Notes under the pieces: generated by a model
What the model saw: the letters and a program-made list of their open reading frames with translations, nothing else
Database searches by the model: none
Told to the model about the DNA's origin: nothing
Program-made: the position numbers and the translations under genes
Part shown: one piece after another, positions 1-64,000 of the stretch
Position numbering within the stretch: position 1 is the first letter of the stretch
Layout of the letters: each line of letters begins with the position of its first letter
Assembly: GCA_050084515.1 (NCBI GenBank)
Contig: CM114271.1
Span: 39,060,001-39,124,000 of the forward strand
Source of the DNA: Blasia pusilla
Taxonomy: Eukaryota
DNA: 64,000 nucleotides
Reading direction: 5' to 3'

Positions 1-1076
1 GATGGGAGAAGCGAGTGCGACGACTCCTATTGTTGATGTTCAGGAGGGGCATGTGTCGAGCACGTTGTTGGGGGAGGCCATAGTTGTGTACCGCACTCCT
101 TTATTTTCTGCTTCCGATGTTATGACGTTGGGGGGTACGCCCGCCGAGGCTTTTCGGCTGGCCGCTTCACTATGTGAGCGGAGTTGGAGTTCTGCATCAC
201 GTTGAGGTGATTTGAGGAGGAGGTGATGGACCTGCCCTTGGGGGGCGGATGCCGGGCCGTCCATGTCGATTCATGGGAGGGTGCGGCTGCTAGGATGGCG
301 GAGATGCCCGCTAGACCCGCGATAGAGCGTGCCATGGCTTCTCCTGGTGTTGTGTTGTTGGATAACCAAAGAGAGGTCTTCGTTGGTGAGTCCCGGAGGT
401 AGAGCTTTTAGTCGGTAGCGTCTTGTTGATTAGGGGGCAGCGTCATTGAGGATTGGGCTTGCGAGCCGATGTGGAGCGTTGTCCATTCGGATCGGACATC
501 CTTGGGTGGAGCAAGTACCACACAATATATCACCCGCCAGAGGAGTGGGTGGTGATTCACCCGGGATATCCTGAGATGAGTCCGTGAGTGCGCGCCAAAG
601 CGATAGTGGATCGATCAAGAGTCCCTCACGGCGTCTTGGTTGGTGGAGCGATATTGTACCCGGCGGGGTTTTCCTGGATTCTTGGGAGGAGTTCCCCTGA
701 GACCAGGATGGCGTCGGTGATGGGCGCCTTAGCTCATTACCCGTTCGATTCACAGTGCGATGATCGAGCAGCGGCCATGAGAGATAGCGACCTTAGCGAG
801 CATTTAGTAGTGCCATCACTTGGCCTAGTGATTTGATTGAGGACATGTCCATCTGAGGATACTCCGTTCTTGACATTTCTATGGAGAGAGTGTTATGGTA
901 TTGCATCATTCCGTGGAGAGAGGTCTGTGGGACTCGAGAGCTTCAACGATTGGCGGATGAGCACGAGGCGTGGAGCGGCGTTTGCACCAGGCGTGACCGA
1001 GGAACCGAGGTAGCGAGGGAAGTGCTGATGACACCCTTGGATACCACACCCATTGTGTGGTGTACCGGAGAGGGTA

Positions 1077-1975
1077 TTCGAGTGTTAGATCTCTTTGGAG
1101 GGATTAGCACCAGGTTAGCTTCTTTGTTTTGAGTGCGAGTACAACAATACTGTATGTGGAGAGTGATGATGTTGCGGCGTGTCTCACTACGACATGTGGC
1201 GCAATTATGCCTCGTTTTCCCGACTTATTATCTGCGCGTCAGCGATCTGAGTACGAGTTCCCCTCTTGAGGATATTTTGTTGTTGGGGGCGCAGGACTTA
1301 GAGCGGGTAGGGACCATTGATTTGGTCATTGCGGTTGGCCATGTCGGGGCCAATCGAGTGCTCGATGAGGACGGGTTGGTGACACTCGGTCAGTTGTTTT
1401 GGGAGATGTTGAGGGTCTTCGGGATTTGAGAGCACGGTCTCGTTCTCGGCCTACATTCTAGAGAATGTGCCGATCTTAGGAGACTCAGTCACGGGTGGTG
1501 AGTGCTCATCAGTGCGTGCTGGATCGGCCAAGTGTTCTTGGATGTGGCGAGTGTAGGTTCTAGAGCCCATCGCTCGCGTCTATGGTGGACCAACTTGGTG
1601 CCCCATGCGGTGTTATGGAGGGCGTATCGAGTGGAGCGCCCCTCCCATTTGTTAGTGGATTCCATTTTGGATCCAGGTTGTCGATCACGAGCGGTGAGGC
1701 ACGATGATCGACCACCGTTGACGTGGAGGTAGGTAGGTGCGGGCGGCCTTGCCCAGTTGTGAGTTTTCCGCTTCTGTGCATACAAGGAGGCCGGTCCTGG
1801 CTTGGTTTGGGATGACCAGGTTCAGCGGTTGGTGGAGCCAACGCCCGACGAGAGAGAGCGAGCAATGGGATTTCCCACAGGAGTGACGGCAGTACCATCA
1901 GTGTGAGAGGCATCACGACGCCATGTCTTGGGTCAGCGATGGACTGAAGCGCTTGACATGGATCCTCACTTGGGA
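1077..1975 (+). pseudogene. DNMT3-like C5 cytosine methyltransferase domain in pol of copy 1 (frameshifted)
   Basis: Motif I IRVLDLFGGIST; IDLVIA followed by a frameshifted WPC; ENV codons at ~1462; DVASVGSRAHRSRLWWTN; ERAMGFP. Confidence 0.88.
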
Positions 1976-2379
1976 GTGGTGAGCGGCGTCATATGAGATC
2001 GCTGATCGAGATCACGGGTTGCATTGGTGAGCCCCATGCCCTACCGAGAGACGGTGGAGGCAAATGGGTGGGGGCGAGACCGAGGAGATCTACGCACCAC
2101 GGGAGATCGGAGAGACACCCTTGGACTTCTTGGGATGTTTTGCAGTGCACGCAAGGAGATGATAGCCACAACATTGAGCGTGGTTTGCAACGACGTGGAG
2201 GAGATCGAGTTTGCATTTGGTCAGAGGAGAGCGAGAGTGTTGTTGTTCGAGATGGGGTTGCACCATAGCAACCACCGATACCAGCGCGGAGAGTCCTACC
2301 GTAGTCACGATGGAGACTTGGGAGATATGGGCCCTAAGTTGTGGAGGAGGAGAGCGGCGCCGAATACATCGGTTCCTTA

Positions 2380-5330
2380 GTAATTATAGGAGCGCTGCGT
2401 TTAGCATGGAGGATTTGGGCATTTGAAGGGACCAGGGATCCGCATTGAGTTGTCGAGTGATATGCCGATCTTCCGCGACCCTACAAGTGATATGGAGAGG
2501 GCTCGATTGAGTAGGAGCGCACTTGGTGAGCGAGACTAGTGGAGATGTCGCATGGGGAGTATGCATTTGCCCCGTCATGCCCGCCAAGAAGGATGTGCAT
2601 GGCAACCGGCTGGGCGGATAGGCGGATGTGTGGGGATTACCAACCTATCAATCGGCAGACAAAGTCCGATAGGTATGCCATGCCCACCCGTGAGAGATCT
2701 TTCGATTGGTCACGCAAAGGTCTTGATTCATTGGATTGCGAGCCGGATACCATCCGCCTATCGATTGGAGGACAAGCGAAAAGCGGCATTTTGGGGCATC
2801 AATCCTCACGGGAAGGATTGTTTGTACCCGTGGCGGTTCTTACCATTTGGGTTAAAGAACGCCCTGGCTGAGTTTCGAGAGGGTCATGGATAGGATCTTG
2901 GGTGGTCCGGATTTTGCTAGGTGTTATATTGATGACATCGTAGTCTTTAGCGCCACGGTTGAGGAGCATGAGCAACATCTAGAGGAGGTGTTTCGACAAT
3001 TGCAATTACATGGGCTGAAGCTACATCCGGCAAGTGCAAGTTCTTCTACGACCAGATTGAGTACTTGGGTCATACGATATACCCATGGGGCCTTGGTGTT
3101 TAGTAGACGAAGGTAGAGGCTATCTCACGCATTCCACGCCCTCAGATGTGAGCCGTGTTCGCGCATTCATCGGATTGGCGAACTTCTATCGGCGATCGTC
3201 AAGGGATTGATTCGATTGCGAAGCGGCAGTGACCTTGCTGACCAAGGTGGATCACGAGTGGCACAGGGGATGAGCAGGGAGCGAGCATTTCGATTGCTCA
3301 GGACGAGTTGGCGTCGCACCCATCTTGAGGAGACCGTCGGGCGTCCTTTCGATTGCACGATTGGAGGATGTTGGGGCTTGGAGCGGTGCTCACCCAAAGC
3401 ATGATCATGAGGGTAGAGAGTTCGTGGTGGCTTACGCTAGCCGCTCAAACAACGGCAGGTAGAGGCGGCTCGTATGAGGGTGAGTGCTTGGCTGTGGTGT
3501 GGGCTGTCGCGCATTTCAGGTGTTACTTATTCGGCAACCCCTTTACCATCATCACTGATCATCAACCACTGAAGTGGTTGATGGAGTCCGACAAGCTTAC
3601 AGGGAAGCTTGCAAGATGGGCTCTGTTGTTGCAAGAGTATGATTTTCAGGTGGTACATAGACCTGGGACGCTCAACCATGATGCAAATGGGTTGAGTCGT
3701 AACCCATGCCCGAGTCAGCGAGATGTGACTGGTGCTCGATGGCATGGAGAGAGTGATGAGGAGTCGGTGCCAGGATGGCACGCGTCAGCCTATTTAGGCA
3801 TGTTGGATATGGAGAGCTAGAGTGTGGAGACTTCGATGGCGAGGTCTAGTGGAGAGTCCTTGGATCCCGAGGCCAGTGAGGACACGACAAGTAGTCAAGA
3901 TATTCATGATGATGGAGTAGTCTTAGAGTACCTTCGTACTGGCAGCCTTGCGAGCACCATGGATGCTAGAGAGCGGGATCGGATCCTACAGCGGGCCAGA
4001 CGGTTCCGTTGGGAGGGGACACATGTTTTGAGGGTTTGGAAAGATGGCAGAGTACGCGTAGTGCCGCATCCTTCGCAGAGAGCACGACTAGTGGAACATG
4101 CCCACGAGGAGTTGGGTCACTTTGGGGTGAAGCGGACGTATAGCTTGCTCGATTCGTATTGGTGGCGAGGCATGCAGACCGGCGTTCAGCAGATTTGTTG
4201 CCAGGTGCATGGTGTGTGATCGGGTCCGAGCATCGTTCAATGCTCCGACTCCGATTGCATCCATTACCGATCATGGGCTTAGGGTATAGATGGATTTTGG
4301 ATTTTGCAGACCTTTGCCCTTGACGGAGCGTCCACGTCGTTATGTGTTGGTGATGGTGAGCACTTCTCGAAGTGGATCGAAGTTGGTTGCATTGCACGAC
4401 AAAGCGAGTGAGGGAGTAGCTTATGCCTTCCTTGACAGAGTCGAGTCATTATGACGCCGGCCGGTGGTGTTGACGGACCAGGGTACCGAAGCGTGGTGAG
4501 TTCCAGGCCTTGTGTGATGGCGTTGATCGACCACCGCGACGACGACCGCGAGATCATCCCGAGGCGGATGGACTAGCGGAGAGTTGTCTGAGCGGTGAAG
4601 AGGATTTACGCAAGTATGGCTTGCAGAGAGGTCACCTAGAGATTGGGACCTCCGGTTGCCATGGTTGGCAATGGAATACAGATTCAGTGGCGGGCATCCT
4701 GGCGTCTTTTTCACCGTACTTGCTACTTTATGGCGAGAGCCATATTTACCTGCGGCCATTCGTCGAGATCTTTGGTGAGTCTTTGGACCTTGATGACCCG
4801 GATGTATGGGTGCGAGCATGTTCTCGGAGGGCTGAGTTATTTCGAGAGTGATGCCCATGGCGTTCGAGAACTTGGCGATTGCACAAAGATCGGGATACGT
4901 TGAGGTATGCGACTATTCGGGTGGTGGTTATCGACCAACTATCCCGGAGGTTTGATTAGGGAGATTATGTCTACTTGCAGCGAAGAAGACACCCACGCGT
5001 TGGATATGATGCAGGCGCACTATCCCCGAGAGTGCGTGACATTTTGCCATCGGGTGTTCTCTTGCTGGAGGGACGCGATGGTATGGTATGGAAGGACCAT
5101 GTGCATAATTGTGCGCCATGTCACCTTCCTAACATTGATGGTACAGTAGATCCGAGCTTAGCAATAGTTCCTATAGGCTTGCGTTGTATGTTGTGTGGTT
5201 CGCGTGGTGTGGGCGATGCTAGTTGTGATGGGTGTTCGAGAGGATGGCATATGGCATGTTTGACGCCACCTCTCACTAGGGTTCCTCGTGGGGCGATGGA
5301 TGTGTCCCAGGATGTACATAGAGTAGGTAG
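2380..5330 (+). pseudogene. pol: RT-RNase H-integrase-PHD part of pol, copy 1, many frameshifts
   Basis: ORFs 2539-2893, 2886-3116 (YIDD), 3353-3820 (RNase H), 3824-4219 (integrase Zn finger), 4510-4851, 4975-5445 (PHD). Confidence 0.92.
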
Positions 5331-5501
5331 TTCTACATTCCGACTTGTGTCTGTGACATGGATGACAAGAAGGCGACTAACGATGGGGCCACATGAGCAC
5401 CCGGCCTTCTTGCTCTTAGCATCCGAGAGATGTATGTCATGGTAGGTAGGGATAGATGGCTATCTGGAGTTAGAGGGACCTAACCACCAACTAGGGGGGC
5501 G

Positions 5502-6272
5502 ATTGGAGATATTTTGGTACTTCTTGTCTCGTTGTTTGGATGCCATGAGTTAGCATGGGATCATGCGTGTTTGTGTGTGTGTTCGGTGACAGCGATGTAT
5601 GTTGTGTAGCGATGTGTATGCGCACGACAACTATCACGTCTTTTAGGATAGATCGGTGAGATCTAATAGAGCGCCTTCGTGAGTAATGGAGGACACGCTC
5701 AATAGGTTGCGAATGACCTGCTGAGGCCCCGGGAAACCTGAGAGAGCCGGTTTCCCCTTCGCTTCGGCTCATTTGGAGCCATATTAAGGAACTTACTATT
5801 TTAGGTAAGTATCATTTTGAGTATATGATCGACTTTCTATTTTTGGTAAGTGGCCCTTGACCTCCTATATCAGGTCAAGAGCCAAGGAGGTGACTTGGGA
5901 GAATAGGTTACCATGGAGAGAGCTTGGGAGAGGGGAGGGGTATACCTCAAGGAGAGAGAGCTTGAGAGCTCATTCTCTCTTTATTGAACCTCTTGGCATG
6001 AGGCGGCGGAGCTATGGTACCTTGCCTTGTGAGTGTAACCCAAGCCTCTCATTAGGAGAGTGGGTTTGGTTTGACATGAGAGAGAGTGCACACCTTTGAG
6101 AGCTATGGTGTGAGATGGTGGAGAGAAAGATTGGATCCTACTTTATTGGAGATATTTTGGTACTTCTTGTCTCGTTGTTTGGATGCCATGAGTTAGCATA
6201 GGATCATGCGTGTTTGTGTGTGTGTTCGGTGACAACGATGTATGTTGTGTAGCGATGTGTATGCGCACGACA
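5502..6272 (+). repeat. Terminal repeats of copy 1: B1 5502-5629, A2 5632-6144, B2 6145-6272; purine tract 5493-5501
   Basis: The 128 bp B unit (attggagatattttggtac...gcgcacgaca) occurs twice around a ~513 bp A unit. A matches 14111-14626 (reverse complement), the solo starting at 54351, and 58110-58625. Confidence 0.93.
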
Positions 6273-7465
6273 CGTGCCGGACGTTTGTAGGGGCTTACAT
6301 CTTGCCCACATCCGGCCCGTGGAGGCCTAGAGCCCGCGTCAAACCCGCATCTCGCACACCTGTCGCTCCTTTGCCCGTATCCTTCATCTGAGCTCACAAA
6401 GGAACAAATCCGTCGCATGGTACTCAAAGAGGGCGTAGGTGGATACAATATAACAAAGACTGATGGGCAACCCGTACCATGCACGAGAGTGAAGGGAGTA
6501 ATCATGTTAGACACAAAATATTTTTCTTGCTGCTCGTAGAGGAGGAAACATTTTCTTGTTGCCCGATTGCTACATTTCAAGCAGGGAAGTGTTTGCAAAT
6601 CAAGTAGGAACTCTCCAATAATAATATAGATTTGCAAGTTACTTCAATTAGAGGTGATGTTGTGCAATTAAAAAGATATATTTATTTACGCCAATATTTT
6701 AAACTAATTTATCATCATTTTGTCAATGTACAATCTTTATTTTGGTATCCACCATGGAAATACTTCCCATTATAAAGGAGATTTGGATGGATTCGAAATG
6801 AGTAAAATGAAATGAGATTTGAAAGAGTCTATGAAATAGCTGAAATGGATATAAAGTAAAAAATTGAGCTTAAGATTTGTTGAAATGTAGGGATTATATA
6901 TGTGCCACGGCCAGCGAAGTGGCTAGAGCATTCATGGTTGCATTCAACTTTAATAAACCACTTAGCAAACATTCATGCAATTTGCTATCGCATTTTTATG
7001 ATTGCATTTAGCAACTTCATGTGCAAATCTAAATTTCTCTTGATCAACATTTCTCCAAGTAAGGATGCTCGTTTTAGCAAAAAAAATGGTGTGACATTTA
7101 TATTATTATTGAAAACCCCATGTATGCAATAAAACAAAAAAATTAGAATAGAAGACAAAATAGTAACACGAGTACAATTTTGTATGTTATTTCACGTTTG
7201 ATGTTTTGGAAAATGAATTTGAATAGGGTAATAATTTAATCAATTAATTAACAATTTAATTAGTGGATGTTATGTTGGTGAGACCAATGAAGTAAAAATT
7301 AAACATTATGTAAAATTTTATGGAAAAATGGAGATAATGGGGAATAAGATATTATTTAAACTTTAATTGAAGAGTGGAATCTTATTATTCTTTTAAAATA
7401 GTGGAAGTTATATTTGAGTTTTGGAATACCACATATTCCTAAGTTATTTAAAGAAAATTTCCTGT

Positions 7466-7692
7466 TCAAGTACGAGATAACTAGTGTCTACTACTTTTTG
7501 GGCATACTTTTTGACTTTCGCATCCTTCTCAAGCACGAGATAACTAGTGTACTAATTGATTGGGCATACTTTTTGATTATCGCATCCTTCTCAAGCTGCA
7601 GATAACTAGTGTCTACTAATTGATTGGACATATTTTTTTATCATCACATCCTTCTCAAGCACCATATAATTAGTGTCTACTAATTGATTGAG
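7466..7692. repeat. Tandem repeat, ~63 bp unit, ~3.5 copies; a ~96 bp-period duplication follows at ~7795-7955
   Basis: Recurring caagcacgagataactagtgtctactaattgattgggcatacttttt...catccttct; cccatgcacactaaatgaaaagatgtttgaagaatt occurs twice. Confidence 0.8.
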
Positions 7693-8753
7693 CTTAATTT
7701 TTTAACTATACTAATTCTATCTTCATACTAGTTCTATCTCCAATTACTAGTAAGATGCCCATGTGATCTTGCTACACTCATGTTCCATAATAATTCTAAC
7801 CACAATCATTAGTAAAATACCCATGCACACTAAATGAAAAGATGTTTGAAGAATTAATATTAATATTTAACCTTGGTCTTCCATAATGACTCTAACCCCA
7901 GTCACTAGTAAAATGCCCATGCACACTAAATGAAAAGATGTTTGAAGAATTTATACAAATGTATAAATCAATGGCATTACATACAAATTCAAAAAAATTT
8001 GAAACATGAAACATTTTTTTCGGCTAAATGTGGGGAGAGTCTTGTCATTGGTGATAAGACTCTCCCAATATCAAGAAGGCGCACTCCTATAATAATTTAA
8101 GGAGATGGTGAGATAAGCCAACAGACTCAACCAGTTGACACTTTGCAAGAACTTCGACCATAAGCGAAGAGTTAACGATTGACGAGAGCGACGTTTGCCG
8201 CTCCGTCCATTTGCATTATAAACATGATACCCGTAACTTCGAATTGAGCTGTGAAAAAGCTAGTATTCCATATGTACGATGGATTTTGTGAACTGTTGGT
8301 TTTCTAGTTTCAAGACGGACGCATATCGTCGATGCTATACGTCTTGAAATCCTACGGAAATTTGACCTCAGTCGACTCGACATACGTCCCCTCGAATTCT
8401 TGCGTTTCTACGTTTCTACATGACTGGAACTTGCGGCTACACCAGGGTCATATCTATTCTAGACTTCGGAAAGTGTCTTTCAAATTTGACGTGAAAGATA
8501 TTTTTCTGCGCTTCCCGGCGTCCAGGGCAATTTGAACATTCCCTTCCAGTCAAGATCATGGAAGAGATGCTCCGAAAACAATGTGAATCGTTTGAAACTC
8601 CTTAATGTCCACACTCATCTTGATGAACATGACCTCTGTCTAAGAAACCCTAATGATTTCGATACCGAATCGTGACATTTTCGAAGCTGGGCACAGCAGA
8701 AGATTACCCTCCTCGGCGCCACACTATGAACACACACAATTCCTAGCTGGGTT

Positions 8754-10244
8754 TTACCTGTTTTTTAGCATGTACTTGCGGATTTGGAAGGCTCCGCCAA
8801 TCAAGGATGAGACCAGGAATAAAGTGTTGAAGCGCCGAGTGAAGTCCGCCACTCGACCCACCGATATCATTACAATTCGCTTGATGCTGTTTCTCTTGTT
8901 GTGCGCATTCTTCACGAAATCTGGGGACGCCTCCTGCACTCGTCTGGCAAAAATCAGGCAGGACACTCGGCTCTTCAATCCCCGCTTCACCGACTGCTTC
9001 TTCTTGGTCGGCATCCGCTGAATCCTTGTATCAACTTCCTTTAACCACTTCTGCTTCTTTGACGGTGACTGTCTATTGAGCCATTTCACGTTCAGAGAGG
9101 CGTGGCACACTTCAACCTTGGGGGGGCGGGGTATGTCGTTCGAAGTCGACTCTCCAGCGTCCACCATCGCCTTCGTCATCTCGGAAGATTGGATGGCGAA
9201 AATGTTGTCGATGTAGCTGAGAAGCGTGTGTTCTCTAACTGCATCCAGGGAAGAAATTCCGAAGTGAAAGTTGAGATGATGCTCTGTAGTCCACTTGTTC
9301 ACATCGGCGTACTCGAGCTTGCTGGTTTCCGTATCCAGGAGGACCATGTGGCCGGCGAAAGCGTAGCCGTAGCCGGATTGGTGAGAGAGAGCTAGAGCTA
9401 GCGCGCGATGGATAACGAACTGGAGAATTCCTGGGACCCATCTCAGCGCCTGAGATCCTAATGCCACCAGAGGGATACGTTCCGGCTTGATCCGGAGGCG
9501 AGGGTTCACTAACTGGACGACTAGGAAGATGACTCTGGAAATGGATACCAAATCACCCCACGGACCTGCATGAAGGCCATACCACACGGAGTAGAGAGTG
9601 TAGCATAGCGGCATTAATTTCGGCACAATGTCGTTGCGAGAAACGATGTGCACAAAATGGTGCTTGTAGCGCTTATTGATGTAGCGAGCCAGCTCCGTGT
9701 CTGCGAAAAATGGACACCCGAACGTGTAGCATTGAATTTGTTCATGGCACCACTTTCCTGTGGCCTCCAGTAGTCTCAGAGCCAGTAGGGACGCCACCGC
9801 GCCCCCTAATGAATGCCCTGTCAGGACAATTCTCTCGCCCCTGACCAGAAGCCTGCGAAAATATTCGAGTGGGATAGTCTTCGCCCGGTCTAGAAATCCT
9901 GCGTGCGCGGATCCAACTGCAAGGCTCATGGTTCTGTGAAGCAAGTGCAGATCTGTAAGAGCATCGTACACATCTACAGTCCCTCGGCACGCAACTACTA
10001 TGTGCCCTCCCGTCAAACTTCGCACTGTGATCATGGGTTGCTTACAGGTGGAGAAGCCGTTCGCTTGAAGCTCTTCTCCGCACACAAATTCATATTTAGC
10101 CGAAGGAGGCAGTCCATACTCTCTATCCATCACCCTCAGCTCTTCGGCTGGATCCTTTGCGTAGCTCACTGCTGAGAGTATGACCGCATCTACCAGCCAA
10201 AGAGGATGCCGATCATCCCGGATGATCTTTCCTAACGATGCCAT
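8754..10244 (-). CDS. Class 3 lipase (alpha/beta hydrolase) family protein; extra 5' exons possible
   Basis: Intact 496 aa ORF with VACRGT, AHAGFL, nucleophile elbow TGHSLGG, YTFGCP and NDIVP. GT donor-like sites upstream (~10317, ~10902) hint at unresolved 5' exons. Confidence 0.88.
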   Translation of the reverse strand: MASLGKIIRDDRHPLWLVDAVILSAVSYAKDPAEELRVMDREYGLPPSAKYEFVCGEELQANGFSTCKQPMITVRSLTGGHIVVACRGTVDVYDALTDLHLLHRTMSLAVGSAHAGFLDRAKTIPLEYFRRLLVRGERIVLTGHSLGGAVASLLALRLLEATGKWCHEQIQCYTFGCPFFADTELARYINKRYKHHFVHIVSRNDIVPKLMPLCYTLYSVWYGLHAGPWGDLVSISRVIFLVVQLVNPRLRIKPERIPLVALGSQALRWVPGILQFVIHRALALALSHQSGYGYAFAGHMVLLDTETSKLEYADVNKWTTEHHLNFHFGISSLDAVREHTLLSYIDNIFAIQSSEMTKAMVDAGESTSNDIPRPPKVEVCHASLNVKWLNRQSPSKKQKWLKEVDTRIQRMPTKKKQSVKRGLKSRVSCLIFARRVQEASPDFVKNAHNKRNSIKRIVMISVGRVADFTRRFNTLFLVSSLIGGAFQIRKYMLKNR

Positions 10245-11765
10245 GCTGCCGATTCAGAGGCGATCTGCCCTTTCTTGCTGGTACGATATCACAGTCGTCA
10301 AACCCGATTCAACTTACCATCGGTTGCAAAACACAATTCAACTTCAGTGTCGTTGTCATGTGTTTCAGCTTCCGGCAAACGCTGCACCTGTCATAAACTC
10401 TGCGCACCTCTCGGGGCAGGATCAACCCTCAAATCACCTGGCACAGAGTGCACGTCCCATCCTGCCCAATCATTTTCGTCTGCAAGGCTCCTACAACGGC
10501 TGGATTCAACCCAAGAAACCTTCCTACAGCGTGGATGGGACGTACAGAAAAGTGTCTCGTTTACGATTCTGCTAATTTCTCCGCTGCATCCTAAAATCTG
10601 CACACCCCACTGTACACCTTCAGCAGGAATCCCAGTTTCTTGCCCAATTTGAAGTGCCTTCGTAGTCGGAAAGTCGGACAATTTGCCAGGGAAGAATCAC
10701 TCTCTTCCCATCGCCAACTGCATCGCGAGAACGAATAAAGTAAAGCAGATGGAACAACTCTTTCCAACAGCACAAAGTCAATGAGGCTATAGGGCAGAGT
10801 GCCGAGACATGATGAAAAACTTTACCAATTCAAATTGTCCAGCACCGTCTCGCGGTTCGATCAGGCACATATATTAACAGTATCCACATTACAACAACTC
10901 ACTTCAGGATAATAACTTTGAGGGCTTCCACTTCCGTTCACGCTGGGTCTGGTAGTCCTTGGTACGGCGTCTAGATGAGCATTCAGCACAAAGAATCCGA
11001 CATACCTGACAGAGCGATCCCCATCTGCACAATCGTCTCTCCGAATCGTCTCTGCCTGCAGTCCTGAGCCCGCCTTCGCGGCACCGGCGGCTTCCTGCCA
11101 AGCTCTTGGATGGCTACTGCGGAACAGTCCATCTCCTCGGCGTCACACACATGTTCTTCTATCAATTGAAGAAGAGAAGGGGAGAGATGTGCGAGTCAGC
11201 CTGCGGAAGAGATCTCCAGGTGAGGGGAGAACTAACAGATTTCGCTCCTGCAAGCGCTAGATAAGAGAACGAGCGATTGAGGCCTCAAGAAGCGCGGGTG
11301 CTACCTAGCGAAGCGTGTCTCGCGTGACACGAGCTCACGATGGGCTCGAACTTCGAGAGAGCGGAGTTGGGTCCACAGCAAAGTCCTTAGGTGTCATGTG
11401 GTCTTCCGCAGCCTAGTTCCGCAAAACTGTGTCTTTTCCTCTCAAAGCTGTTTCTTTTTCTCTGCTTCTCGCACCCACACTAAAGTGAACAGGCAATCGG
11501 ATCGGTGCCATGACTGCCATCCATTCTTCCGCGCCGCCCCTTTCTCAAGGAGAGAGAGTCAATTAGACATAGTTCATTCGGAAAGCGTATTGAATCCAAA
11601 AGTGTGGATTCTCTTAAATTTATTAGTTAGTGCCCTTATTAGTGCCCTCCCGTCGTTTTTTTCCCTCTTCGTATAGACTATCCACGTGTCTTACACGTGT
11701 TTATAAAATTCTCTCTCCTCAGAACCCTCTCAAAGGGCCGCACACTCGTTACACTTATCCTCTCC

Positions 11766-12021
11766 ACTTTGGGTTCTTTGTACGCCATCTTCTCATCGCA
11801 AGAGCTGGATCCGCGACGTTGCAGGATGTCGGTGTCACTTCGCGTCAGGTCGCTCAGGATCCATGGGCGAGGCGATCTGCCGACTGATAATCCGACTTTG
11901 GGTTTCCTTGTACGCCATCTTCTCATCGCTAGGGCTGGATCCGCGACGTCGCAAGATGTCGGTGTCACTTCTCGTCAGGTCGCTCAGAATCCACGGGCGA
12001 GGCGATCTGCCCACTGATAAT
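11766..12021. repeat. Direct tandem duplication, ~127 bp x2
   Basis: actttgggtt...gatctgcc.actgataat at 11766-11891 and 11895-12021. Confidence 0.9.
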
Positions 12022-14942
12022 GGGGGAAGAGAAAGAGAGTCACGATCGGGAAAGCGATCTGCACAATATACGGCGTACGCCGTGCGACTCCATTCGAGCC
12101 CGCGACCCTATCTCACGCGACTTTCCTCATAGATGTCGGCCGTCGTTCTGTCAACACGTTGTAGCAGCAGCCGTCGATGTCACCTGGATCTGCCAACACA
12201 TGTTTCTCATGGCTGACTGCTACGATAGTCTCTTACTATAATTAGGAGACTAACTCGGGATGTTTTGAACTGGATTCCCCGAATCCCGAACCGTCTGCCC
12301 ATCGCGACACCACGATTCCCTGAGTTTTTGTTGTACCACGCGTCCTTTCTCAATTCGGAATCCAAACACTGTAAAAAATGCGTCAACACTCATCCTCGCT
12401 TACCATTCGAGATCGTAGGATGCAGTTCCTCACGGGGCCAGTAAGGCTTCCCACGTGTCCCATAAAATAAATAAAATAAGATTATCATGATGGCTCACTA
12501 AACATTTAATACGCCACGTGGATACTACCTCAACGGTGAATTAGAACCCATGCCCACATGACAAATGTCCGTCGATGAGATTACGGACGGGCCTTGTGTA
12601 AGTGGTCACTGAGATATCGATCAGGGAGAGGTCGGGACTAGCAAGTGAGGCTACGGCAGGACCACAACCACGGAAATATTGAACCTCTTACTTATTTAAA
12701 CTTAGTTAGTATTGAAAAAGTTTATCTATACTATAGGGGGGGTTACTTCTTATTTGGGAAGTAACCCCTCCTCACACTATAATGTGTGGAGGAGTGGAGT
12801 GAAACAAGTCTCGTTTCCTTCATAGGTTCTGTTTTGAATCTTTGGCTCTTGCAGTCGATTGCATTAATGGTAGAGCAAGTTCCTGAAGATTTATGAGTGA
12901 CGCCTAAAATGAGGGAATGTGCGGAAAGGGTCAAAAGGTTTGTTGTTCTCTTGGGCTTTTCCATAGGGACGTGCTTGGCTTCGGATTCTCAAGGCTCGGA
13001 AAATCCCACAATTTGTGACCCTGACGATGGATTCTTACTGGGATTTATAATTGCAATCATTTCACAAGATTTGGTTGACGTTTCATTTTTGAAACGTCCT
13101 CTTACCGACAAAATTCTGGACTTTGGAGTAACAAAATCAAATTTACGACTAGACTTATGTGATCGGTCGTAACATGAGAGGCAATAGCGTACATCCAATG
13201 AAAGAATACCGCATGTGGGAATGCTATTGTCCGGATTCTCTTCTGATGTGGTTCTTGTCACAAGAAAAAACAAACCATGTGCGGGGCCCTAGAGATCGAC
13301 CGATCCATCACAGGTTTTGTTGATGTGCCTTCCGCGTACGTTTGGGCGAGAGGGTGCCTGTGCTATTGTGGCGCGGTTCTTCTTTCCGCATTTTTGACTT
13401 ACAGCAGAACCTAATTTCAGCCGTCGTAGTAATTTCTTTTTGCATATTCTTCAACGTTTCCAGGTCTCTCATTCAGCTTAGCTAAGCTTTCTTTCCTCGA
13501 CGTCAATCGGGGGAAGAAGCCAAAATTCCGTGAGTGGATGGGTGGGTGACCGTGGGTCATTACACTGGTCACATCGTCATTTTGGAGCACTCGAACTCTT
13601 GGTAGGTTGTGCCTTCCTGATGAGCGTTCTAGAACAGCGATCCGTGCATCGTATTGCAATCCAAGTAGAAAATTTTCCCGGTTGGAGTTAGTCTAGAGAT
13701 GTGAAGGTCATTTATCTTCAATCAGGATCATTTTGTGAGAAATATTTCTCTGCACTTCCCCTAATTACGCAGATTTGCTCTACTCCATGTTGAGCAAAGG
13801 TCAATGATCTTGCTGTGCATCTCCTCTGCTGAGGAATGAAATCTGAGCATATGCAAGCTTCCCCGTTGTCAAAATCCAAAGGGTGGAGATTAGGGCGATC
13901 TTCCATTTTGATGACTTGCCTTAATTTTGGCTCTCGAGGATTCTGTAAACTCTTAGCTGTGGAATTTGAGTCCTATGAGGAGTGTCATGCGCATACACAT
14001 CGCTATACAACATACATCGCTATCACTGAACACACACACAAACACGCACGATCCCATGCTAACTCATGGCATCCAAACAACGAGACAAGAAGTACCAAAA
14101 TATCTCAAATTAAAGTAAGATCCAATCTCTCTCTACACAATCTCACACCATAGCTCTCAAAGGTGTGCACTCTCTCTCATGTCAAACCAAACCCACTCTC
14201 CTAATGAGAGGCTTGGGTTACACTCACAAGGCAAGGGACCATAGCTCCGCCGCCTCATGCCAAGAGGTTCAATAAAGAGAGAATGAGCTCTCAAGCTCTC
14301 TCTCCTTGGGATATATACCCCTCCCCTCTCCCAAGCTCTCTCCATGGTAACCTATTCTCCCAAGTCACCTCTTTGGCTCTTGATCTGATGTAGGAGGTCA
14401 AGGGCCACTTACCAAAAATAGAAAGTTGATCTTATACTCAAAATGGCACTTACTTAAAATAGTAAGTTCTTCAAAATGGCTCCAAATGAGCCAAAACGAA
14501 GGGAAAACCCGCTCTCTCAGGTTTCGCGGGGCCTCAGCAGGTCATCCTCGACCTCCTAGGCCTGTCCTCCACTACTCTTGAAGACGCTCTACTAGATCTC
14601 ACCGATCTATCCTAAAGGACGTGACAACTATTGTGCGCATATACATCGCTACACAACATACATCGCTATCACTGAACACATATACAAACACGCACGATCC
14701 CATGCTAACTCATGGCATCCAAATAACGAGACAAGAAGTACCAAAATATATCCAATCGCCCCCTAGCTGGTGGTTAGGTCCCTCTAACTCCAAATAGCCA
14801 TCTATCCCTACCTACCATGACATACATCTCTCGGACGCTAAGAGCAAGAAGGTCGGGTGCTCATGTGGCCACATCGTTAGTCGCCTTCCTGTCATCCATG
14901 TCAGAGAAAAAATTCGGGATCGAAACCTACCTAGTATCTCCT

Positions 14943-15764
14943 CTATGTACATCTGGGACACATCCATCGTCCCCGAGGAACCCTAGTGAGAGGTGGCGTC
15001 AGACATGCCATATGCCAACCTCTCGAACAACCATCACAGACTAGCATCGTGACCGCACCACAGGCATAACCACACAACAAACAACGCAAGCCTGCAAGAA
15101 CTACTGCTAAGCTCGGATCCAGTGTACTATCAATGTTAGGAAGGTGACATGGTGCACAATTACGCACATGGTCCTTCCATACCATACCATCGCGTCCCTC
15201 CAGCAAGAGAACATCGGATGGCAAAACGTCACGCACTCTCAGGATAGTGCGCCCTGCAGTCACATCCAACATCGTCGGTGCCGTCTGCTGCAAATAGACA
15301 TAATCTCCCTGATGAAACCTCTGGATAGTTGGTCGATAACCACCACCCCGAATAGTCGCATACCTCAACGTATCCCGATGTTGCGCAATCGCCAAGTTCT
15401 CGAACGCCATGGGCATCACTCTCTGAAATAACTCAGCCCTCTGAGAACATGATCGCACCCATATATCTGGGTCATCAAGGTCCAACACCTCATCAGCATC
15501 TCGACGAATGGCCGCAGGTAAATCTGGCTCTCGGCCATAAAGTAGCAAGTACGGTGAAAAAGACGGTAAGGATGCCTGCCTGCTGAATCTGTTTCCCATC
15601 GCCAACCATGGCAACAAGAGGTCCCAATCTCCTAGGTGACCTCTCTGCAAGCCATACTTGCGTAAACCCCTCTTCACCGTTTGCACAACTCTCTCCGCTA
15701 ATCCATCCGCCTCGGGATGATCTCGCGAAGTCGTGCGGTGGTCGATCAACGCCTGATCACTCAA
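14943..15764 (-). pseudogene. pol: Integrase C-terminal part with C4HC3 PHD finger
   Basis: HPEADGLAERVVQTVK and SPYLLLYGRE, then CLLCG...CDGCSRGWHMACLTPPLTRVPRGRWMCPRC. Confidence 0.93.
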
Positions 15765-15794
15765 GGCTTGGAACTCAACATGAAACTCGGTACC

Positions 15795-18013
15795 CTAATC
15801 TGTCAACACCTTAGCCGGTGCGCCATAATGACTTAGCACTCTGTCAAGGAAGGCATAAGCTACTCCCTCACTCGCTTTGTCAGGAAATGCAACCAACTCG
15901 ATCCACTTCAAGAATTGCTCGACCATCACCAACACATAACGACTGTGACGCTCCGTCAAAGGCAAAGGTCCTGCAAAATCCAAACTCCATCTATACCCTA
16001 AGCCCATGATCGGTAATGGATGCAACTGTGGAGTCGGAGCATTGAACGATGCTCGGACCCGATCACACACCATGCACCTGGCAACAAACTGTTGAACGTC
16101 AATCTGCATGCCTTGCCACCAATACTGAATCTGGAGCAAGCTATACGTCCGCTTCACCCCAAAGTGACCGAACTCCTCGTGGGCATACTGCACTAGTCGT
16201 GCTCTCTGCGAAGGATGCGGCACTACGCGTACTCTGCCAGCCTCCCAAACCCTCAAAACATGTGTCCCCTCCCAACGGAACCGTCTGGCCCACTGTAGGA
16301 TCCAATCCCGTTCTCTAGCATCCACGGTGCTCGCAACGCTGCCCGTACGAAGGTACTCCAAGACTACTCCATCATCATGAATATCTCTACCACTTGTTGT
16401 CTCCTCACTGGCCTCGGGATCCAAGGACTCTCCACTAGACCTCGCCATCAAAGTCTCCACACTCTGGCTCGCCATAACCAACATGCCTAAATAGGCTGAC
16501 GCGTGCCATCCTGGCACCGACTCCTCATCACTCTCTCCATGCCATCGAGCTCCAGTCGCATCTCGCTGACTCGAGCATGGGTTACTACTCAACCCATCTG
16601 CATCTTGGTTGAGCGTCCCAGGTCTATATACCACCTGAAAATCATACTCCTGCAACAACAGAGCCCATCTTGCAAGCTTCCCTGTAAGCTTGTCGGACTC
16701 CATCAACCACTTCAGTGGTTGATGATTAGTGATGATGGTAAAGGGATTTCCGAATAAGTAACACCTGAAATGCGCGATAGCCCACATCGCAGCCAAGCAC
16801 TCACCCTCATACGAGCTGTACTTCGCCTCTGCAGCGTTGTTCGAGCGTCTAGCGTAAGCCACCATGAACTCTCTATCCTCTCATCATGCTGGGTGAGCAC
16901 CGCTCCAAGCCCCAACATGCTCCAATCTGTGTGCAACTGGAAAGGACGCCCCCTGATCGGTCTCCTCAAGATGGGCGCAGACGTCAACCTGTCCTTGAGC
17001 AACTGAAATGCTCGCTCCTGCTCATCCCCCCAGTGCCACTCGTGATCCACCTTGGTCAGCAAGGTCAGTGGCTTTACAATCGAAGTGAATCCCTTGACGT
17101 ATCGCCGATAGAAGTTCGCCAATCCCATGAATGCGCGAACACGGCTCACATCTGTAGGGCGTGGAATGCGTGAGATAGCCTCTACCTTTGTTTGATGAAC
17201 ACCAAGGCCCCTTGGGTATATCGTATAACCCAAGTACTCAATCTGGTCGTAGAAGAACTTGCACTTGCCTGGATGTAGCTTCAGCCCATGTAATTGCAAT
17301 CGTCGAAACACCTCCTCTAGATGTTGCTCATGCTCCTCAACCGTGGCGCTAAAGACTACGATGTCATCAATATAACACCTAGCAAAATCCAGACTAGCCA
17401 AGATCCTATCCATGACCCTCTGAAACTCATCCGGGGCGTTCTTTAACCCAAATGGTAAGAACCGCCACTGGTACAGACAATCCTTCCTGTGAGGATCGAT
17501 GCCCCAAAATGCCGACTTCTGCCTGTCCTCCAATCTGATAGGCAGCTGATGGTATCCGGCTCATAAATCAATGAATCAAGACCTTTGCGTGATCAATCGC
17601 ATCAAAGATCTCTCAGGGGTGGGCATGGCATACCTGTTGGACTTCGTCTGCCGATTGATAGGTCGGTAATCCCCACACATCCGCCTATCCGTCCAGTTGC
17701 CATGCACATCCTTCTTGGCGGGCATGATAGTGGCAGATGCATATTCCCCATGCGACATCTCCACTAGTCCTGCTCTGACCAAGTCTTGGCTACTACTCTG
17801 AATCAAAGCCCTCTCCATATCACTGTACCTGTAGGGTCGTCGAAAGATCGGCGTATCACTCGACAATTCAATGCGGATCCCTGGTCCCTTCAGCGTACCC
17901 AAATCCTCCATGCTAAACGCAAAGCAGCTCCTATAATTACTAAGGAACTGATGTATTCGGCGCCGCTCTCCTCCTGTCAACTTAGGGCCCATATCTGGCT
18001 CCCAAGTCTCCAT
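15795..18013 (-). pseudogene. pol: RT, RNase H and integrase N-terminal/core region of copy 2
   Basis: RMCGDYRPIN, LPFGLKNAP, CYIDDIVV, FQLHTDWS, YEGECLA, HEEFGHFG...CMVC, WSLDFAGP. Confidence 0.95.
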
Positions 18014-18329
18014 CGTGACTACGGTAGGACTCTCCGGCGTGGGTATCGGTGGTTGCTATGGTGCAACCCCGTCTCGAACAACAACACTCGGCCGCTCTCC
18101 TGCAACCAACTGCAAACTCTAATCTCCTCCACGTGCAGTGCCCGAAACCACGCTCAATATTGTGGCTATCATCTCCTTGCGTACCTGCAAAACATCCCAA
18201 GAAGTCCACGGGTGTCTCTCCCGATCTCCTCTGGTCTCGCCGCCAGCCACTGCCTCCACCGTCTTGGTAGGCATAGGGCTCACCAACGCAACCATTGTGA
18301 TCTGTCGCGATCTCATACGACGTTGCTTA

Positions 18330-18969
18330 GCCACTCCCAAGCTGAGGATCCATGTCAAGCAGTTCAGGTCCATCGCCTGACCCAAGACATGGCGTCGTGA
18401 TGCCTCTAACACTGACGGTACTGCCGTCACTCCTGTGGGAAATCCCATCGCTCGCTCTCTCTCATCGGCGTTGGGCTCCACCAACCGCTGAACCTGGTCA
18501 TCCCAAACCAAGCCAGGACCGGCCTCCTTGTATGCATAGGAAGCAGGAAAACTCACAAACGTGGGCAAGGCTGCCCTCGGCCTACCTATCATGTTGACCA
18601 CAATCAACGGTGGTCGATCATCGTGCCTCACTGCCTGTGATCGGCGACCTGGATCCATAATGGAATCCACTAACAAATGGGAGGGGTGCTCCACTCTCGC
18701 ATACGCCCTCCGTAACACCGCATGGGGCACCAAGTTGGTCCACCATAGACGCGGGCGATGGGCTCTAGAACCTACACTCGCCGCATCTAAGAACATTGCT
18801 TGGCCGATCCAGGTACGCACCTGATGAGCACTCGTCACCACCCGTGACCTAGAGTCTCCTAAGATCGGCATATTCTCCAAAATGTAGGCTGGAGAACGAG
18901 ACTGGTGCTCCTGCAACTGCCGTAAGACCCTCAACATCTCCCAAAACAACCTGAACCGAGTGTCAGCCA
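18330..18969 (-). pseudogene. C-terminal half of the DNMT3-like methyltransferase (motifs VI, VIII, IX, X)
   Basis: LFWEMLRVL, YILENM, DAASVGSRAHRPRLWWTNL, ERERAMGFPTGVT, RRHVLGQAMD, all in ORF 18119-19021. Confidence 0.92.
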
Positions 18970-19544
18970 TACGTGATACTGAGTAGGTTGAGAGTATAAG
19001 ATGTTTCTTGCACTCGTACAACCATGCATTCTCTTAGATTCTTACGCCTTTTGACAGTCTTCCCATGATCACAATTGGCTACTTGTAACCGTTTTACAAT
19101 CATCCATGATATTGTGAAACCATTCGAGGAGAAAATTCAGCTCCACTTTAGTGGATGCTACCAGAGGGATTGTATGTCTAACAATTTGGAATATATGTGG
19201 TACTATCAGCGAAGATGGTCCTACAGGTGAGGACCTTGAGTATTTTCGCGCTTGGGAGGAGCGTTGCAAACTTGTGAGGGAAAGAACATTAGAACTCGCC
19301 AAAGAGTTCTGGTCAGTGGTATAGTTTATAGATTGATGAACTTATGCAGTATAATCAATTCAACTTCTTCATTTACTAATTTTGAATGGTATGTATCTAC
19401 TCTGTTAATAACCCTTGTATATTCTCACTTGGTTTGTTGTATAATATATTGCACAATGGAATATTAGATGCACCGTCCAATCATAACTTGATGGGCTTAT
19501 CGTGGTGCTTCAAACGGTTCTCATAGTTTCCTCATTTAAAATAG

Positions 19545-22500
19545 ATGGTTGTTTTCTATAGTGGAATTAATTGGTACTTCCAATTGAAGAGAGATGTAGG
19601 CAAAATTGCAATTCTAACCTTGGTACTAACAAGCATGTTTCATATTGTTTACACGGAAGAAATCCCAAGTCTAGGTCCCAAAAGGCAGATTCCAAGACGT
19701 TTGAGTAGCGAGGGAGCAGGATCTTCAATCCCTTCAAAGAAACACCACACTCGACAACGTTGTCTAGAGGAGATTGTGGATGAATCAACTGATAGATCGA
19801 GAGATTATTCAGATGAGCTACATGAATCAGATGGTGAGTTTGATGTGACAATGGAGAAGGAATCCTCTGAGTCTCCATTAGAGAACCCACCCACTATGGA
19901 TAAATCACCAACCATAGTGCCATCACCACATTATTCCAAGAAGCGAGCTAAATTGAATAGACAAAAAGTGATGCTCCGATCTTGTATTAATCTTCATTAA
20001 GTGAAAGTGTTTGATAGTATGCTATTGAGATTTATGTTTTGTAGAGTGATAGAATGCTTTATGCAACATCACTTATTTCATTTTGTGATACCTAACACCT
20101 TATGATATGAGCAGGAGGTGCCACCTGCGGTTGGTGATGTTTCCTACCGCTTGCCACAAGCCAACCAATGGCCCTTACCTCCTTTTACAGGGTTTCCACA
20201 ATGGCCTGTCTTGCCAGGTAGGTAACCAATTGCATTTTGTCTTTGAATGGTAATGATGTTTAGTGTATTTTAGATATGAAAAACTTATAACAATCTATAT
20301 GGTTCCATGTAATAGAAGTTGAATTACATTTTTTCTAATTTTGTAATGTATTTGATTGGCAAGAGGCCTTGGATCCTACTATCCATCTAATCCATACTAT
20401 GGGATGATGCCCACTCATGGCATCTCTAATCCATCACAAGGGCCCCCCACAGCAGGAAAGAGTGAAAAGTCTCTTGGACGTTATCCTAGAGGTCCTACAC
20501 CTCCCACTGGTAAGTCTCTTTTACCACAGATGCTACAACTTGAACTAGAAAACATGCAATTCTACATTTTGTTATAATTGGTATGTCCATAAGTCGATTG
20601 GGGTCCATAAAATTTTTCTCTCATAATTGGTGACGATCTTACAGCAAGCTCTAAAGCTCGACACCATCGGCGGGAAAGCCCTTAAGGAATGGAAGACAAG
20701 TACAAAGTCTCTTATCGAGAGGGGCTTAAAACCAAGAGTTGATGTTACGTCATCAGGTGAAATTGTATCTGGATGTGTTGGAAAAACAATATGGCATGAT
20801 GAATTGAAGGTTTGTGTCCTTCGCTGTTTGGACCTTAGTACACCTCATGTGGCTAAGCAATCTGAGTTTGACATCCGCACTGTAAGAATGGAGATGGATG
20901 AAGGATGGGAGTATGTTGGGAATGAGCTTAGTGAACGATTTTTTAAATCAACCTTGGCAAATATCATGAAGAGAGATAGAGCACGCTTGAAGAAACTTTT
21001 ATATTCTTCAAGGCTTAGTAAGGAATGCCCAACACCTCCAGATGTGCTTCCGGAAACTTGGGAAGCCCTCAAAATTTATTGGCTCTCACCAGAGGGAAAG
21101 GAAAAAGCAGAAAGGATGAAGATGAATAGAGGAAAGGTTGAGCACCCAAATAGAATGGGTCGAACCGGTCACAAAGGAGTCAAACTCTCCCTGGTATGTA
21201 ATTAGTTATGTTACTATGGATTTTATTCTAAATATTCAATGAAGTTTGATGCATATGCAATGTAAATGGTGAACTCCTCTCTAACATTATCTCTTCTTTA
21301 GTAGATGGATCCTTCAAGTATAGTGTTAGAGCGACATCATGCTGGTCATGAGATTGATTCATGTATATGTAGTGATTGGTTATAAACTTTTAGAAAAAAG
21401 AAAGAGATGAAAGCCCCTCATTACATGACTTGGGAGAATCACTAGGGACAGGTGAGGTTGGACCCAGTCTGGCGACTGCCGGCACCAAGGTAAATTATTT
21501 TCAGAGATCCAATATGTGTTCTAAGTTTTAATTGATTTGTCAAACTCTCCATTTGATCTCTTAACTTCATCTACACGAGTGTATCTTGTTTTAACTCCAT
21601 CACAAAGCCACTAAGCTTTCTTTGATGAAACATTTGTTGTTGCATAGGGGTCTGATTCTACTTTGACACATCGCTTCGACAATGTGGAGAAGGAGGCAGA
21701 GTCTACAAAGAGTGAGCTCAAAGCTATAAGGGAGACCTTGAATCTGATTCAAGAAATGGTTTTCAAGTTCACAAGCGAAGCATCCAAACATAATCCAACT
21801 TCCTCTACTCCTCCCTTGAATGTACATGTTACGGAGGGCCCAACAACAGAAGTTATGGATGTAGAGGTCATCATGCAAATTTGTTTCCAACACCTCAAAC
21901 ACTTCCATCCAAATCTGCTTATGTGACTTCCAATGTAGAACATCATATTGCTACTGGGGAGATATTTCTATCCTTGCAACATGAAGTGAAGGCACATGAG
22001 CCGATCTCGGGGTGAGATGCACAAGTTCAATTGATAGAGCATGATATAAAACGAGACATCCAACCAAAGCAAGTCCTTCTAAAGAAGATAAAGGAATCTT
22101 GTATGGAGAAGAAAGAGAAGATAGTTGTAAGTAGGCCTTTCTTGGAATGTTGTTCCTTTTTTGTCTTCTTGCTCCAATTGTTTTCCATGTTGATATCACG
22201 TTCACTTTAGAGATAGCTCATGTCTTGACCATGTGCATGTATTAATTGTAGACAAGACAAGCAGATATGATATTTTCTTCCACCATTCCTAAAAATGGTT
22301 GGAGCATTTTAAAGGTAATCTATATGGTTTATATGGTGATGTACTTAATTTCCTGAATGTCTATTAACCATCACTATGCCTATTTATCCAAAGTATATAT
22401 TGAGCTTTACTATCGTGTTTGTTGTTGTACTTTCATCAGCTTGTAGTAGGTGACTACGTCTTGATGAAGCAAAAAAAGAACACTCGCCAACTAGTGGGAG

Positions 22501-22721
22501 AAGGATTGGTATCGGGTCTTGCAAGTCAAGATAAGATCCATGGGAAGGAGATCCCATTTGGATGTGTGAGACTTGATGTGAAGGTTATTCTCAACGGTGA
22601 AGCAGAGTTACTGTATCCAAATCATGATGATGACCCTTCGCAATTGCTATTGAAGGAATCAGTTGGGTGTCAGATTTTATGGCCAGAGAGATTGCTTAAG
22701 AAAGACTCTCCATTAGAGTAG
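19545..22721 (+). pseudogene. CACTA (En/Spm) accessory TnpA/Ptta-like gene, intron-containing and degenerate
   Basis: 20627-21205 PPDVLPETWEALKIYWLSPEGKEKAERMKMNRGK...GRTGH resembles the plant transposase Ptta/En/Spm domain. 22419-22721 VGEGLV...IHGKEIPFGCVRLDV...ILWP resembles the Tnp1/En/Spm C-terminal domain. Confidence 0.75.
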
Positions 22722-23542
22722 GTTGTGATAGACTCTTAAGAGAATTAGAAACATCTATTTTTTGATGTCAATATAGATGTTTGTTGGAGACACAGAGTTT
22801 GTAGATTTGTTTACAGCAAAATAGAAATGTAATGCCACTATCAAGTGGAAACTTACATTCTTTTGTTGAATGAGGAGATCCTAAATTTGTTGGGCAATTG
22901 GCTATATTTTCAGACTCAAAGTTTAAGCCTTGCCAATTGGATGCATTCTTAAAGTATGTCCTCATTTGAGTTTTAGTAATAACATGCAAACGGATTAGCA
23001 TCTTATGTTTGGTAATCATCTTGGTGTGGATTCTTGGACATTTTATCTATTCAGTTCTTAGTAATACAATGAAGTCCAGTTCTCAGTAATACAAGTCCAC
23101 AAAAGTGGATTTCGCCACCTCGATGGGTAATGTACATGACACGTGTATGAAAATGATGGGATAAACCCAATCTTCAGAGACTAGATTTAGTGCACATTCT
23201 CAAATTTGATAATAAAAAGAATGCAATTGGTCCACATATCAACATCATACGAGCTTTTAATATATTCAATGACTAGATATAGTGAAATATAGGATGACGT
23301 GGACATGAGCCATGTCATACTCGTGATAATTCTATGTCACATAGTAAGGGTGATAAGGCAACTTAACATGTCCTAAAAGACTACACAAAACCATTCTAGT
23401 CAATTGCCATGTCATCAAGCCACCACGAAGTCCTTGCGACTAGATTTCTATATGACTCGTCCTTTGCAACTAGGTACTAAACTAGTTGCAACAGTTGTAT
23501 ACCGTACACATGCACTAAAAATAGTTGTATATTTTAGTGGCA

Positions 23543-26519
23543 ATGGACATGTTTCCTTCTAGTGGTTGTGGCAAAGGGAGAATGTGCAAGCTCGTAAATT
23601 GGGAAGAAAGAGAATGAGGTGTCCTTGCACTGGATATAAGGGCGGAGCTACCATTAGCATCCAGAAGGTGGAAGAACACTTGCAGAAGTTTGGATGCTCG
23701 CAACTTTGTCGAGTTCCAAAGAACAGTGTGGGATGGAACTCCTCTGATGAGGAGTGGCTTGCACATGACAATGAAGAGTTTAAAAAGCAAGGAGAGGAAA
23801 TATTGCGCACTGCCTCAAACTTTACGAAAGACCCTTTAAAACGTCATTGTGACCAAAAGTTGGATGTTGATATAGATATCCAGAAAATGCTCAATGACAT
23901 CTTTCAACAGTATGACCAAATGCATGAGGAGGAAGGACAAGAAACAAATGCCCATGCGACAGAACCTTATAGACAAGAAGATGATTTATCTGAAGAACCT
24001 GTGATTGGTTAGAGTTTGGAATTTGATGAGCTTGTTGAAGCATGCAAGTCATTGTTCCCGGCAGCAAAATTTTCTATACTTGCCTTTTTCATGCTCATCT
24101 TTAATATCCAAACCACCCATGGTGTTCCAAACATTCCAATAGATGAAATCCTTAAAGTTCTGGTAAGATGGTTTTGCCGACAGATAACGTAGTCCCCTCT
24201 ACTTACTATGCACCCAAGGAACTTATTGGTAGGCTAGGTCTGAGTTACAATTGCATTCATGCTTATCGAGATGGATGTGTTCTATTTGTCTCCATTTGCA
24301 AGATGTTGAAAACTGCCGGAAATGTGGGAAGTCACGGTTCAAAAAAGTGGGCAGGTCATTAGAACCTTGCAAAGAAGTAAGACATTTTCCAGTAATACCT
24401 AGAATGGAGTGGATGCTTTGATGTGCCACTCTATCCTAATTATTGACTTGGGCAGCAGATGGATTGGTTAGACATACGACTGATAGTAAGGCTTGGGTTC
24501 ATATGGATTGGTTAGACATACGACTGACAGTAAGGCTTGGGTTCATATGGATTATATCATGACTTTTCTGCAGAGAAAAGGAATTGTAGATTTGGTTTAG
24601 CTCTTGATTAATCCCTTCTTAGAGAAGTCGAGCTCGTGGTCAACATGGCCAGTGCTTTTGGTGAACTACAATTTGCCTCCTTAGTTACAAACCAAGAAGT
24701 TTTTTGTCATGTTAGCCATGATTCTACCAAGTAAGGAGAGCGTCAATGGTAGGAATATCGACACTTACCTATCTCCTCTTGTAGAATAATTCCAACAAAT
24801 GTGGGAAGGACTACACTTTCATGATGCCCAAAAAAAAGTTGGATCAAGGGAGTTCACCTTTAGGGCTGCAATTCTTTGGAAAATCAATGATTATCCAGCC
24901 TATGGTACCATATCCGGGAAAAGCCACGGTGGAAAATTGGCTTGTACTATTTGTGGTCCTCGTGTCAATTCAGATTTCTTGAAGGCTTGTGGTAAGCCTA
25001 TTTTTGGTGGTCATCGTCGATATCTCCCAATGACCCATCCATGCCGAGGGCAAAGGTTTGTTGTACATCTCAATGGTCTTGCTGAATCTAGGCCATCATT
25101 CCAGAGATGTACATCAAAGAAATTTTGAATTGGGCCAAGGAGAAAAGTTTATATGATAAAGGTGAAGGCCGAGAGGATGGTCCTCTTGATCCTTACTAGA
25201 GGACACGGGTGAAAAGGCAAAGTATACTCTACAACCTGCTTTATTGGAACGTATCCAATTGATCATTAATACATGAATTATGTAAGATTTATGTGCTTCC
25301 ATAAGGTAAAAATAATGCATGGATAGATGTTGAGTTGGCTTAAAGTTATGTATGTATCCTTAATGAACTTCCAGCATCTTCTTATATGACATATATTAGA
25401 TATAATGCACGTGGAGAAAAATATTTCCGAGAATATGGTAAGGACATTGTTTGGAGTGAAGGATACATTCAAAGATCGGAGAGACATGGAGCCTCGTGGA
25501 ATTCGACCTCACTTATGGTTACAGCCACATCCTAGTAGGGCGCATGTCATGGTGAAACCTATTGCTGATTATTTTTTATCTCAGACAGAACTTACCACCT
25601 TCTTGTCTCGAGTAGAAAACTTGAAAGTGCCCACTATGTATTGTGGTGAATTATGGAAACATGTTGTTCAAAGAAAGTTGAGCAATATGAAATCACATGA
25701 TTACCATGTGTTTATACAAGAGATCCTTCCTTATTGTCTTAGTGGCCTTATGAAAGATGCCATCAAAATCACAATATTGAGATTATCACGGATTATGAGG
25801 AGGGTGTGGGAGAAGGTCTATGGCCCTTCTCTATTTGAACAACTACGCAAGGAGACTGCCACCACTCTTTGCTTACTTGAAATGCATTTCCCCCTGCTTT
25901 CTTTGATGTCATGACACATCTTTTATTCCATGTTGTTGAGGAGCTGGACATTTGTGGGCCCGCCTTTTGTCGATGGATGTATCCTATGGAGCGGTATATG
26001 GGATACATGAAGAGATATGTTGGATCTACGGCTCGTCCTAAGGGATGTATGGTTGAGGGCTACATAAGAGATGAGGCCCAAGGTTCCATGACAGAGTAGA
26101 TGAGGAGATTTGAGGATGTGAGGACAAGAGTGTGGGATGATGGGGAGGAGGATGGAGTCGTTGGTGAAGAGCTTGAGGGTGTGGGATTGCCTTTGCCACT
26201 ATCTCCAGAGATGATCAACATGGCTCATGAGTACGTGTTACATAATACATAGATAATGGTGGAATGGCGAAGGTATTTATAAACCTTTTCAAGGCTACTA
26301 TTTTAAGGTGCAATTTTTCTTGGTCTTCTTTGTGACAAATCCACATATGTGTGCCTAACTATGTATGATTTTATTGCATTTCGACAAGAAAATGAATCAG
26401 CCAATGTAGACATACCATTTGTCAATTGGATAAAAGATGTCATTATCCAAGATAATGAAGATGGAGGAAGGGTAGTGGACCCTCAAGCCCATGCCTTGTC
26501 TATTCCAAAATGAGCCAAG
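23543..26519 (+). pseudogene. CACTA (En/Spm) TnpD transposase, fragmented and truncated by the hAT element
   Basis: RCPC N-terminal motif; LPTDNVVP...LGLSYNCIHA; NDYPAYG...ACTIC; MHVEKN; MKSHDYHV; HVVEEL..CGP...WMYPMERYM. Multiple stops and a 44 bp tandem duplication at 24459-24546. Confidence 0.92.
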
Positions 26520-27877
26520 CAAGGTTGCACGTGGACAAAGTCCGTGTCCGCGCACATATGTCCGTCCCAAGGACAGACATGTCCGCGCGGGCTGGAGTGT
26601 GGGCTCCATGAGCCCGTGTTATCCGTCAGCCCGTAGCCGGGCCCGTGCACACCGAGCAATCCGCCCTTTCCCGGCCAATGCGCATCATGCTCGACCCCTT
26701 TTTTTGTCGAACCCGTTTCGCGGACAAATTGGGTCGCGTTGCGCCCTGTGATTTGTCGCTTTGGTCCTAGCCCGCATGTGAGCTCTAGGACCCACGCGCT
26801 TTGTGGCCCGCAAGCCCCAGCTCCCCCCTCGCCCGCATATGAGCCCGCGACGCCCACCCCCCCCGGCCCGCGAGCCCTCCCTTGCCCATACACAGGCCCA
26901 CACGTGAGCATGCGGGCCCTCCATAGCCCTCACTAGCCCTCCTACGAGCCCTTGAGCCTGCATCCGGGCCCGCGAGTCCCCCCCCCTGGCCAGAGTTCGG
27001 CCACGGAGCCCACCATTCCTGTGAACCCCGCGGGGACATATGGCGGCCTGGGCGTGGCTGGGGCAAAGTTCAAACTTGGCCCCAACTCCCTCCCCTCCCC
27101 TTCCCCCTTTTTCCCCTTTGGGATAAAACCCATAAGGGAAGGGCCCACAAGGGGCCCCAAAAATATACATCTGGGCGGAGTTAAAGAGTTAATTACCTAA
27201 TTATCACTTATTTTCCCTATTTATCCATTTTTTTAGTGATATTTTGGATTAGGGTCCAAATTTTTATGGTGCCTTTAGAGCTAAGGGCTTTCAAGGTTAC
27301 TCGGAATTTTTGAGAAATCCCTTGGGTGCCTTTTGGGAGTACTTGGATTTTATTTGGGACCAACTTGGATATTTGCGCTCCTTGTTGCATCTAAAATTAA
27401 CTCCAATTGACTCCACATTAGGTGAGTGTTTGTGAGTGTGGAAATCTCTTGTTTCACTAAACTTGTTTGGTGATTTTGAGATTTCCGATTCATACACCCG
27501 AGTGTTTTGACTTGTTCCATTGGTTCTCCTTAGCACATCGGGGATGTGGAGGTGATCAAGGAACCTTGTCTAAACACATCCATATCTACCTATTTCCTTT
27601 GAGAGCCCAACCAAAAGCTTCCATCATTCACGCGTTGGTATATTTTGAGCCATTTTTTTAGCATCTCACGTCATTCTCTTTTCGGTATTTTGTTATCTCA
27701 ACCCATACATTTCTTTCCCTTGTATTTTTTAAGACATTATTATCTTTTTCATCGGAGGGAAATATCTAATGGGGCTGGATCATCGAGAGCGAAAGAGAAC
27801 CGAAATGAGTCCAACGTCGGGGCCAAGAGGCAAAGAGCAACTCTGAGGAATGATTTCAACATGGCCATAAGAGAGGC

Positions 27878-29143
27878 ATGGTTAGACTGGTTTTCCAGCT
27901 TTCTTTAGACAAGAGACGATCCTATATTTCGAGGGGTATGGATGGTTTACATGACTACACCTTGGAATTGCAGAGATTGTCCAATAGACTGGCAAAGGCA
28001 TTTGACGGGGAAGTGAATGCCGTAGAGGCTGATAGGTTGACTAAATTTTGTGCACAACAAGGTGTTAACCTGGAGAGAGCATATGTAGATCTTAAGACAT
28101 ATAAGGATGAGAAGCAGAATGTTGCAGAGTCGGCTTTCCTAGAAAGATTCTTTATAGAGTTAAGAAGTGCTCAACGTCTTTTCAAGGGACGTAGTACTTC
28201 TCTGGGGTTGACATTGACCATTCCATGTGCAATAACTTTGATTTGCGATAAGAATGTGGTAATAGGACATAACCCGAGCAATATTGTGGGAACCACTTTA
28301 CACAAAATTTTGTATTGTTATAAAATAAACGGAACCCATGGCTTTAGGGCAGAAATGTACTTTTGCATGAAGGTGTATAAGGAATCATCTCTATCAAGAT
28401 CTAGAAAATCGATGATGCGAGAGGAGTTGTTTGCGAGTATTTTACATCGCTGTGTTGTTTGCATGGTGGGAAGGTTTATCGAGGATCCACCGCGTGCCAT
28501 TTTTCCATATTGGAATGGTGGACACCTCAAAAATTGGTTGCGAGCATGCCATAACTTGAAGAACAGCGTGGATAATCCATGAGAGTTGGAAAAGATGAGA
28601 TGTCTCGCAATAGCATCAAATGTCGTCTAGCTTGTGGTTGCCATTCTTGGAACCATGGAGACAATCCACAAGCGTGGGATTTTTCATACCGACCTCCATG
28701 CTAGAAACATGTTAATCCATTTTGGATCCAACTCTAGCACATACATCGGCGTTGGAGATTGGGGGAATGCCATATGGACTGATGAAGTCTTGGAATCTCC
28801 TCATAGATGGTGGCAGCATGAACAAAAAAATCATGTTGGGCATATAGCACCGAAGTTGATAGCAGGGCCTCACGAACTCCCTTTTAGCAAGGCCACTAAA
28901 ATCTATGCCCTGGGAATGATTGTGAAGAATTTGAACTATGTGACATACAACCTCTCTATCGGGAATGCCCAAGCGAACATGAGATTTTCTTATTTGGAAA
29001 GGATTCAAAAGTGGGCATTGGCTCTGAATCCCTCTGATCGCAAAAGCTTAGATTTTCTTATTGCACATATCATAGCAAATGCAAAAGTATTAGGTGTAGA
29101 CGATGTAGATTCGGGATTAAGGCCAATAACAGTGGTAGTATGA
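27878..29143 (+). pseudogene. Divergent protein kinase-like gene with in-frame stops, inside the hAT element
   Basis: CMKVY, REE, FPYWNGGHL, IHKRGIFHTDLHARNMLI, VGDWG, HIAPKL, IYALG. ORFs 27878-28582 and 28634-29143 are in the same frame. Confidence 0.78.
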
Positions 29144-31944
29144 TTGTAAACCCGTTTGAGGATTGGATATTTTTCATGAGAAATGAAAGACTTGGTTCAA
29201 AAACATGAATGTGTTCCTATGAAATTTTGTAAATGATGAATCTTGATTGATGTACGGATGTATTGTGTGCCATCCTATCACTATTATTGGAATCATTTCT
29301 AAATCACCTTTCTTTTTATATTTCGGTAAAAGACAATATGGAGTTGCCACCTCATGAAGACCGTAGCCCTCATGACAATCAGAATGACGGAAAAGAGGAC
29401 GAACCCCTCAATACATCGACACAAGAGATCCCTCCGAAGGTGAACAAGATCGGTCTCGCAATTTGTCACGGAAGATGAATTGAAGGTGCACTGGATAGCA
29501 CCATTGACCCACAAGTTTTGAAAGGAGAGTTCAAGAAGTCTCGGCTGAAGTGGCCATAGCGTGCAATTGGAGAATTTGCAAGGAAAGTGGAAGAGAATGA
29601 CTAGACAAAGGATTGGGCTTTATTCAATGGCGTCTGAAAGTACAAAGACCTCCCCAAGAGAAAGATGAAGTTTGTGAGCAAGGTATTTTTTCAGCTCAAA
29701 GTCACGGAGTTGATGAAGGATATGGAGGTCCAGTATAGCAATGTGGATGAGGGGTCTTCAAGAAGAAATAAGAGACCAAGAGAAGAAGACAGTAGAACCC
29801 CACGACAACACTTTAAAGGAGCAAGAGTGGAAGCTTCATCACCACGAGCGTCATCACGCCATTATCAGCAAGGTGGATTGTCAAGGAGCCTTAGAGCCAT
29901 ACTGAAGAATGTATACAAGACGAGAGTGGAGATGAAGGGCGAGTACAGATGGGGGCGGAGGATAGACGAGATGGTTTGAATGACCTCTATGTAGGTCGTA
30001 GTACTAGCTTTGATGAGCCAGTGGAGAGTTTTGATCGCCCTATACATAGCGGTGCTCCTCCCCAAACCTTTTGCGGGGAGAGTGCTCCGAATAATAGCAA
30101 GGTAATGTCTCTTCTATCACACTTGGAGAGTTTAATAACAAATTCCCAACGCAATGTTGATTTGGCCGCAAAATTCAACGTTTTGAATGGGAAGTATGAA
30201 CTGTTATATGAGGAGCACATGAGATTGAAGAAAGAGATGGAGAGGCTTTTGAACAAATCTATTGCCAGAGATGACGTCCATAGAAGGCAAAGAGCTGTAA
30301 TGGTTGACCACACATAGTAGTGGAGGAGAGCATACGAGAACATCATGGCAAGAGACAGCAAGAGATGGATGAATTCTTGCGATGGAGAGCAAGAGGTAAC
30401 GTGGCAAAACTCACCCTTGAGACAACCCTACTTGAGGGTCGTTTCGTGAAGGAGGTTGATATGATCTTATTTCAACCTATCGAGTAGTTGTGGCCTCCAG
30501 CTCTACGCACAACATGGGCAACTTGTAGACAAGCTTGGTCAGGAAGACTCTATCACCTTTTTGGCATATCTTTCCGCGCTCCTTATGGAAATGCACCACC
30601 AACTTATCGCAAATTAACCCAAGAGCAAGAAAATTTCACTCTCAGTTTGGGACATCATAGCCCCTGATCAAACTATAACCCCAAAGTGAACATAGACGGG
30701 GTGGTTCAAGCGGAAATCCTTCACCAACGGAGGATTGATGGGGCAATGCGAGCATGGTTGGTCCGCTTTACTGACATGTACGATCGAGGAGAGCTTATCC
30801 ACGGAATAGCCACTGATCTCCAAAATTGAGAGGAGGAAAACTTCTTCTTTGCTCAAGGGTTGAATTGACAAGAAGCTTGAGACGCCCTCAACATAACTCA
30901 ACAACTTGTGCTAAACCATTATCAAAATTCATCGATGGATGAGCTTATTTTGAGGAGACTCAAATTGATCTTTCCACCTTTCTTATGGCAAGATATTCCT
31001 CAAAGGACTGAAGGCGGATATCCTCGAACATACCCTATTACCCTCGTCGAATGCAGGAGGAACTCTTTGGATTCTTCGAGAGAGAGTGAGAGATATTTCC
31101 GACACAGCCAACACAAGAAATTGATGATGGTGAAGCTCACGTTGAGTTGGAAAGGATTGTTCCTCGTGGAGATGGGAAGCGCATGACTAGAGCCGGGGGA
31201 AGAGGAGGAAGAAATGGTGAGACGTTGACAACGGTGTTACATATATCGGATGATGAATCTGATTAGAGAGAATGAGTTGATATTTATATCTTTGTAATGT
31301 ACATAAGTATTAGGTTCCTCTCAATCCAGATGTTTTGTGGGGTACTCCTCATTTATTGTAAAAAATTTACAAAAAAATTCAAAATATTCCACTAAGGAAA
31401 CTTGTGAATGTGAGCCGATCACGAATGTTGTCCATGAAGTGAGTTCATGAAATGGATGAAATTTTTCTCTTCGGTTATAAATCCTTGGATAAGGTGGAAG
31501 ATACCATAATTGAATGATTTGTTTGATATAAATTTTTTTATTACTAACTCATCAAAATAAGCGATTTTCTATTATTTATTGAAAGATGGGGATTGGAAAA
31601 GGGATGATTTTTTTTTCCAAAATTAATGAAGGAAAATATATGTTTGAATTGAATTATAAAGGAAAATAATATATGCATTTTATCCCAATGACCAATATTG
31701 CATGGGGTAGAATTTGAAAGAGACTTGGGTGGAATAGAAAAGGGTTCTATTAATCTATTCATGGAGAATGAATAGATTTGGTTTCAATTTTATGGAAGGA
31801 TGAATTTACTCTAGGGAGTAGGTATCATTTACATTTGATTGCAAGAGTGTAATTACTTACAAGAATGAAAAGTAATAACTCTTCTAACATTCTATAGAAT
31901 AGTGCAGATGGTCCCAAAGTAACATCTATCACTCTGGCTAAGTC

Positions 31945-34052
31945 TCATCCCAAATTAAGTTTAAAATGACCTTTTGGACTCGAAGCAGATAGCTTTGAAT
32001 GAAAAAAAAAGGGTCTTGAACTGGACATCTTGTCCAACGTTTCCATCTTGAGCCAAAATTTAGCCCAACTGGTATCCAAGGTGCATTTAGCACTCTTGCC
32101 AAGTTTAAAGCAAAATGGAGTTGGAACCACAAGCTCAAAAAGTGGCAAGTCCATTTTGGACCCGAACAATCAAACCTTCTATCAAAATAACATTTTTTCA
32201 TTTTTCATCTTGTCCAACTTTCACATTTTGAACTGAAATTTGTCCCACGTGTTCCCCAAGGTGCATGTTAAACTCTAGTAAATTTTCATTCAAAATGGAG
32301 TTGTGAGCAAAAGCCCAAAAATTACTAACTCCTTTTTGGACCCGAACCATCAAACCTTCTATGAAAAATGGTTTTTTCATTTTTCATCTTGTCCAAATTT
32401 GTCATCTTGAGCTGAAATTTGTCCAAAATGGTCCCCAAGGTGCATGTAGAACTCTTGCCAAGTTTCAGGAAAAATGAAGTTCTCAGAAAAAACTCAAAAA
32501 TTACTAACTCCTTTTTGGACTCGAACCATTAAACCTTAAATGAAAAGAAGGCCTTGTGATTTTTCACCTTCTCCAATTTTCTCATCTTGAGGTGAAATTT
32601 GGCCCACATGGTCTCCAAGGTGCATCTAGAAGTCTTTCCAATTTTCAAGTAAAATGGAGATGTGAGCAAATGGTCAAAAATCACTAACTCTTTTTTGGAC
32701 TCGAACAATTAAACCTTTAATGAAAAGAAGATCTTATGATTTTACACCTTGTCCACCTTTCTCAAATTGAGATGAAATTTGGCCCACATGGTCTCCAAGA
32801 TGCATCTAGCAGTCTTGCCAATTTTCAAGCAAAATGGAGTTGGGACCACAAGCTCAAAATTTGGCAAGTCCTTTCTAGACCCGAACCATCGGACCTTCTA
32901 TCAAAATAAGGTTTTTTCATTTTTCATCTTGTCCAACTTTGTCATCTTGACGTGAAATTTGGCCACATTTGTCCCCAAGGTGCATCTAGAATTCTTGCCA
33001 AGTTTCAAGAAAAATGAAGTTGTGAGAAAAAGCTCAAAAATTTCTAACTCATTTTTGGACCCGAAGCATCAGACCTTCTCCCAAAATAAGGTTTTTTCAT
33101 CTTGTCCAACTTCATCATCTTGAGCTCCAATTTGGCCAACATGGTTCCCAAGATGCATCTAGGACAATTGCCAAGTTATGGGAAAAATAAAGTTGTGAGC
33201 AAAAGCTCAAAAATTTCTAACTCATGTTTGGACCGAACCTATCAGATCTTCTACCAACATAAGGTTTTTTTCATTTTTCATCTTATCAAACTTTGTCATC
33301 TTGAGCTGAAATTTAGCCAACATGGTCCGGAAGGTGGCCATAGCAAGCTTACCAAGTTTGAGGCAAAATCAAGTTGTGAGAAAAACCGTAAAAAATTCTA
33401 ACTCTTTTTTGGACCCGAACCATCAGACCTTCTACCAAAATAAGGTTTTTTTATTTTTCATCTTGTCCAACTTTTTCATCTTGAGTTGCAATTTGGCCAA
33501 CATACTCCCCACAGTGCATCTAGGACTCTTGCCAAGTTTCAGGAAAAATGAAGTTGTGAGCAAACCCGAACCCTGAGACCTTCTATCAAAATAAGGTTTT
33601 CTCATATTTCTTCTTGTCAAAGTTTTCATCTTAGGTGCAATTTGGCCAACCCGGTCCCCAAGATGACCCTAGCACTCTTGCTAGGTTAGAGGAAAAATGG
33701 AGTTGTGAGCAAAAGCTCAAAAATTTCTAACTCCTTTTTCGACCCGAACCATTAGGCCTTCTATCAAAATTAGGTTTTTTCATTTTTCACCTTGTCTAAC
33801 TTTCCCATCTTGAGCTGAAAGTTTTTTGACATGGTTTCCAAGGTGCCTATTCCACTCTTGCCAAGTTTCAACCAAAATGGAGTTGTGAGGAAAACTTCAA
33901 AAATATGTAAGTACCTTTTGGCCCCAAACCACTAAACCTTCAATAGAAAGAAGGTTTTTTCATTTTTCATCATGTCCAACTTTCCCAACTTGCGTTTGTA
34001 GCATCCTTGTAAAGTTTTGAGCAAAATGGAGTTGTGACCACGAGCTCAAAAA
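31945..34052. repeat. Satellite array, ~180 bp unit, ~11-12 diverged copies
   Basis: Anchor ttttggac(c/t)cgaacc recurs near 31973, 32155, 32334, 32513, 32693, 32874, 33053, 33227, 33408, 33736 and 33916. Confidence 0.92.
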
Positions 34053-34499
34053 TCACACTTACCAATTTCACCTTCAATGTAAAAATGAATGCTTTATTAG
34101 TGAGAAGTATATAAAAAGGATTGTCATAAAAATGACATTCTTACAATAGTCAATACAAAACAAGTTTGCTACAACTATCTACTAATCTGTCTCACTAAAT
34201 TTTGTAATTACTCTTCTACTCTAGGTCTATGGTTGGGTCTGGTGGAATAAACTGTAAGCGGTAATTTGGCGGCTCAATAGTTCGAAGTCGGGTGGATCAG
34301 TGACGAGTTCCCATTGTAGTTGTTTCATCATCGGAGGAAATGTATGAACTATCCATGCCATGATTGATGGGTTGAGAGTTTGGAACCATTGGTATGAGAA
34401 CATCATTATCATTAGGCTTATCAACTAAGTCCACTGTTTCAGCGCTCAAAGATTATGGAGGACTATCCCGCATAGGTTCACTAGACTTGGTGGAATAAT

Positions 34500-36910
34500 T
34501 GTGAACTCCTAGTGGTGCAACAATCTGAGGGTTGTAGGTCCTGTTAGGAGAAGTGCTGGGCAGATTGGCTTCGCTTGAAGACCTCCGTTGTTGCTCTTCT
34601 TTGTGCTCTCAAATCCAATGTTCCATTTCAACATCATCTTCATCTCTTCCAAGCCCCTCGGAATCAAAAAATTTAGTATTGCCGATATGAGTATCCTCTC
34701 TCCCTTCAATGCCATGAATTCAAGATATCACATCCACCTCCTCTAGATCCTCATCTTGCAAGTCAAGTTCATCTTCATGATTATCATCACGGTTTCTTGC
34801 ATGCAAGCTAGATTCACTTCCATCTTCTACTACCCTTATAACTTGTTCTTGTCCATCCCTTTCTGAGAAGTATTGCTCGTACAAGAGCGCTTATCTTGAT
34901 TTCCGAGAAACACCCTTGTCTCCAAACCTTGAGTTTGTGTAGATGTAAACCAAATCCATGGCACTCTTGTTGGTCAATTTACTCCTGTGCTTGTTGTGGA
35001 TGAAACCATAACTACTCCAATTTCTCTCCGCTCAAGAAGATGAAACCACTTGTGCTAATATGGACTTAGCCACAGAGCGCAATGTTGATGCACCTTGACC
35101 GTGCATGCTCCACCGATCAAAGGGACATAGTGAATCAACAACTTCCCTACCTAATTCATCCACAAATATTTCTTGATGGTTTACAATGTTGCCCAACTCT
35201 CGCAAGCAAGTTGTCACATAAGAATCAGCCTTGGTGACATTGAGGCCATGCACCCCACTTATATATAGTTTCAGATATTTTTGGAATTCTCTCATGCACT
35301 CAGAATTTGAATTGACGTCTTGAACATTATCTAGAAGATTGTAAGAGGCGAGAATGTAGCCTATTGGATGTAACTTGTTATGGCTAAGTGCCCACCGCCT
35401 AGAAATAACATCGACCATCTCTATCGCTCTAGACATTGTGACAAAATAATTGTGACGTCTTCTGCCCACACCGGGCCATGGAGTCAGAGGAAAAGAACGA
35501 GTCACTTCCATTATCTAAAAAATACAGCGATAAATACGCCTAATCATTGCTTTATGACCATCACACTCTCTCAACAGAATAATAGTTGGTTGAGCCGCAG
35601 CAAACAGCTCCTCATCCTCCATCCAAAAATCGTGATTGGCCATAATAGTCTCAATCTCTCGTGCCTTCTCCCTTTGCCTCGTATGCCTGCCATTGAAATA
35701 CTCCCTAAAAGCATTGGTGGCAACCATGGCGTGGAACGCCTCCATCAATTCTAAGATGCGTCCCAACATGAAAAAATTTGTCGCAAAGCATGTATTTGTA
35801 GGAAGCAAAAATCGTCTCTTCATTGGATTTATTTCCATAAATTTGGCCATCACCCAAGTTCTTGTCTTCACAAATACTACCATCTCACGAGCTTGTGCAA
35901 AAATCTTGTCCACCGAAGGCCATTCACCCCACTCTTCGCAGACTAGATCAAGAGAATGTGATATGCATCCACCCCAAAGAATATAAGGGAACTTTGCTTC
36001 GATAAGTTTCCCTGCTGCTCACAAGTTGCAACATATTCTGTGGACCGATGTGCATGATAGTCCTCTCTATGTGACTGGCCAACCACTCCGCTATTTGGGA
36101 TTCCCCTTTGGTGTCTACCGACTCAATCATGACTTCACCTTGTGGACAAGAGACCATTATGTTCACTAAAGACTCGCTTCTCACATTGGTCCAAGAATCC
36201 GTTATGATCGTGGCCCCCAAACAAAAATTGTCCAATATGCCATCCATCTTTTCCTTCACCTTCCCCATATGTTTCTCAGGTAGGGTGGTGCACAACGAAT
36301 TGTAACTAGGACCTGAGTAACCCTTCACCTTTGTTGTTGCCAACACTACTTCTTTGAAAGCATCCTACCGTACTACGTTGAATGGTATTCCACATTCGTA
36401 GAAACACTTTGCCCACATGTCATTCACAAATTCTATTCCTTGGATCTTGAAAGAATCCCTCAGATCACCTTGCTTCTTCCCCGAACTACTACTCCCTCGA
36501 ATAGGCCCAACAACTCCTCTAGCATGTCCGGAATCCCATCGACATTTTGTACAACATAAGCATTATTTCCTGTTTGTTGCAAACCTATTTGTAATGGAGT
36601 CGTCTCTTCCACTTCGCTCAAAGGTCTCGCTTCCCTTCTTTGTCCATTTCCCACTAGTACCCTATTTCGGAGATCCTGTTGCACGCTAGAAGGGATCTTC
36701 ACATATAATTTGGCATGATGGATATCTTGATTCCCATCCTTTGTATTTCGTCTCTCTCGTGTAAAATGCTCCACCTTCCGCTTGCTATGATAGGTTTTCA
36801 TAGAATAGGGACAATACTTCCACTACTATGTGCTTGATGTTTCACCTTCCATTTGTACTTCTTCCCAATGTTCCTTCACAATCTGTTGGAGTTCTCTGGC
36901 TTTGGTCATG
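34500..36910 (-). pseudogene. hAT transposase (DUF659-type core plus C-terminal dimerisation domain), degenerate
   Basis: GPSYNSL, ATIITDSWTN...LVNIMV, TCFATNFFML, LHPIGYIL, RWSMHG...LRSVAKSILAQVVSSS, followed by ERNWS codons. Confidence 0.9.
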
Positions 36911-39900
36911 ACTACAAGCACTTACTAACCCCACCCAATAATATTTGGAAAACTTGCCATAATTTACTATGTCAATATTAGTATATATCGATCAGTAAAA
37001 TATATGCAAATTATACCAAATATTGTCCGTGAATGTTCCAATTACAAAACTTGGAATACTCACTATGAACAAGAAAGATCAATATGCTAACCTAGATAAC
37101 TGGAATCAGGGTTATCTAGTGGCAAAATATATTCTCACTTATCAAGTTCAACTATCTATGGAGAAAAAAAACTTCAGAGTGAGAGAGAGAGAGAGAGGGA
37201 GATGAAGGGAGGAATGAGATCGTGAGGGTATATAAAAAATGAGCAAGTTTATATAAAGAGGAGGATGGAAGGAAGAGAATGAACCCTTCTAACTCCCCAA
37301 ATCATCTACCCCCACTTACAATTGATTACTAAACCATCTCCATTAATTTTCTTTAATAAACCTACTTTTATTCTCCTATTAGATTCCTTCTTGAACTATC
37401 CTAACTTCTTGACCTACTTTCAATTTCCAAGAGACCTATTGTGTAAAACAACTACCGTATTCAAATCTATTTTAATATTTTCATTCCTTTCTCCACCACT
37501 AGGATCCCAAATTCATCAATTACTCTCATTTCTAACTAACTTATATTCTCCTACAACTACCCTATTCCAACCTCTCAAACCGTCAATCACCCAAACCATA
37601 ATAGTGACAAAATTTATTTAATACCTCACTTGAATCACAGGGTCCGCCCAAAGCCCCTAGCCCATACAAGGAGCCCGTGCGTGGCCTCACGCCCTAGCCG
37701 GCATGCGGGCTCAAAGGCCCGCAAGCAGCTTGCACGCAGGCCATGTGCAGGCCATCCGCGGGATCCCGGGCCCGCGGGCAGGCTCAACGGCCCGCCTGCA
37801 AGCCCGCGCCCTAGCCCGCACGTAGGCTCTAGGGCCCACACAAAGCCCGCACTATGGCCCGCCTAGGACCTAGGCCTTGGAGTCATTGCGTAGGCTCTAC
37901 GCGGGCTCTAGGGCCAAAAATCAGCCCGCACGCAGGCTTGGCGGCCGGTGACCTAGTCTGCAGGCAGGCTCCAAGGCCCGCAACAAGCAGGTGTGCAGGC
38001 TTGGCAGCCTGCATGCAAGACCGCGACCTAGCCCAAAATCAGGCTGCGCTCCCAGGCCTGAAAGCAGGTCGGGCTTCAGGGCCCATACCCTATCCCACAA
38101 GCGGCCCGCAATCATCCCGAATGTGGGCTCCAGGGCTCGCACCCTCGCCCACATGCGGCTTGCAGGCCGGCAATAAGCCCACGCGCAGGCTCCAGGTCCC
38201 ACGACCTAGTCTACATGTGGGCTCGCACCTAGCCTAGCCCGCATGTGGGCTCGCGGGCCCGCAACCTAGCCCGCAACAAGCCCACGCGCAGGGTCCAAGG
38301 CCCGTGACCTAGCCCGCATGTGGGCTTCATGGCCAGTACCTAGCGCGCAAGCAGCCCAAACGCGGGCTCTAGAGCCTGCACCCTAGCCTGCATGCGGGTT
38401 CGCGGGCCCGCAATGAGCCCGTAACCTAGCCCACAGGTGGGCTCCAAGAATGTGCAAACTAGCCCGTGCACGGGCTTCATGGCCCGCACCTAGCCTGTAT
38501 GCAGGCTCCAAGGCTCCCAATGAGCCCTCACGTCGCGTTTGCTTGCACCCCGCATCGCGAGTGAAGCCTGCACCGATGGCCCGCAAGTGGAGCCCGTGCG
38601 GTCAATCTGGGCGCCACAAAAACCCATGCTCGCACCCTGTGTTTCATGTACGGACCTGTCTGTTTCCGTGCAACCTTGGAAATGGTTCCCCTCCAAGCAG
38701 AAGATTTTCAAAAGGGAGTTTCAAATATAAAGATCCTTGAATCTGTCCTTCAAGGAAGTTTGGGAATTCAATGAGTTGTTGGGTCCCTCTTGCATCAAGC
38801 TCGACAACCCTTTTTGCTTAGACAATGATAACAAATCCAAACTCTAGAGCGAAGTCTATAGCCTTTACAAGATAAGCACTTGTTGTCTCTTTCCCCTACC
38901 AAATTCGCACTACCTTACTGTCAACTTATTGGCGGGAGTTTTCCAAACTTTAGAACAACTTTGCGAATAATCCCATATTCCAATTAGATCCTTGCTTATA
39001 GACTCCTATGTGGTTGGACCTCTCACACTATTGCTTGGACATCGTTGGGAAGAATTTCAACTCCAAAATTAAGTTTGGGTCCATAAAGAACCGAGTTGGT
39101 GATATTCAGATGATGGTTTTCTTCATTATTGGCATCTAATAGGCACAACAATTTGTACGTTTCATTAGCATCAATAGTAGATCCTATTAATAATTCATTG
39201 CATCGATCCCACTTATTACCCATAACGACACTCTCCTTCCGTGCAAGTTTTACATTTAGTCTTATTTCGTGCATCCCATGCGCAGTCAATACTGTAAAGT
39301 TCATCTCATAAGCCCAAATAATGACTAGTACGGAATTTAAATAAAAAACCACTCCTCTATCTTTTATCATGGGCACACGCATTAAGATATTTATGCTATG
39401 TTTAACAAGTTTTCCAAAACTTTGCGCCAATAGAATGCACATACCTTTAAAGATCTTGCCACACTATTTTTTTGATCCCACTTCACTCAATCCATCACCA
39501 CAAGTGATTTAAGACATTCCCAGCTTTAAGGAATACTCGATAGGTTTCATTGGCCCTATAACAAAAAATCAGTGGTATGGAGTGCAAAAGCAAGGTTGAC
39601 TTCAATTTACTAGATCTCTAGATGGTATGTCCATCATGCATTATAAGATGTATGGTTCTCATAAAGAGTGGTTGCCAAATGATTTTGGTTATGATATATT
39701 TTTATGTCATGAAATTAATGGAGTTCCTCTTACCCCTGATGGGAATCAAAAGTGCTTATTAGTTATTATCCACACCCTTAAAAGCATTCTTCGATGTTAA
39801 GAAAGATTGCTCACTACATTTAGTACTTTGATAAGATGGAAGCAAGTCTTTTGGAAGTACAAAGATGAAGTTCCAACAACTAGAACGGAAGTGGAGGAAG

Positions 39901-40773
39901 AGGATTGAGGAATTAGATCGATTGTTTCCTCATGGAACCCCTTGAGAACAAGATACGAAACGTGCGATTAAATCATAAGGAAGCAAGAAATGAAGACTCT
40001 AGTATCAAGAATAAAAGTTGTTTGATAGCCCATGACATTGCTTGATTGATCTTGGACACATTGGAGAACTTTTAGCCTCTAACCAAACAAAACACTCAAG
40101 TTCTTATTGTCTTTGGAAACGGAATTCTTCGAAATCAAAATCACTATCATGGGCCCACTAGATTAAGGCCTAAAGTTGATATGCTATCAATGGAGGAAAT
40201 AGGAGGTGCATTGGTAGATTTCAATGTTGGAGACTTTGTAATAATTATATTAGGACAAGAAAGAAAGAATATCTCCCATATGGATGGAAGAATTTTTAGC
40301 TAGAGTTGGTGCAAATAATAATTTCACAATTCAATATTGGTGGCCTTTGAATGCATTGGGACAAGGAAACATTTCCCCAAGCAAGAGATATCAAAATTGG
40401 GATGTAAAGAAATGGGAGAAGAATGTGAAAAAGCGATGTTATGTCCATATGGCTTATTGATAGCTTCTTTCACTAATTCAACATGTGTAGTGGAGTGCTA
40501 AATCCTAAGGCCTAGACCCTAAACCCTAAGTTCTACACCCTTAGCCATACACCCATGATCCTAAACATAAACCATTTACCCTAAAAAATATACCGTCACC
40601 CTTTCTTGGAATAAACTCTTTAGTAACAATATTTGAAACTTACGACAACAATTAAAGATAGCAACACGAATCTGGGAAAGCCGACAAAGTTTCAACCCTT
40701 ATGTCCATGAATATTAATATTGGAACAAAATCAGGTTTTCTAAAGGACCAAATTTATGAAAATTGGTGTATGC

Positions 40774-40775
<2 letters not shown>

Positions 40776-40812
<37 letters not shown>
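40776..40812. repeat. (GA)n microsatellite
   Basis: Directly visible. Confidence 0.95.
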
Positions 40813-40815
<3 letters not shown>

Positions 40816-43800
40816 AAAATTGAAATAATGAAGCTTTTCAATAGTGAATATTTTGATATTTAATATTTAAAAGGAAAGTTTAATTTTGAATGGGAAGGGA
40901 TAAAATTTCCAAAAAGGGCTAGGAGGCTTCATCTTTTTAATGTTAAAATTCAATGGGATAATCGAGGAGAGATGAGGAATAAAATTTTGAGGCACATGAC
41001 TCATGAGATAAGGCGGAAATAATATACAATATAGGAGAAATAGATCAACCTTCCTCCATCCCTCTACATTTCTTTGAAACGTAAAGGTTAGGTGGAAGGG
41101 GATAAAAGGAAAGGAATCAAAGGGATGCACACATATAAACTCTCTTCAAAGGGCTAGAGAGGATCCTATGTACCTAGTGCATAGCATGAGCATAAGAATA
41201 TTGGTCTTTATAACTCTTGGAGTTAAAAATATGTATATAATCTCTTCCTCTTATTGGGGCCATTAAAAGAAACTCTTTAAGGAATTTTTCATTTCAATAG
41301 AAAAAGTTAACAGAAGAGACACATATGGGTTTTATTATTAGAATAAATAGATTATTTATGTTAAAAAAACTCCTCTTTATGACAAAATGTTATGATTGCT
41401 ATGAGTTATCTAAGAAGGTACCCTTGTGTGCTATGATGATTGGATGCTTTGATTAGCCTGTTATGGTTAGCTTCTTTAGATCAATGGAAAGAGATGAATT
41501 TGGACCTCCAAGCTCCCACTTGTTTGTCTTAAGGCACGTCTCAGCTCTGAATGGCCATAAAAGGGCACTTAGGACATCTTCACAATTGTAGGTGAATATG
41601 GTTCCCATCCTATAATATATAAAAAGGGGCTATATTGAAGACGTTTTTCTAGTAGAGACATCATTGAGGGTGTCCATCCTCGTTGACTGTAAGCAAGAGA
41701 ATGGAATCTTCAGAGAGAAAAGTAAACATCTCTATGTAGGATTGAGGCTCGATTAACAAAATGAAAATCCTCAAATCTAACAAAATTGTCGACGTCCAGT
41801 AAATGTAGTAGCCTGTAATGATCGTGTAAATGAATGAAATTCATCACCAAATAACTAAAAATTTAAGAATCTCATTGTGCATTCCATAATCATTGAGGGA
41901 TTTACAAGGAACTAATAATAATAATTATTATTATTATTATTTGAGGGGGGGGGGATAAGCTATAGTATCTCTTTCATGGAATGGAGTCATCTTGCTTCTT
42001 GGTCGCTCTTGCTCTACTTCTGATTTCTTGTTGACCCTTTGTTCCCATGTTTATATAAATTTATGACAATTCTAAGATGATGTTGTTGGAACCTAGCTTC
42101 AAATTAAGAGGTTAAGATGTTAACCTCAATAATTTAACTCTCATCAAACCACCTAGGCTGAGCAATTAAAAGAAAATGAGAGGATGCATGTTCTGCAATA
42201 CTCGAAACAAGTTTGATTTTGAAACTAGACTTTTATTTCACCACCTCAAAATTTTATTTCTTTGCTATCAAATCAGCATTGCTCACATATTCTCATGCAC
42301 AAAATCATCATTTCTAACCCGCCTTTGTGCTTTCCTCTACGCTTGTGTTACAGTATGCTTGCATGAAAGTTTTCATGCGCATACACATCGCTACACAACC
42401 CACATCGTTGGTCACATCTACATACCACCCAACACCGATCTTCCCAAGATACGAGTCGATCCATCCATAAATGAAATAAACTCACGCATATACATTGAGA
42501 CCCCACGACAAAATCAAAGTAAAAATCGCTTACCCGGCCTAAAACTCCACTCTTGAATCTACATCAGCATATCGAGCCACATCCTCCCTCCGCTATGAGG
42601 AATCCAGACGCTAGCACCCTAATTCCTACACACCCTCACACACACATGCAAAATAGATGCTCTTAAGGCTCAATATGAGAAATATGGCTTGAGAAATCCA
42701 TCTCTCTTACTCTTATACCCTTGGGAAGAGCCAAAATCCTATTCCCCCAAAAATAGCCCTCCCAACGGTAACCTACGTGCATAGGTTATGGGGTGACCGT
42801 TGACTCAATCAATAGGTCACTTGACGGACTAAAACCAAAATAGGGAAATCACCATAAATGATGTTCCCAATGCAATAGACTTGTTGCCAACCTCATCTGA
42901 CATCTCAAGACGAAGTTACACTCAAGACAGTCCGTTGGCTCTCTTTGTTGTTGCCACGATAGATCTCTACGTATCGGCTACTAAGACGTAACAACTATCG
43001 TGCGCATACATATCGCTACATAATCCACATTTCTGGTCAAATCTACACACCACACAACACCGATCTTCCCAACACATGGGTCAATCCATCCATAAACGAA
43101 ACAAATTCACGTATATACATTGAGACCCCACAACCGTCCCCCTCATTGGTAGTTGGATCCCCCTAACTCCAGATAGCCCACACATATGTACCTGATATGA
43201 TTTACTATCCTATACATCTAGCACCATTAGTGTCGTCATCCCTGCAATACTGCCCCATTGCAGCAACCCGTTGTGTTGATCCCTCCGAAGAGATCAAACA
43301 CTCTCTTATCCTGCTCCAAACGCTGCCATACAACAAGTGTGGTATCCAAAGATATAAAGTCTCCACACCAAGAGCACCACTGTCATATGACTTTGTCTGC
43401 TCCAAGACATAAGCACGGCTCTATGCCTGCCTCACGAGCTCATGTGCACTCCACGCAACTCAACCCTCATCCCCAACAATGATAAAGAAGCTTTGCACCA
43501 TGGGAAGAGACACCCATCTTGACATGTCTCTCCGTCGGACTATCCGCTACAGGAATTTCCCCCACATGTATGCTCCTCTCCCCAAACCCTCTTGATCAAC
43601 TAACACCACTTGTGAATGCTGCCAACGTGATCATTGTATCCTCATGTGGTTGACCACGACTACCCCCTGCAAACAATATCCGTGGATGGCTCACCTGTCT
43701 ATCACCTGATCGCCACCTTGGTCGAAAAGAAATCGTCTCCTCCCAAAAAACTAGAATGAAACCAAGGAGATACAACACCGTACTCTCTACCAATACATCA

Positions 43801-43976
43801 TACGATTATGCCGGTGTCGTAACTGCTTGAGTGCGCACCATCGCACTATCCGACTCATGCTCTGGCTGGAGTCTGACCACCAACTCTTGTCGAGTCATGT
43901 ACTACGTGGATGATACGCCCCCAACAGAGGTGTGTATCGGAAAGGAAAAATGCTCGATGTTGCCTTTTTGTAACCC

Positions 43977-45118
43977 TGTAATGTCTAAGTGTTTCTTATT
44001 TACAGTCAATTGTAGAGTTCGATCCCCAAGAGGATCATTGTTGGATGAAAAGAGAGTATAAAGTGATGATTATGTTGTAAAAATGTAATTGATTATGTAA
44101 TTCAAATGTAGTATTCTAGGAACATCTTCCGATCCTTTTTAGTACCTATGTTTCCTTCTTCAATTCTCTCGTGTGGAGTTTAAAGTACGCTCAGGCAATT
44201 TGTTCTCTCGACATCTCGGAACCTCACAGAGACCTCAAGAATAAAGTTGGCTTCTCTTACTTTCGGAACTCAATCCGTCGGGGCAGGTTACTCTCTGTCA
44301 AACAGATTTCATACAACTTTATGTTGATTTTTCCATTGATAAGAAAGGTTCGCCTTATTCACTCTTCACTCGGCAGACCCGAAAAGAATATTCAGACATA
44401 AGCATCGCACATCAAAATGAATGAATGAATGCTTTACTACTCTATCAAGAATTGGAAGACTTCAAAGTATATACAAGCTCGAGAGGGTACAACTCTCTTG
44501 CTCGGACCATTCCTACAGCATAAGGACTTCATGAGCGAATGATGATAATAGCTTTTGTCTAGTTTCTTAAATATTCTCGAGAATAGGAGCGTTTCTATGA
44601 TCCGAAGCGTTCTTGATGAAGTTGGTGTCTCTTCAATATCTGTAACTACCTAGATCTATGGTTCTCTTAGCTTTTCCTACGATCCCTATGAATCATGGTA
44701 CAAAATCGTTTCTAACTACCAATTTGATACAAAGGGTCGCGCCCTTTCCTAGTCTAATTGTTTAAACTATGTGTCGGTTCGAATCACAATCATGCTGAGC
44801 TTCGCTGCGCTAAATTTCCGGAGGATGAAGTTCTTCATTCTTCTTCGTCTTCGTCTTCGTGCTTCGTTCAAGAGCGAAGTACCTCGTATACAGAGCTTCG
44901 TTGAGCTTCGCGTTGATCCTTTATACTTCGTTACAGCTTTTGATTCTCCTCTAAGGCAAATCCTTGAACTTCCATCTTTCTGCCTTGTCTTAGGAGCTTG
45001 GTGATTCACTTATTCTTCTTCATAATAATAAATAATCATAATCAAAATCATAATATACAAGAGTCTTCGTTGAATAAAAAGATATATTCTTCAAGATTAC
45101 AAAATTGTGGGTATCACA
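43977..45118. mobile_element. Solo LTR of an unrelated conventional LTR retrotransposon, 5 bp TSD AACCC
   Basis: TGT...ACA ends; AACCC at 43972-43976 and 45119-45123. Removing it restores the protease frame GKAACLPLGLQKGNIEHF. Confidence 0.88.
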
Positions 45119-47290
45119 AACCCCAACGGCAAACACGCCGCCTTCCCTAACATTAAGGGCTGCGCTCCCGAATCAAGTAGGATGCGCTGCGGGTGGTACA
45201 CCGCACCTATGGGACTAACCAAGCAAAACACTCCAACTCGATTATCTAACAACACCACACCTGATGTGATCATGGCTTGCTCTATCGCTGGCCTAGCACG
45301 CATATCTACTAACTTTGCCACCATAGCATGCCATGACTCCCGAGTACTTGCTCCGAGGATAGGTCCACCATCTCCTCAACTACCTCTAAACAAGAGGCAG
45401 TCACCTCTTCGTGCTCATACAACATAGCAGCCATCCGGAACTCATCGGCTGGTCCAATTCCCAACGTTGCCAAATCCATGGCAGAAAACAACGGAGCCTA
45501 ACTCAACCTAGTGGCCACCTCCAAGAACGTGGTCGAAATTCCAACCAAGCCACCATTGGAGCTATCTCTCCAACTCCTCGTGACATCGATGCACCTACCT
45601 CACGTGTGGGTACTACTAGTCGTTGAGGCACCATCAACGGTGTATGAAATGCCTCCAAAACCGTGAACGACTTGGGAATCCTAGCTTGCCGCCCATCGGT
45701 CCCCTTCTGTGGGTCAATCTCAACCCCACCTCTTGATGGCTCAGTTACTCTCGTAGTACCCCGAGTCACCACTGCATCAGCCTCAACTTGATCCGCACTA
45801 CACATAAATCCCATACCAGCCCAATCCTCACCTGTATCGTGGTAAGATGTGGAGGCTGGAGCTAGACTAGCTACTCTCAACTTTGTGTCTGCCCTTAGCT
45901 GCAGGATCTTGCATCATCAGCATGGGATCAATCCTCTGCTCCAACTTATCGATGCGAGTAAGGAGCGTTGCATAGGGTTCACTTCCTCCGTCTCCTATGA
46001 CTGGTGATGGATTCTACCACCACGATCATCCACTACTCGATCTCCACCAACTCTCATGCCCCCAAATCCTCTGCCTACCTCTTGCTGTACCTCCCGACGA
46101 AGATCAAAACACCTATCCCTAGTGTGACCATATTGATGACAATGATCACACTGCAACTGTGGTGGGTTCATCCTAGGTGGCTCTTGAGCAATGGGAAGTA
46201 TCCTTGGTCCTCTACCATGCTGTGGGCAGTCCCTCTGCCTATGTGGCCCACCACACATCCAACAAGCCCATCTTAGCTGGTCCCTGCCAGGTAACATATG
46301 TCGATACGGGTCGTTGCCTCATCGGCTCACGATACTCACCATGCTCTCTGGGCCGATTGGCCCGCTCTCATGGTATTGATGCATGCTAGGACACATGTGG
46401 GGCTACTTCTACTCATAAACCCGTCAAATCCCGTGAAAATCCCGTGGTCACCACTTTCTCTTCACTCATGTTGAGCTCTATGCGCTTAGAAAACTCAAAG
46501 ACCACCTTCAATGTGGGTTTTTCCATGTGAAGCAATATCGCATCCCGAACTCCTCCGTAGCTCCTGGTCCAACACCCCATACCAATACTATATTCACTAT
46601 GCCTCAATCACCCCATATGTGGCAATGATCAGTTGTCGCATCCACGTGAACGCGTCCCTCAAACTCTCACCCAATCTCCGCTGAAATTCCTGTAGACTCT
46701 TCAGCTTGTCGGTCCGCACGCCCTCGCACCTCCTCCCCAACTGTTGAAAGAACTCCAATGTAGGAGTGAAACTGGGTGGTCCTCTACCACGAGAAGTCTC
46801 TGCCATGTCACCACTCTCACTGCCATCCTCTCCATCTAGTCCTCGCGCTAATGGTGTAGGCCTCTCTGCCCTCACTATCCCATCATACGCCTCACGGCGA
46901 CTAGTGGACACGTTGATCTCTACTGAGTGTAAAGATCAAAACTCCATGCAGTCATCCATCGGAGGGCCCTCTAAATACTGGAACAGACCCTTCCACACCA
47001 TGAAGGGTTGAACCGCGTAGGGGCTCGGATCTCTTGGAATTCACACCATTTGTCGAACTCCTAGATGAAATCAGCAAGGTCAATCATCCCTACCACACCC
47101 GAGAAACAACGTATCCCCCAATGGCCCATATTTTCCATCTCTCTCCACGTATCATTATCCCCATCTGCAATCTCGTCACCAGGCCATTTTTCCAAATTCT
47201 GGAAGAACGCCGTGATGACAATTCTCTCTCACCCGCTCAAGCACTCAGACTCACCAAGAGTCTCCCACACTCCTCACTAGCTCACCTACG
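45119..47290 (-). pseudogene. gag: gag and protease start of copy 3
   Basis: CWMCGGPHRQRDC, CDHCHQYGHTRDRC, GVRTDKLKSLQEFQRRLGESL and RILLDSGAQPLM; homologous to 60306-62500. Confidence 0.87.
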
Positions 47291-48443
47291 CTAATGGTAA
47301 TCCCGTGACAACACACTCGGCCTCACACACACTCAACACTTGGGCTCACCATGAGCCTCCCGAATTAACTCACCTAAGCTACTGACACTCTCGGGTCATA
47401 CATGCGACCCCTACTTGGCAACCGCCGTATATCCACAAACATGCTACACATGCATGGAGATTACACTCATCACCATTGCTACACCCATCTAGCAACAACA
47501 ACTACCTGATACCCAACACTCTCAATCACACAAGATAAGTGCGGGAAAAGCGACTCGAATGGGTAATATGAACTCGCCCACCATCAATCTACTGCAGTCA
47601 AAACTCCTCCATGTGGTGCTGCAACCTCCGCAGCACAACACTCTCCTCCAATAGCACATCGAACCTCTCATCGGCATCGACATGTGCGTCTCCAGCACAA
47701 CCCTCTCACCCACAATGGGTGAAGGAGTACCGCGTTGACCCCCACTCAACTCGCAATGACCGATAAAATCTGTTCGCGAATCCCATACACGCTCGCAAGA
47801 CACCAAGTCCCAAAAACTCTCTCCCACTATGTAACTCAACTCAACCAATTCCGACCCCCTCAACCTAGTAATGTGAACCAACCAAGTCGGGCTACTCGAT
47901 CTCACATATCCATCCTGCATCTACCACATCCGCCCTTACTCTACTAACCCGTAAACATGCGTACATCGTTACGCCCCAAAATTGACCTCGACTGTACTAT
48001 TGACCGCGCACGTATGATCTAAACCTAACCCAAGACCGGCGGCTGTGACCTAGCTCTCATGGCGGCTACCATGGTCTTTCCCTAACCTTCTTACTTCCCA
48101 TTTTCCAACACTCACTCGCTGCTATACTCTTCTATTGTCCCTCGTCAACCCGCACCAGCAAAATCTGCAAAAAATGGACAACGCTTTTGCGCATGGCCTC
48201 TCAAACAGAAAATTGACAAAAAAAATGCCAAAAAGAATTTCCAAGGGCTCCCAAATTGAGGCCTTGGAAATTGGCCTGCTACGCAACTTCGTGGTGATCC
48301 CGTCCATGAAAATACCCGCTTGGTTACGCCGGACTGCTCTTATAGTCCGCTCCCCCCTTGTCCATTCTTGGCCGTGGCACCGGGGCTGTAACAAGAAAGT
48401 GGGCGCTTCGCGTCTTTGCCACGCTCCCCCTTCCTCACTTCCT

Positions 48444-48593
48444 GCGCTTCGCTGCTTCGCGAAGCATGGGCTGTCTGGAACCTCAGTGCTTCGCTACTTC
48501 GCGAAGCACGGTATATCTTGAACTTCTGTGCTTCGCTACTTTGCGAAGCACGGTATGTCTTGAACTTCTGTGCTTCGCTACTTTGCGAAGCAC
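48444..48593. repeat. 42 bp tandem repeat (3.6 copies), each with a 9 bp-stem palindrome
   Basis: gtgcttcgc-tacttt-gcgaagcac at 48444, 48486, 48528 and 48570. Confidence 0.92.
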
Positions 48594-48623
48594 GGGGCGT
48601 TCGCCTACCCCCTTCCTCATGTT

Positions 48624-51600
48624 TCAGTTATCCTCAGGTTCGGGCTCATAGTACCGGCGCACATGCATGCCATTGACTCGCGTGGGCAGGGATTCTCCCT
48701 GTAAGGTTTCTAACTGGAGGGATCCATTATCATAGATGGCCAATACCCGGTAGGGTCCCATCCAATTTAATTTTAATTTTCCGGGAAATTTAGTGCGGTT
48801 ATCATACAATAGCACTAAGTCGCCAACATTGATAGTTTGTGGCCGGAGATGTCGATCGTAACGTTTCTTACGTTCTTTTTGCACTTGGGTCGTCGGCGAA
48901 TACGAGCATGCGTGCTTCTTCCAACTCCACTAGGGTCTCATTCTTGTGTTCGATAACCGCCTGCAGCCTTCCGTTCTTGTGCCCTCCAATACCCGATAAG
49001 TGGGCAACGCCCATTGAATAGGTGTTAAGGGATGTACGCCATAAGTCGGGAAGAACGGGTGTATTTTGTCGTCACCTTCTCATTGTTCGATACGCCCATA
49101 ATGTGGGGCAATTTTGTGTCCCAATCATAGGAATAGGTTACCGTTAATCGATTCAATATTCGCAAATGAGGCCGTTCGATTTTTCCGTCAACCCGTTGGC
49201 TTTAGGGTTGTAGGGAGTGGTTTTCCGATGCTTAATGAGAAAGTGGGAAGTGAGAGACTCAATAGTCAGTTCAGGAAGTGCGCACCCGGTCACTTACTAG
49301 TTCCAACGGACAGACCATAACACGTGATAATCATCTCGTATAAAAACTTAGCCATCGCTTCATTGTCATCTTTCCGCGTGGCTACTGCTTCAACCATCTT
49401 AGTACAATAGTCCGTGGCGATAAGAATATACTTCCGCCGGGTTTGGCGAGTGGCCGGGGAGATAGGGCCCACGAAGTCAATGCCCCATTTTTCAAAAGGA
49501 GCTAGGGGCATGATGGGGACCAAAGGCCACAGCGAGTCGCGTGGGTCGACCTGCCCTTTGGCAGCATCACAACTCCGAATAAAATTACCTACGTCTTTGT
49601 ACATAGTCGGCCACCAATAACGTGCAGCCAAAATTTTCTTAACGGTATTTTTTACCGCATAGTGTCCACCGGAATCAGCCATATGCAGGGCTCTGATGAC
49701 CTAGGGAACCTCTTCCGCTTCCAAGCATCTTTGATGATCTTCATTAGCACCTAATTTGAATAAGACCCCTTGACAGATCTCATAAGGGCCTATCCGATGT
49801 AAGAAAATTGCGCGTTCTTCCGCTGTCATCGGGGCAGGAAGTCGCAGAGTCATTAGAAACCGCAGAATATCCTCATAAAAAGACTAGCTCAACCGTTCCT
49901 CTGTTATCTGGAACAGATCTTCATCGGGAAAGGTATCATCGACAGATTGGGTGAGGTCCGCGTTTGTCATCCTCAACCGGGAAAGAAAATCGGCATTGGT
50001 ATGCACCTTGTCGGCACGGGTCACAACATCGAATGTGAATTCTTGTAGCAACAAGATTCACCGTGCAATGCGTCCTGACAGGTCGGCTTTCCCCATTAAG
50101 GGTCTGAGTGCGAAATGATCCACATGAAAGACAAATTCGTACCCTAATAAATAGTGTCGGAACTTTTTACACGAGAAGACCATGCCTAACGCCTCTCGTT
50201 CGGTGGTTGTATATTTCTGCTCTGCCGCCGATAGTTGTCGGCCGGCGTAGTAAATGGAAAATCATGTTTGTACTCATCCAATTGGCTGAGCACTACTCCA
50301 ATGGCAAATGAGGATGTGTCCACATACACGTGGAAGGGTTTGGTCCAATCGGGGGACCGAAGTACGGGAGCCTTTTGCAATGCGTCTTTTAAGGTGTCGA
50401 ATGCCACTTGGCACGCTGGTGTCCACTCCTATTCGGTGGTCTTCTTAAGTAATGCAGTAAGAGCGCCCGATTTTACCGCGTAATCTTTAATAAACCGTCG
50501 ATAGTACCCGACATGTCCCAAGAATCCTCTCAATTCACGGAGATTAGTGGGTGGTTCCAATGCGACGATAATATCCACCTTGGCCTTGTCGACCTCAATT
50601 CCTTGCGCCGACACTCGGTGTCCCAGCAGAATTCCTTGTTTCATAGCGATATATGATTTGTCCGGATGAAGGGACAAATGCACTTCGCGACAGCGTGCGA
50701 GTGTTAACTCTAACTTTTCAAGATGTTCGGCCTCCGTGCTAAAGATACAAAAATCGTCTAAAAAGATTTCCACGAACTTCCGAAGATACTCCTGGAAGGT
50801 GGAGATCATCATCTGTTGGAAAGTAGCTGGGGCATTGCACAACCCAAAAGACATTACGCGATATGCGAAAGTTCCCCAGTCCGTCGTGAACGTTGTGAGG
50901 GGACGATCCTTTTCTCGTATGGATACCTGGTTGTACCCCGAATAACCGTCCAAGAAAGTATAACGCTCGTGCCCGCCACTTTATCCAAAATAATCGGTGA
51001 AAGGTAGAGGATGGTGGTCTTTAAGGTGGCGCATTCAATTTCCGATAGTCCTGGCACACTCGGATTTTGCCCGTTTGTTTTTAGGCACAATTACGATGGC
51101 GACACCCACTCCACTCGCCGCTTAACACCGGATAGATTATTCCCGCCGAGACGCTGATCGATCTCGCCCTTGACTAACAATGAATACTTTGGATTCAGTC
51201 GATATTGTCGCATCCGTACCGGGACCGCCCCTTCTTTAAGATCAATTCGGTGTTCCCCATATTGTGCGGGAATGCCTCTCATTTCATCCATAGAGTATGC
51301 AAAGACATCCAAATACTCAAACAGCAGTCTTTTATATTTTATAAGTGTGGTGGGAGACAAATCCGCCGAAAGGCATAGAGACTTTTGATCTGCAATATTG
51401 ACTGGGCGTAGTCTGCTCACGAACCATGTTTTTCAGATTTGGAAGGTGCTATGACCTAGCTTCTCTTCCTCTCAAGTTGACCTTGGCTTGGAGGGTACTG
51501 CCCCCTCGTCTGTTTCATAACATTCTAAATAATATACATTGGACGAGGACTCAGTAGCGGTGGTGTTGTCTTGATCTGACGTATAGCCGTCGTCAGTCGG

Positions 51601-51840
51601 TGGCGTCTCTCCTTGGGGTGGTCGAGATTTCCACGACGGCTTGATGAGCGCGCCGAGTCCCGATTCGGCGCTGGAACATGAAACGTCGCTTTTCCAATCA
51701 GAGTCACCCTCGCGCCATACTGACCGGGGTCTTCCGATGAGCAAAGGATAGCCCGTCGCGGTCAGGGGCTGCAAGACTAAGTAGTCCAACAGAAACAACA
51801 CCCCCCCGAGCATGGTCGGAATTTGCGTGAGCTGTCCGAG
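48624..51840 (-). pseudogene. pol: pol of a second Ty3/gypsy lineage (non-chromovirus-like; no DNMT, no PHD), 5'-truncated and frameshifted
   Basis: YPLLIGRP, DGYSGYNQV, MSFGLCNAPATFQ, IFLDDF, FHVYVDTS, GGHYA...YWWPTM, WGIDFVGP, WMGPY. Purine tract on the element strand at ~48602-48619. Confidence 0.93.
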
Positions 51841-52602
51841 GGGTGACCATTGACTTGGTCAACGGGCCTCATGACAGACAAAAACCAAAATAGGAAAATC
51901 ACCATAAACGATGTTCCCGACTTAATTGACATGTTGCCAACCTCATTTGACATCTTTGGACGAAGTTACACTCAAGACAATCCATTGGCTCTCTATGCCG
52001 TTGCCACAATAGATCTCTACCTATCGACTACTAAGATGTGAAAAGTGTCACAAGCAACATGCCTTTGTGCTTTTATGTACGTTTGAATCTCTCAAGGATT
52101 GTGATTGTTGCTATGGAGGGCGCATGACATCCATCTACAGTTTTTTCTTCTCTCAAATGGAAATCATGTGTTAAGGTCGTTCGTGGGGGGCTATATTGCC
52201 GTATGGAAATAAAGACGGATAGGCATCTCAAATTTCTCCATGAAAGGGTAACGTAGTTCAACGTTGTTGTTAAATCACACATGTTCTTACTTTATATTTT
52301 TTTATTAAAAGGAACTTAAAATTTGATATAAATAAAAGAAGAGAATCCACTTTATTAAAAAAACGGTAAATAAGCACTAAGGAATGATATAACATCCCAA
52401 AGAGGAAAAGAGACAAGAAATGTTAAAAAAATTTACAAAGGGTAACAAGCCAACACAAAAACAAACTTAATGAGTTACGGGATTAATAATTTGAAATAAA
52501 ATTTGGCAAAAACACTCGTGGTTGGTCAAATGTGAATAGACAATGAGGTGAGAGGCCACCGACCTACTTTGTAATTTTCTTTTTCCACCCTAAGACCCTT
52601 CG

Positions 52603-53066
52603 ACCAAGATTAAGCTTCCCTACTTTGTGTGAGTACCAAATGTACATATTGTCATGCCACTAAGATATATTAACAAAAATAAGTAGTGATAGTGGAGAGA
52701 CAAGGATATTGAAAAGGGGTGAGTTGATGATCCTTAAGGGATTGGTGAGCATTTGTTTCAAAAAAGCATCAAGAGACATATGTAACTGCCTAAAAACCTG
52801 CAATGCAAAAGGAATAAACCCATTAGTTGTATTTCTCAATGCATAACTTAATTTATTGATTCTTATCACTATATTAGCTACAAAACCTTTTCTATGTGCA
52901 CCTCGACACACCGAGTCCAAACGTGGTGGATCAAGAACCTCCACATCATCCAATAAAAAAAGAAACCCGAGACATAACTATTGAAGATTGAGTTACAATC
53001 AAGCTCATCAGACACATGAACTACTACATTTGGTATTCACACAAAGTAGGGAAGCTTAATCTTGGT
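52603..53066. mobile_element. Short element bounded by 42 bp inverted repeats (MITE/Pack-like)
   Basis: accaagattaagcttccctactttgtgtgagtaccaaatgta (52603-52644) versus its reverse complement at 53025-53066, one mismatch. No clear TSD. Confidence 0.65.
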
Positions 53067-54253
53067 TAGTCATTTAAGCACGATTATCTTAACTAGGGTT
53101 AGTTAATCACAGTTAGTTTATTAGGATTAGGATTTGCTTGTATATACCCTATATTATTGAGAAGGGTACTAACCTCCACTCATTCTTTCATTACAAAATT
53201 TAGTTCTCCATGGTGGTGTGTGAGTGTGAGAGTCGTATCCTACCAATTATGCTTCTTTAATAATTTTCTATAATAACAAGATCAATTCTTTATTGAGAGG
53301 TTTCTTGAGTAGTAGAAGGTATGAGATGTAGATGCTCTTGCCCAACAATATATCCTATAGTGTTAACCACTTATGTTATTTCCTCTCTCATCATATCTTG
53401 AGTTGTTGTTCGCTATCCACCATGTGCACATTAGAGAATGTGGCCATCCTTTCCATCAATGGGCTCCCACCATACACAATTAGACATACCCACAAGATGT
53501 AATCATAGAGCTATTAAGAACATTCTCTATGGAAGACAAAATAAAAGGACTTTTGGTAAGCCATGTCCTTGCTCCTATATCCCCACATGAATATACAAGA
53601 GCTCAAAGAGTGTCAAAAGATGTTGGAAAAGTTGTTTTGGTGCAAATTCTCGGAGATAAGATCTTGAAGTTGATCAAACCCCTCTATAAGCAATTGATTG
53701 AAAGGAGGTGGAATTTTGTATGTAACAAGAGGAAGAAGAGTTTGAGGAGATCTTAGCTATTTTTGGAATAAAAGATTCCCTTCATTCACATGGCGAACAT
53801 CGTCCATCAAGATAATTACATCTTCTTGGCATGGAGAAACTGGAAGTCATAATCAAGGCAACCAAATCCCAACTCTCCAAAAACTATTGGTGTAGATGAA
53901 ATTGTTGAGGAAAGCCCCATACCTAGTAAAAAGAAATAGGCAAGATAACTTGTTGTGAAGTCAAGATACCATCATCTCCAATTCGGAGTGACCACCCCTA
54001 ATGGTCATTTTGAATTGGAGATATTGAGGAAATTAGTGGATGCTAAAATGGGGATGAAATTGCAAGCACGTGGATCGACTAACTAAGTGGTATAAACCTC
54101 TCCAATAGTCAAAGGGAAAATACTTGAAGGAGTCGTATCCAGATCTGATAAATAACAAGTGTCACAACCCTCACGACCCTCACAACCAACATGCGCCAAC
54201 AAGGAATATTAGAACTCTAGTGGACTTGCACCAGGATGAAAACACATAAATTT

Positions 54254-55519
54254 TGTCATACGCATACTCATCAATACATAACATATATTTTTTTCACAAA
54301 ACACTAAGATATCGTACTCACTCATGGCATCTTAATACATAGAGGATCATTGTCACGTCTTTTAGGATAGATCGGTGGGATCTAATAGAGCGCCTTCATG
54401 AGTAGTGGAGGACACGCCGGTAGGTTGAGGGTGACCTGCTGAGGCCCTTGGAAACCTGAGATAGCAGGTTTCCCCTTCGTTTCGGCTCATTTGGAGCCAT
54501 ATTGAGGAACTTACTATTTTAGGTAAGTACCATTTTGAATATATGATCGACTTACTATTTTTGGTAAGTGGCTCTTGACCTCCTACATCAGGTCAATAGC
54601 CAAGGAGGTGACTTGGGAGAATAGGTTACCATGGAAAGAGCTTGGGAGAGGGGAGGGGTATACCTCAAGGAGAGAGAGCTTGAGAGCTCATTCTCTCTTT
54701 GTTGAACCTCTTGGCATGAGGCAATGAGCTATGGTACCTTGCCTTGTGAGTGTAACCCAAGCCTCTTATTAGGAGAGTGGGTTTGGTTTGACATGAGAGA
54801 GAGTGCACACCTTTGAGAGCTATGGTGTGAGATGGTGGAGAGAGAGATTGGATCTTACTTTAATTGGAGATATTTTGGTACTTCTTGTCTCGTTGTTTGG
54901 ATGCCATGAGTTAGCATGGGATCATGCGTGTTTGTGTGTGTGTTCGGTGACAGCGATGTATGTTGTGTAGCGATGTATATGCGCACGACATCATGCATCA
55001 AAATATCTCCAGTTTAAATGAAGTGATATGAAATATCTCACACATTTTCCATCTTTCTCTCATATCAAACCAAACCCACTCTCCTAGTAAGAGGCTTGGG
55101 TTACTCACAAGACAATAAGGACCATAGCTCTACCGCAAAATGAAAGGAGATTCAACAAAGAGAGAATGAGATCCTAAGCTTTCTCTCCTTGGATACACCC
55201 ATTCCCTCTCCCAAGCTCTTTTCCCAATAACGTGTGCATGCAAGTTACCTCCTTGGCTCTTGACTTGTAGTAGGGGGTCAAGGCCTAGCGTCACTTCTCA
55301 AAATGGAAACTAAACAATACTTTTATTAGGAACTTACTAAAAAATAGTAAGTTCCTTAATTTGGCTCCAAATGAGTCCAAAATAGGGAAAAACCTTCTTT
55401 CTTAGGTTACCCTAATCCTTGACTCCTCAACAAGTTATCTTTAATCTCTTCAGATTGTCCTCTCACCTCCTCCATTTTACCCTACTAATACTTATCAACC
55501 CGTCATAAAAGATGTGATA
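54254..55519 (-). mobile_element. Old diverged solo A+B repeat of the DNMT retroelement group, interrupted by a younger solo
   Basis: 54254-54350 and 54991-55519 align in order to 13983-14626 (aaaccaaacccactctcct, gaggcttgggtta, tggctccaaatgag). Confidence 0.8.
54351..54990 (+). mobile_element. Young solo A+B repeat (640 bp) with TSD
   Basis: tcat|TGTCACGTC...CACGACA|tcat; closely similar to 5632-6272. Confidence 0.93.
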
Positions 55520-57118
55520 AGGTCTCAATCATGAGCGAGACATGAGTCGTAGAATTGAGATTTAAGCCTTGATGAACATATCAGAGGATGATGATCTTGA
55601 ACTAGAAGAGCTTGAGTAAATATAAGGTGGACCTTGAGAAAATCTCAAGTCCCATAAGAGTTGGACTCCAAGGATACTACAACATTACTTAGCTTGGAAC
55701 TTGAGTGAGTGTTTGGGGGTTCTCTATGTTTGATCGACGTCATCACAACTAGATTCAAAATGAAAAGACTAGGGTGTTGTGGGAAAGCTTGTTTAAATAA
55801 TTTTGACACATTAAATATGTGAACAAATGCATGAGCAAAATTATGGAAATTGACCTAAAACTATTAGAATGATAGTTTCTTTGGGGCCAAAAGATATTAT
55901 CCGAGAGGAATTCCTTGGTTAAAGGGAGGGGATGGATTTCACTATGACTATATATAAGAGGAAGGATCTCATAGGATGCTTGGAACAAGAATCCTACTTT
56001 CAGAACCTCTAGTTTGCACATGGACAAATTTTGTGTCCTCATACTTATCCATATTCACAAACTTATGTCTATCTTAGGGATAGGCATGTCTATGCAAAAA
56101 AAAATAAATTGTGTATCCCACATCCAATCCTGCCTACTTTTCATACCTCTGCCAACGTGTCCTTGAGCCTTGACTTGTGGCTTGTTTGAGGGCTCATGCG
56201 CACCCCGCGCAATCAATGCTTGCACTATGCCATTCGTCCCTACATCCTACTATAGGTGGGATGTGACCATTTTCTGATTGGGATGCCTAGGATTGTGTTT
56301 TGCAACCCACCCTACGTACTGCCCCTACCTATCCTTGCATGCCCGTACTTGTCATGAGTCCTCAAGCTTGTCCCCCATGGTCGCCCCAAAATGGACATGG
56401 ATTACAAGAGATCGGCCCACATATTTTACTCATGGTGAGAAGGAGGGTGAGGGCTGCTGGGGTAGCAAGAGGGAGGGAGTGGAGGTAGGGATAGGAAGTA
56501 ACTAGCAAGAGCAGAATACAGAGGCAAGTGGAGGGGACGAGAAAGGGAAAGAGATGGGGCCCATATGGATAAATTCTTCCATAAGATAGACATAAGTCTA
56601 AGTATATGAACATGTCCACAAACACAAAAATTTTCTACATACAACCTTTTTGTTCTCATGCTCTTTTACCTCACGACCCGTGCCCCGTGCCCCAACCTTG
56701 TACATTTCTCCACGTCTTGCCTTTGCATGGCAATCTCGATTCCCAAAGAACCGGAGCGCAAGGCGAGATGGAATTTTCACGAACCAAACTTGTTTTTTTT
56801 CTTGTAATCTTGGAACCCAGGATAAACCATCTTGAGGGACGTCAACGCGTTGGAGCACTCTCATGCAAATGGGCACAAGGATGGATTGAGAGTTAATTTT
56901 GGGTTTTTAACATTAAGCCACAAACACATGTAGTCCAATTATGAATGCCAGAAATTGACTTGGACTCTTGGCTCAGATATTGAGTTCTGGTTAGAGACTT
57001 GTTCAAGGTCCATTGGACAGTTAGGGTTGTCAAGCAGGCTTGTGCCATCTTAAGTCCTTAGACTTTTAAAGAATGAATGACTTACATGTATTAGGGAGGG
57101 AGGGTTAGGCCAATACAT

Positions 57119-57333
<215 letters not shown>

Positions 57334-57348
57334 TGACCTATGATCGTA

Positions 57349-57610
57349 GGTCACCTCCTTAGCTCTTGACCTACTGTAGCGGGTCAAAGGTCACTTCCCA
57401 AAGTGGAAAGTAAACTATAGCATAATTTGTAACTTACTCGAAATAGTAAGTTCCTCAATATGGCTCCAAATGAGCCGAAACGAAGGGGAAACCTGCTCTC
57501 TCAGATTACATGTGCCTTCAACATGCTATCCTCGACCGCTCGAGGCTATCCTCCAGTATCTTCAAAGTCGCTTTACTAGATCTTGTCAATCTATCCTAGT
57601 AGATGTGACA
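57349..57610 (-). repeat. Partial diverged A repeat (outer ~260 bp)
   Basis: tggctccaaatgagccgaaacgaaggggaaacc...gatgtgaca matches the start of A on the minus strand. Confidence 0.8.
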
Positions 57611-60305
57611 TGTGCGATATTTCCTACTATTAGCACATGGGTCTTCACCTCCAACCAACGCTAGCCCCTAATACATGTCGAGAAAACATGATAATGAGAA
57701 GTTAGTGTTGTCAATCCTGGTCAGCGGTTGATGCTATCAGTGATTGGTGATGGTTGTTGTAGTTACGAATGTAGGATTTATCGATCGATACATAAAGGGA
57801 CAAGCATACTTAGTTGTTTCATTTTTCAATCAATCGCTATAGAGTGTAATGGGAAGGCGCAGTCTTTTGAGGACTCCATATATAGTTGGACCAGTTGAGA
57901 TACTTTGTTGCTCTATTAGAAAATGCCAGATCAATCGTTCATGATACCTGATTTGAACCAACGTTACGGAATCGATATTGATCCCAAGAATCATGAGAGA
58001 TCCATTTAATGCGAGAAAACTCTACTTATAGTTTGTGAGTGCTCCCCACCACCTCTGTCGACGTCATTTTCTTTCCATTTCTATTATCAATAAAGAAAGG
58101 TACTACTCTTGTCACGTCCTTTAGGATAGATCGGTGAGATCTAGTAGAGCGTCTTCAAGAGTAGTGGAGGATAGGCCTAGGAGGTCGAGGATGACCTACT
58201 GAGGCCCCGCGAAACCTGAGAGAGCAGGTTTTCCCTTCGTTTTGGCTCATTTGGAGCCATTTTGAAGAACTTACTATTTTAGGTAAGTACCATTTTGAGT
58301 ATAAGATCAACTTTCTATTTTTGTTAAGTGGCCCTTGACCTCCTACATCAGGTCAAGAGCCAAAGAGGTGACTTGGGAGAATAGATTACCATGGAGAGAG
58401 CTTGGGAGAGGGGAGGGGTATATATCCCAAGGAGAGAGAGCTTGAGAGCTCATTCTCTCTTTGTTGAACCTCTTGGCATGAGGCGGCGGAGCTATGGTCC
58501 CTTGCCTTGTGAGTGTAACCCAAGCCTCTCATTAGGAGAGTGGGTTTGGTTTGACATGAGAGAGAGTGCACACCTTTGAGAGCTATGGTGTGAGATTGTG
58601 TAGAGAGAGATTAGATCTTACTTTACAAAGAGAGAATGAGAGAATGAGAGAAAGAGAGAATGCAAGAATGAGAGAGTGAGAGAGCTTCATGCTCGCTGGT
58701 CACTCGATGTTTTTGCAAGTTGGGGACAGTGTTCCCCGTTCAACGGCTCATGGGAGTGCTCATCGGAGCAAGGGTTGCTTGGATTGTTCTTTGCAATTGC
58801 TGATTTTTCGTGTGGAAGAGTGGCGCACGGAAGCGCTGCCCAATTTCTGATAGGGATTGAGTATGGGGGCGGTTTGCCCCATGCCGATGCTTTTGGGAGC
58901 ACCATGTTGCTTTTTGATTTGCATTTTTACAGGTTTTACATTTTTGTTGGGAGGAATCATCGCGGAAGCGCTGCCGAATGTTGGGTAGAAGAAAGAGACA
59001 TTAGACTTTACAACAGTCCCCGTCAATTTTTACTGGAATGTTCAATTCCAAATATTTTTTAATGCTAGCATAGATCGTGAAGTTGTGCACGCTATGCAAC
59101 AAATAGTGCGCAATTTGGAGTTGCGAGCAAAAAGAAATGGTCAATCTTGCAAAACTGCCATTGCTAGGCGATTTTTAGGGTTAAATTGTACAAACCCTAA
59201 ACCACCCACCACACTGGCGGCGGCCGTCGCCATCACAGTCACCGTCAACCATCAAAGTTCAACTTTCACTATCACCGTTCGTCCATCACCATCAATGATC
59301 AACCGTCACCGTCAATGGTCCACCGTCCGTTGTCCACCCTTGGTTGCCATTGCCGCCGTTACGGAGTGGAGGGTCTTCCACAACGTTCGTTGATTCTCGA
59401 ACTTGCGTCGCCATCACGTACTTTATTTTGGCTGCCACCGACATCAACCTTGATGGCATATGACCTCCTGTTATAGTGTTTGAGTTTTGATTTCTTGCTG
59501 CTATGTTGTGATTGGTAGCCACTCAACGATGATCGGGTACCGTGCGGTGACGCGCGTAGTCGCAATGCGCCGCCGATTGCCGCGCCGTGCCACTCGTGGC
59601 CGCACCGCACCATCTTGATCACGGAGCCGCTGCGGCATTGTGGAGCAGGGTGTGGGTTTATTATTGATTGAGGAGGGTATGCCGTCGTGTGCCGCATCCC
59701 ATCATCGAGGGCCGTGCCGTTCGTAGCCGTTCCGTGCCGCCTGCAACGCCGCACCGTTCCGCTGGAACTGCACCGTCTATCGAGGAGTTTTGAGCAACGT
59801 CAGTACGGGAGGAGTATGACTTGCTGATTGGAGGAGTTGTCTCCACGACTGAGTTGGGGTCGAGATTCGCAGTTGTTGAGGAGCGACATCGACATGTGTT
59901 CACATTATCCATTCTGGTCCTTTATCCTGCACGTGTGAGGGATTCTGGGATTTGGGTAGTTTATTTGGGGATATTGGGTGTGTGGATGCTGAGAGCATCA
60001 TTTATGTATGTGATTTAGGGGACATACACATATGTGGGATGTCTGGAGTTGAGGGTAGGTTGTCGATGAGATGAGAGCCTGGTCAATTTGCCGCACCACG
60101 CCGCTTATTGCCGCATGTTACATGTCTCGGGGAGGGAGAGTGTAGATCGAGTGCTGCATGTTTGGGATGAGTGATTGAGGGATAACTCGCGAGGCAAGAG
60201 TGATCGGGTGAGAAAGGCACGAGGGTCATCACGACATCCATTCGGGACTTTGAGAGGCGAGGTGGTGAACCCGAGAGTAGCTCTAGAGGTTTTACGCGGA
60301 GTGGC

Positions 60306-63157
60306 GTGAGGTTCCGAGGATCTTCACTTCAGGGACCACCTCAACCTCCTTCTGTGTCATCGTCAGACAAGGGGGAGGGTGTAGAGGAATTTGTGTGCAC
60401 ATCGCCATACATTGTGAGTGGTCCTACCAGTTGGGCGTACAAGATGGACGAGTGGGATAGAGGACCGCGTAGGTTTTCAGGTGCAGTAGGTACGATTGAG
60501 TTGCACGATTTCATAGCAGAGTTTAGGAGTTGGTGCGACTCCTAGCGGGCCAGGAACTCTAGAGAGTTTAACCCGTTTACAACATGGAATGGTATGTTCC
60601 AGCATTTAGAGGGGGCACCCATGGACGATTACCATGAGTTTTCCCATAGATATGCCCATGAGATTGAGGCATGGCAACTCTACTACGACCCACACTATGT
60701 GTCATGGACGGAGCCGTTCCCAGATGTGGAGGAGGAGTCAGGAGAGGCTACTTCCTCTTCCACTAGTGATGTTTTAGGAAGGGTCAATCGTACTGGAGCA
60801 GTTGCACCGTCTAGTCGGGTTTGTCCCAGGTTCAACCCCGTGGTTGAGTTCTTTGCTGAGTTGAGGGCGAGCTACCAAGGGGTACGGACGGAAAAGTTGC
60901 GGAGCATCCACAACTTCCAGAGGCGCCCGGGTGAGAGTTTACTTGAGGCTTACACTCGCTAGCGCCGATTGATCAACATCACTCAGGGATGACAGAGGCT
61001 CAGGCTATCCAGTCATGGTACGCGATCTTCGACGCACCGTGCGACCCGCAGTGCGGGGAGGGTGCTTCTTATGAACACCTCCCCTACGTTGAGAGATGTT
61101 TTTAGGACCGCCGAGAATATTGAGCGCAACATGGCGGAGGAGAGCGTAGCCACCATGGATTCTGGGCGAGAGCAGTCGCGATTGGCTGCACCACTTGTGC
61201 AGCAACCTGGACTCCAAGATAGGTCAACTGTGGCACCACGAGCTCAGGGAGGATACCGGGAGCCCATGGCACAGAGACCTACGCCTTCATATGCGGCTCA
61301 ACACGAGCCGCCTACTATTACTTGTTGGTCATGTGGTGGAGCCCATCATCAACGCCATTGCATTCGTCAGGGTCATGGACGTATGCCTCAACATGGAGAA
61401 GGAGATGGTGTTGCACCAGGAGGTTATGAGTGTGACTATTGTCAGAGGTATGGTCATACACACACCAGGTGTTTCAGTTTACATCCTGAGTTACGTTCGG
61501 ATCGAGGGCTAGAGAGGGCACTAGAGCGAGTAGCCAGTCCGGGTGGGCCTAGAGATCGTGCACCAGGTGGTCTCGTTGGGGGACGAGGAGCTGGAGTTGC
61601 CCGAAAGGGTGGTGGAGCTGCCCGTGGAGGAGGTAGAGTACCACCACCTAGACGCGCCGAAGGAGACATCGGACGTAAGGCTGGGATGGCTCCTCAGATA
61701 CAGCAGCTACAGGAGCAGATTGCCGCTATGGCATTGAGGTTACCCGGTGCCGAATCCGTGGCATCGACATCATATGGAGCAGCTAGAGATCTGGAGGATC
61801 CTGGTTGGACGTGCGGGGTTGCCCAGACGGAGGCCGCCGTAGTTGTGATGCGTGGAGCAGCCGCAGAGTTGGATCCACAGCAAGGGGAAGCCAGAAAACA
61901 AACTAGGCTTCCTCAGTCTTTCACGTTGTCCGAAGCGATGAGGACCCCATCGATGGGTCCTCATCAAAGTTCCTGGAGAGTTGGTGATGTTGTTGGTGTG
62001 CAGGCACGGAGGGCGATGGGAGAAGCGAGTGCGATGACTCCTATTGTTGATGCTCAGGAGGGACATGTGTCGAGCACATTGTTGGGGGCGGCCACCGTTG
62101 TGTACCGCACTCCTTTATTTTCTTCTTCCGATGTTATGACATTGGGGGTACGCCCGCCGAGGCTTTTCGGCTGGCCGCGTCGCTATGTGAGCGCAGAGTC
62201 GGAGTTCCTGCATCACGTTCAGAGGTGATTGCAGAGGAGGTGATGGACCTGCCCTTGGAGCGGATGCTCGGATCGTCCACGTCAGATTCATGGCAGGCTA
62301 CGGCTGCTAGAATGGCGGAGATGCCTGCTAGACCCGCGATAGAGCGTGCCATGGCTTCTCCTGGTATTGTGTTGCTGGATATCTGAGGAGAGGTCTTGGT
62401 GAGTCTTGGAGGTAGAGCTTTTAGTCGGCAGCGTGTCTTGTTGGATTCAGGACCGCAACCCCTGATGTTGGGGAAAGCATCATTCAGAGGATTGGGCTTG
62501 ACGAGAGCCGATGTGGAGCGTTTTCCATTCCGGATACAGACATCCTTGGGTGGAGCGAGTACCACACAGTATATCACCCGACATGAGGTCGTGGTGAGGA
62601 TTCGCTCGGGACATCCTACTGATGAGTCTGTGGTGCGCGCCAAGGCGATAGTGATTGATGTAGAGTCCTACGACGTCTTGGTTGGTGGAGCAGTGTTATA
62701 CCCAATGGGGTTTTCCCTAGATTACTGGGAGAAGTCAACGTCCTACAGACCAGGATGGCAGTCAGGTGATGGGCGCCTTAGCTCATTACCCGTTCGATTC
62801 ACAAGTGCAGTGATCGAGCAACGGCCAGGAGAGATGGCCACCTTAGCAGCATTTAGCAGTGCCATCACTTGGCCTAGTGATTTGATTGAGGGACATGTCC
62901 ATGCAGAGGATACTCCCGTTCCTGACATTTCTATGGAAAGGAGTGTTATGGTAGGTGCATCATTCTATGGAGGAGAGGTGCTGATGTGGGGCTCGATTGA
63001 GGAGCTTCGACGATTGGCAGATGAGCACGTGCAGACCGCGTGGAGCGAGGCGTTTGCACCAAAACGTGACGGGTCTGAGGAACCGGAGGTAGCAGGGAGT
63101 GCAACGATGACACCCTTGGATACCACACCCATTGTGTGGTGTACCCCGGAGGAGGGT
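60306..63157 (+). pseudogene. gag: gag (two CCHC knuckles) and aspartic protease of copy 4, a few premature stops
   Basis: CWSCGGAHHQRHC, CDYCQRYGHTHTRC, RVLLDSGPQPLM, YDVLVGG. Confidence 0.9.
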
Positions 63158-63466
63158 ATTCAAGTGTTAGATCTCTTTGGAGGGATTAGCATCGGGTTAG
63201 CCGTTGTTTTGCACGTAGGAGTGCGAGTACAACAGTACCTGTATGTGGAGAGTGATGATGTTGCAAGGCGCGTCTCACTACGACATGTGGCGCAGTTACG
63301 CCTACGTTTTCCCGACTTTTTGTCTGCGTCCGCAGTATAGGGGTACCACAGTTCCCTACCGAGGGATATTTCGTTGTTGGGGGCGCAGGACTTAGAGCGG
63401 GTAGGGACCATTGATTTGGTCATTTCCGGTTGGCCATGTCAGGGCCGATTGAGTGATGGACGAGGA
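63158..63466 (+). pseudogene. N-terminal half of the DNMT3-like methyltransferase (motifs I-IV)
   Basis: IQVLDLFGGISIGL, YLYVESD, one TAG at 63338-63340, then DISLLGAQDLERVGTIDLVISGWPCQG with the catalytic Pro-Cys at 63434-63439. Confidence 0.92.
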
Positions 63467-63596
63467 TTTTGGTACTTTCTTTCCCTGAAAGTACCAAAAT
63501 AAACAATGTAAGAAGTACTAACAACACCTCCTCAAGAAATCAGATGATCAAAGTCACTTGATAGCCTTGGCCTAGGAAGTATAAATGAGTAGTGTC

Positions 63597-63995
63597 TCAG
63601 TCATCAGAGGACTCTTCAGATATCATATCTGAATATGAATTGATGGTCATGTCTTCTATAAGAGCAGATTGAGATGTTTTTGAAGCCACAACACTTTCTG
63701 CAATTGTAAGAGTAGTAGCACCCTCTAAAGATACTTCCACATTTTCTATATCTATACTTGAGTGAGGTCTAAATCCACATAAATCAAGTTGATCATAAGA
63801 ATCTTGGTCAAGACCACCACAAACCACTCTTCTACCTCGAGCTTGCTTTTCGAGCACTATTTTCCATCCTGGTTTTTCTTCCACATCTGCAAAGAAGACT
63901 TGCTCTACTTGACTAGGAAATACAAATGGCTCTTGTCCAAGAGGTAAGCACCTACAAAAATTTGCCAATAAAAACCCATGCTCATCAAGTACCAT
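63597..63995 (-). pseudogene. C-terminal end of a CACTA transposase (DUF4216-like), continuing beyond the window
   Basis: DEHGFLLANF...EPFVFPSQVEQVFFAD...WKIV is the typical En/Spm TnpD C-terminus. Confidence 0.82.
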
Positions 63996-64000
63996 GCTTG

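What the first reader, a model, noticed from the sequence alone, without database searches (positions are those of the whole stretch)
1077..1975. Gypsy retrotransposon family encoding its own DNMT3-like cytosine methyltransferase between protease and RT
Seen: all four copies carry C5-methyltransferase motifs at the same position in pol: 1077-1975 (+), 18330-18969 (-), a remnant at ~43280 (-) and 63158-63466 (+). The motifs are VLDLFGGI, DLVISGWPCQG, ILEN(V/M), DAASVGSRAHRPRLWWTN, ERAMGFP and RRHVLGQAMD. In copy 4 the domain begins in the protease reading frame (ORF 62396-63340). Known: these match the order and flavour of DNMT3 catalytic motifs (VLSLFDG, GGSPC, ENV, AHRARYFWGN, ERVFGFP). From memory, DNMT-carrying retrotransposons have been reported in dinoflagellates and a charophyte alga, so capture itself has precedent. 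Inference: this is a multi-subfamily, stably inherited domain with the catalytic Cys retained. It could methylate the cDNA or new insertions de novo, for self-silencing or camouflage.
Basis: partly seen in the sequence, partly recalled or inferred. Interest (0 to 1): 0.93.

Follow-up and report, generated by a model that had tools for sequence, protein, structure and literature searches.

The report
Bryophyte Gypsy retrotransposon carrying DNMT3-like methyltransferase
The window holds decayed copies of a plant jumping gene that carries its own DNMT3-like DNA-methylating enzyme, a kind of element already described in a charophyte alga but here shown to be abundant, conserved and transcribed in mosses and liverworts.

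Summary
The "four copies" are really two elements plus a remnant. Copy 2 and copy 4 break at the same element position, and their terminal repeats are 98% alike. They look like one element split by a ~44.5 kb inversion or by misassembly. No window copy is intact, and the window's own pieces give no PF00145 hit.

Intact relatives at 60-68% identity do pass PF00145. They come from Marchantia, Calypogeia, Riccia, Sphagnum and moss-type metagenome contigs. A family profile ranks DNMT3A/B/C far above DRM and bacterial enzymes, and a fold search agrees.

The domain is in frame with pol. The order is gag-PR-DNMT-RT-RNaseH-integrase-PHD. dN/dS falls to about 0.11-0.13 in diverged pairs, the same as for RT. 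The element has split direct repeats (A-coding-B-A-B), as published for KnitGypsy-Dnmt3 of Klebsormidium. RNA-seq reads from close relatives cover the element on one strand.

I file it as a new member of a known kind. Three things may be unreported. It occurs widely in land plants. Chlorophyte relatives carry the same domain between RNase H and integrase. Many copies have EC instead of PC at the catalytic site. Catalytic activity is untested.

The scan had earlier noted a different, dead methyltransferase fold in a diatom Gypsy element. It had not noted this family.

The parts
1..1076 (+). Copy A: end of gag and protease region. The 5' end is cut by the window edge.
   Evidence: tblastn with Marchantia polyprotein P0124, residues 502-1214, covers 14-2038. 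blastn: 83% identity to copy 4 at 62015-63466.
1077..2040 (+). Copy A: DNMT3-like domain with motifs I, IV, VI, VIII, IX and X in canonical order. It is broken by at least 3 frame changes and 3 in-frame stops.
   Evidence: Motif positions. P0002 residues 66-444 match 995-2080. Stop count.
2316..5292 (+). Copy A: RT, RNase H, integrase and a degenerate PHD finger.
   Evidence: tblastn with P0131 covers 2316-4033 and with P0146 covers 3899-5292.
5502..6272 (+). Copy A: 3' split direct repeat. B1 is 5502-5629, A2 is 5634-6144 and B2 is 6145-6272.
   Evidence: B1 and B2 are 98.4% identical over 128 bp. The A repeat ends in TG...CA.
58112..58625 (+). Copy B: 5' repeat A1. It has no B part.
   Evidence: 98.07% identical to 14627-14111. 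Matches only the first 512 bp of the 640-bp A+B unit.
60204..62228 (+). Copy B: gag with CCHC zinc knuckles.
   Evidence: ORFs. P0124 residues 9-546 match 60459-62168.
62387..63466 (+). Copy B: protease (DSG at 62444-62452) running in frame into the first third of the DNMT domain (motif I at 63164-63184, GWPCQG at 63428-63445). One in-frame stop at 63338-63340. The copy ends abruptly at 63466.
   Evidence: ORF 62387-63340. Frames. P0131 residues 56-477 match 62156-63445.
18330..18965 (-). Copy B: last two thirds of the DNMT domain (motifs VI, VIII, IX and X) in an open frame.
   Evidence: ORF 18119-19033. 66% identity to P0001, E 7.8e-112.
14946..18055 (-). Copy B: RT (about 17220-18055), RNase H (about 16644-17032), integrase zinc domain (16050-16214), integrase core and PHD finger (14949-15083). 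There is one frame change near 16880.
   Evidence: Pfam hits: RVT_1 1.2e-24, RT_RNaseH 2.3e-24, Integrase_H2C2 3.5e-17, rve 5.6e-05, PHD 1.2e-09.
13983..14756 (-). Copy B: 3' split direct repeat. B1 is 14633-14756, A2 is 14111-14627 and B2 is 13983-14106.
43272..47117 (-). Copy C: gag, protease and motif I remnant of a divergent subfamily. It is truncated just after DLFGG.
   Evidence: 31-38% protein identity to copy B.
54353..54990 (+). Solo A-B repeat flanked by the 4-bp duplication TCAT.

Best explanation
These are decayed copies of a bryophyte Ty3/Gypsy-type retrotransposon family of the 'Gypsy-DNMT3' kind.

Shown:
- The element is about 10 kb.
- It is bounded by split direct repeats (A1 - coding - B1-A2-B2) and makes a 4-bp target duplication.
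- It encodes gag(CCHC)-protease-DNMT-RT-RNase H-integrase-PHD in one reading frame.
- The DNMT part is a non-permuted DNMT3-type C5 cytosine methyltransferase domain with all catalytic motifs and a longer, family-specific target-recognition region.

Inferred mechanism:
- The domain is made as part of Gag-Pol, so it is packaged with RT and integrase.
- It methylates the element's own double-stranded cDNA or the fresh insertion.
- The PHD finger on integrase resembles readers of the unmodified H3 tail. It would steer insertion into silent chromatin.
- The result would be a new copy that arrives already marked like host heterochromatin. This would limit harm to the host and avoid recognition as new, active DNA.
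For: Family and enzyme type:
- Intact relatives pass PF00145 at 32-54 bits against a cut-off of 22 (4 of 4 tested).
- A profile of 20 family domains scores DNMT3A at 6.4e-21, DNMT3C at 3.9e-19, DNMT3B at 1.4e-18, tobacco DRM at 4.5e-11, Arabidopsis DRM2 at 3e-08, M.HhaI at 6e-06 and DNMT2 at 1e-03.
- All chains printed among the first 50 Foldseek ranks are DNMT3A, B or C, the best at 2.4e-13.

Place in pol:
- Every metagenome locus with flanking sequence shows the order GAG-PR-DNMT-RT/RH-INT/PHD.
- L034 has one 1369-aa frame through gag, PR and DNMT. L040 has one 847-aa frame through DNMT and RT.
- In the window, ORF 62387-63340 runs from protease into motif I. The copy 2 DNMT and RT ORFs share a frame (coordinates).

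Selection:
- dN/dS is 0.41 at dS 0.1-0.2 (n=331), 0.37 at dS 0.2-0.4 (n=380) and 0.11 at dS 0.8-1.5 (n=33).
- The two stop-free copies L033 and L034 give 0.13.
- On the same pairs, DNMT gives 0.36 and RT gives 0.34 (n=22).
- The catalytic Cys is kept in 58 of 58 loci.

Repeats:
- The A1...B1-A2-B2 arrangement is seen in the window and in 4 of 10 long loci examined. It matches the arrangement printed for KnitGypsy-Dnmt3 (PMC5890265, Fig. 4c legend).

Transcription:
- 507-612 RNA-seq reads per run in 3 runs lie only on the element. They show at least 10:1 strand bias. Reads run on past the 18965 break into sequence that is not at this locus.

PHD:
- The nearest solved chains are PHF12, CHD4, KDM5/Lid, KAT6A, PHF21A, AIRE and ATXR5.
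Against: - No activity has been shown for this family. The published yeast assay of the Klebsormidium domain gave no methylation and the authors called it inconclusive.
- The window's own pieces give no PF00145 hit at E<=0.1.
- dN/dS between the window copies is 0.50-0.61, which says little. RT and integrase give 0.46-0.77.
- Only 5 of 58 related DNMT regions are free of stops.
- 34 of 58 related loci carry E instead of the near-universal P before the catalytic Cys. That could mean altered or lost catalysis in those subfamilies.
- The AlphaFold model is only moderate, with mean pLDDT 63.8.
- No tree against named DNMT3, DRM, CMT or MET1 references could be built, and no Klebsormidium sequence was available.
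- That this PHD type reads unmodified H3K4 is recalled knowledge, not a test.
- The RNA reads are 95-99% alike to the window copy and only 6-12 per run reach 99%. They come from sister copies. Calling them 'sense' assumes the usual stranded library chemistry.
Confidence: 0.8

Rival explanations
1. The domain is kept for a job other than DNA methylation. It might act as a DNA- or RNA-binding or tethering module in the replication complex, or as an RNA methyltransferase. Catalysis on DNA would be weak or absent.
For: - EC replaces PC in 34 of 58 related loci. GWECQ is found in 74 of 121 chlorophyte-type proteins.
- The published Klebsormidium domain gave no methylation in yeast.
- The same paper raises RNA methylation for the LINE-borne DNMT.
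- An earlier scan note reports a catalytically dead methyltransferase fold in a diatom Gypsy element (not checked here).
Against: - The window's subfamily has canonical PC (48 of 59 related proteins read GWPCQ).
- The Cys is kept in 58 of 58 loci. The Glu of motif VI is kept in 54 of 58 and its Asn in 58 of 58. The motif I glycines are kept.
- Such a full set is not needed for binding alone.
- SymbioDIRS-Dnmt3 domains do methylate CG de novo.
Confidence: 0.12
2. The methyltransferase stretch is a host DNMT3 fragment or a nested insertion that happens to lie in these local copies. It would not be a stable part of the element.
For: None beyond the fact that every window copy is broken in or next to the domain.
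Against: - The domain holds the same position and frame in all related loci with flanks.
- The same is true in 24 of 26 long bryophyte proteins that carry PR or gag before it.
- It is under purifying selection.
- It is found in Marchantia, Calypogeia, Riccia and Sphagnum.
Confidence: 0.01
3. Copy 2 and copy 4 are two separate sister insertions, each truncated at the same point. The window would then hold three DNMT-bearing elements plus a remnant.
For: - Synonymous divergence from copy 1 is about twice as high for the 5' half (dS 0.20-0.26) as for the 3' half (0.09-0.12).
- The 4-bp flanks differ at one base.
- The junctions could not be checked in reads, because the flanks have no depth in the DNA run.
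Against: - The two pieces end within about 8 bp of the same element position and are complementary halves.
- The A repeats are 98.07% alike, against 91-94% to other copies.
- One simple inversion of 18966-63466 would restore a complete element.
Confidence: 0.15

Closest known systems
KnitGypsy-Dnmt3 of Klebsormidium nitens (de Mendoza et al. 2018, PMC5890265; section 9 read in full)
   Same: Both have Gypsy-type pol domains with a non-permuted DNMT3-type domain inside the Pol ORF. Both have no introns and conserved key residues. Both are under purifying selection (published Ka/Ks <0.2; 0.11-0.13 here for diverged pairs). Both have repeats arranged A-coding-B-A-B like DIRS elements.
   Different: The host here is a bryophyte (land plant), not a charophyte alga. 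No Klebsormidium sequence was available, so kinship is inferred from architecture only. The position of the domain in the Klebsormidium Pol is shown only in a figure I could not see. A PHD finger on integrase is not mentioned in the text I read.
Chlorophyte elements with RT-RNaseH-DNMT-integrase-PHD, for example Monoraphidium neglectum MNEG_11595 and several Haematococcus lacustris proteins
   Same: The DNMT domain belongs to the same clade (35-38% identity over the whole domain, including the long target-recognition region). The integrase-PHD backbone is the same (42-49% identity).
   Different: The domain lies after RNase H in 101 of 121 proteins and never before RT. One branch with 99% local support separates the two architectures on the DNMT tree. 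GWECQ is the commonest catalytic motif (74 of 121).
SymbioDIRS-Dnmt3 of Symbiodinium (PMC5890265)
   Same: A DNMT3-type domain sits inside a retrotransposon Pol. The repeats are split direct repeats.
   Different: It is a DIRS element with a tyrosine recombinase in dinoflagellates. Its de novo CG methylation has been shown in yeast. No such test exists for the Gypsy forms.
Cellular DNMT3A/3B/3C and plant DRM2
   Same: They share the catalytic fold and motif order with DNMT3. They are the best sequence and fold matches.
   Different: The element's domain has no PWWP or ADD domains. The stretch between motifs VIII and IX is longer. It is embedded in a polyprotein. It is not permuted as DRM is.
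Chromoviruses (Gypsy elements with a chromodomain on integrase)
   Same: A chromatin-reader module is fused to the C-terminus of integrase.

Membership tests
C5 cytosine DNA methyltransferase (Pfam PF00145) | Score above Pfam's gathering cut-off | tested here: inconclusive
   The window pieces (copy 2 ORF and copy 4 ORF) give 0 families at E<=0.1. Each holds only half of the core. Intact relatives at 60-68% identity pass: 31.9-54 bits against a cut-off of 22, 4 of 4 tested.
C5 cytosine DNA methyltransferase (Pfam PF00145) | Motifs I (FxGxG), IV (PC), VI (ENV), VIII, IX and X present in this order | tested here: met
   Copy 1 has all six in rising coordinates, though across frames. Copy 4 has I and IV. 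Copy 2 has VI to X. Motif names are recalled from general knowledge of the family.
DNMT3 subfamily | Closer to DNMT3 than to DRM, DNMT1/CMT, DNMT2 or bacterial enzymes | tested here: met
   Profile against PDB: DNMT3A 6.4e-21, DRM 4.5e-11, HhaI 6e-06, DNMT2 1e-03. No DNMT1 or chromomethylase chain is listed at E<=0.01. All chains printed among the first 50 Foldseek ranks are DNMT3.
DNMT3 subfamily | Placement inside the DNMT3 clade on a tree with named references | not testable with these tools
   No named DNMT3, DRM, CMT or MET1 reference sequences could be obtained.
DNMT3 subfamily | N-terminal PWWP and/or ADD reader domains | tested here: not met
   Protease lies directly upstream and RT directly downstream. 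The only reader-type domain is the PHD on integrase. This is expected for a captured catalytic domain.
Ty3/Gypsy LTR retrotransposon | gag, protease, RT, RNase H then integrase, in that order | tested here: met
   Pfam hits RVT_1, RT_RNaseH, Integrase_H2C2 and rve in copy 2. Order confirmed. CCHC knuckles and DSG are read directly from the ORFs.
Ty3/Gypsy LTR retrotransposon | Two identical full LTRs | tested here: not met
   The 5' end has only A (about 514 bp). The 3' end has B1-A2-B2. This is a split direct repeat, not a canonical LTR pair.
Gypsy-DNMT3 (KnitGypsy-Dnmt3 kind) | DNMT3-type domain inside the Pol ORF of an element with Gypsy domains | tested here: met
Gypsy-DNMT3 (KnitGypsy-Dnmt3 kind) | A-coding-B-A-B repeat arrangement | tested here: met
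   Seen in window copies A and B and in loci L030, L040, L055 and L071 (4 of 10 examined). The published arrangement was read.
Gypsy-DNMT3 (KnitGypsy-Dnmt3 kind) | Sequence kinship of RT and DNMT with the Klebsormidium elements | not testable with these tools
   No Klebsormidium protein appeared by name, and no such sequence could be fetched.

The most novel reading that the evidence does not exclude
One lineage of retrotransposons as old as green plants carries a chromatin 'writer' (a DNMT3-type domain) and a 'reader' (a PHD of the unmodified-H3 type on integrase). The writer module has moved within pol: it lies after RNase H in chlorophytes and before RT in bryophytes. In most lineages it has swapped the canonical PC for EC at the active site. 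The lineage is still transcribed in living land plants, although a published review states that methylase-encoding transposons are absent from land plants. If active, these elements would be a source of de novo methylation outside the host's control in model bryophytes such as Marchantia.
Probability: 0.35. Interest if true: 0.65.

Novelty: new member of a known kind. Interest (0 to 1): 0.42.

Why it matters
Retrotransposons that carry the host's own silencing enzyme challenge the simple view of methylation as a host defence. Until now the Gypsy-DNMT3 kind rested in print on one charophyte alga.

A review passage I read (PMC6338049) says such elements are not present in land plants, such as tracheophytes. 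This work shows they are abundant, diverse, selectively maintained and transcribed in liverworts and mosses. That includes many annotated gene models of the model species Marchantia polymorpha.

The question of what a transposon-borne DNMT does therefore becomes testable in genetically tractable land plants. The finding also warns annotators that many bryophyte 'DNA (cytosine-5)-methyltransferase' gene models are transposon pol fragments.

Tried and rejected
- The whole genome was asked for, but none is held.
- Pfam on the window's own DNMT pieces gave nothing at E<=0.1.
- dN/dS between the window copies was uninformative: 0.46-0.77 in every domain.
- Earlier notes of this scan, searched by place and by sequence, held nothing for this genome.
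- The ESM Atlas look-up gave only generic PF00145 clusters: two viral clusters and one Streptophyta cluster of 57 members. It added nothing.
- The look-up of sequencing runs listed no holder on record as RNA. The RNA evidence comes only from laying three raw-read runs of the same species label.
- The flanks of copy 2 had no depth in DNA run X1, so the inversion junction could not be checked.
- blastn of the sequences next to the two breakpoints found no repeat or relative in the window or the loci.
- CpG observed/expected is 0.78-0.90 in the window copies and 0.34-0.59 in metagenome relatives. I draw no conclusion from this.
- Nine literature searches found no paper naming bryophyte copies or the Marchantia gene models.
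- Passages read in 10.1101/363937, PMC11982613 and PMC9033089 held nothing relevant.
- A tree against named DNMT classes could not be built for lack of reference sequences.

Full report
**What is in the sequence**

- Copy 1 (+, 1077-2040) has motifs I, IV, VI, VIII, IX and X in canonical order. They are spread over three frames, and three in-frame stops were counted.
- Copy 2 (-) has motifs VI to X in one open frame (ORF 18119-19033). It begins abruptly at 18965.
- Copy 4 (+) runs in one frame from the protease (DSG at 62444-62452) into motif I and GWPCQG. It has a single in-frame stop and ends abruptly at 63466.
- Copy 3 (-) is a gag-protease fragment of a divergent subfamily. It is 31-38% identical in protein to copy 4. 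It stops just after DLFGG at 43281-43295, and nothing further of the domain is detectable.

**How many copies**

Self-comparison aligns copy 1 positions 1-1371 with 62015-63466 (83%). It aligns positions 1380-6273 with 18965-13982 (89%). Copies 4 and 2 are therefore complementary halves that break within about 8 bp of the same element position.

- Their terminal A repeats (58109-58625 and 14627-14111) are 98.07% identical. Identity to the other repeats in the window is 91-94%.
- The 4-bp flanks agree at 3 of 4 bases. The solo repeat at 54353-54990 has a perfect 4-bp duplication, TCAT.
- Inverting 18966-63466 would restore one complete element of about 10.3 kb.

I read them as one element split by an inversion, or by misassembly. 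Against this, synonymous divergence from copy 1 is about twice as high in the 5' half (0.20-0.26) as in the 3' half (0.09-0.12). The junctions could not be checked in reads. The window therefore holds two elements, one remnant and one solo repeat.

**Architecture**

Pfam finds RVT_1, RT_RNaseH, Integrase_H2C2, rve and a PHD finger in copy 2.

The ends are not ordinary LTRs. The 5' end carries only repeat A (58112-58625). The 3' end carries B1-A2-B2. In copy 1 these are 5502-5629, 5634-6144 and 6145-6272, and B1 and B2 are 98.4% alike.

The same A1...B1-A2-B2 layout is seen in 4 of 10 long related loci examined: L030, L040, L055 and L071. The other six are cut by contig ends or show only part of it.

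This is the arrangement printed for KnitGypsy-Dnmt3 of Klebsormidium nitens. The Fig. [quoted passage not shown]

**Is it a methyltransferase, and of what type**

The window's two open pieces give no Pfam family at E<=0.1. Each holds only half of the core, because the break lies between motifs IV and VI.

- The copy 2 ORF finds 167 proteins of similar length at E<=0.001, the best at 7.8e-112 and 66% identity. It also finds 28 longer ones. Named sources are Marchantia polymorpha, M. paleacea, Calypogeia fissa, Riccia sorocarpa and several Sphagnum species.
- Four of four relatives tested pass PF00145, at 31.9-54 bits against a cut-off of 22.
- A single relative ranks DNMT3A/B/C (2e-07) above HhaI (0.012) and DRM (0.013) among solved structures.
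- A profile of 20 family domains (alignment A1) sharpens this ranking: DNMT3A 6.4e-21, DNMT3C 3.9e-19, DNMT3B 1.4e-18, tobacco DRM 4.5e-11, Arabidopsis DRM2 3e-08, M.HhaI 6e-06 and DNMT2 1e-03. No DNMT1 or chromomethylase chain is listed at E<=0.01.
- An AlphaFold model of P0004 is moderate, with mean pLDDT 63.8. It is poor in the stretch between motifs VIII and IX and in the tail. All chains printed among its first 50 Foldseek ranks in the PDB are DNMT3A, B or C. The best is 2.4e-13 with TM 0.61 on the target.
- Motif order is not permuted, unlike DRM.

I could not build a tree against named DNMT classes, so 'DNMT3-type' rests on these rankings.

**Part of the element, and under selection**

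Eighty loci were kept.

- Every locus with flanking sequence shows GAG-PR-DNMT-RT/RH-INT/PHD.
- L034 has a single 1369-aa frame through gag, protease and DNMT. L040 has an 847-aa frame through DNMT and RT.
- Most copies are dead. Only 5 of 58 DNMT regions aligned in one piece are free of stops. Of 200 stops, 152 arise by C>T or G>A.
- Pairwise dN/dS of the DNMT region could be computed for 790 of 1653 pairs. It falls with divergence, as expected if neutral decay after insertion is laid over constraint in the active lineages. The values are 0.41 at dS 0.1-0.2 (n=331), 0.37 at dS 0.2-0.4 (n=380) and 0.11 at dS 0.8-1.5 (n=33).
- The stop-free pair L033/L034 gives dN 0.034 and dS 0.263, a ratio of 0.13.
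- On the 22 pairs where both domains could be measured at dS 0.1-0.3, DNMT gives 0.36 and RT gives 0.34.
- The catalytic Cys is kept in 58 of 58 loci. The Asn of motif VI is kept in 58 of 58 and its Glu in 54 of 58.
- Between the window copies the ratio is 0.50-0.61 for DNMT and 0.46-0.77 for the other domains. This says only that DNMT behaves like the rest.

**Transcription**

Three raw RNA-seq runs carrying the same coded species label as the best DNA holder were laid on 12000-20000.

- 507-612 reads per run lie only on 13869-19208. None lie on the flanks.
- Nearly all are 95-99% alike to the window copy, and only 6-12 per run reach 99% or more. They come from sister copies rather than this one.
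- The first mate lies on the + strand about ten times more often than on the - strand. With the usual library chemistry that means RNA of the element's sense strand. This is an assumption.
- Reads reaching 18969 run on into sequence that is not at this locus. This is as expected of copies with an unbroken DNMT region.
- Depth over the DNMT part is low (about 1.5-6) compared with the 3' part (up to about 60).

**Wider relatives**

Two long proteins from the first searches, P0146 and P0148, carry the same domain at 35-38% identity over its whole length. The match includes the long stretch between motifs VIII and IX. In these proteins the domain lies between RNase H and integrase, again with a C-terminal PHD.

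- A search with that domain found 129 such proteins, among them Monoraphidium neglectum MNEG_11595 and several Haematococcus lacustris proteins.
- Of 121 with a domain hit, 101 read RT/RH-DNMT-INT/PHD and none has DNMT before RT. The long bryophyte proteins all have (GAG-)PR-DNMT.
- A FastTree of 124 DNMT domains, unrooted and using a subset of rows, separates the two architectures by one branch with 99% local support. It places the window's copy nearest P0126, a Calypogeia protein and Marchantia proteins.
- The commonest catalytic motif is GWECQ in the chlorophyte type (74 of 121). GWECQ or SWECQ is found in 29 of 58 metagenome loci. The window's group has canonical GWPCQ (48 of 59 proteins).

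**The PHD finger**

The copy 2 PHD (14949-15083) is closest among solved chains to PHF12 (2e-16), CHD4, KDM5/Lid, KAT6A, PHF21A, ATXR5 and AIRE. From memory, these are mostly readers of the H3 tail with unmodified K4. This is a lead, not a test.

**How it most likely works**

Shown: the domain is translated with protease and RT, and it is conserved like RT.

Inferred: it travels with RT and integrase and methylates the new cDNA or the fresh insertion. The PHD guides integration to silent chromatin. New copies would then arrive pre-marked. This is in essence the hypothesis of de Mendoza et al. 2018.

Their yeast assay showed de novo CG methylation for SymbioDIRS-Dnmt3. For KnitGypsy-Dnmt3 it showed none, and they called the result inconclusive. 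The EC variants keep open a non-catalytic or altered role.

**What is known**

- PMC5890265 describes Gypsy-DNMT3 only in K. nitens. It mentions bryophytes only for the host DNMT3.
- The preprint 10.64898/2026.05.21.726589 speaks of 'streptophytes (Gypsy-DNMT3)' (passage).
- Nine full-text searches found no paper naming bryophyte copies or the Marchantia gene models.
- Supplements were closed and may already list them.

**Verdict**

This is a real feature and a known kind. The bryophyte family is best filed as a new member. The host range (land plants), the shifted domain position relative to chlorophyte relatives, the EC variant and the PHD reader are the parts that may be new.

That the window comes from a bryophyte is an inference. 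It rests on the nearest relatives and on a plant En/Spm transposase fragment in the window.

I did not check it.

Noticed in passing
L038-L080 and proteins P0146-P0267: The Pro of the catalytic PC dipeptide is replaced by Glu (GWECQ) in 34 of 58 related loci and in 74 of 121 chlorophyte-type proteins. The Cys is kept in 58 of 58 loci. This is an unusual, conserved active-site variant.
   Followed up: partly
P0146, P0148, P0149-P0267 (not in the window): Chlorophyte Gypsy elements (Monoraphidium, Haematococcus) carry the same DNMT clade between RNase H and integrase: 101 of 121 proteins read RT/RH-DNMT-INT/PHD. The module sits at two different places in pol in the two plant lineages.
   Followed up: partly
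window 14949-15083 (-), and degenerate at about 5150-5292 (+): The integrase ends in a PHD finger instead of a chromodomain. Its nearest solved relatives are PHF12, CHD4, KDM5/Lid, KAT6A, PHF21A and AIRE.
   Followed up: partly
window 18965/18966 and 63466/63467: These are the apparent breakpoints of a ~44.5 kb inversion, or a misassembly, that splits one element in its DNMT domain. The flanks match nothing else in the window.
   Followed up: partly
window 32026-33564: A 180-bp satellite with 8.6 copies and 79% matches.
   Followed up: no
window 49317-51022 (-): A second, unrelated Gypsy RT/RNase H/integrase fragment without a DNMT domain. RVT_1 scores 3.9e-19 at 50432-50980.
   Followed up: no
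window 20627-21202 (+), 35518-36018 (-), 28631-29140 (+): Weak Pfam hits: an En/Spm-type plant transposase fragment, a DUF659 fragment and a protein kinase fragment. The first two are below the curated cut-offs. The window is largely transposon debris.
   Followed up: no
window 55053-55412 and 57320-57610 (-), 57120-57330: Two fragments about 75% alike to repeat A lie in reverse orientation about 2 kb apart, next to a (CT)105 run. They may be a short derivative of a related family.
   Followed up: no
window 1-6000 (+) and 14000-18000 (-): There is a strong G-over-C skew on the coding strand of the element: +0.22 to +0.24 on one copy and -0.20 to -0.25 on the other. It is unexplained.
   Followed up: no
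L001-L080: Of 200 in-frame stops in related DNMT regions, 152 arise by C>T or G>A. Many copies still align in one frame. This decay pattern fits cytosine deamination.
   Followed up: partly
window about 16880 (-): Copy 2 changes frame here. RNA reads from sister copies differ from it by one base at this place: 8 of 9, 4 of 4 and 8 of 8 reads in the three runs.
   Followed up: no

Follow-up and report, generated by a model that had tools for sequence, protein, structure and literature searches.

A Gypsy-DNMT3 Retrotransposon of Blasia pusilla with Split Direct Repeats and a DDE Integrase, and How It May Replicate

Introduction

How does a retrotransposon with a DDE integrase come to be bounded by split direct repeats? 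A textbook LTR retrotransposon has two equal LTRs, and its outer ends are both made by reverse transcription and used as integrase substrates. The question is raised by a 64,000-nt stretch of Blasia pusilla DNA (the window), in which a gypsy-type element has a single repeat unit, A, at its 5′ end and two repeat units, in the order B, A, B, at its 3′ end. This family departs from the equal-LTR rule but retains a DDE integrase and makes TSDs, so its replication must include a step outside the standard model.

Two papers describe split direct repeats as a hallmark of the PAT, Ngaro, and VIPER elements, which use a tyrosine recombinase (PMC4157794; PMC7192593). An initial annotation of the window held that gypsy domains, DNMT3, PHD, and split repeats together fit no described family. 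That claim does not stand, because KnitGypsy-Dnmt3 of Klebsormidium nitens is printed with gypsy domains, DNMT3, and DIRS-like A-coding-B-A-B repeats (de Mendoza et al., 2018; PMC5890265, section 9 and Fig. 4c legend). The text of that paper, supplements aside, reports neither TSDs nor junction sequences, proposes no primer sites or mechanism, and does not mention a PHD finger. A 2026 preprint names the group "streptophytes (Gypsy-DNMT3)." In the literature that we searched, subscription journals and supplements aside, we found no mechanism, TSDs, or junction sequences for a gypsy element with the A...B-A-B layout.

Results

Arrangement of the Repeats in the Window

We compared A and B throughout the window by self-comparison and blastn (Table 1). 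All three 3′ ends in the window have the order G-tract, B, A, B, and the coordinates given for them in the initial annotation hold. In copy 2, intact-looking ORFs for the C-terminal part of DNMT, RT, RNase H, HHCC/DDE integrase, and PHD precede the G-tract. Pairwise identity among the four aligned A copies of the window is 92.0–98.1%; that between B1 and B2 is 98.4% for copy 1 and 92.2% for copy 2. The one complete 5′ end (copy 3) had been described as consisting of A only; consistent with this, a GA-rich leader lies directly 3′ of A1, and blastn found no B in 58626–64000 or upstream of A1. The solo A+B has the TSD reported for it, and its structure fits the A1 × A2 recombination from which it had been proposed to arise. 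For the diverged relative, no 5′ end was found in the window: a search with the predicted leader motif matched only the A′ site. A separate A′-like piece at 52045–51840 is truncated.

Table 1. Positions of Repeat Units, Coding Segments, and Candidate Signals in the Window, and TSDs of the Family
Feature	Position	Strand	Remarks
Copy 1, internal part	1–5501	+	truncated by window start, many frameshifts; located by tblastn with copy 2 and copy 3 ORFs
Copy 1, internal domains			gag end, protease-like stretch, DNMT, RT, RNase H, integrase, PHD
Copy 1, polypurine block	5476–5501	+	GGACCTAACCACCAACTAGGGGGG + CG; adjoins B1; candidate plus-strand primer site
Copy 1, G6 tract	5494–5499	+	followed by CG
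Copy 1, B1	5502–5629	+	
Copy 1, junction J	5626–5635	+	GACA-AC-TATC: B end, 2-nt spacer, A start
Copy 1, spacer	5630–5631	+	AC, between B1 and A2
Copy 1, A2	5632–6145	+	
Copy 1, B2	6146–6272	+	last letters GACA, then unrelated flank
Copy 2 (3′ half of split element)	13983–18969	−	flank CTCC
Copy 2, repeats	B1 14756–14629; A2 14626–14111; B2 14110–13983	−	spacer GT between B1 and A2
Copy 2, polypurine block	14781–14759	−	ahead of B1
Diverged, shortened relative	42371–47129	−	gag and protease-like part only, then G-tract, B1′, GT, A′, B2′
Diverged relative, repeats	B1′ about 43131–42998; A′ 42997–42507; B2′ 42506–42371	−	spacer GT between B1′ and A′
Solo A+B	54351–54990	+	ends TGTC...GACA; TSD TCAT/TCAT
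Copy 3, A1	58110–58625	+	sole repeat at 5′ end of split element; preceded by flank CTCT
Copy 3, TATATAT in A1	58419–58425	+	
Copy 3, candidate self-primer in A1	58449–58463	+	CTCATTCTCTCTTTG
Copy 3, candidate primer-binding site	58626–58640	+	CAAAGAGAGAATGAG; first 15 nt past A1; perfect reverse complement of 58449–58463
Copy 3, leader, gag, protease-like stretch, DNMT N-part	58641–63466	+	DNMT motifs I and IV; inversion break at 63466
TSD, window split element			CTCT/CTCC
TSD, L073			TCTC/TCTC
TSD, L062			CATA/CATA
TSD, L010			TACA/TACA
TSD, L039			AACA/AATA
TSD, L056			GGTA/AGTA
TSD, L040			CTTA/CCTA

Copies 2 and 3 Read as One Element Split by an Inversion

Segment 1–1371 of copy 1 matches 62015–63466 of copy 3 (84%, blastn) and is the only part of copy 1 that copy 3 matches. 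Segment 1377–5498 matches 18969–14759 of copy 2 (89%, blastn), and the match to copy 2 begins only at 1377. Because copies 2 and 3 match complementary parts of copy 1, both halves break at one point in the DNMT gene. The A1 repeat of copy 3 agrees with the A2 repeat of copy 2 at 506 of 516 positions (98.1%), whereas all other pairs of A copies are 92.0–94.3% identical, and the outer flanks of the two halves are CTCT (5′) and CTCC (3′). From these matches, we read 58110–63466 (+) plus 18969–13983 (−) as what is probably a single element of ~10.3 kb that an inversion has split, the breaks lying at 18969/18970 and 63466/63467; misassembly at the breaks would give the same appearance. If copies 2 and 3 are one element, then the 5′ end of that element consists of A alone and its 3′ end of B-A-B. 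We also considered whether the sequences flanking the breaks (18970 onward and 63467 onward) are the two ends of one transposon, and rejected this by eye.

The Element Encodes a DNMT3-like Domain and a DDE Integrase

The domain order is gag, DNMT3-like, RT, RNase H, HHCC/DDE integrase, and PHD. The translation of gag contains two CCHC knuckles, and the DNMT motifs, of which I, IV, and VI are legible in translations, lie between the protease-like part and RT. Both copy 2 and a relative from a metagenome contig (L062) matched RVT_1, RT_RNaseH, Integrase_H2C2, and rve in that order, with a PHD finger C-terminal to these; the rve match in L062 scored 48.1 bits (cutoff 32.6). The gypsy HHCC/DDE integrase and the TG...CA ends of the initial annotation were thus recovered as Integrase_H2C2 and rve matches and as TGTC...GACA termini with TSDs. 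Of 20 ORFs scanned, none matched a tyrosine recombinase (Phage_integrase, PF00589) at E ≤ 0.01.

The DNMT part was assigned through a homologue (P0002, 65% identical), for which all 29 of the 29 matches to solved structures (PDB) are DNMT3A/B/C. The Pfam family PF00145 matched L062 weakly (18.1 bits, cutoff 22) and two window fragments not at all. Named homologues, at 50–68% identity, come from the liverworts Calypogeia, Marchantia (including Marchantia polymorpha), and Riccia and from Sphagnum mosses. The matches of the protein searches included no K. nitens sequence.

The Split Layout Is a Family-Wide Trait

We scanned metagenome contigs with an alignment of the DNMT part, which yielded 80 loci, and mapped the A, B, leader, and pre-G-tract segments in each. 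Fifteen loci, representing 14 distinct insertion sites, contain a 5′ end with the order flank, TGTCATGACC... (the start of A), leader. None of the 14 distinct 5′ ends has B before or after A1, and the order A-B-A-leader occurred at 0 of the 80 loci. The initial annotation had cautioned that the absence of B at the 5′ end rested on one complete A1, and had named 5′ ends with A+B followed by a PBS in most copies as the observation that would tell against its reading; the caution can be lifted, as that arrangement was seen at 0 of the 14 distinct 5′ ends of relatives.

Complete 3′ ends (G-tract, B, A, B) were found at six distinct metagenome sites, and at two more (L002 and L074/L075) the contigs are cut after B1-A2. 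Complete A...B-A-B copies are present at L039, L062 (the same site as L058), and L073, and the domain set of L062, including rve and PHD, is that of the window element. We conclude that the split layout is a family-wide trait. Two equal LTRs bound neither the window element nor the relatives: A alone stands at the 5′ end, both in the window and at all 14 distinct 5′ ends of relatives, and B-A-B at the 3′ end.

Eleven distinct metagenome 3′ ends consist of G-tract and B followed by unrelated flank, lacking A2-B2, compared with eight that have B-A(-B). We asked whether these A...B-only copies form a replicating lineage, using a 20-row tree built on the 1.5 kb upstream of B1, and rejected the idea: the tree required seven label changes, against a mean of 6.6 for shuffled labels. 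As the A...B copies are interspersed with full copies, they do not replicate as such, and they may have arisen either directly or by deletion between B1 and B2.

The Whole Unit Is Inserted with TSDs

Eight elements have both flanks preserved, and all have 4-bp TSDs, with a match at 4/4 positions in four elements and at 3/4 in the other four (Table 1). The probability that all eight would reach at least 3/4 by accident is about 4e-11, which excludes chance as the source of the matches. The elements begin with TGTC, the start of A, and end with GACA, the end of B, and are thus of the TG...CA type. The A...B-A-B unit is inserted in one piece, through a reaction that generates TSDs. Each cycle duplicates both A and B, and A1/A2 and B1/B2 within a copy resemble one another as LTRs do.

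Conserved Sites Lie at the Repeat Boundaries

In the window copies and in 19 metagenome loci, GGACCTAACCACCARCTAGGGGGG(C/T)G adjoins B1, which starts 0–2 nt past ...CTAGGGGGG(C/T)G; diverged forms of this polypurine block are present in the diverged window copy and in L080. The junction between B1 and A2 (J) reads CACGACA-GC-TGTCA(C/T)G. With the GC spacer, GACAGCTGTC is a perfect palindrome, GACA-GC-TGTC; it is intact in L002, L006, and L070, and other copies are one or two transitions off. The spacers in the window are AC and GT, and J of copy 1 is a decayed palindrome. J, or forms a few transitions away from it, occurs in the window family, the diverged window copy, the main metagenome lineage, L070/L071, and L080. 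Cleavage after each CA of J would generate two CA-3′OH ends whose GC 5′ overhangs are self-complementary, as in a processed integrase substrate.

As the initial annotation stated, no PBS of the TGG/tRNA type follows A1, and the window contains no tRNA genes for comparison. A complement of a segment within A1 itself occupies this place (Table 1). One metagenome lineage has a different 11-nt pair, GTTCTTTGAGT and ACTCAAAGAAC, at the same places. The spacing between the A-internal site and the leader site is 170–177 nt in window and metagenome lineages alike, and a TATA box lies about 30–33 nt upstream of the A-internal site. Two lineages thus have 11–16 nt of complementarity at the expected places, one of which is the putative RNA start. 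In minimum-energy folds, the first 9–11 nt of the putative RNA pair with the start of the leader in the window copy and in all four metagenome copies in which both sites are intact, and this pairing is absent from the folds of six copies in which a site is mutated or deleted. The pairing covaries only between the two lineages; changes within the metagenome lineage are decay, without compensation, and GA/CT-rich low complexity inflates the chance of complementarity in the window family.

The end of A coincides with the start of the PBS-like site, and B starts directly past the polypurine block. At the A2-B2 junction, therefore, the last base before the PBS-like site is joined to the first base past the polypurine block, and judged by its sequence this junction looks like the LTR-LTR junction of a classical element whose repeat is B-GC-A. 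The junction varies: copy 1 is short of one A, and L073 has 17 extra nt and the CG that follows the G-tract. Such heterogeneity is as expected for a junction that is made anew.

Related Copies Are Transcribed

We mapped raw RNA reads from three runs, chosen by their species label, onto positions 1–9000 and recorded depth in 300-nt bins. Sense-strand RNA covered copy 1 in all three runs (depth 7–240 per bin), and in each run the depth fell from 57–71 at 6001–6300 to 1.6–1.8 at 6301–6600. Most reads are only 90–95% like copy 1, and the expressed copies therefore belong to other subfamilies.

Discussion

A Proposed Permuted Element with B-GC-A Repeats

We favor, with confidence a little under even, the view that this is a Ty3/gypsy-type element of the streptophyte Gypsy-DNMT3 group whose integrated form, A-leader-genes-polypurine block-B-GC-A-B, is a permuted version of an element with B-GC-A repeats. 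According to this proposal, reverse transcription would follow the usual strong-stop route but would be self-primed, like that of Tf1: the RNA would start ~30 nt past the TATA box in A, its first 11–16 nt would pair with the nucleotides right after A1, and the plus strand would begin past the G-tract. With self-priming at the A1 boundary and plus-strand synthesis from past the G-tract, the repeat made by reverse transcription would be B-GC-A. Integrase would ignore the ends so made and use the conserved palindrome GACA-GC-TGTC inside the repeat, so that the inserted copy would be the classical element circularly permuted, opened at the palindrome of the 5′ repeat. The right-hand integrase end would come from B2, which may also mark the 3′ polyadenylation site, since it is GT-rich and is present only after A2. 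That the element combines self-primed strong-stop synthesis of B-GC-A, integrase action at an internal palindrome, and circularly permuted insertion is a tentative proposition, possible although short of probable.

The end of A and the start of B could be joined in a 2-LTR circle or by end-to-end template jumping into a tandem repeat. Random opening of a 2-LTR circle predicts that A-B-GC-A-leader should arise equally often, and its occurrence in 0 of 14 distinct 5′ ends makes the plain circle model insufficient. A tandem right-hand repeat made by template jumping would, speculatively, yield the solo A-B and the A...B form in addition to the form observed, and no others. Among the observations that count against the permuted B-GC-A element are the 11 distinct metagenome 3′ ends with A...B only, a form that the model assigns neither to deletion nor to direct production, and the divergence in copy 2, where B1 and B2 differ by 7.8%, compared with 1.9% between A1 and A2 of the split element. 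A more general statement, that the ends made by reverse transcription are uncoupled from the ends used by integrase, with the DDE integrase cutting an internal palindrome in a joined-repeat intermediate (circle or tandem) so that every insertion is a circularly permuted cDNA, is doubtful at present. If true, it would describe a DDE-integrase retrotransposon that integrates via a junction-containing intermediate. Such an element would be a convergent counterpart of the DIRS/PAT elements and would connect LTR elements with circular genomes like those of pararetroviruses.

Other Readings of the Layout

An alternative, close to what the initial annotation proposed, joins copying of the PAT/Ngaro kind to DDE integration: RNA from inside A1 to the end of B2 would be copied end to end, a switch of templates to A2 and across the B1-A2 junction would restore the missing upstream part of A1, and linear A...B-A-B cDNA would be inserted via its true ends. 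The layout equals that of the split-direct-repeat elements described in PMC4157794 and PMC7192593, the inserted ends are the start of A and the end of B and have TSDs, and RNA depth stops at the end of B2 at the resolution of 300-nt bins. Because this route yields only the observed permutation, the absence of A-B-A-leader copies would be natural. We nevertheless consider it unlikely, because it gives no role to the G-tract before B1 or to the complement at the A1/leader boundary, would have to prime the minus strand at the end of B2, past which there is only host flank, and leaves unexplained why A ends exactly at the PBS-like site and B starts past the polypurine block. These boundaries fit a strong-stop B-GC-A LTR better than they fit regeneration of the ends from the B1-A2 junction.

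It is very improbable that A+B is an ordinary LTR, that B1 is a partial LTR duplication ahead of the 3′ LTR, and that the observed 5′ end has lost B. The solo A+B with its TSD does resemble a normal solo LTR, and the window has only one 5′ end, but at all 14 distinct 5′ ends of relatives A passes directly into the leader, the polypurine block stands ahead of B1 rather than A2, the PBS-like site follows A rather than B, and the K. nitens element is printed with the same layout. Hardly any credence can be given to a tyrosine-recombinase element of the DIRS order, or a chimera of one with gypsy, that integrates as a circle: rve and Integrase_H2C2 are present, none of the 20 scanned ORFs matches Phage_integrase at E ≤ 0.01, and all eight elements with both flanks have 4-bp TSDs and TG...CA ends, even though split direct repeats are described as typical of PAT, Ngaro, and VIPER in the papers cited above. 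Equally remote is an artefact in which misassembly or nested insertions imitate B-A-B. One element of the window is split by an inversion that could be an assembly error, yet the arrangement recurs at three window sites, and separate contigs from at least three more lineages have it too, their junction sequences being conserved.

Relation to Known Elements

The element is a bryophyte-type Gypsy-DNMT3 element, and its combination of gypsy domains, DNMT3, and split repeats is already in print. Going by the printed description, KnitGypsy-Dnmt3 likewise has a DNMT3-like domain within the gypsy polyprotein and A-coding-B-A-B repeats; its host is an alga, whereas the named homologues of the window element are from liverworts and mosses. 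Our analysis adds the polypurine block at the start of B, the candidate self-primer site at the end of A, and the palindromic B1-A2 junction.

PAT-like, Ngaro, and VIPER elements share the A1...B1-A2-B2 arrangement and an internal B1-A2 junction that equals the joined ends of the element. They differ in carrying a tyrosine recombinase, and they are not known to make a TSD. The window element instead encodes an HHCC/DDE integrase, ends in TG...CA, and is flanked by 4-bp TSDs, and its repeat boundaries are marked by a polypurine block and a PBS-like site. The junction of retroviral 2-LTR circles, in which ends are joined as a palindromic CA-NN-TG, is also a palindromic joined-ends site, but it occurs only in dead-end circles and between whole LTRs, whereas the palindrome of the window family lies inside every repeat and is inherited. 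Pararetroviruses have unit-length circular genomes, and their RNA, longer than one unit of the circular map, would offer a further likeness to the window family. Self-priming has been predicted for the Tcn1 clade of mosses and club-mosses, which is related to Tf1/sushi (Neumann et al., PMC6317226). Tf1/sushi and Tcn1 resemble the window element in having no tRNA-type PBS and in the complementarity of the nucleotides past the 5′ repeat to a site that, in the window element, is only the putative RNA start; unlike it, they have two equal LTRs and a chromodomain, where the window element has split repeats and a PHD finger at the integrase C terminus.

Until now, the layout was a figure-legend remark for one alga, and relatives are now found in liverworts and mosses. 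Marchantia polymorpha, in which a homologue occurs, is a transformable model plant, and the palindrome, the polypurine block, and the self-primer pair are concrete sites that can be mutated. An element that carries its own DNMT3 and PHD finger is also relevant to the dealings of transposons with host chromatin.

Copies ending in G-tract - B

Among the 80 related metagenome loci, copies of the Gypsy-DNMT3 retrotransposon that end in G-tract - B and lack the subsequent A2-B2 were found at L009, L010, L026, L038/L047, L048, L055, L056, L040/L041, L066, L077, and L030. These copies lie interspersed with full copies on the tree, and 4-bp TSDs are retained in L010, L056, and L040. The shortened ends are either the outcome of deletions between the two B repeats (B1 x B2) or products of direct integration. 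In L028 (5883-6327) and L042 (5873-6317), a minus-strand G-tract - B end adjoins a leader on the plus strand, and A is missing at the contact; two contigs show this arrangement, which is a rearranged pair of elements.

The split element

One Gypsy-DNMT3 element lies in the window as two halves in opposite orientation, 44.5 kb apart, with breaks at 18969/18970 and 63466/63467 and ~8 nt missing at the break. The split is attributable either to an inversion or to misassembly. Immediately beyond the second of these breaks lies a stretch that can form a hairpin. Within this young element (3' end at 13983-14756), 10 of 516 positions distinguish A1 from A2; between B1 and B2 the count is 10 of 128, mostly G/A changes. 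Either a higher mutation rate of the GT-rich B or a difference between the B repeats that already existed at insertion could account for this.

Other repeats in the window

The window also contains a shortened relative and a separate, distant gypsy element, along with a satellite and ORFs that resemble proteins of DNA transposons. The shortened relative retains the full 3' arrangement of repeats, and the DNMT C-part, RT, and integrase are absent from it; it is probably non-autonomous. After the distant gypsy element come 75-nt tandem repeats and a purine tract. The one DNA-transposon-like ORF that was scanned, on the minus strand, gave a weak DUF4216 match that fell below the cutoff (E 0.0043).

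Additional features of the window
Feature	Position	Strand	Description
Shortened relative	42371-47129	-	gag + protease-like part only; full G-tract - B' - A' - B' end
Distant gypsy element	49314-50941	-	RT and integrase 26-34% identical to study element
Distant gypsy element, second interval	48437-48595		
Tandem satellite	32021-33955		~180 bp unit; 11 copies, 61-85% identity to reference copy
Transposon-like ORFs	19545-25914	+	resemble plant DNA-transposon proteins
Transposon-like ORF (scanned)	63597-63998	-	resembles plant DNA-transposon proteins
Hairpin-forming stretch	63467-63500		

RNA joint and contig word depth at copy 1

An RNA joint from 5444 to 5939, which leaves out the G-tract and B1 as well as the A2 sequence upstream of 5939, was observed in all three RNA runs (4, 8, and 8 reads). 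Its ends are non-canonical (GG..GG), and it is absent from the DNA contigs of run X2; a template switch or a copy carrying a deletion could lie behind it. Across 5401-6300, summed contig word depth in X2, a poor measure according to the tool's own warning, was ~240,000-520,000 over A and B compared with ~7,000-125,000 over the internal part, a hint that solo or non-autonomous copies are numerous.

Follow-up and report, generated by a model that had tools for sequence, protein, structure and literature searches.

The pol gene of a Ty3/Gypsy-type retrotransposon in the 64,000-nucleotide stretch of liverwort DNA that we analysed (the window) ends in a complete PHD finger. Its family encodes a DNMT3-type methyltransferase, as judged from sequence profiles. 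We propose that the finger acts as a C-terminal integrase tether of this Gypsy-DNMT3 retrotransposon, analogous to the chromodomain of chromoviruses, and assign this reading a probability of about 0.55.

Decayed element copies in the window

On its own the window is ordinary: a transposon-rich liverwort stretch with three decayed copies of one element (A, B and C) and a solo repeat of the same family (Table 1). The copies are the dead remains of a Ty3/Gypsy-type element of ~10 kb with the order gag, protease (PR), DNMT3-like domain, reverse transcriptase (RT), RNase H, integrase (IN) and PHD, and with a DIRS-like repeat layout, A-coding-B-A-B. The Ty3/Gypsy set and order of pol domains was recovered by Pfam along copy B, from PR and gag in copy C and in the intact relative L003. 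Copies A and B are mutually inverted and match at 89% over 5,035 nt (blastn), with 73 indel runs in copy A relative to copy B. Truncation at ~18965 removed the N-terminal half of the copy B DNMT, and the remaining coding sequence is interrupted by in-frame stops (18119-21, 18056-58, 17576-78, 17561-63 and 15795-97) and by a frameshift near 16880, visible as a frame change in tblastn. In the ORF list, the DDE core of copy B is split by the stop at 15795-15797, and its remainder lies in the last ORF. All three copies are pseudogenes, and nothing in them is functional now.

The solo repeat has TG...CA ends and carries TCAT on both flanks, a 4-bp target-site duplication; these features point to an integrase-type insertion. 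The flanking lipase gene shows 80% identity to Marchantia polymorpha and 77% to Riccia. The element copies are clustered in this transposon-rich window, and retention could explain such clustering as well as targeting.

Table 1. Positions of element copies and their features in the window
Feature	Position	Strand	Basis or remark
Copy A of element	1..6273	+	begins before window start; PR tail, DNMT, RT, RNase H, IN, broken PHD
Copy A DNMT	about 1082-1933	+	motif IV out of frame
Copy A stop site homologous to that of copy B	2266-2274	+	
Copy A broken PHD	5185-~5320	+	Pfam below threshold, frameshift
Copy A repeats	B1 5502-5629, A2 5634-6145, B2 6145-6272	+	repeat search
Copy B of element	13982..18965	-	5'-truncated within DNMT, decayed
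Copy B 3' repeats	B2 13983-14110, A2 ~14111-14632, B1 14633-14756	-	repeat search
Copy B PHD finger, complete	14949..15083	-	Pfam, PDB phmmer, AlphaFold/Foldseek
Copy B integrase SH3-like C-terminal domain	15150..15302	-	AlphaFold2 model
Copy B DDE core start	15798-15995	-	Pfam PF00665, 23.8 bits
Copy B integrase HHCC zinc domain	16050-16214	-	Pfam PF17921, 62.7 bits
Copy B RNase H	16644-17032	-	Pfam PF17917, 86 bits; PF17919
Copy B reverse transcriptase	17219-17557	-	Pfam PF00078, 87.6 bits
Copy B in-frame TAG + CAACCA (stop-CARYYA read-through context)	18050..18058	-	between PR-DNMT and RT-RNase H-IN-PHD
Copy B DNMT3-like C-terminal half (motifs VI, VIII, IX/X)	18272..18949	-	PDB, relatives alignment, profile
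Solo A+B repeat, same family	54353..54990	+	blastn, 94.7% to 5634-6272
Copy C of element	58112..63466	+	truncated beyond DNMT motif IV
Copy C 5' A repeat (A1)	58112-58625	+	blastn
Copy C gag, two zinc knuckles	60204-62228	+	
Copy C protease	from 62387	+	
Copy C DNMT N-terminal part, motifs I and IV	63149-63466	+	

A PHD finger behind the integrase

In copy B, a minus-strand frame of 283 amino acids (14943-15794) terminates with the finger, which occupies residues 238-282 and is followed by a single residue (14946-14948) and the pol stop codon (14943-14945). The translation contains all eight zinc ligands in the Cys4-His-Cys3 order with canonical spacing, and a tryptophan two residues ahead of the seventh ligand. 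Pfam PF00628 matches along its entire profile (positions 1-47 of 47) at 38.4 bits (E = 1.2e-9), above the curated gathering threshold of 24 bits. Together with PF23011 and PF13831, this gives matches to single-PHD families only (PHD, PHD-1st_NSD and PHD_2). A phmmer search of the PDB matched 132 PHD chains, with PHF12 as the best (E = 2.5e-16). Read from these matches, the PHD identity of the finger is far beyond chance. The AlphaFold2 model predicts a cross-braced, two-zinc PHD fold: the pLDDT is 84-93 across the finger, and Foldseek aligned the model to solved PHD fingers with an rmsd of 0.6-1.7 Å over 45-52 columns at 38-50% identity.

The preliminary description had placed a complete C4HC3 finger at the end of pol at 14943-15090 and had named PF00628 as a check; both the location, on the minus strand, and the profile match hold. 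It had also reported a complete finger at ~5184-5320, in copy A, and this one proved to be broken. The copy A finger retains the first five ligands and the histidine. Beyond them, a 1-nt insertion following the Pro-Arg-Gly codons throws the sequence out of frame, so that the final Cys-x-x-Cys is missing. Its match to PF00628 covers only profile positions 1-34 of 47 and, at 21.6 bits, falls under the cut-off.

Immediately upstream of the PHD in copy B lies an SH3-like β-barrel, the integrase C-terminal domain (CTD). In the AlphaFold2 model of the last 130 residues, the barrel strands fall at residues 12-62, and block pLDDT values across this stretch range from 57 to 94, with the minimum at residues 21-30. 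The finger thus sits where chromoviruses carry their chromodomain, as had been suggested. The element differs from a chromovirus in having the PHD finger in the chromodomain's place at the integrase C-terminus; no Chromo family match was found by Pfam in the window ORFs or among the domains of 120 relatives. Foldseek also returned two-domain matches to the Tudor-PHD proteins PHF1, MTF2 and UHRF1 at an rmsd of 13-14 Å, which we judged coincidental, as an SH3/Tudor-like barrel here adjoins a PHD. Nor does the copy B finger form an ADD domain (a GATA-like plus PHD-like module beside a catalytic domain), since it matches single-PHD families only in Pfam, and the DNMT is located at the other end of pol.

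The DNMT3-type enzyme and its pairing with the finger

A family DNMT profile that includes the window fragment found DNMT3A, DNMT3B or DNMT3C in all of its 29 best PDB matches (E = 2.4e-17 to 3.6e-14), the next being M.HaeIII (1.4e-10) and DRM (~1e-10). These matches identify the methyltransferase encoded by the element family as DNMT3-type, in agreement with the preliminary description. A full-length, uninterrupted DNMT is absent from every copy within the window: copy C holds motifs I and IV, and copy B holds motifs VI, VIII and IX/X. When the copy B fragment was searched against the PDB, DNMT3A chains were the sole matches (E = 0.012), and a Pfam search of the window DNMT fragments gave no match even at E ≤ 10, so that the domain in the window is recognized solely via relatives and the family profile. 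The DNMT of the chlorophyte-type relative P0056 gave no PDB match by itself at E ≤ 0.01, and its assignment to DNMT3 derives from homology to the other clade and from the mixed profile.

The finger is a constant feature of the family. PF00628 is present in 117 of the 120 best protein relatives and all eight zinc ligands in 115; among 116 aligned fingers of the family, 105 have Trp and 11 have Phe two positions before the seventh ligand. All 69 metagenome loci keep the finger region, unbroken in 17 and broken in 52 (a tblastn-based count). The possibility that most family members lack the finger can thus be set aside. The CTD+PHD module matches 840 representative clusters at E ≤ 1e-10, and nearly all of the best 150 representatives match it across residues 2-129. 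Beyond the finger, the tail is one residue long in copy B and at most 15 residues in all clade-S relatives; in clade-C relatives, 24-432 additional residues follow the finger.

DNMT and PHD occur together in 50 of the 120 best relatives and in 15 of the 20 metagenome loci with sufficient upstream sequence; one further element carries decayed DNMT motifs. In P0301, a single ORF of 2,811 residues encodes DNMT, RT, RNase H, integrase and PHD, and P0018 likewise has both DNMT and PHD in a continuous ORF. L003 is an intact element, with an ORF3 of 1,047 residues. The earlier statement that the finger shares a polyprotein with the DNMT3 domain therefore applies to the family, as in the one ORF of P0301 and the intact L003, and to no window copy. 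The chlorophyte-type clade has the DNMT directly N-terminal of integrase-PHD. The Klebsormidium nitens sequence P0008, known here as integrase plus PHD, falls into the same clade as the window copy with 99% support (FastTree). Across the sequences compared, the pairing of PHD with DNMT is no isolated case but the norm across an old and large element family of the green lineage.

The pairing is nonetheless loose in two respects. First, P0077, P0078 and P0050 have the PHD and no DNMT (family phmmer; there is no room for it between RT and IN), and they are nested inside a DNMT-bearing clade, which indicates that the PHD does not depend on the DNMT. Second, a stop codon between PR-DNMT and RT-IN-PHD is positionally conserved in the window's clade. 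In copy B its context corresponds to the stop-CARYYA read-through motif, as defined in the sections of PMC5382211 consulted. TAGCARYYA is not enriched window-wide (5 matches versus 3.4 expected), and the weight of this site comes from its conserved position alone. With RT, RNase H and integrase between them, DNMT and PHD lie more than 1,100 residues apart in the window's clade and are probably separate mature proteins. The conserved stop and the DNMT-less relatives that retain the PHD weaken the case for direct coupling of reader and writer. In the continuous-ORF relatives P0301 and P0018, DNMT and PHD could remain in one protein.

Candidate ligand and role of the finger

The 60 listed of the 132 PDB matches include PHF12, CHD4/5, KDM5A/B/Lid PHD1, KAT6A/B, DPF2/3 and PHF21A, as well as ATXR5, AIRE, BAZ2A/B and UHRF1, most of which we take to be readers of the unmodified or K4-unmethylated H3 N-terminal tail. 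Titles of Foldseek matches include the BAZ2A PHD with an unmodified H3K4 peptide, UHRF1 with an unmodified H3 tail and ATXR5 with H3. The nearest solved relatives of the finger thus appear to be readers of the unmodified H3 tail, which fits the idea that it recognizes H3K4me0. Readers of this subclass have no methyl-lysine aromatic cage; acidic residues contact the unmodified K4 and R2. No classical H3K4me3 cage reader (ING, BPTF or TAF3) appears by name among the 60 listed PDB and the 45 Foldseek matches (E ≤ 0.001). The position two ahead of the zinc-binding histidine is Gly, not Trp, in 110 of 116 family members, which, given the role that we presume for this position, speaks against the K4me3 cage type. 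The family consensus has acidic residues before the first cysteine (Asp/Glu) and in the loop before the third, of the kind that presumably contact H3 R2/K4 in solved readers. These are mostly replaced in the liverwort subclade, which makes the ligand of the liverwort subfamily finger uncertain.

This loss of acidic residues raises the alternative that the finger binds something other than K4-unmethylated H3, be it a histone in methylated or acylated form, a chromatin protein of the host or a nucleic acid, and that its role lies in nuclear import, in the recruitment of host factors or in the choice of other targets. Among the Foldseek matches, some near solved fingers accept or favour other states (UHRF1 with an H3K4me3 peptide, Ehd3 with H3K4me1), and the ligands seen in solved relatives extend to PAF15, Stella and, for double fingers, H3K14-acyl. 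The 24-432 residues past the finger in clade-C relatives form an uncharacterised extension that suggests further interactions. Against these observations stand the lack of named K4me3 cage readers among the listed matches and the conserved glycine ahead of the histidine, and we consider the alternative unlikely.

Chromodomains direct integration, and transposon PHD fingers have been discussed as possible equivalents in the parts of PMC6673714 consulted. For an integrase tether, we consider the following scheme the most likely. Working members have the gene order gag, PR-DNMT3-like and RT-RNase H-integrase-PHD; in the window's clade, DNMT and RT are separated by a stop whose surroundings are of the tobamovirus read-through type. 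Protease processing would leave the PHD on the mature integrase, right behind the SH3-like C-terminal domain. There it would bind the H3 N-terminal tail, in its unmodified or K4-unmethylated form, and would not be a finger of the K4me3 aromatic-cage type. This contact would tether the intasome to nucleosomes remote from active promoters, in the manner of the chromovirus chromodomain. The DNMT3-like enzyme, derived from the upstream part, would be a separate, more abundant product that acts on element DNA without dependence on the finger.

Animal DNMT3 uses an ADD domain that reads H3K4me0. By the same logic, the PHD could be an ADD-like guide of the element's own DNMT3-like enzyme, reading H3K4me0 and directing or activating methylation within the polyprotein or in a complex. 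The frequent co-occurrence of the two domains, the place of the DNMT directly ahead of integrase-PHD in the chlorophyte-type clade, the continuous ORFs of P0301 and P0018 and the likeness of the finger to H3K4me0-type readers are all in line with such a guide. However, in the window's clade the domains are separated by the long intervening stretch and the conserved stop, the protease upstream of the DNMT makes processing expected, the PHD persists in DNMT-less relatives, and Pfam identifies a single canonical PHD rather than an ADD; this guide function is therefore improbable. Least probable is that the element captured the finger from a host gene as a neutral passenger, without any life-cycle role: although the window copies are dead, the finger is broken in most metagenome loci and transposons of many unrelated classes contain PHD fingers (as described in portions of PMC8557442 and PMC6673714), the eight ligands, the Trp, and the hydrophobic and Asp residues near the third ligand are kept at 43-49% identity across two clades that include the long uninterrupted ORFs of P0301 and L003, and the broken fingers sit in copies that are broken throughout.

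A broader picture is more tentative. An ancient Gypsy lineage, ranging from chlorophytes and streptophytes to liverworts, might have kept a DNMT3 writer and an H3-reading PHD as an epigenetic kit over hundreds of millions of years. The writer would precede RT in the streptophyte-type clade, the chlorophyte-type clade would have it between RNase H and integrase, and streptophyte-type PR-DNMT would be made in excess via tobamovirus-like UAG/UAA-CAA-YCA read-through. The finger would lead to K4-unmethylated insertion sites and the DNMT would methylate the new copy, a self-silencing 'stealth' coupling. Taken together, these proposals are possible rather than probable. In this picture, insertion-site choice would be coupled to methylation, as the preliminary description had put forward.

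Transposons that bring chromatin tools of their own illustrate the negotiation between mobile DNA and silencing by the host. In the portions of the literature on the Gypsy-DNMT3 family that we consulted, the DNMT alone is discussed; a finger on the integrase is an added, testable targeting module. The family is large, and its intact members L003 and P0301 are ready material for binding, read-through and methylation assays. If the finger reads H3K4me0, it would represent a second, independent route to chromatin-guided integration beside the chromovirus chromodomain, and would naturally parallel the ADD-DNMT3 logic known from animals.

Comparison with known systems

The Gypsy-DNMT3 family is already published as KnitGypsy-Dnmt3 from K. 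nitens (de Mendoza et al. 2018, PMC5890265). As described in the parts of that work consulted, KnitGypsy-Dnmt3 shares with the window element the set of Gypsy domains, the presence within pol of a DNMT3-type domain that is not rearranged, and the DIRS-like A-coding-B-A-B repeats. Its host is a streptophyte too, and P0008, an integrase-PHD protein of K. nitens, falls into the window copy's clade; the window copies differ in being pseudogenes and in having a liverwort host. The term 'PHD' has no occurrence in the main text and three of the supplements of PMC5890265, and we found no description of a Gypsy element with both PHD and DNMT in the literature searched.

Transposons of the green lineage are known to carry PHD fingers as accessory domains, according to the sections of PMC8557442, PMC9940879 and PMC6673714 consulted. 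Green-alga examples are Gypsy-7a_cRei, REM1 and the Chlamys Penelope-like elements (PMC9940879, PMC8557442). Gypsy-7a_cRei resembles the window element in that its pol domains include PHD and INT; unlike the window element, these green-alga transposons have no DNMT in the descriptions given in those sections. EpiLTRs, as presented in part of a preprint (bioRxiv 10.64898/2026.05.21.726589), are chromodomain, DAM and DNMT retrotransposons and thus also LTR elements in which a chromatin reader and a DNA methyltransferase are found together. They differ in having a chromodomain as reader, a DNMT4-related enzyme and an extra adenine methylase, and in their hosts, Cymbomonas and Euglena.

Among host proteins, the fingers of KDM5 PHD1, BAZ2A/B, PHF21A/BHC80, ATXR5, CHD4/5, DPF3/KAT6A and UHRF1 are the closest in kind, with 32-50% identity, E values down to 2.5e-16 and, for the predicted model, an rmsd of 0.6-1.7 Å across the whole finger. 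Those proteins are chromatin regulators, and the window subclade is without much of the family-consensus acidic surface. The ADD of DNMT3A, DNMT3B and DNMT3L is a composite of GATA-like and PHD-like parts that directly precedes the catalytic domain on the same polypeptide. Its likeness to the arrangement described here is a functional analogy only, that of an H3K4me0 zinc-finger reader linked to a DNMT3-type enzyme, whereas the single canonical PHD of the element lies past a stop, at pol's distant end, and persists without the DNMT.

A parallel for the proposed role is provided by chromoviruses, the Gypsy elements whose integrase ends in a chromodomain (Gao et al. 2008, cited in the part of PMC6673714 consulted). 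In both cases pol would end in a small histone-tail reader that directly follows the C-terminal domain of the integrase, and in both its proposed role is to tether integration to a chromatin state. Here, however, the reader is a PHD finger, and its predicted ligand is the unmodified H3 N-terminus instead of H3K9me.

The PHD finger at the end of pol

The pol frame of copy B (283 aa, stop to stop) ends in a Cys4-His-Cys3 finger with all eight zinc ligands, followed by one residue and the stop codon. Pfam matches residues 238-282 of this ORF to the whole PF00628 profile at 38.4 bits (E 1.2e-9; cut-off 24 bits), and a phmmer search against all PDB chains returned 132 matches at E<=1, with PHF12 at the top (2.5e-16). 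The finger of copy B is therefore a real and complete PHD, as the preliminary description had proposed. The second complete finger placed at ~5184-5320 in copy A did not hold up: base-by-base alignment with copy B revealed a 1-nt insertion after the Pro-Arg-Gly codons that throws the last Cys pair out of frame, and the finger scores 21.6 bits, below threshold, matching profile positions 1-34 only.

One retrotransposon family is represented in the window by three copies and one solo repeat. The composite element of ~10.2 kb consists of an A repeat, gag, protease (PR), DNMT, reverse transcriptase (RT), RNase H, integrase (HHCC and DDE core), an SH3-like C-terminal domain, the PHD finger and B-A-B repeats. 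TG opens the A repeat and CA closes the B repeat. The solo A+B repeat shares these ends and has TCAT, a 4-bp direct duplication, on either side, in line with insertion by an integrase; it resembles a solo LTR derived from recombination between A repeats. Further A-like remnants, more diverged, lie near it.

All copies of the element in the window are dead. Copy B carries in-frame stops at 18119-21, 18056-58, 17576-78, 17561-63 and 15795-97 and a frameshift near 16880. Between copies A and B, 4842 aligned positions include 375 differences (251 transitions, 79 at CpG), and there are 97 indel runs. The coding strand of copies A, B and C is strongly biased towards G and against C (G 31-33%, C 20-22%; GC skew about +0.2), which makes them visible in the skew profile. 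The 42-48 kb region has a strong negative GC skew; its protease-like remnant and short B-like fragments probably represent an older, internally deleted relative in the same superfamily. The window is a transposon-rich stretch, and an uninterrupted class-3 lipase ORF (499 aa) lies between copies A and B, which are inverted tail to tail. The lipase is 80% identical to that of Marchantia polymorpha, 77% and 76% to those of two Riccia species and 75% to that of Calypogeia. These identities assign the window to a liverwort other than M. polymorpha.

Features of the window and their coordinates
Feature	Position	Strand	Remarks
Copy A	1-6273	+	cut off by window start
Copy A stop site	2266-2274	+	TAG CAA CCA
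Copy A finger	5185-~5320	+	frameshifted
Lipase ORF	8757-10253	-	PF01764, 90.9 bits
Copy B	13982-18965	-	89% identity to copy A over 5035 nt; truncated within DNMT
Copy B last pol frame	14943-15794	-	283 aa
Copy B finger, PF00628	14949-15083	-	whole profile
Copy B stop site	18050-18058	-	TAG CAA CCA
En/Spm-type transposase fragment	20627-21202	+	
Protein-kinase fragment	28631-29140	+	
hAT-like DUF659 fragments	35518-36364	-	
B-like repeat fragments	42364-43178		short
Protease-like remnant	43659-45315	-	34-35% identity to residues 963-1130 of the relative P0301
Unrelated Gypsy fragment	49293-51022	-	RT, HHCC, rve
Solo A+B repeat	54353-54990		TG...CA ends; TCAT on both flanks
A-like remnant	55053-55412	-	diverged
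A-like remnant	57320-57608	-	diverged
Copy C	58112-63466	+	5' repeat, gag with two zinc knuckles, protease, DNMT up to motif IV

Conservation of the finger and position of the methyltransferase

A search for longer proteins identified 249 relatives of the last ORF of copy B; the counts given here cover the 120 listed of these 249. PF00628 is present in 117 of the 120, and all eight zinc ligands in 115. Four of the remaining five are cut short, truncated or frame-shifted, and the fifth is P0046. With the final 130 residues of pol as query, a search of 1.84 billion representatives retrieved 6234 proteins at E<=1e-3, of which 840 reach 1e-10 and 22 reach 1e-30; the matches to nearly all of the best 150 extend over both the finger and the SH3-like domain. 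Scanned metagenome contigs contributed 69 loci. The finger region is recognisable at the end of pol in every one of them; it is unbroken in 17, and in the other 52 it shows stops, lost ligands or truncation, as do other parts of those decayed copies. By every count made, the PHD finger is a family trait. The preliminary description had named absence from most members as one outcome that would tell against its proposal; the opposite is seen in both the listed relatives and the metagenome loci.

For the methyltransferase, precomputed Pfam annotation places PF00145 in only 6 of the 120 listed relatives; a phmmer search using the DNMT of the family itself recovers a DNMT-like region in 50 of them. 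A midpoint-rooted FastTree phylogeny (116 rows), built on the region from integrase to PHD, separates two clades, each with 99% local support. Clade S (streptophyte type, 32 rows) includes the window copy, and its named members are Marchantia and Klebsormidium. Its finger sits at the extreme C-terminus (tail <=15 aa), and each of the three rows of sufficient length (the window copy, P0018 and P0019) has its DNMT on the N-terminal side of the RT. In clade C (chlorophyte type, 84 rows), the six named members are all chlorophyceans (Pleodorina, two Tetrabaena, two Haematococcus and Chromochloris). Here the domains run RT, RNase H, DNMT, integrase and PHD, followed by a further 24-432 aa (for example P0045, P0056, P0058 and P0084); the internal DNMT is present in 47 of the 84 rows. 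The DNMT thus either moved or was gained twice within one PHD-bearing Gypsy lineage.

RT was matched at 24 metagenome loci, 20 of which have room upstream. In 15 of these 20, tblastn places a DNMT before the RT. Decayed DNMT motifs were recognised by eye in one further element (L017/L018), and no DNMT was found upstream of the RT in L022/L024 and L028. Many of these loci are assemblies of the same element, leaving about nine distinct DNMT-bearing elements. Intact examples are P0301, a single 2811-aa ORF with DNMT, RT, RNase H, integrase and PHD, and the metagenome locus L003, a whole element in three open frames.

The DNMT fragments of the window have no Pfam match, and that of copy B matches only DNMT3A among PDB chains, weakly (E 0.012). 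Motifs I and IV (Pro-Cys) can be read in copy C; for motif IV of copy A, this requires a shifted frame. For the DNMT of the intact relative P0018, the first 29 PDB matches are DNMT3B/3C/3A (about 1e-6). A four-sequence family profile that includes the window fragment places DNMT3A/B/C first (2.4e-17 to 3.6e-14), followed by M.HaeIII (1.4e-10), tobacco DRM (1.7e-10) and then M.HhaI, DRM2 and DNMT2; DNMT1 is absent from the PDB matches of this profile.

Predicted histone-tail recognition and the stop codon between writer and reader

The last 130 residues of pol (14946-15335, minus strand) were modelled with AlphaFold2 (40-row alignment, mean pLDDT 84.5); the model features a five-stranded barrel followed by the finger. 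In a Foldseek search of the PDB, the finger superposes on several solved fingers with rmsd 0.6-1.7 Å over 45-52 columns at 38-50% identity. The matches include DPF3b, DPF2, MOZ/MORF, BAZ2B and CHD5, with BHC80 looser (2.6 Å). They also include entries with H3 in the title, such as BAZ2A ('unmodified H3K4 histone peptide'), ATXR5 ('histone H3') and UHRF1 ('unmodified H3 N-terminal tail'). A PDB sequence search returned the same fingers together with PHF12, CHD4, PHD1 of KDM5A/B/Lid and AIRE; no ING, BPTF or TAF3 chain appears by name among the PDB matches listed. Methyl-lysine cage readers have a Trp two positions before the zinc-binding His. In the family alignment, 110 of 116 rows have Gly at this position, and 106 of 116 have an aromatic residue (Trp, Tyr or Phe) immediately ahead of the His. 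Two stretches of the family consensus are acidic: the one preceding the first Cys and the loop ahead of the third Cys. The family finger is likely to be a reader of the H3 N-terminal tail of the K4-unmethylated type, as judged from sequence and model. The assignment is less certain for the liverwort subclade of the window, because the acidic residues are largely lost there. The top two-domain Foldseek matches are Tudor-PHD proteins (PHF1, MTF2 and the UHRF1 TTD-PHD) at rmsd 13-14 Å; the integrase SH3-like barrel and PHD mimic this arrangement only loosely.

The preliminary description had placed the DNMT3 and the finger in one polyprotein. This applies to the single ORF of P0301, but in clade S, including the window copies, a stop codon lies between them. 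In L003, ORF2 (PR and DNMT, 728 aa) terminates in TAG and ORF3 (RT to PHD, 1047 aa) continues in the same frame; at this stop site (4661-4669 of the locus), the six bases past the stop are CAA TCA. The window has a homologous in-frame stop in copies A and B. Of 21 rows examined, 16 have a stop followed by CAA-YCA at the projected boundary, with a chance expectation, by our own estimate, of about 0.05 per 600-nt search region. Adjacent protein identity among the stop-site rows is 29-57% (29% for copy A, 40-57% for the others). P0301 and P0018 have a sense codon in place of the stop, and many relatives are called as 1033-1116-aa proteins starting just past the site because of the stop there. In tobamoviruses, UAG followed by CARYYA is described as the type I read-through signal (PMC5382211). 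With a leaky stop, PR-DNMT would be made in abundance and RT-IN-PHD only rarely, and DNMT and PHD would share a polypeptide only transiently. In L003, gag (ORF1, 504-2606) and PR-DNMT (ORF2, from 2477) overlap by 130 nt (2477-2606) in different frames, which suggests a frameshift between gag and PR besides the DNMT-RT stop.

On the simplest reading, the finger would serve as a targeting module of the integrase, at the place occupied by the chromodomain in chromoviruses, and would tether the intasome to nucleosomes carrying H3 tails without K4 methylation, with the DNMT3-like enzyme as a separate product. It is possible, but less likely, that the PHD reader and the DNMT writer act together, as the preliminary description had inferred. 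The DNMT of clade C, which abuts the integrase, favours such coupling; the stop codon between the two halves in clade S, the distance between DNMT and PHD and the existence of DNMT-less members that retain the finger argue against it. Such members are P0077, P0078 and P0050, in which family phmmer finds no DNMT and only about 460-490 residues separate the RT motif from the integrase zinc motif; they are nested beside DNMT-bearing rows (support 97% and 100%). In P0307 (2092 aa), examined by Pfam alone, PF00145 is absent.

The sequences compared point to a family in which an integrase-borne PHD is universal, the DNMT is near-universal in two positions and a putative leaky-stop context is conserved, a picture that is directly testable.

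Comparison with known elements

PHD fingers are described as common accessory domains in green-algal transposons (PMC8557442), Gypsy-7a_cRei has a PHD among its listed pol domains (PMC9940879), and transposon PHD fingers have been likened to chromodomains as possible integration guides (PMC6673714). The paper texts searched contain no account of PHD and DNMT in one Gypsy element, of the chlorophyte-type architecture or of the read-through stop. Later papers refer to 'streptophytes (Gypsy-DNMT3)' (bioRxiv 10.64898/2026.05.21.726589; PMC12344493). The Fig. 4c legend of de Mendoza et al. 2018 (PMC5890265) gives KnitGypsy-Dnmt3 of Klebsormidium nitens an A-coding-B-A-B structure with Gypsy domains, and the window element is identical in layout. 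It belongs, as a liverwort representative, to the published Gypsy-DNMT3 kind.
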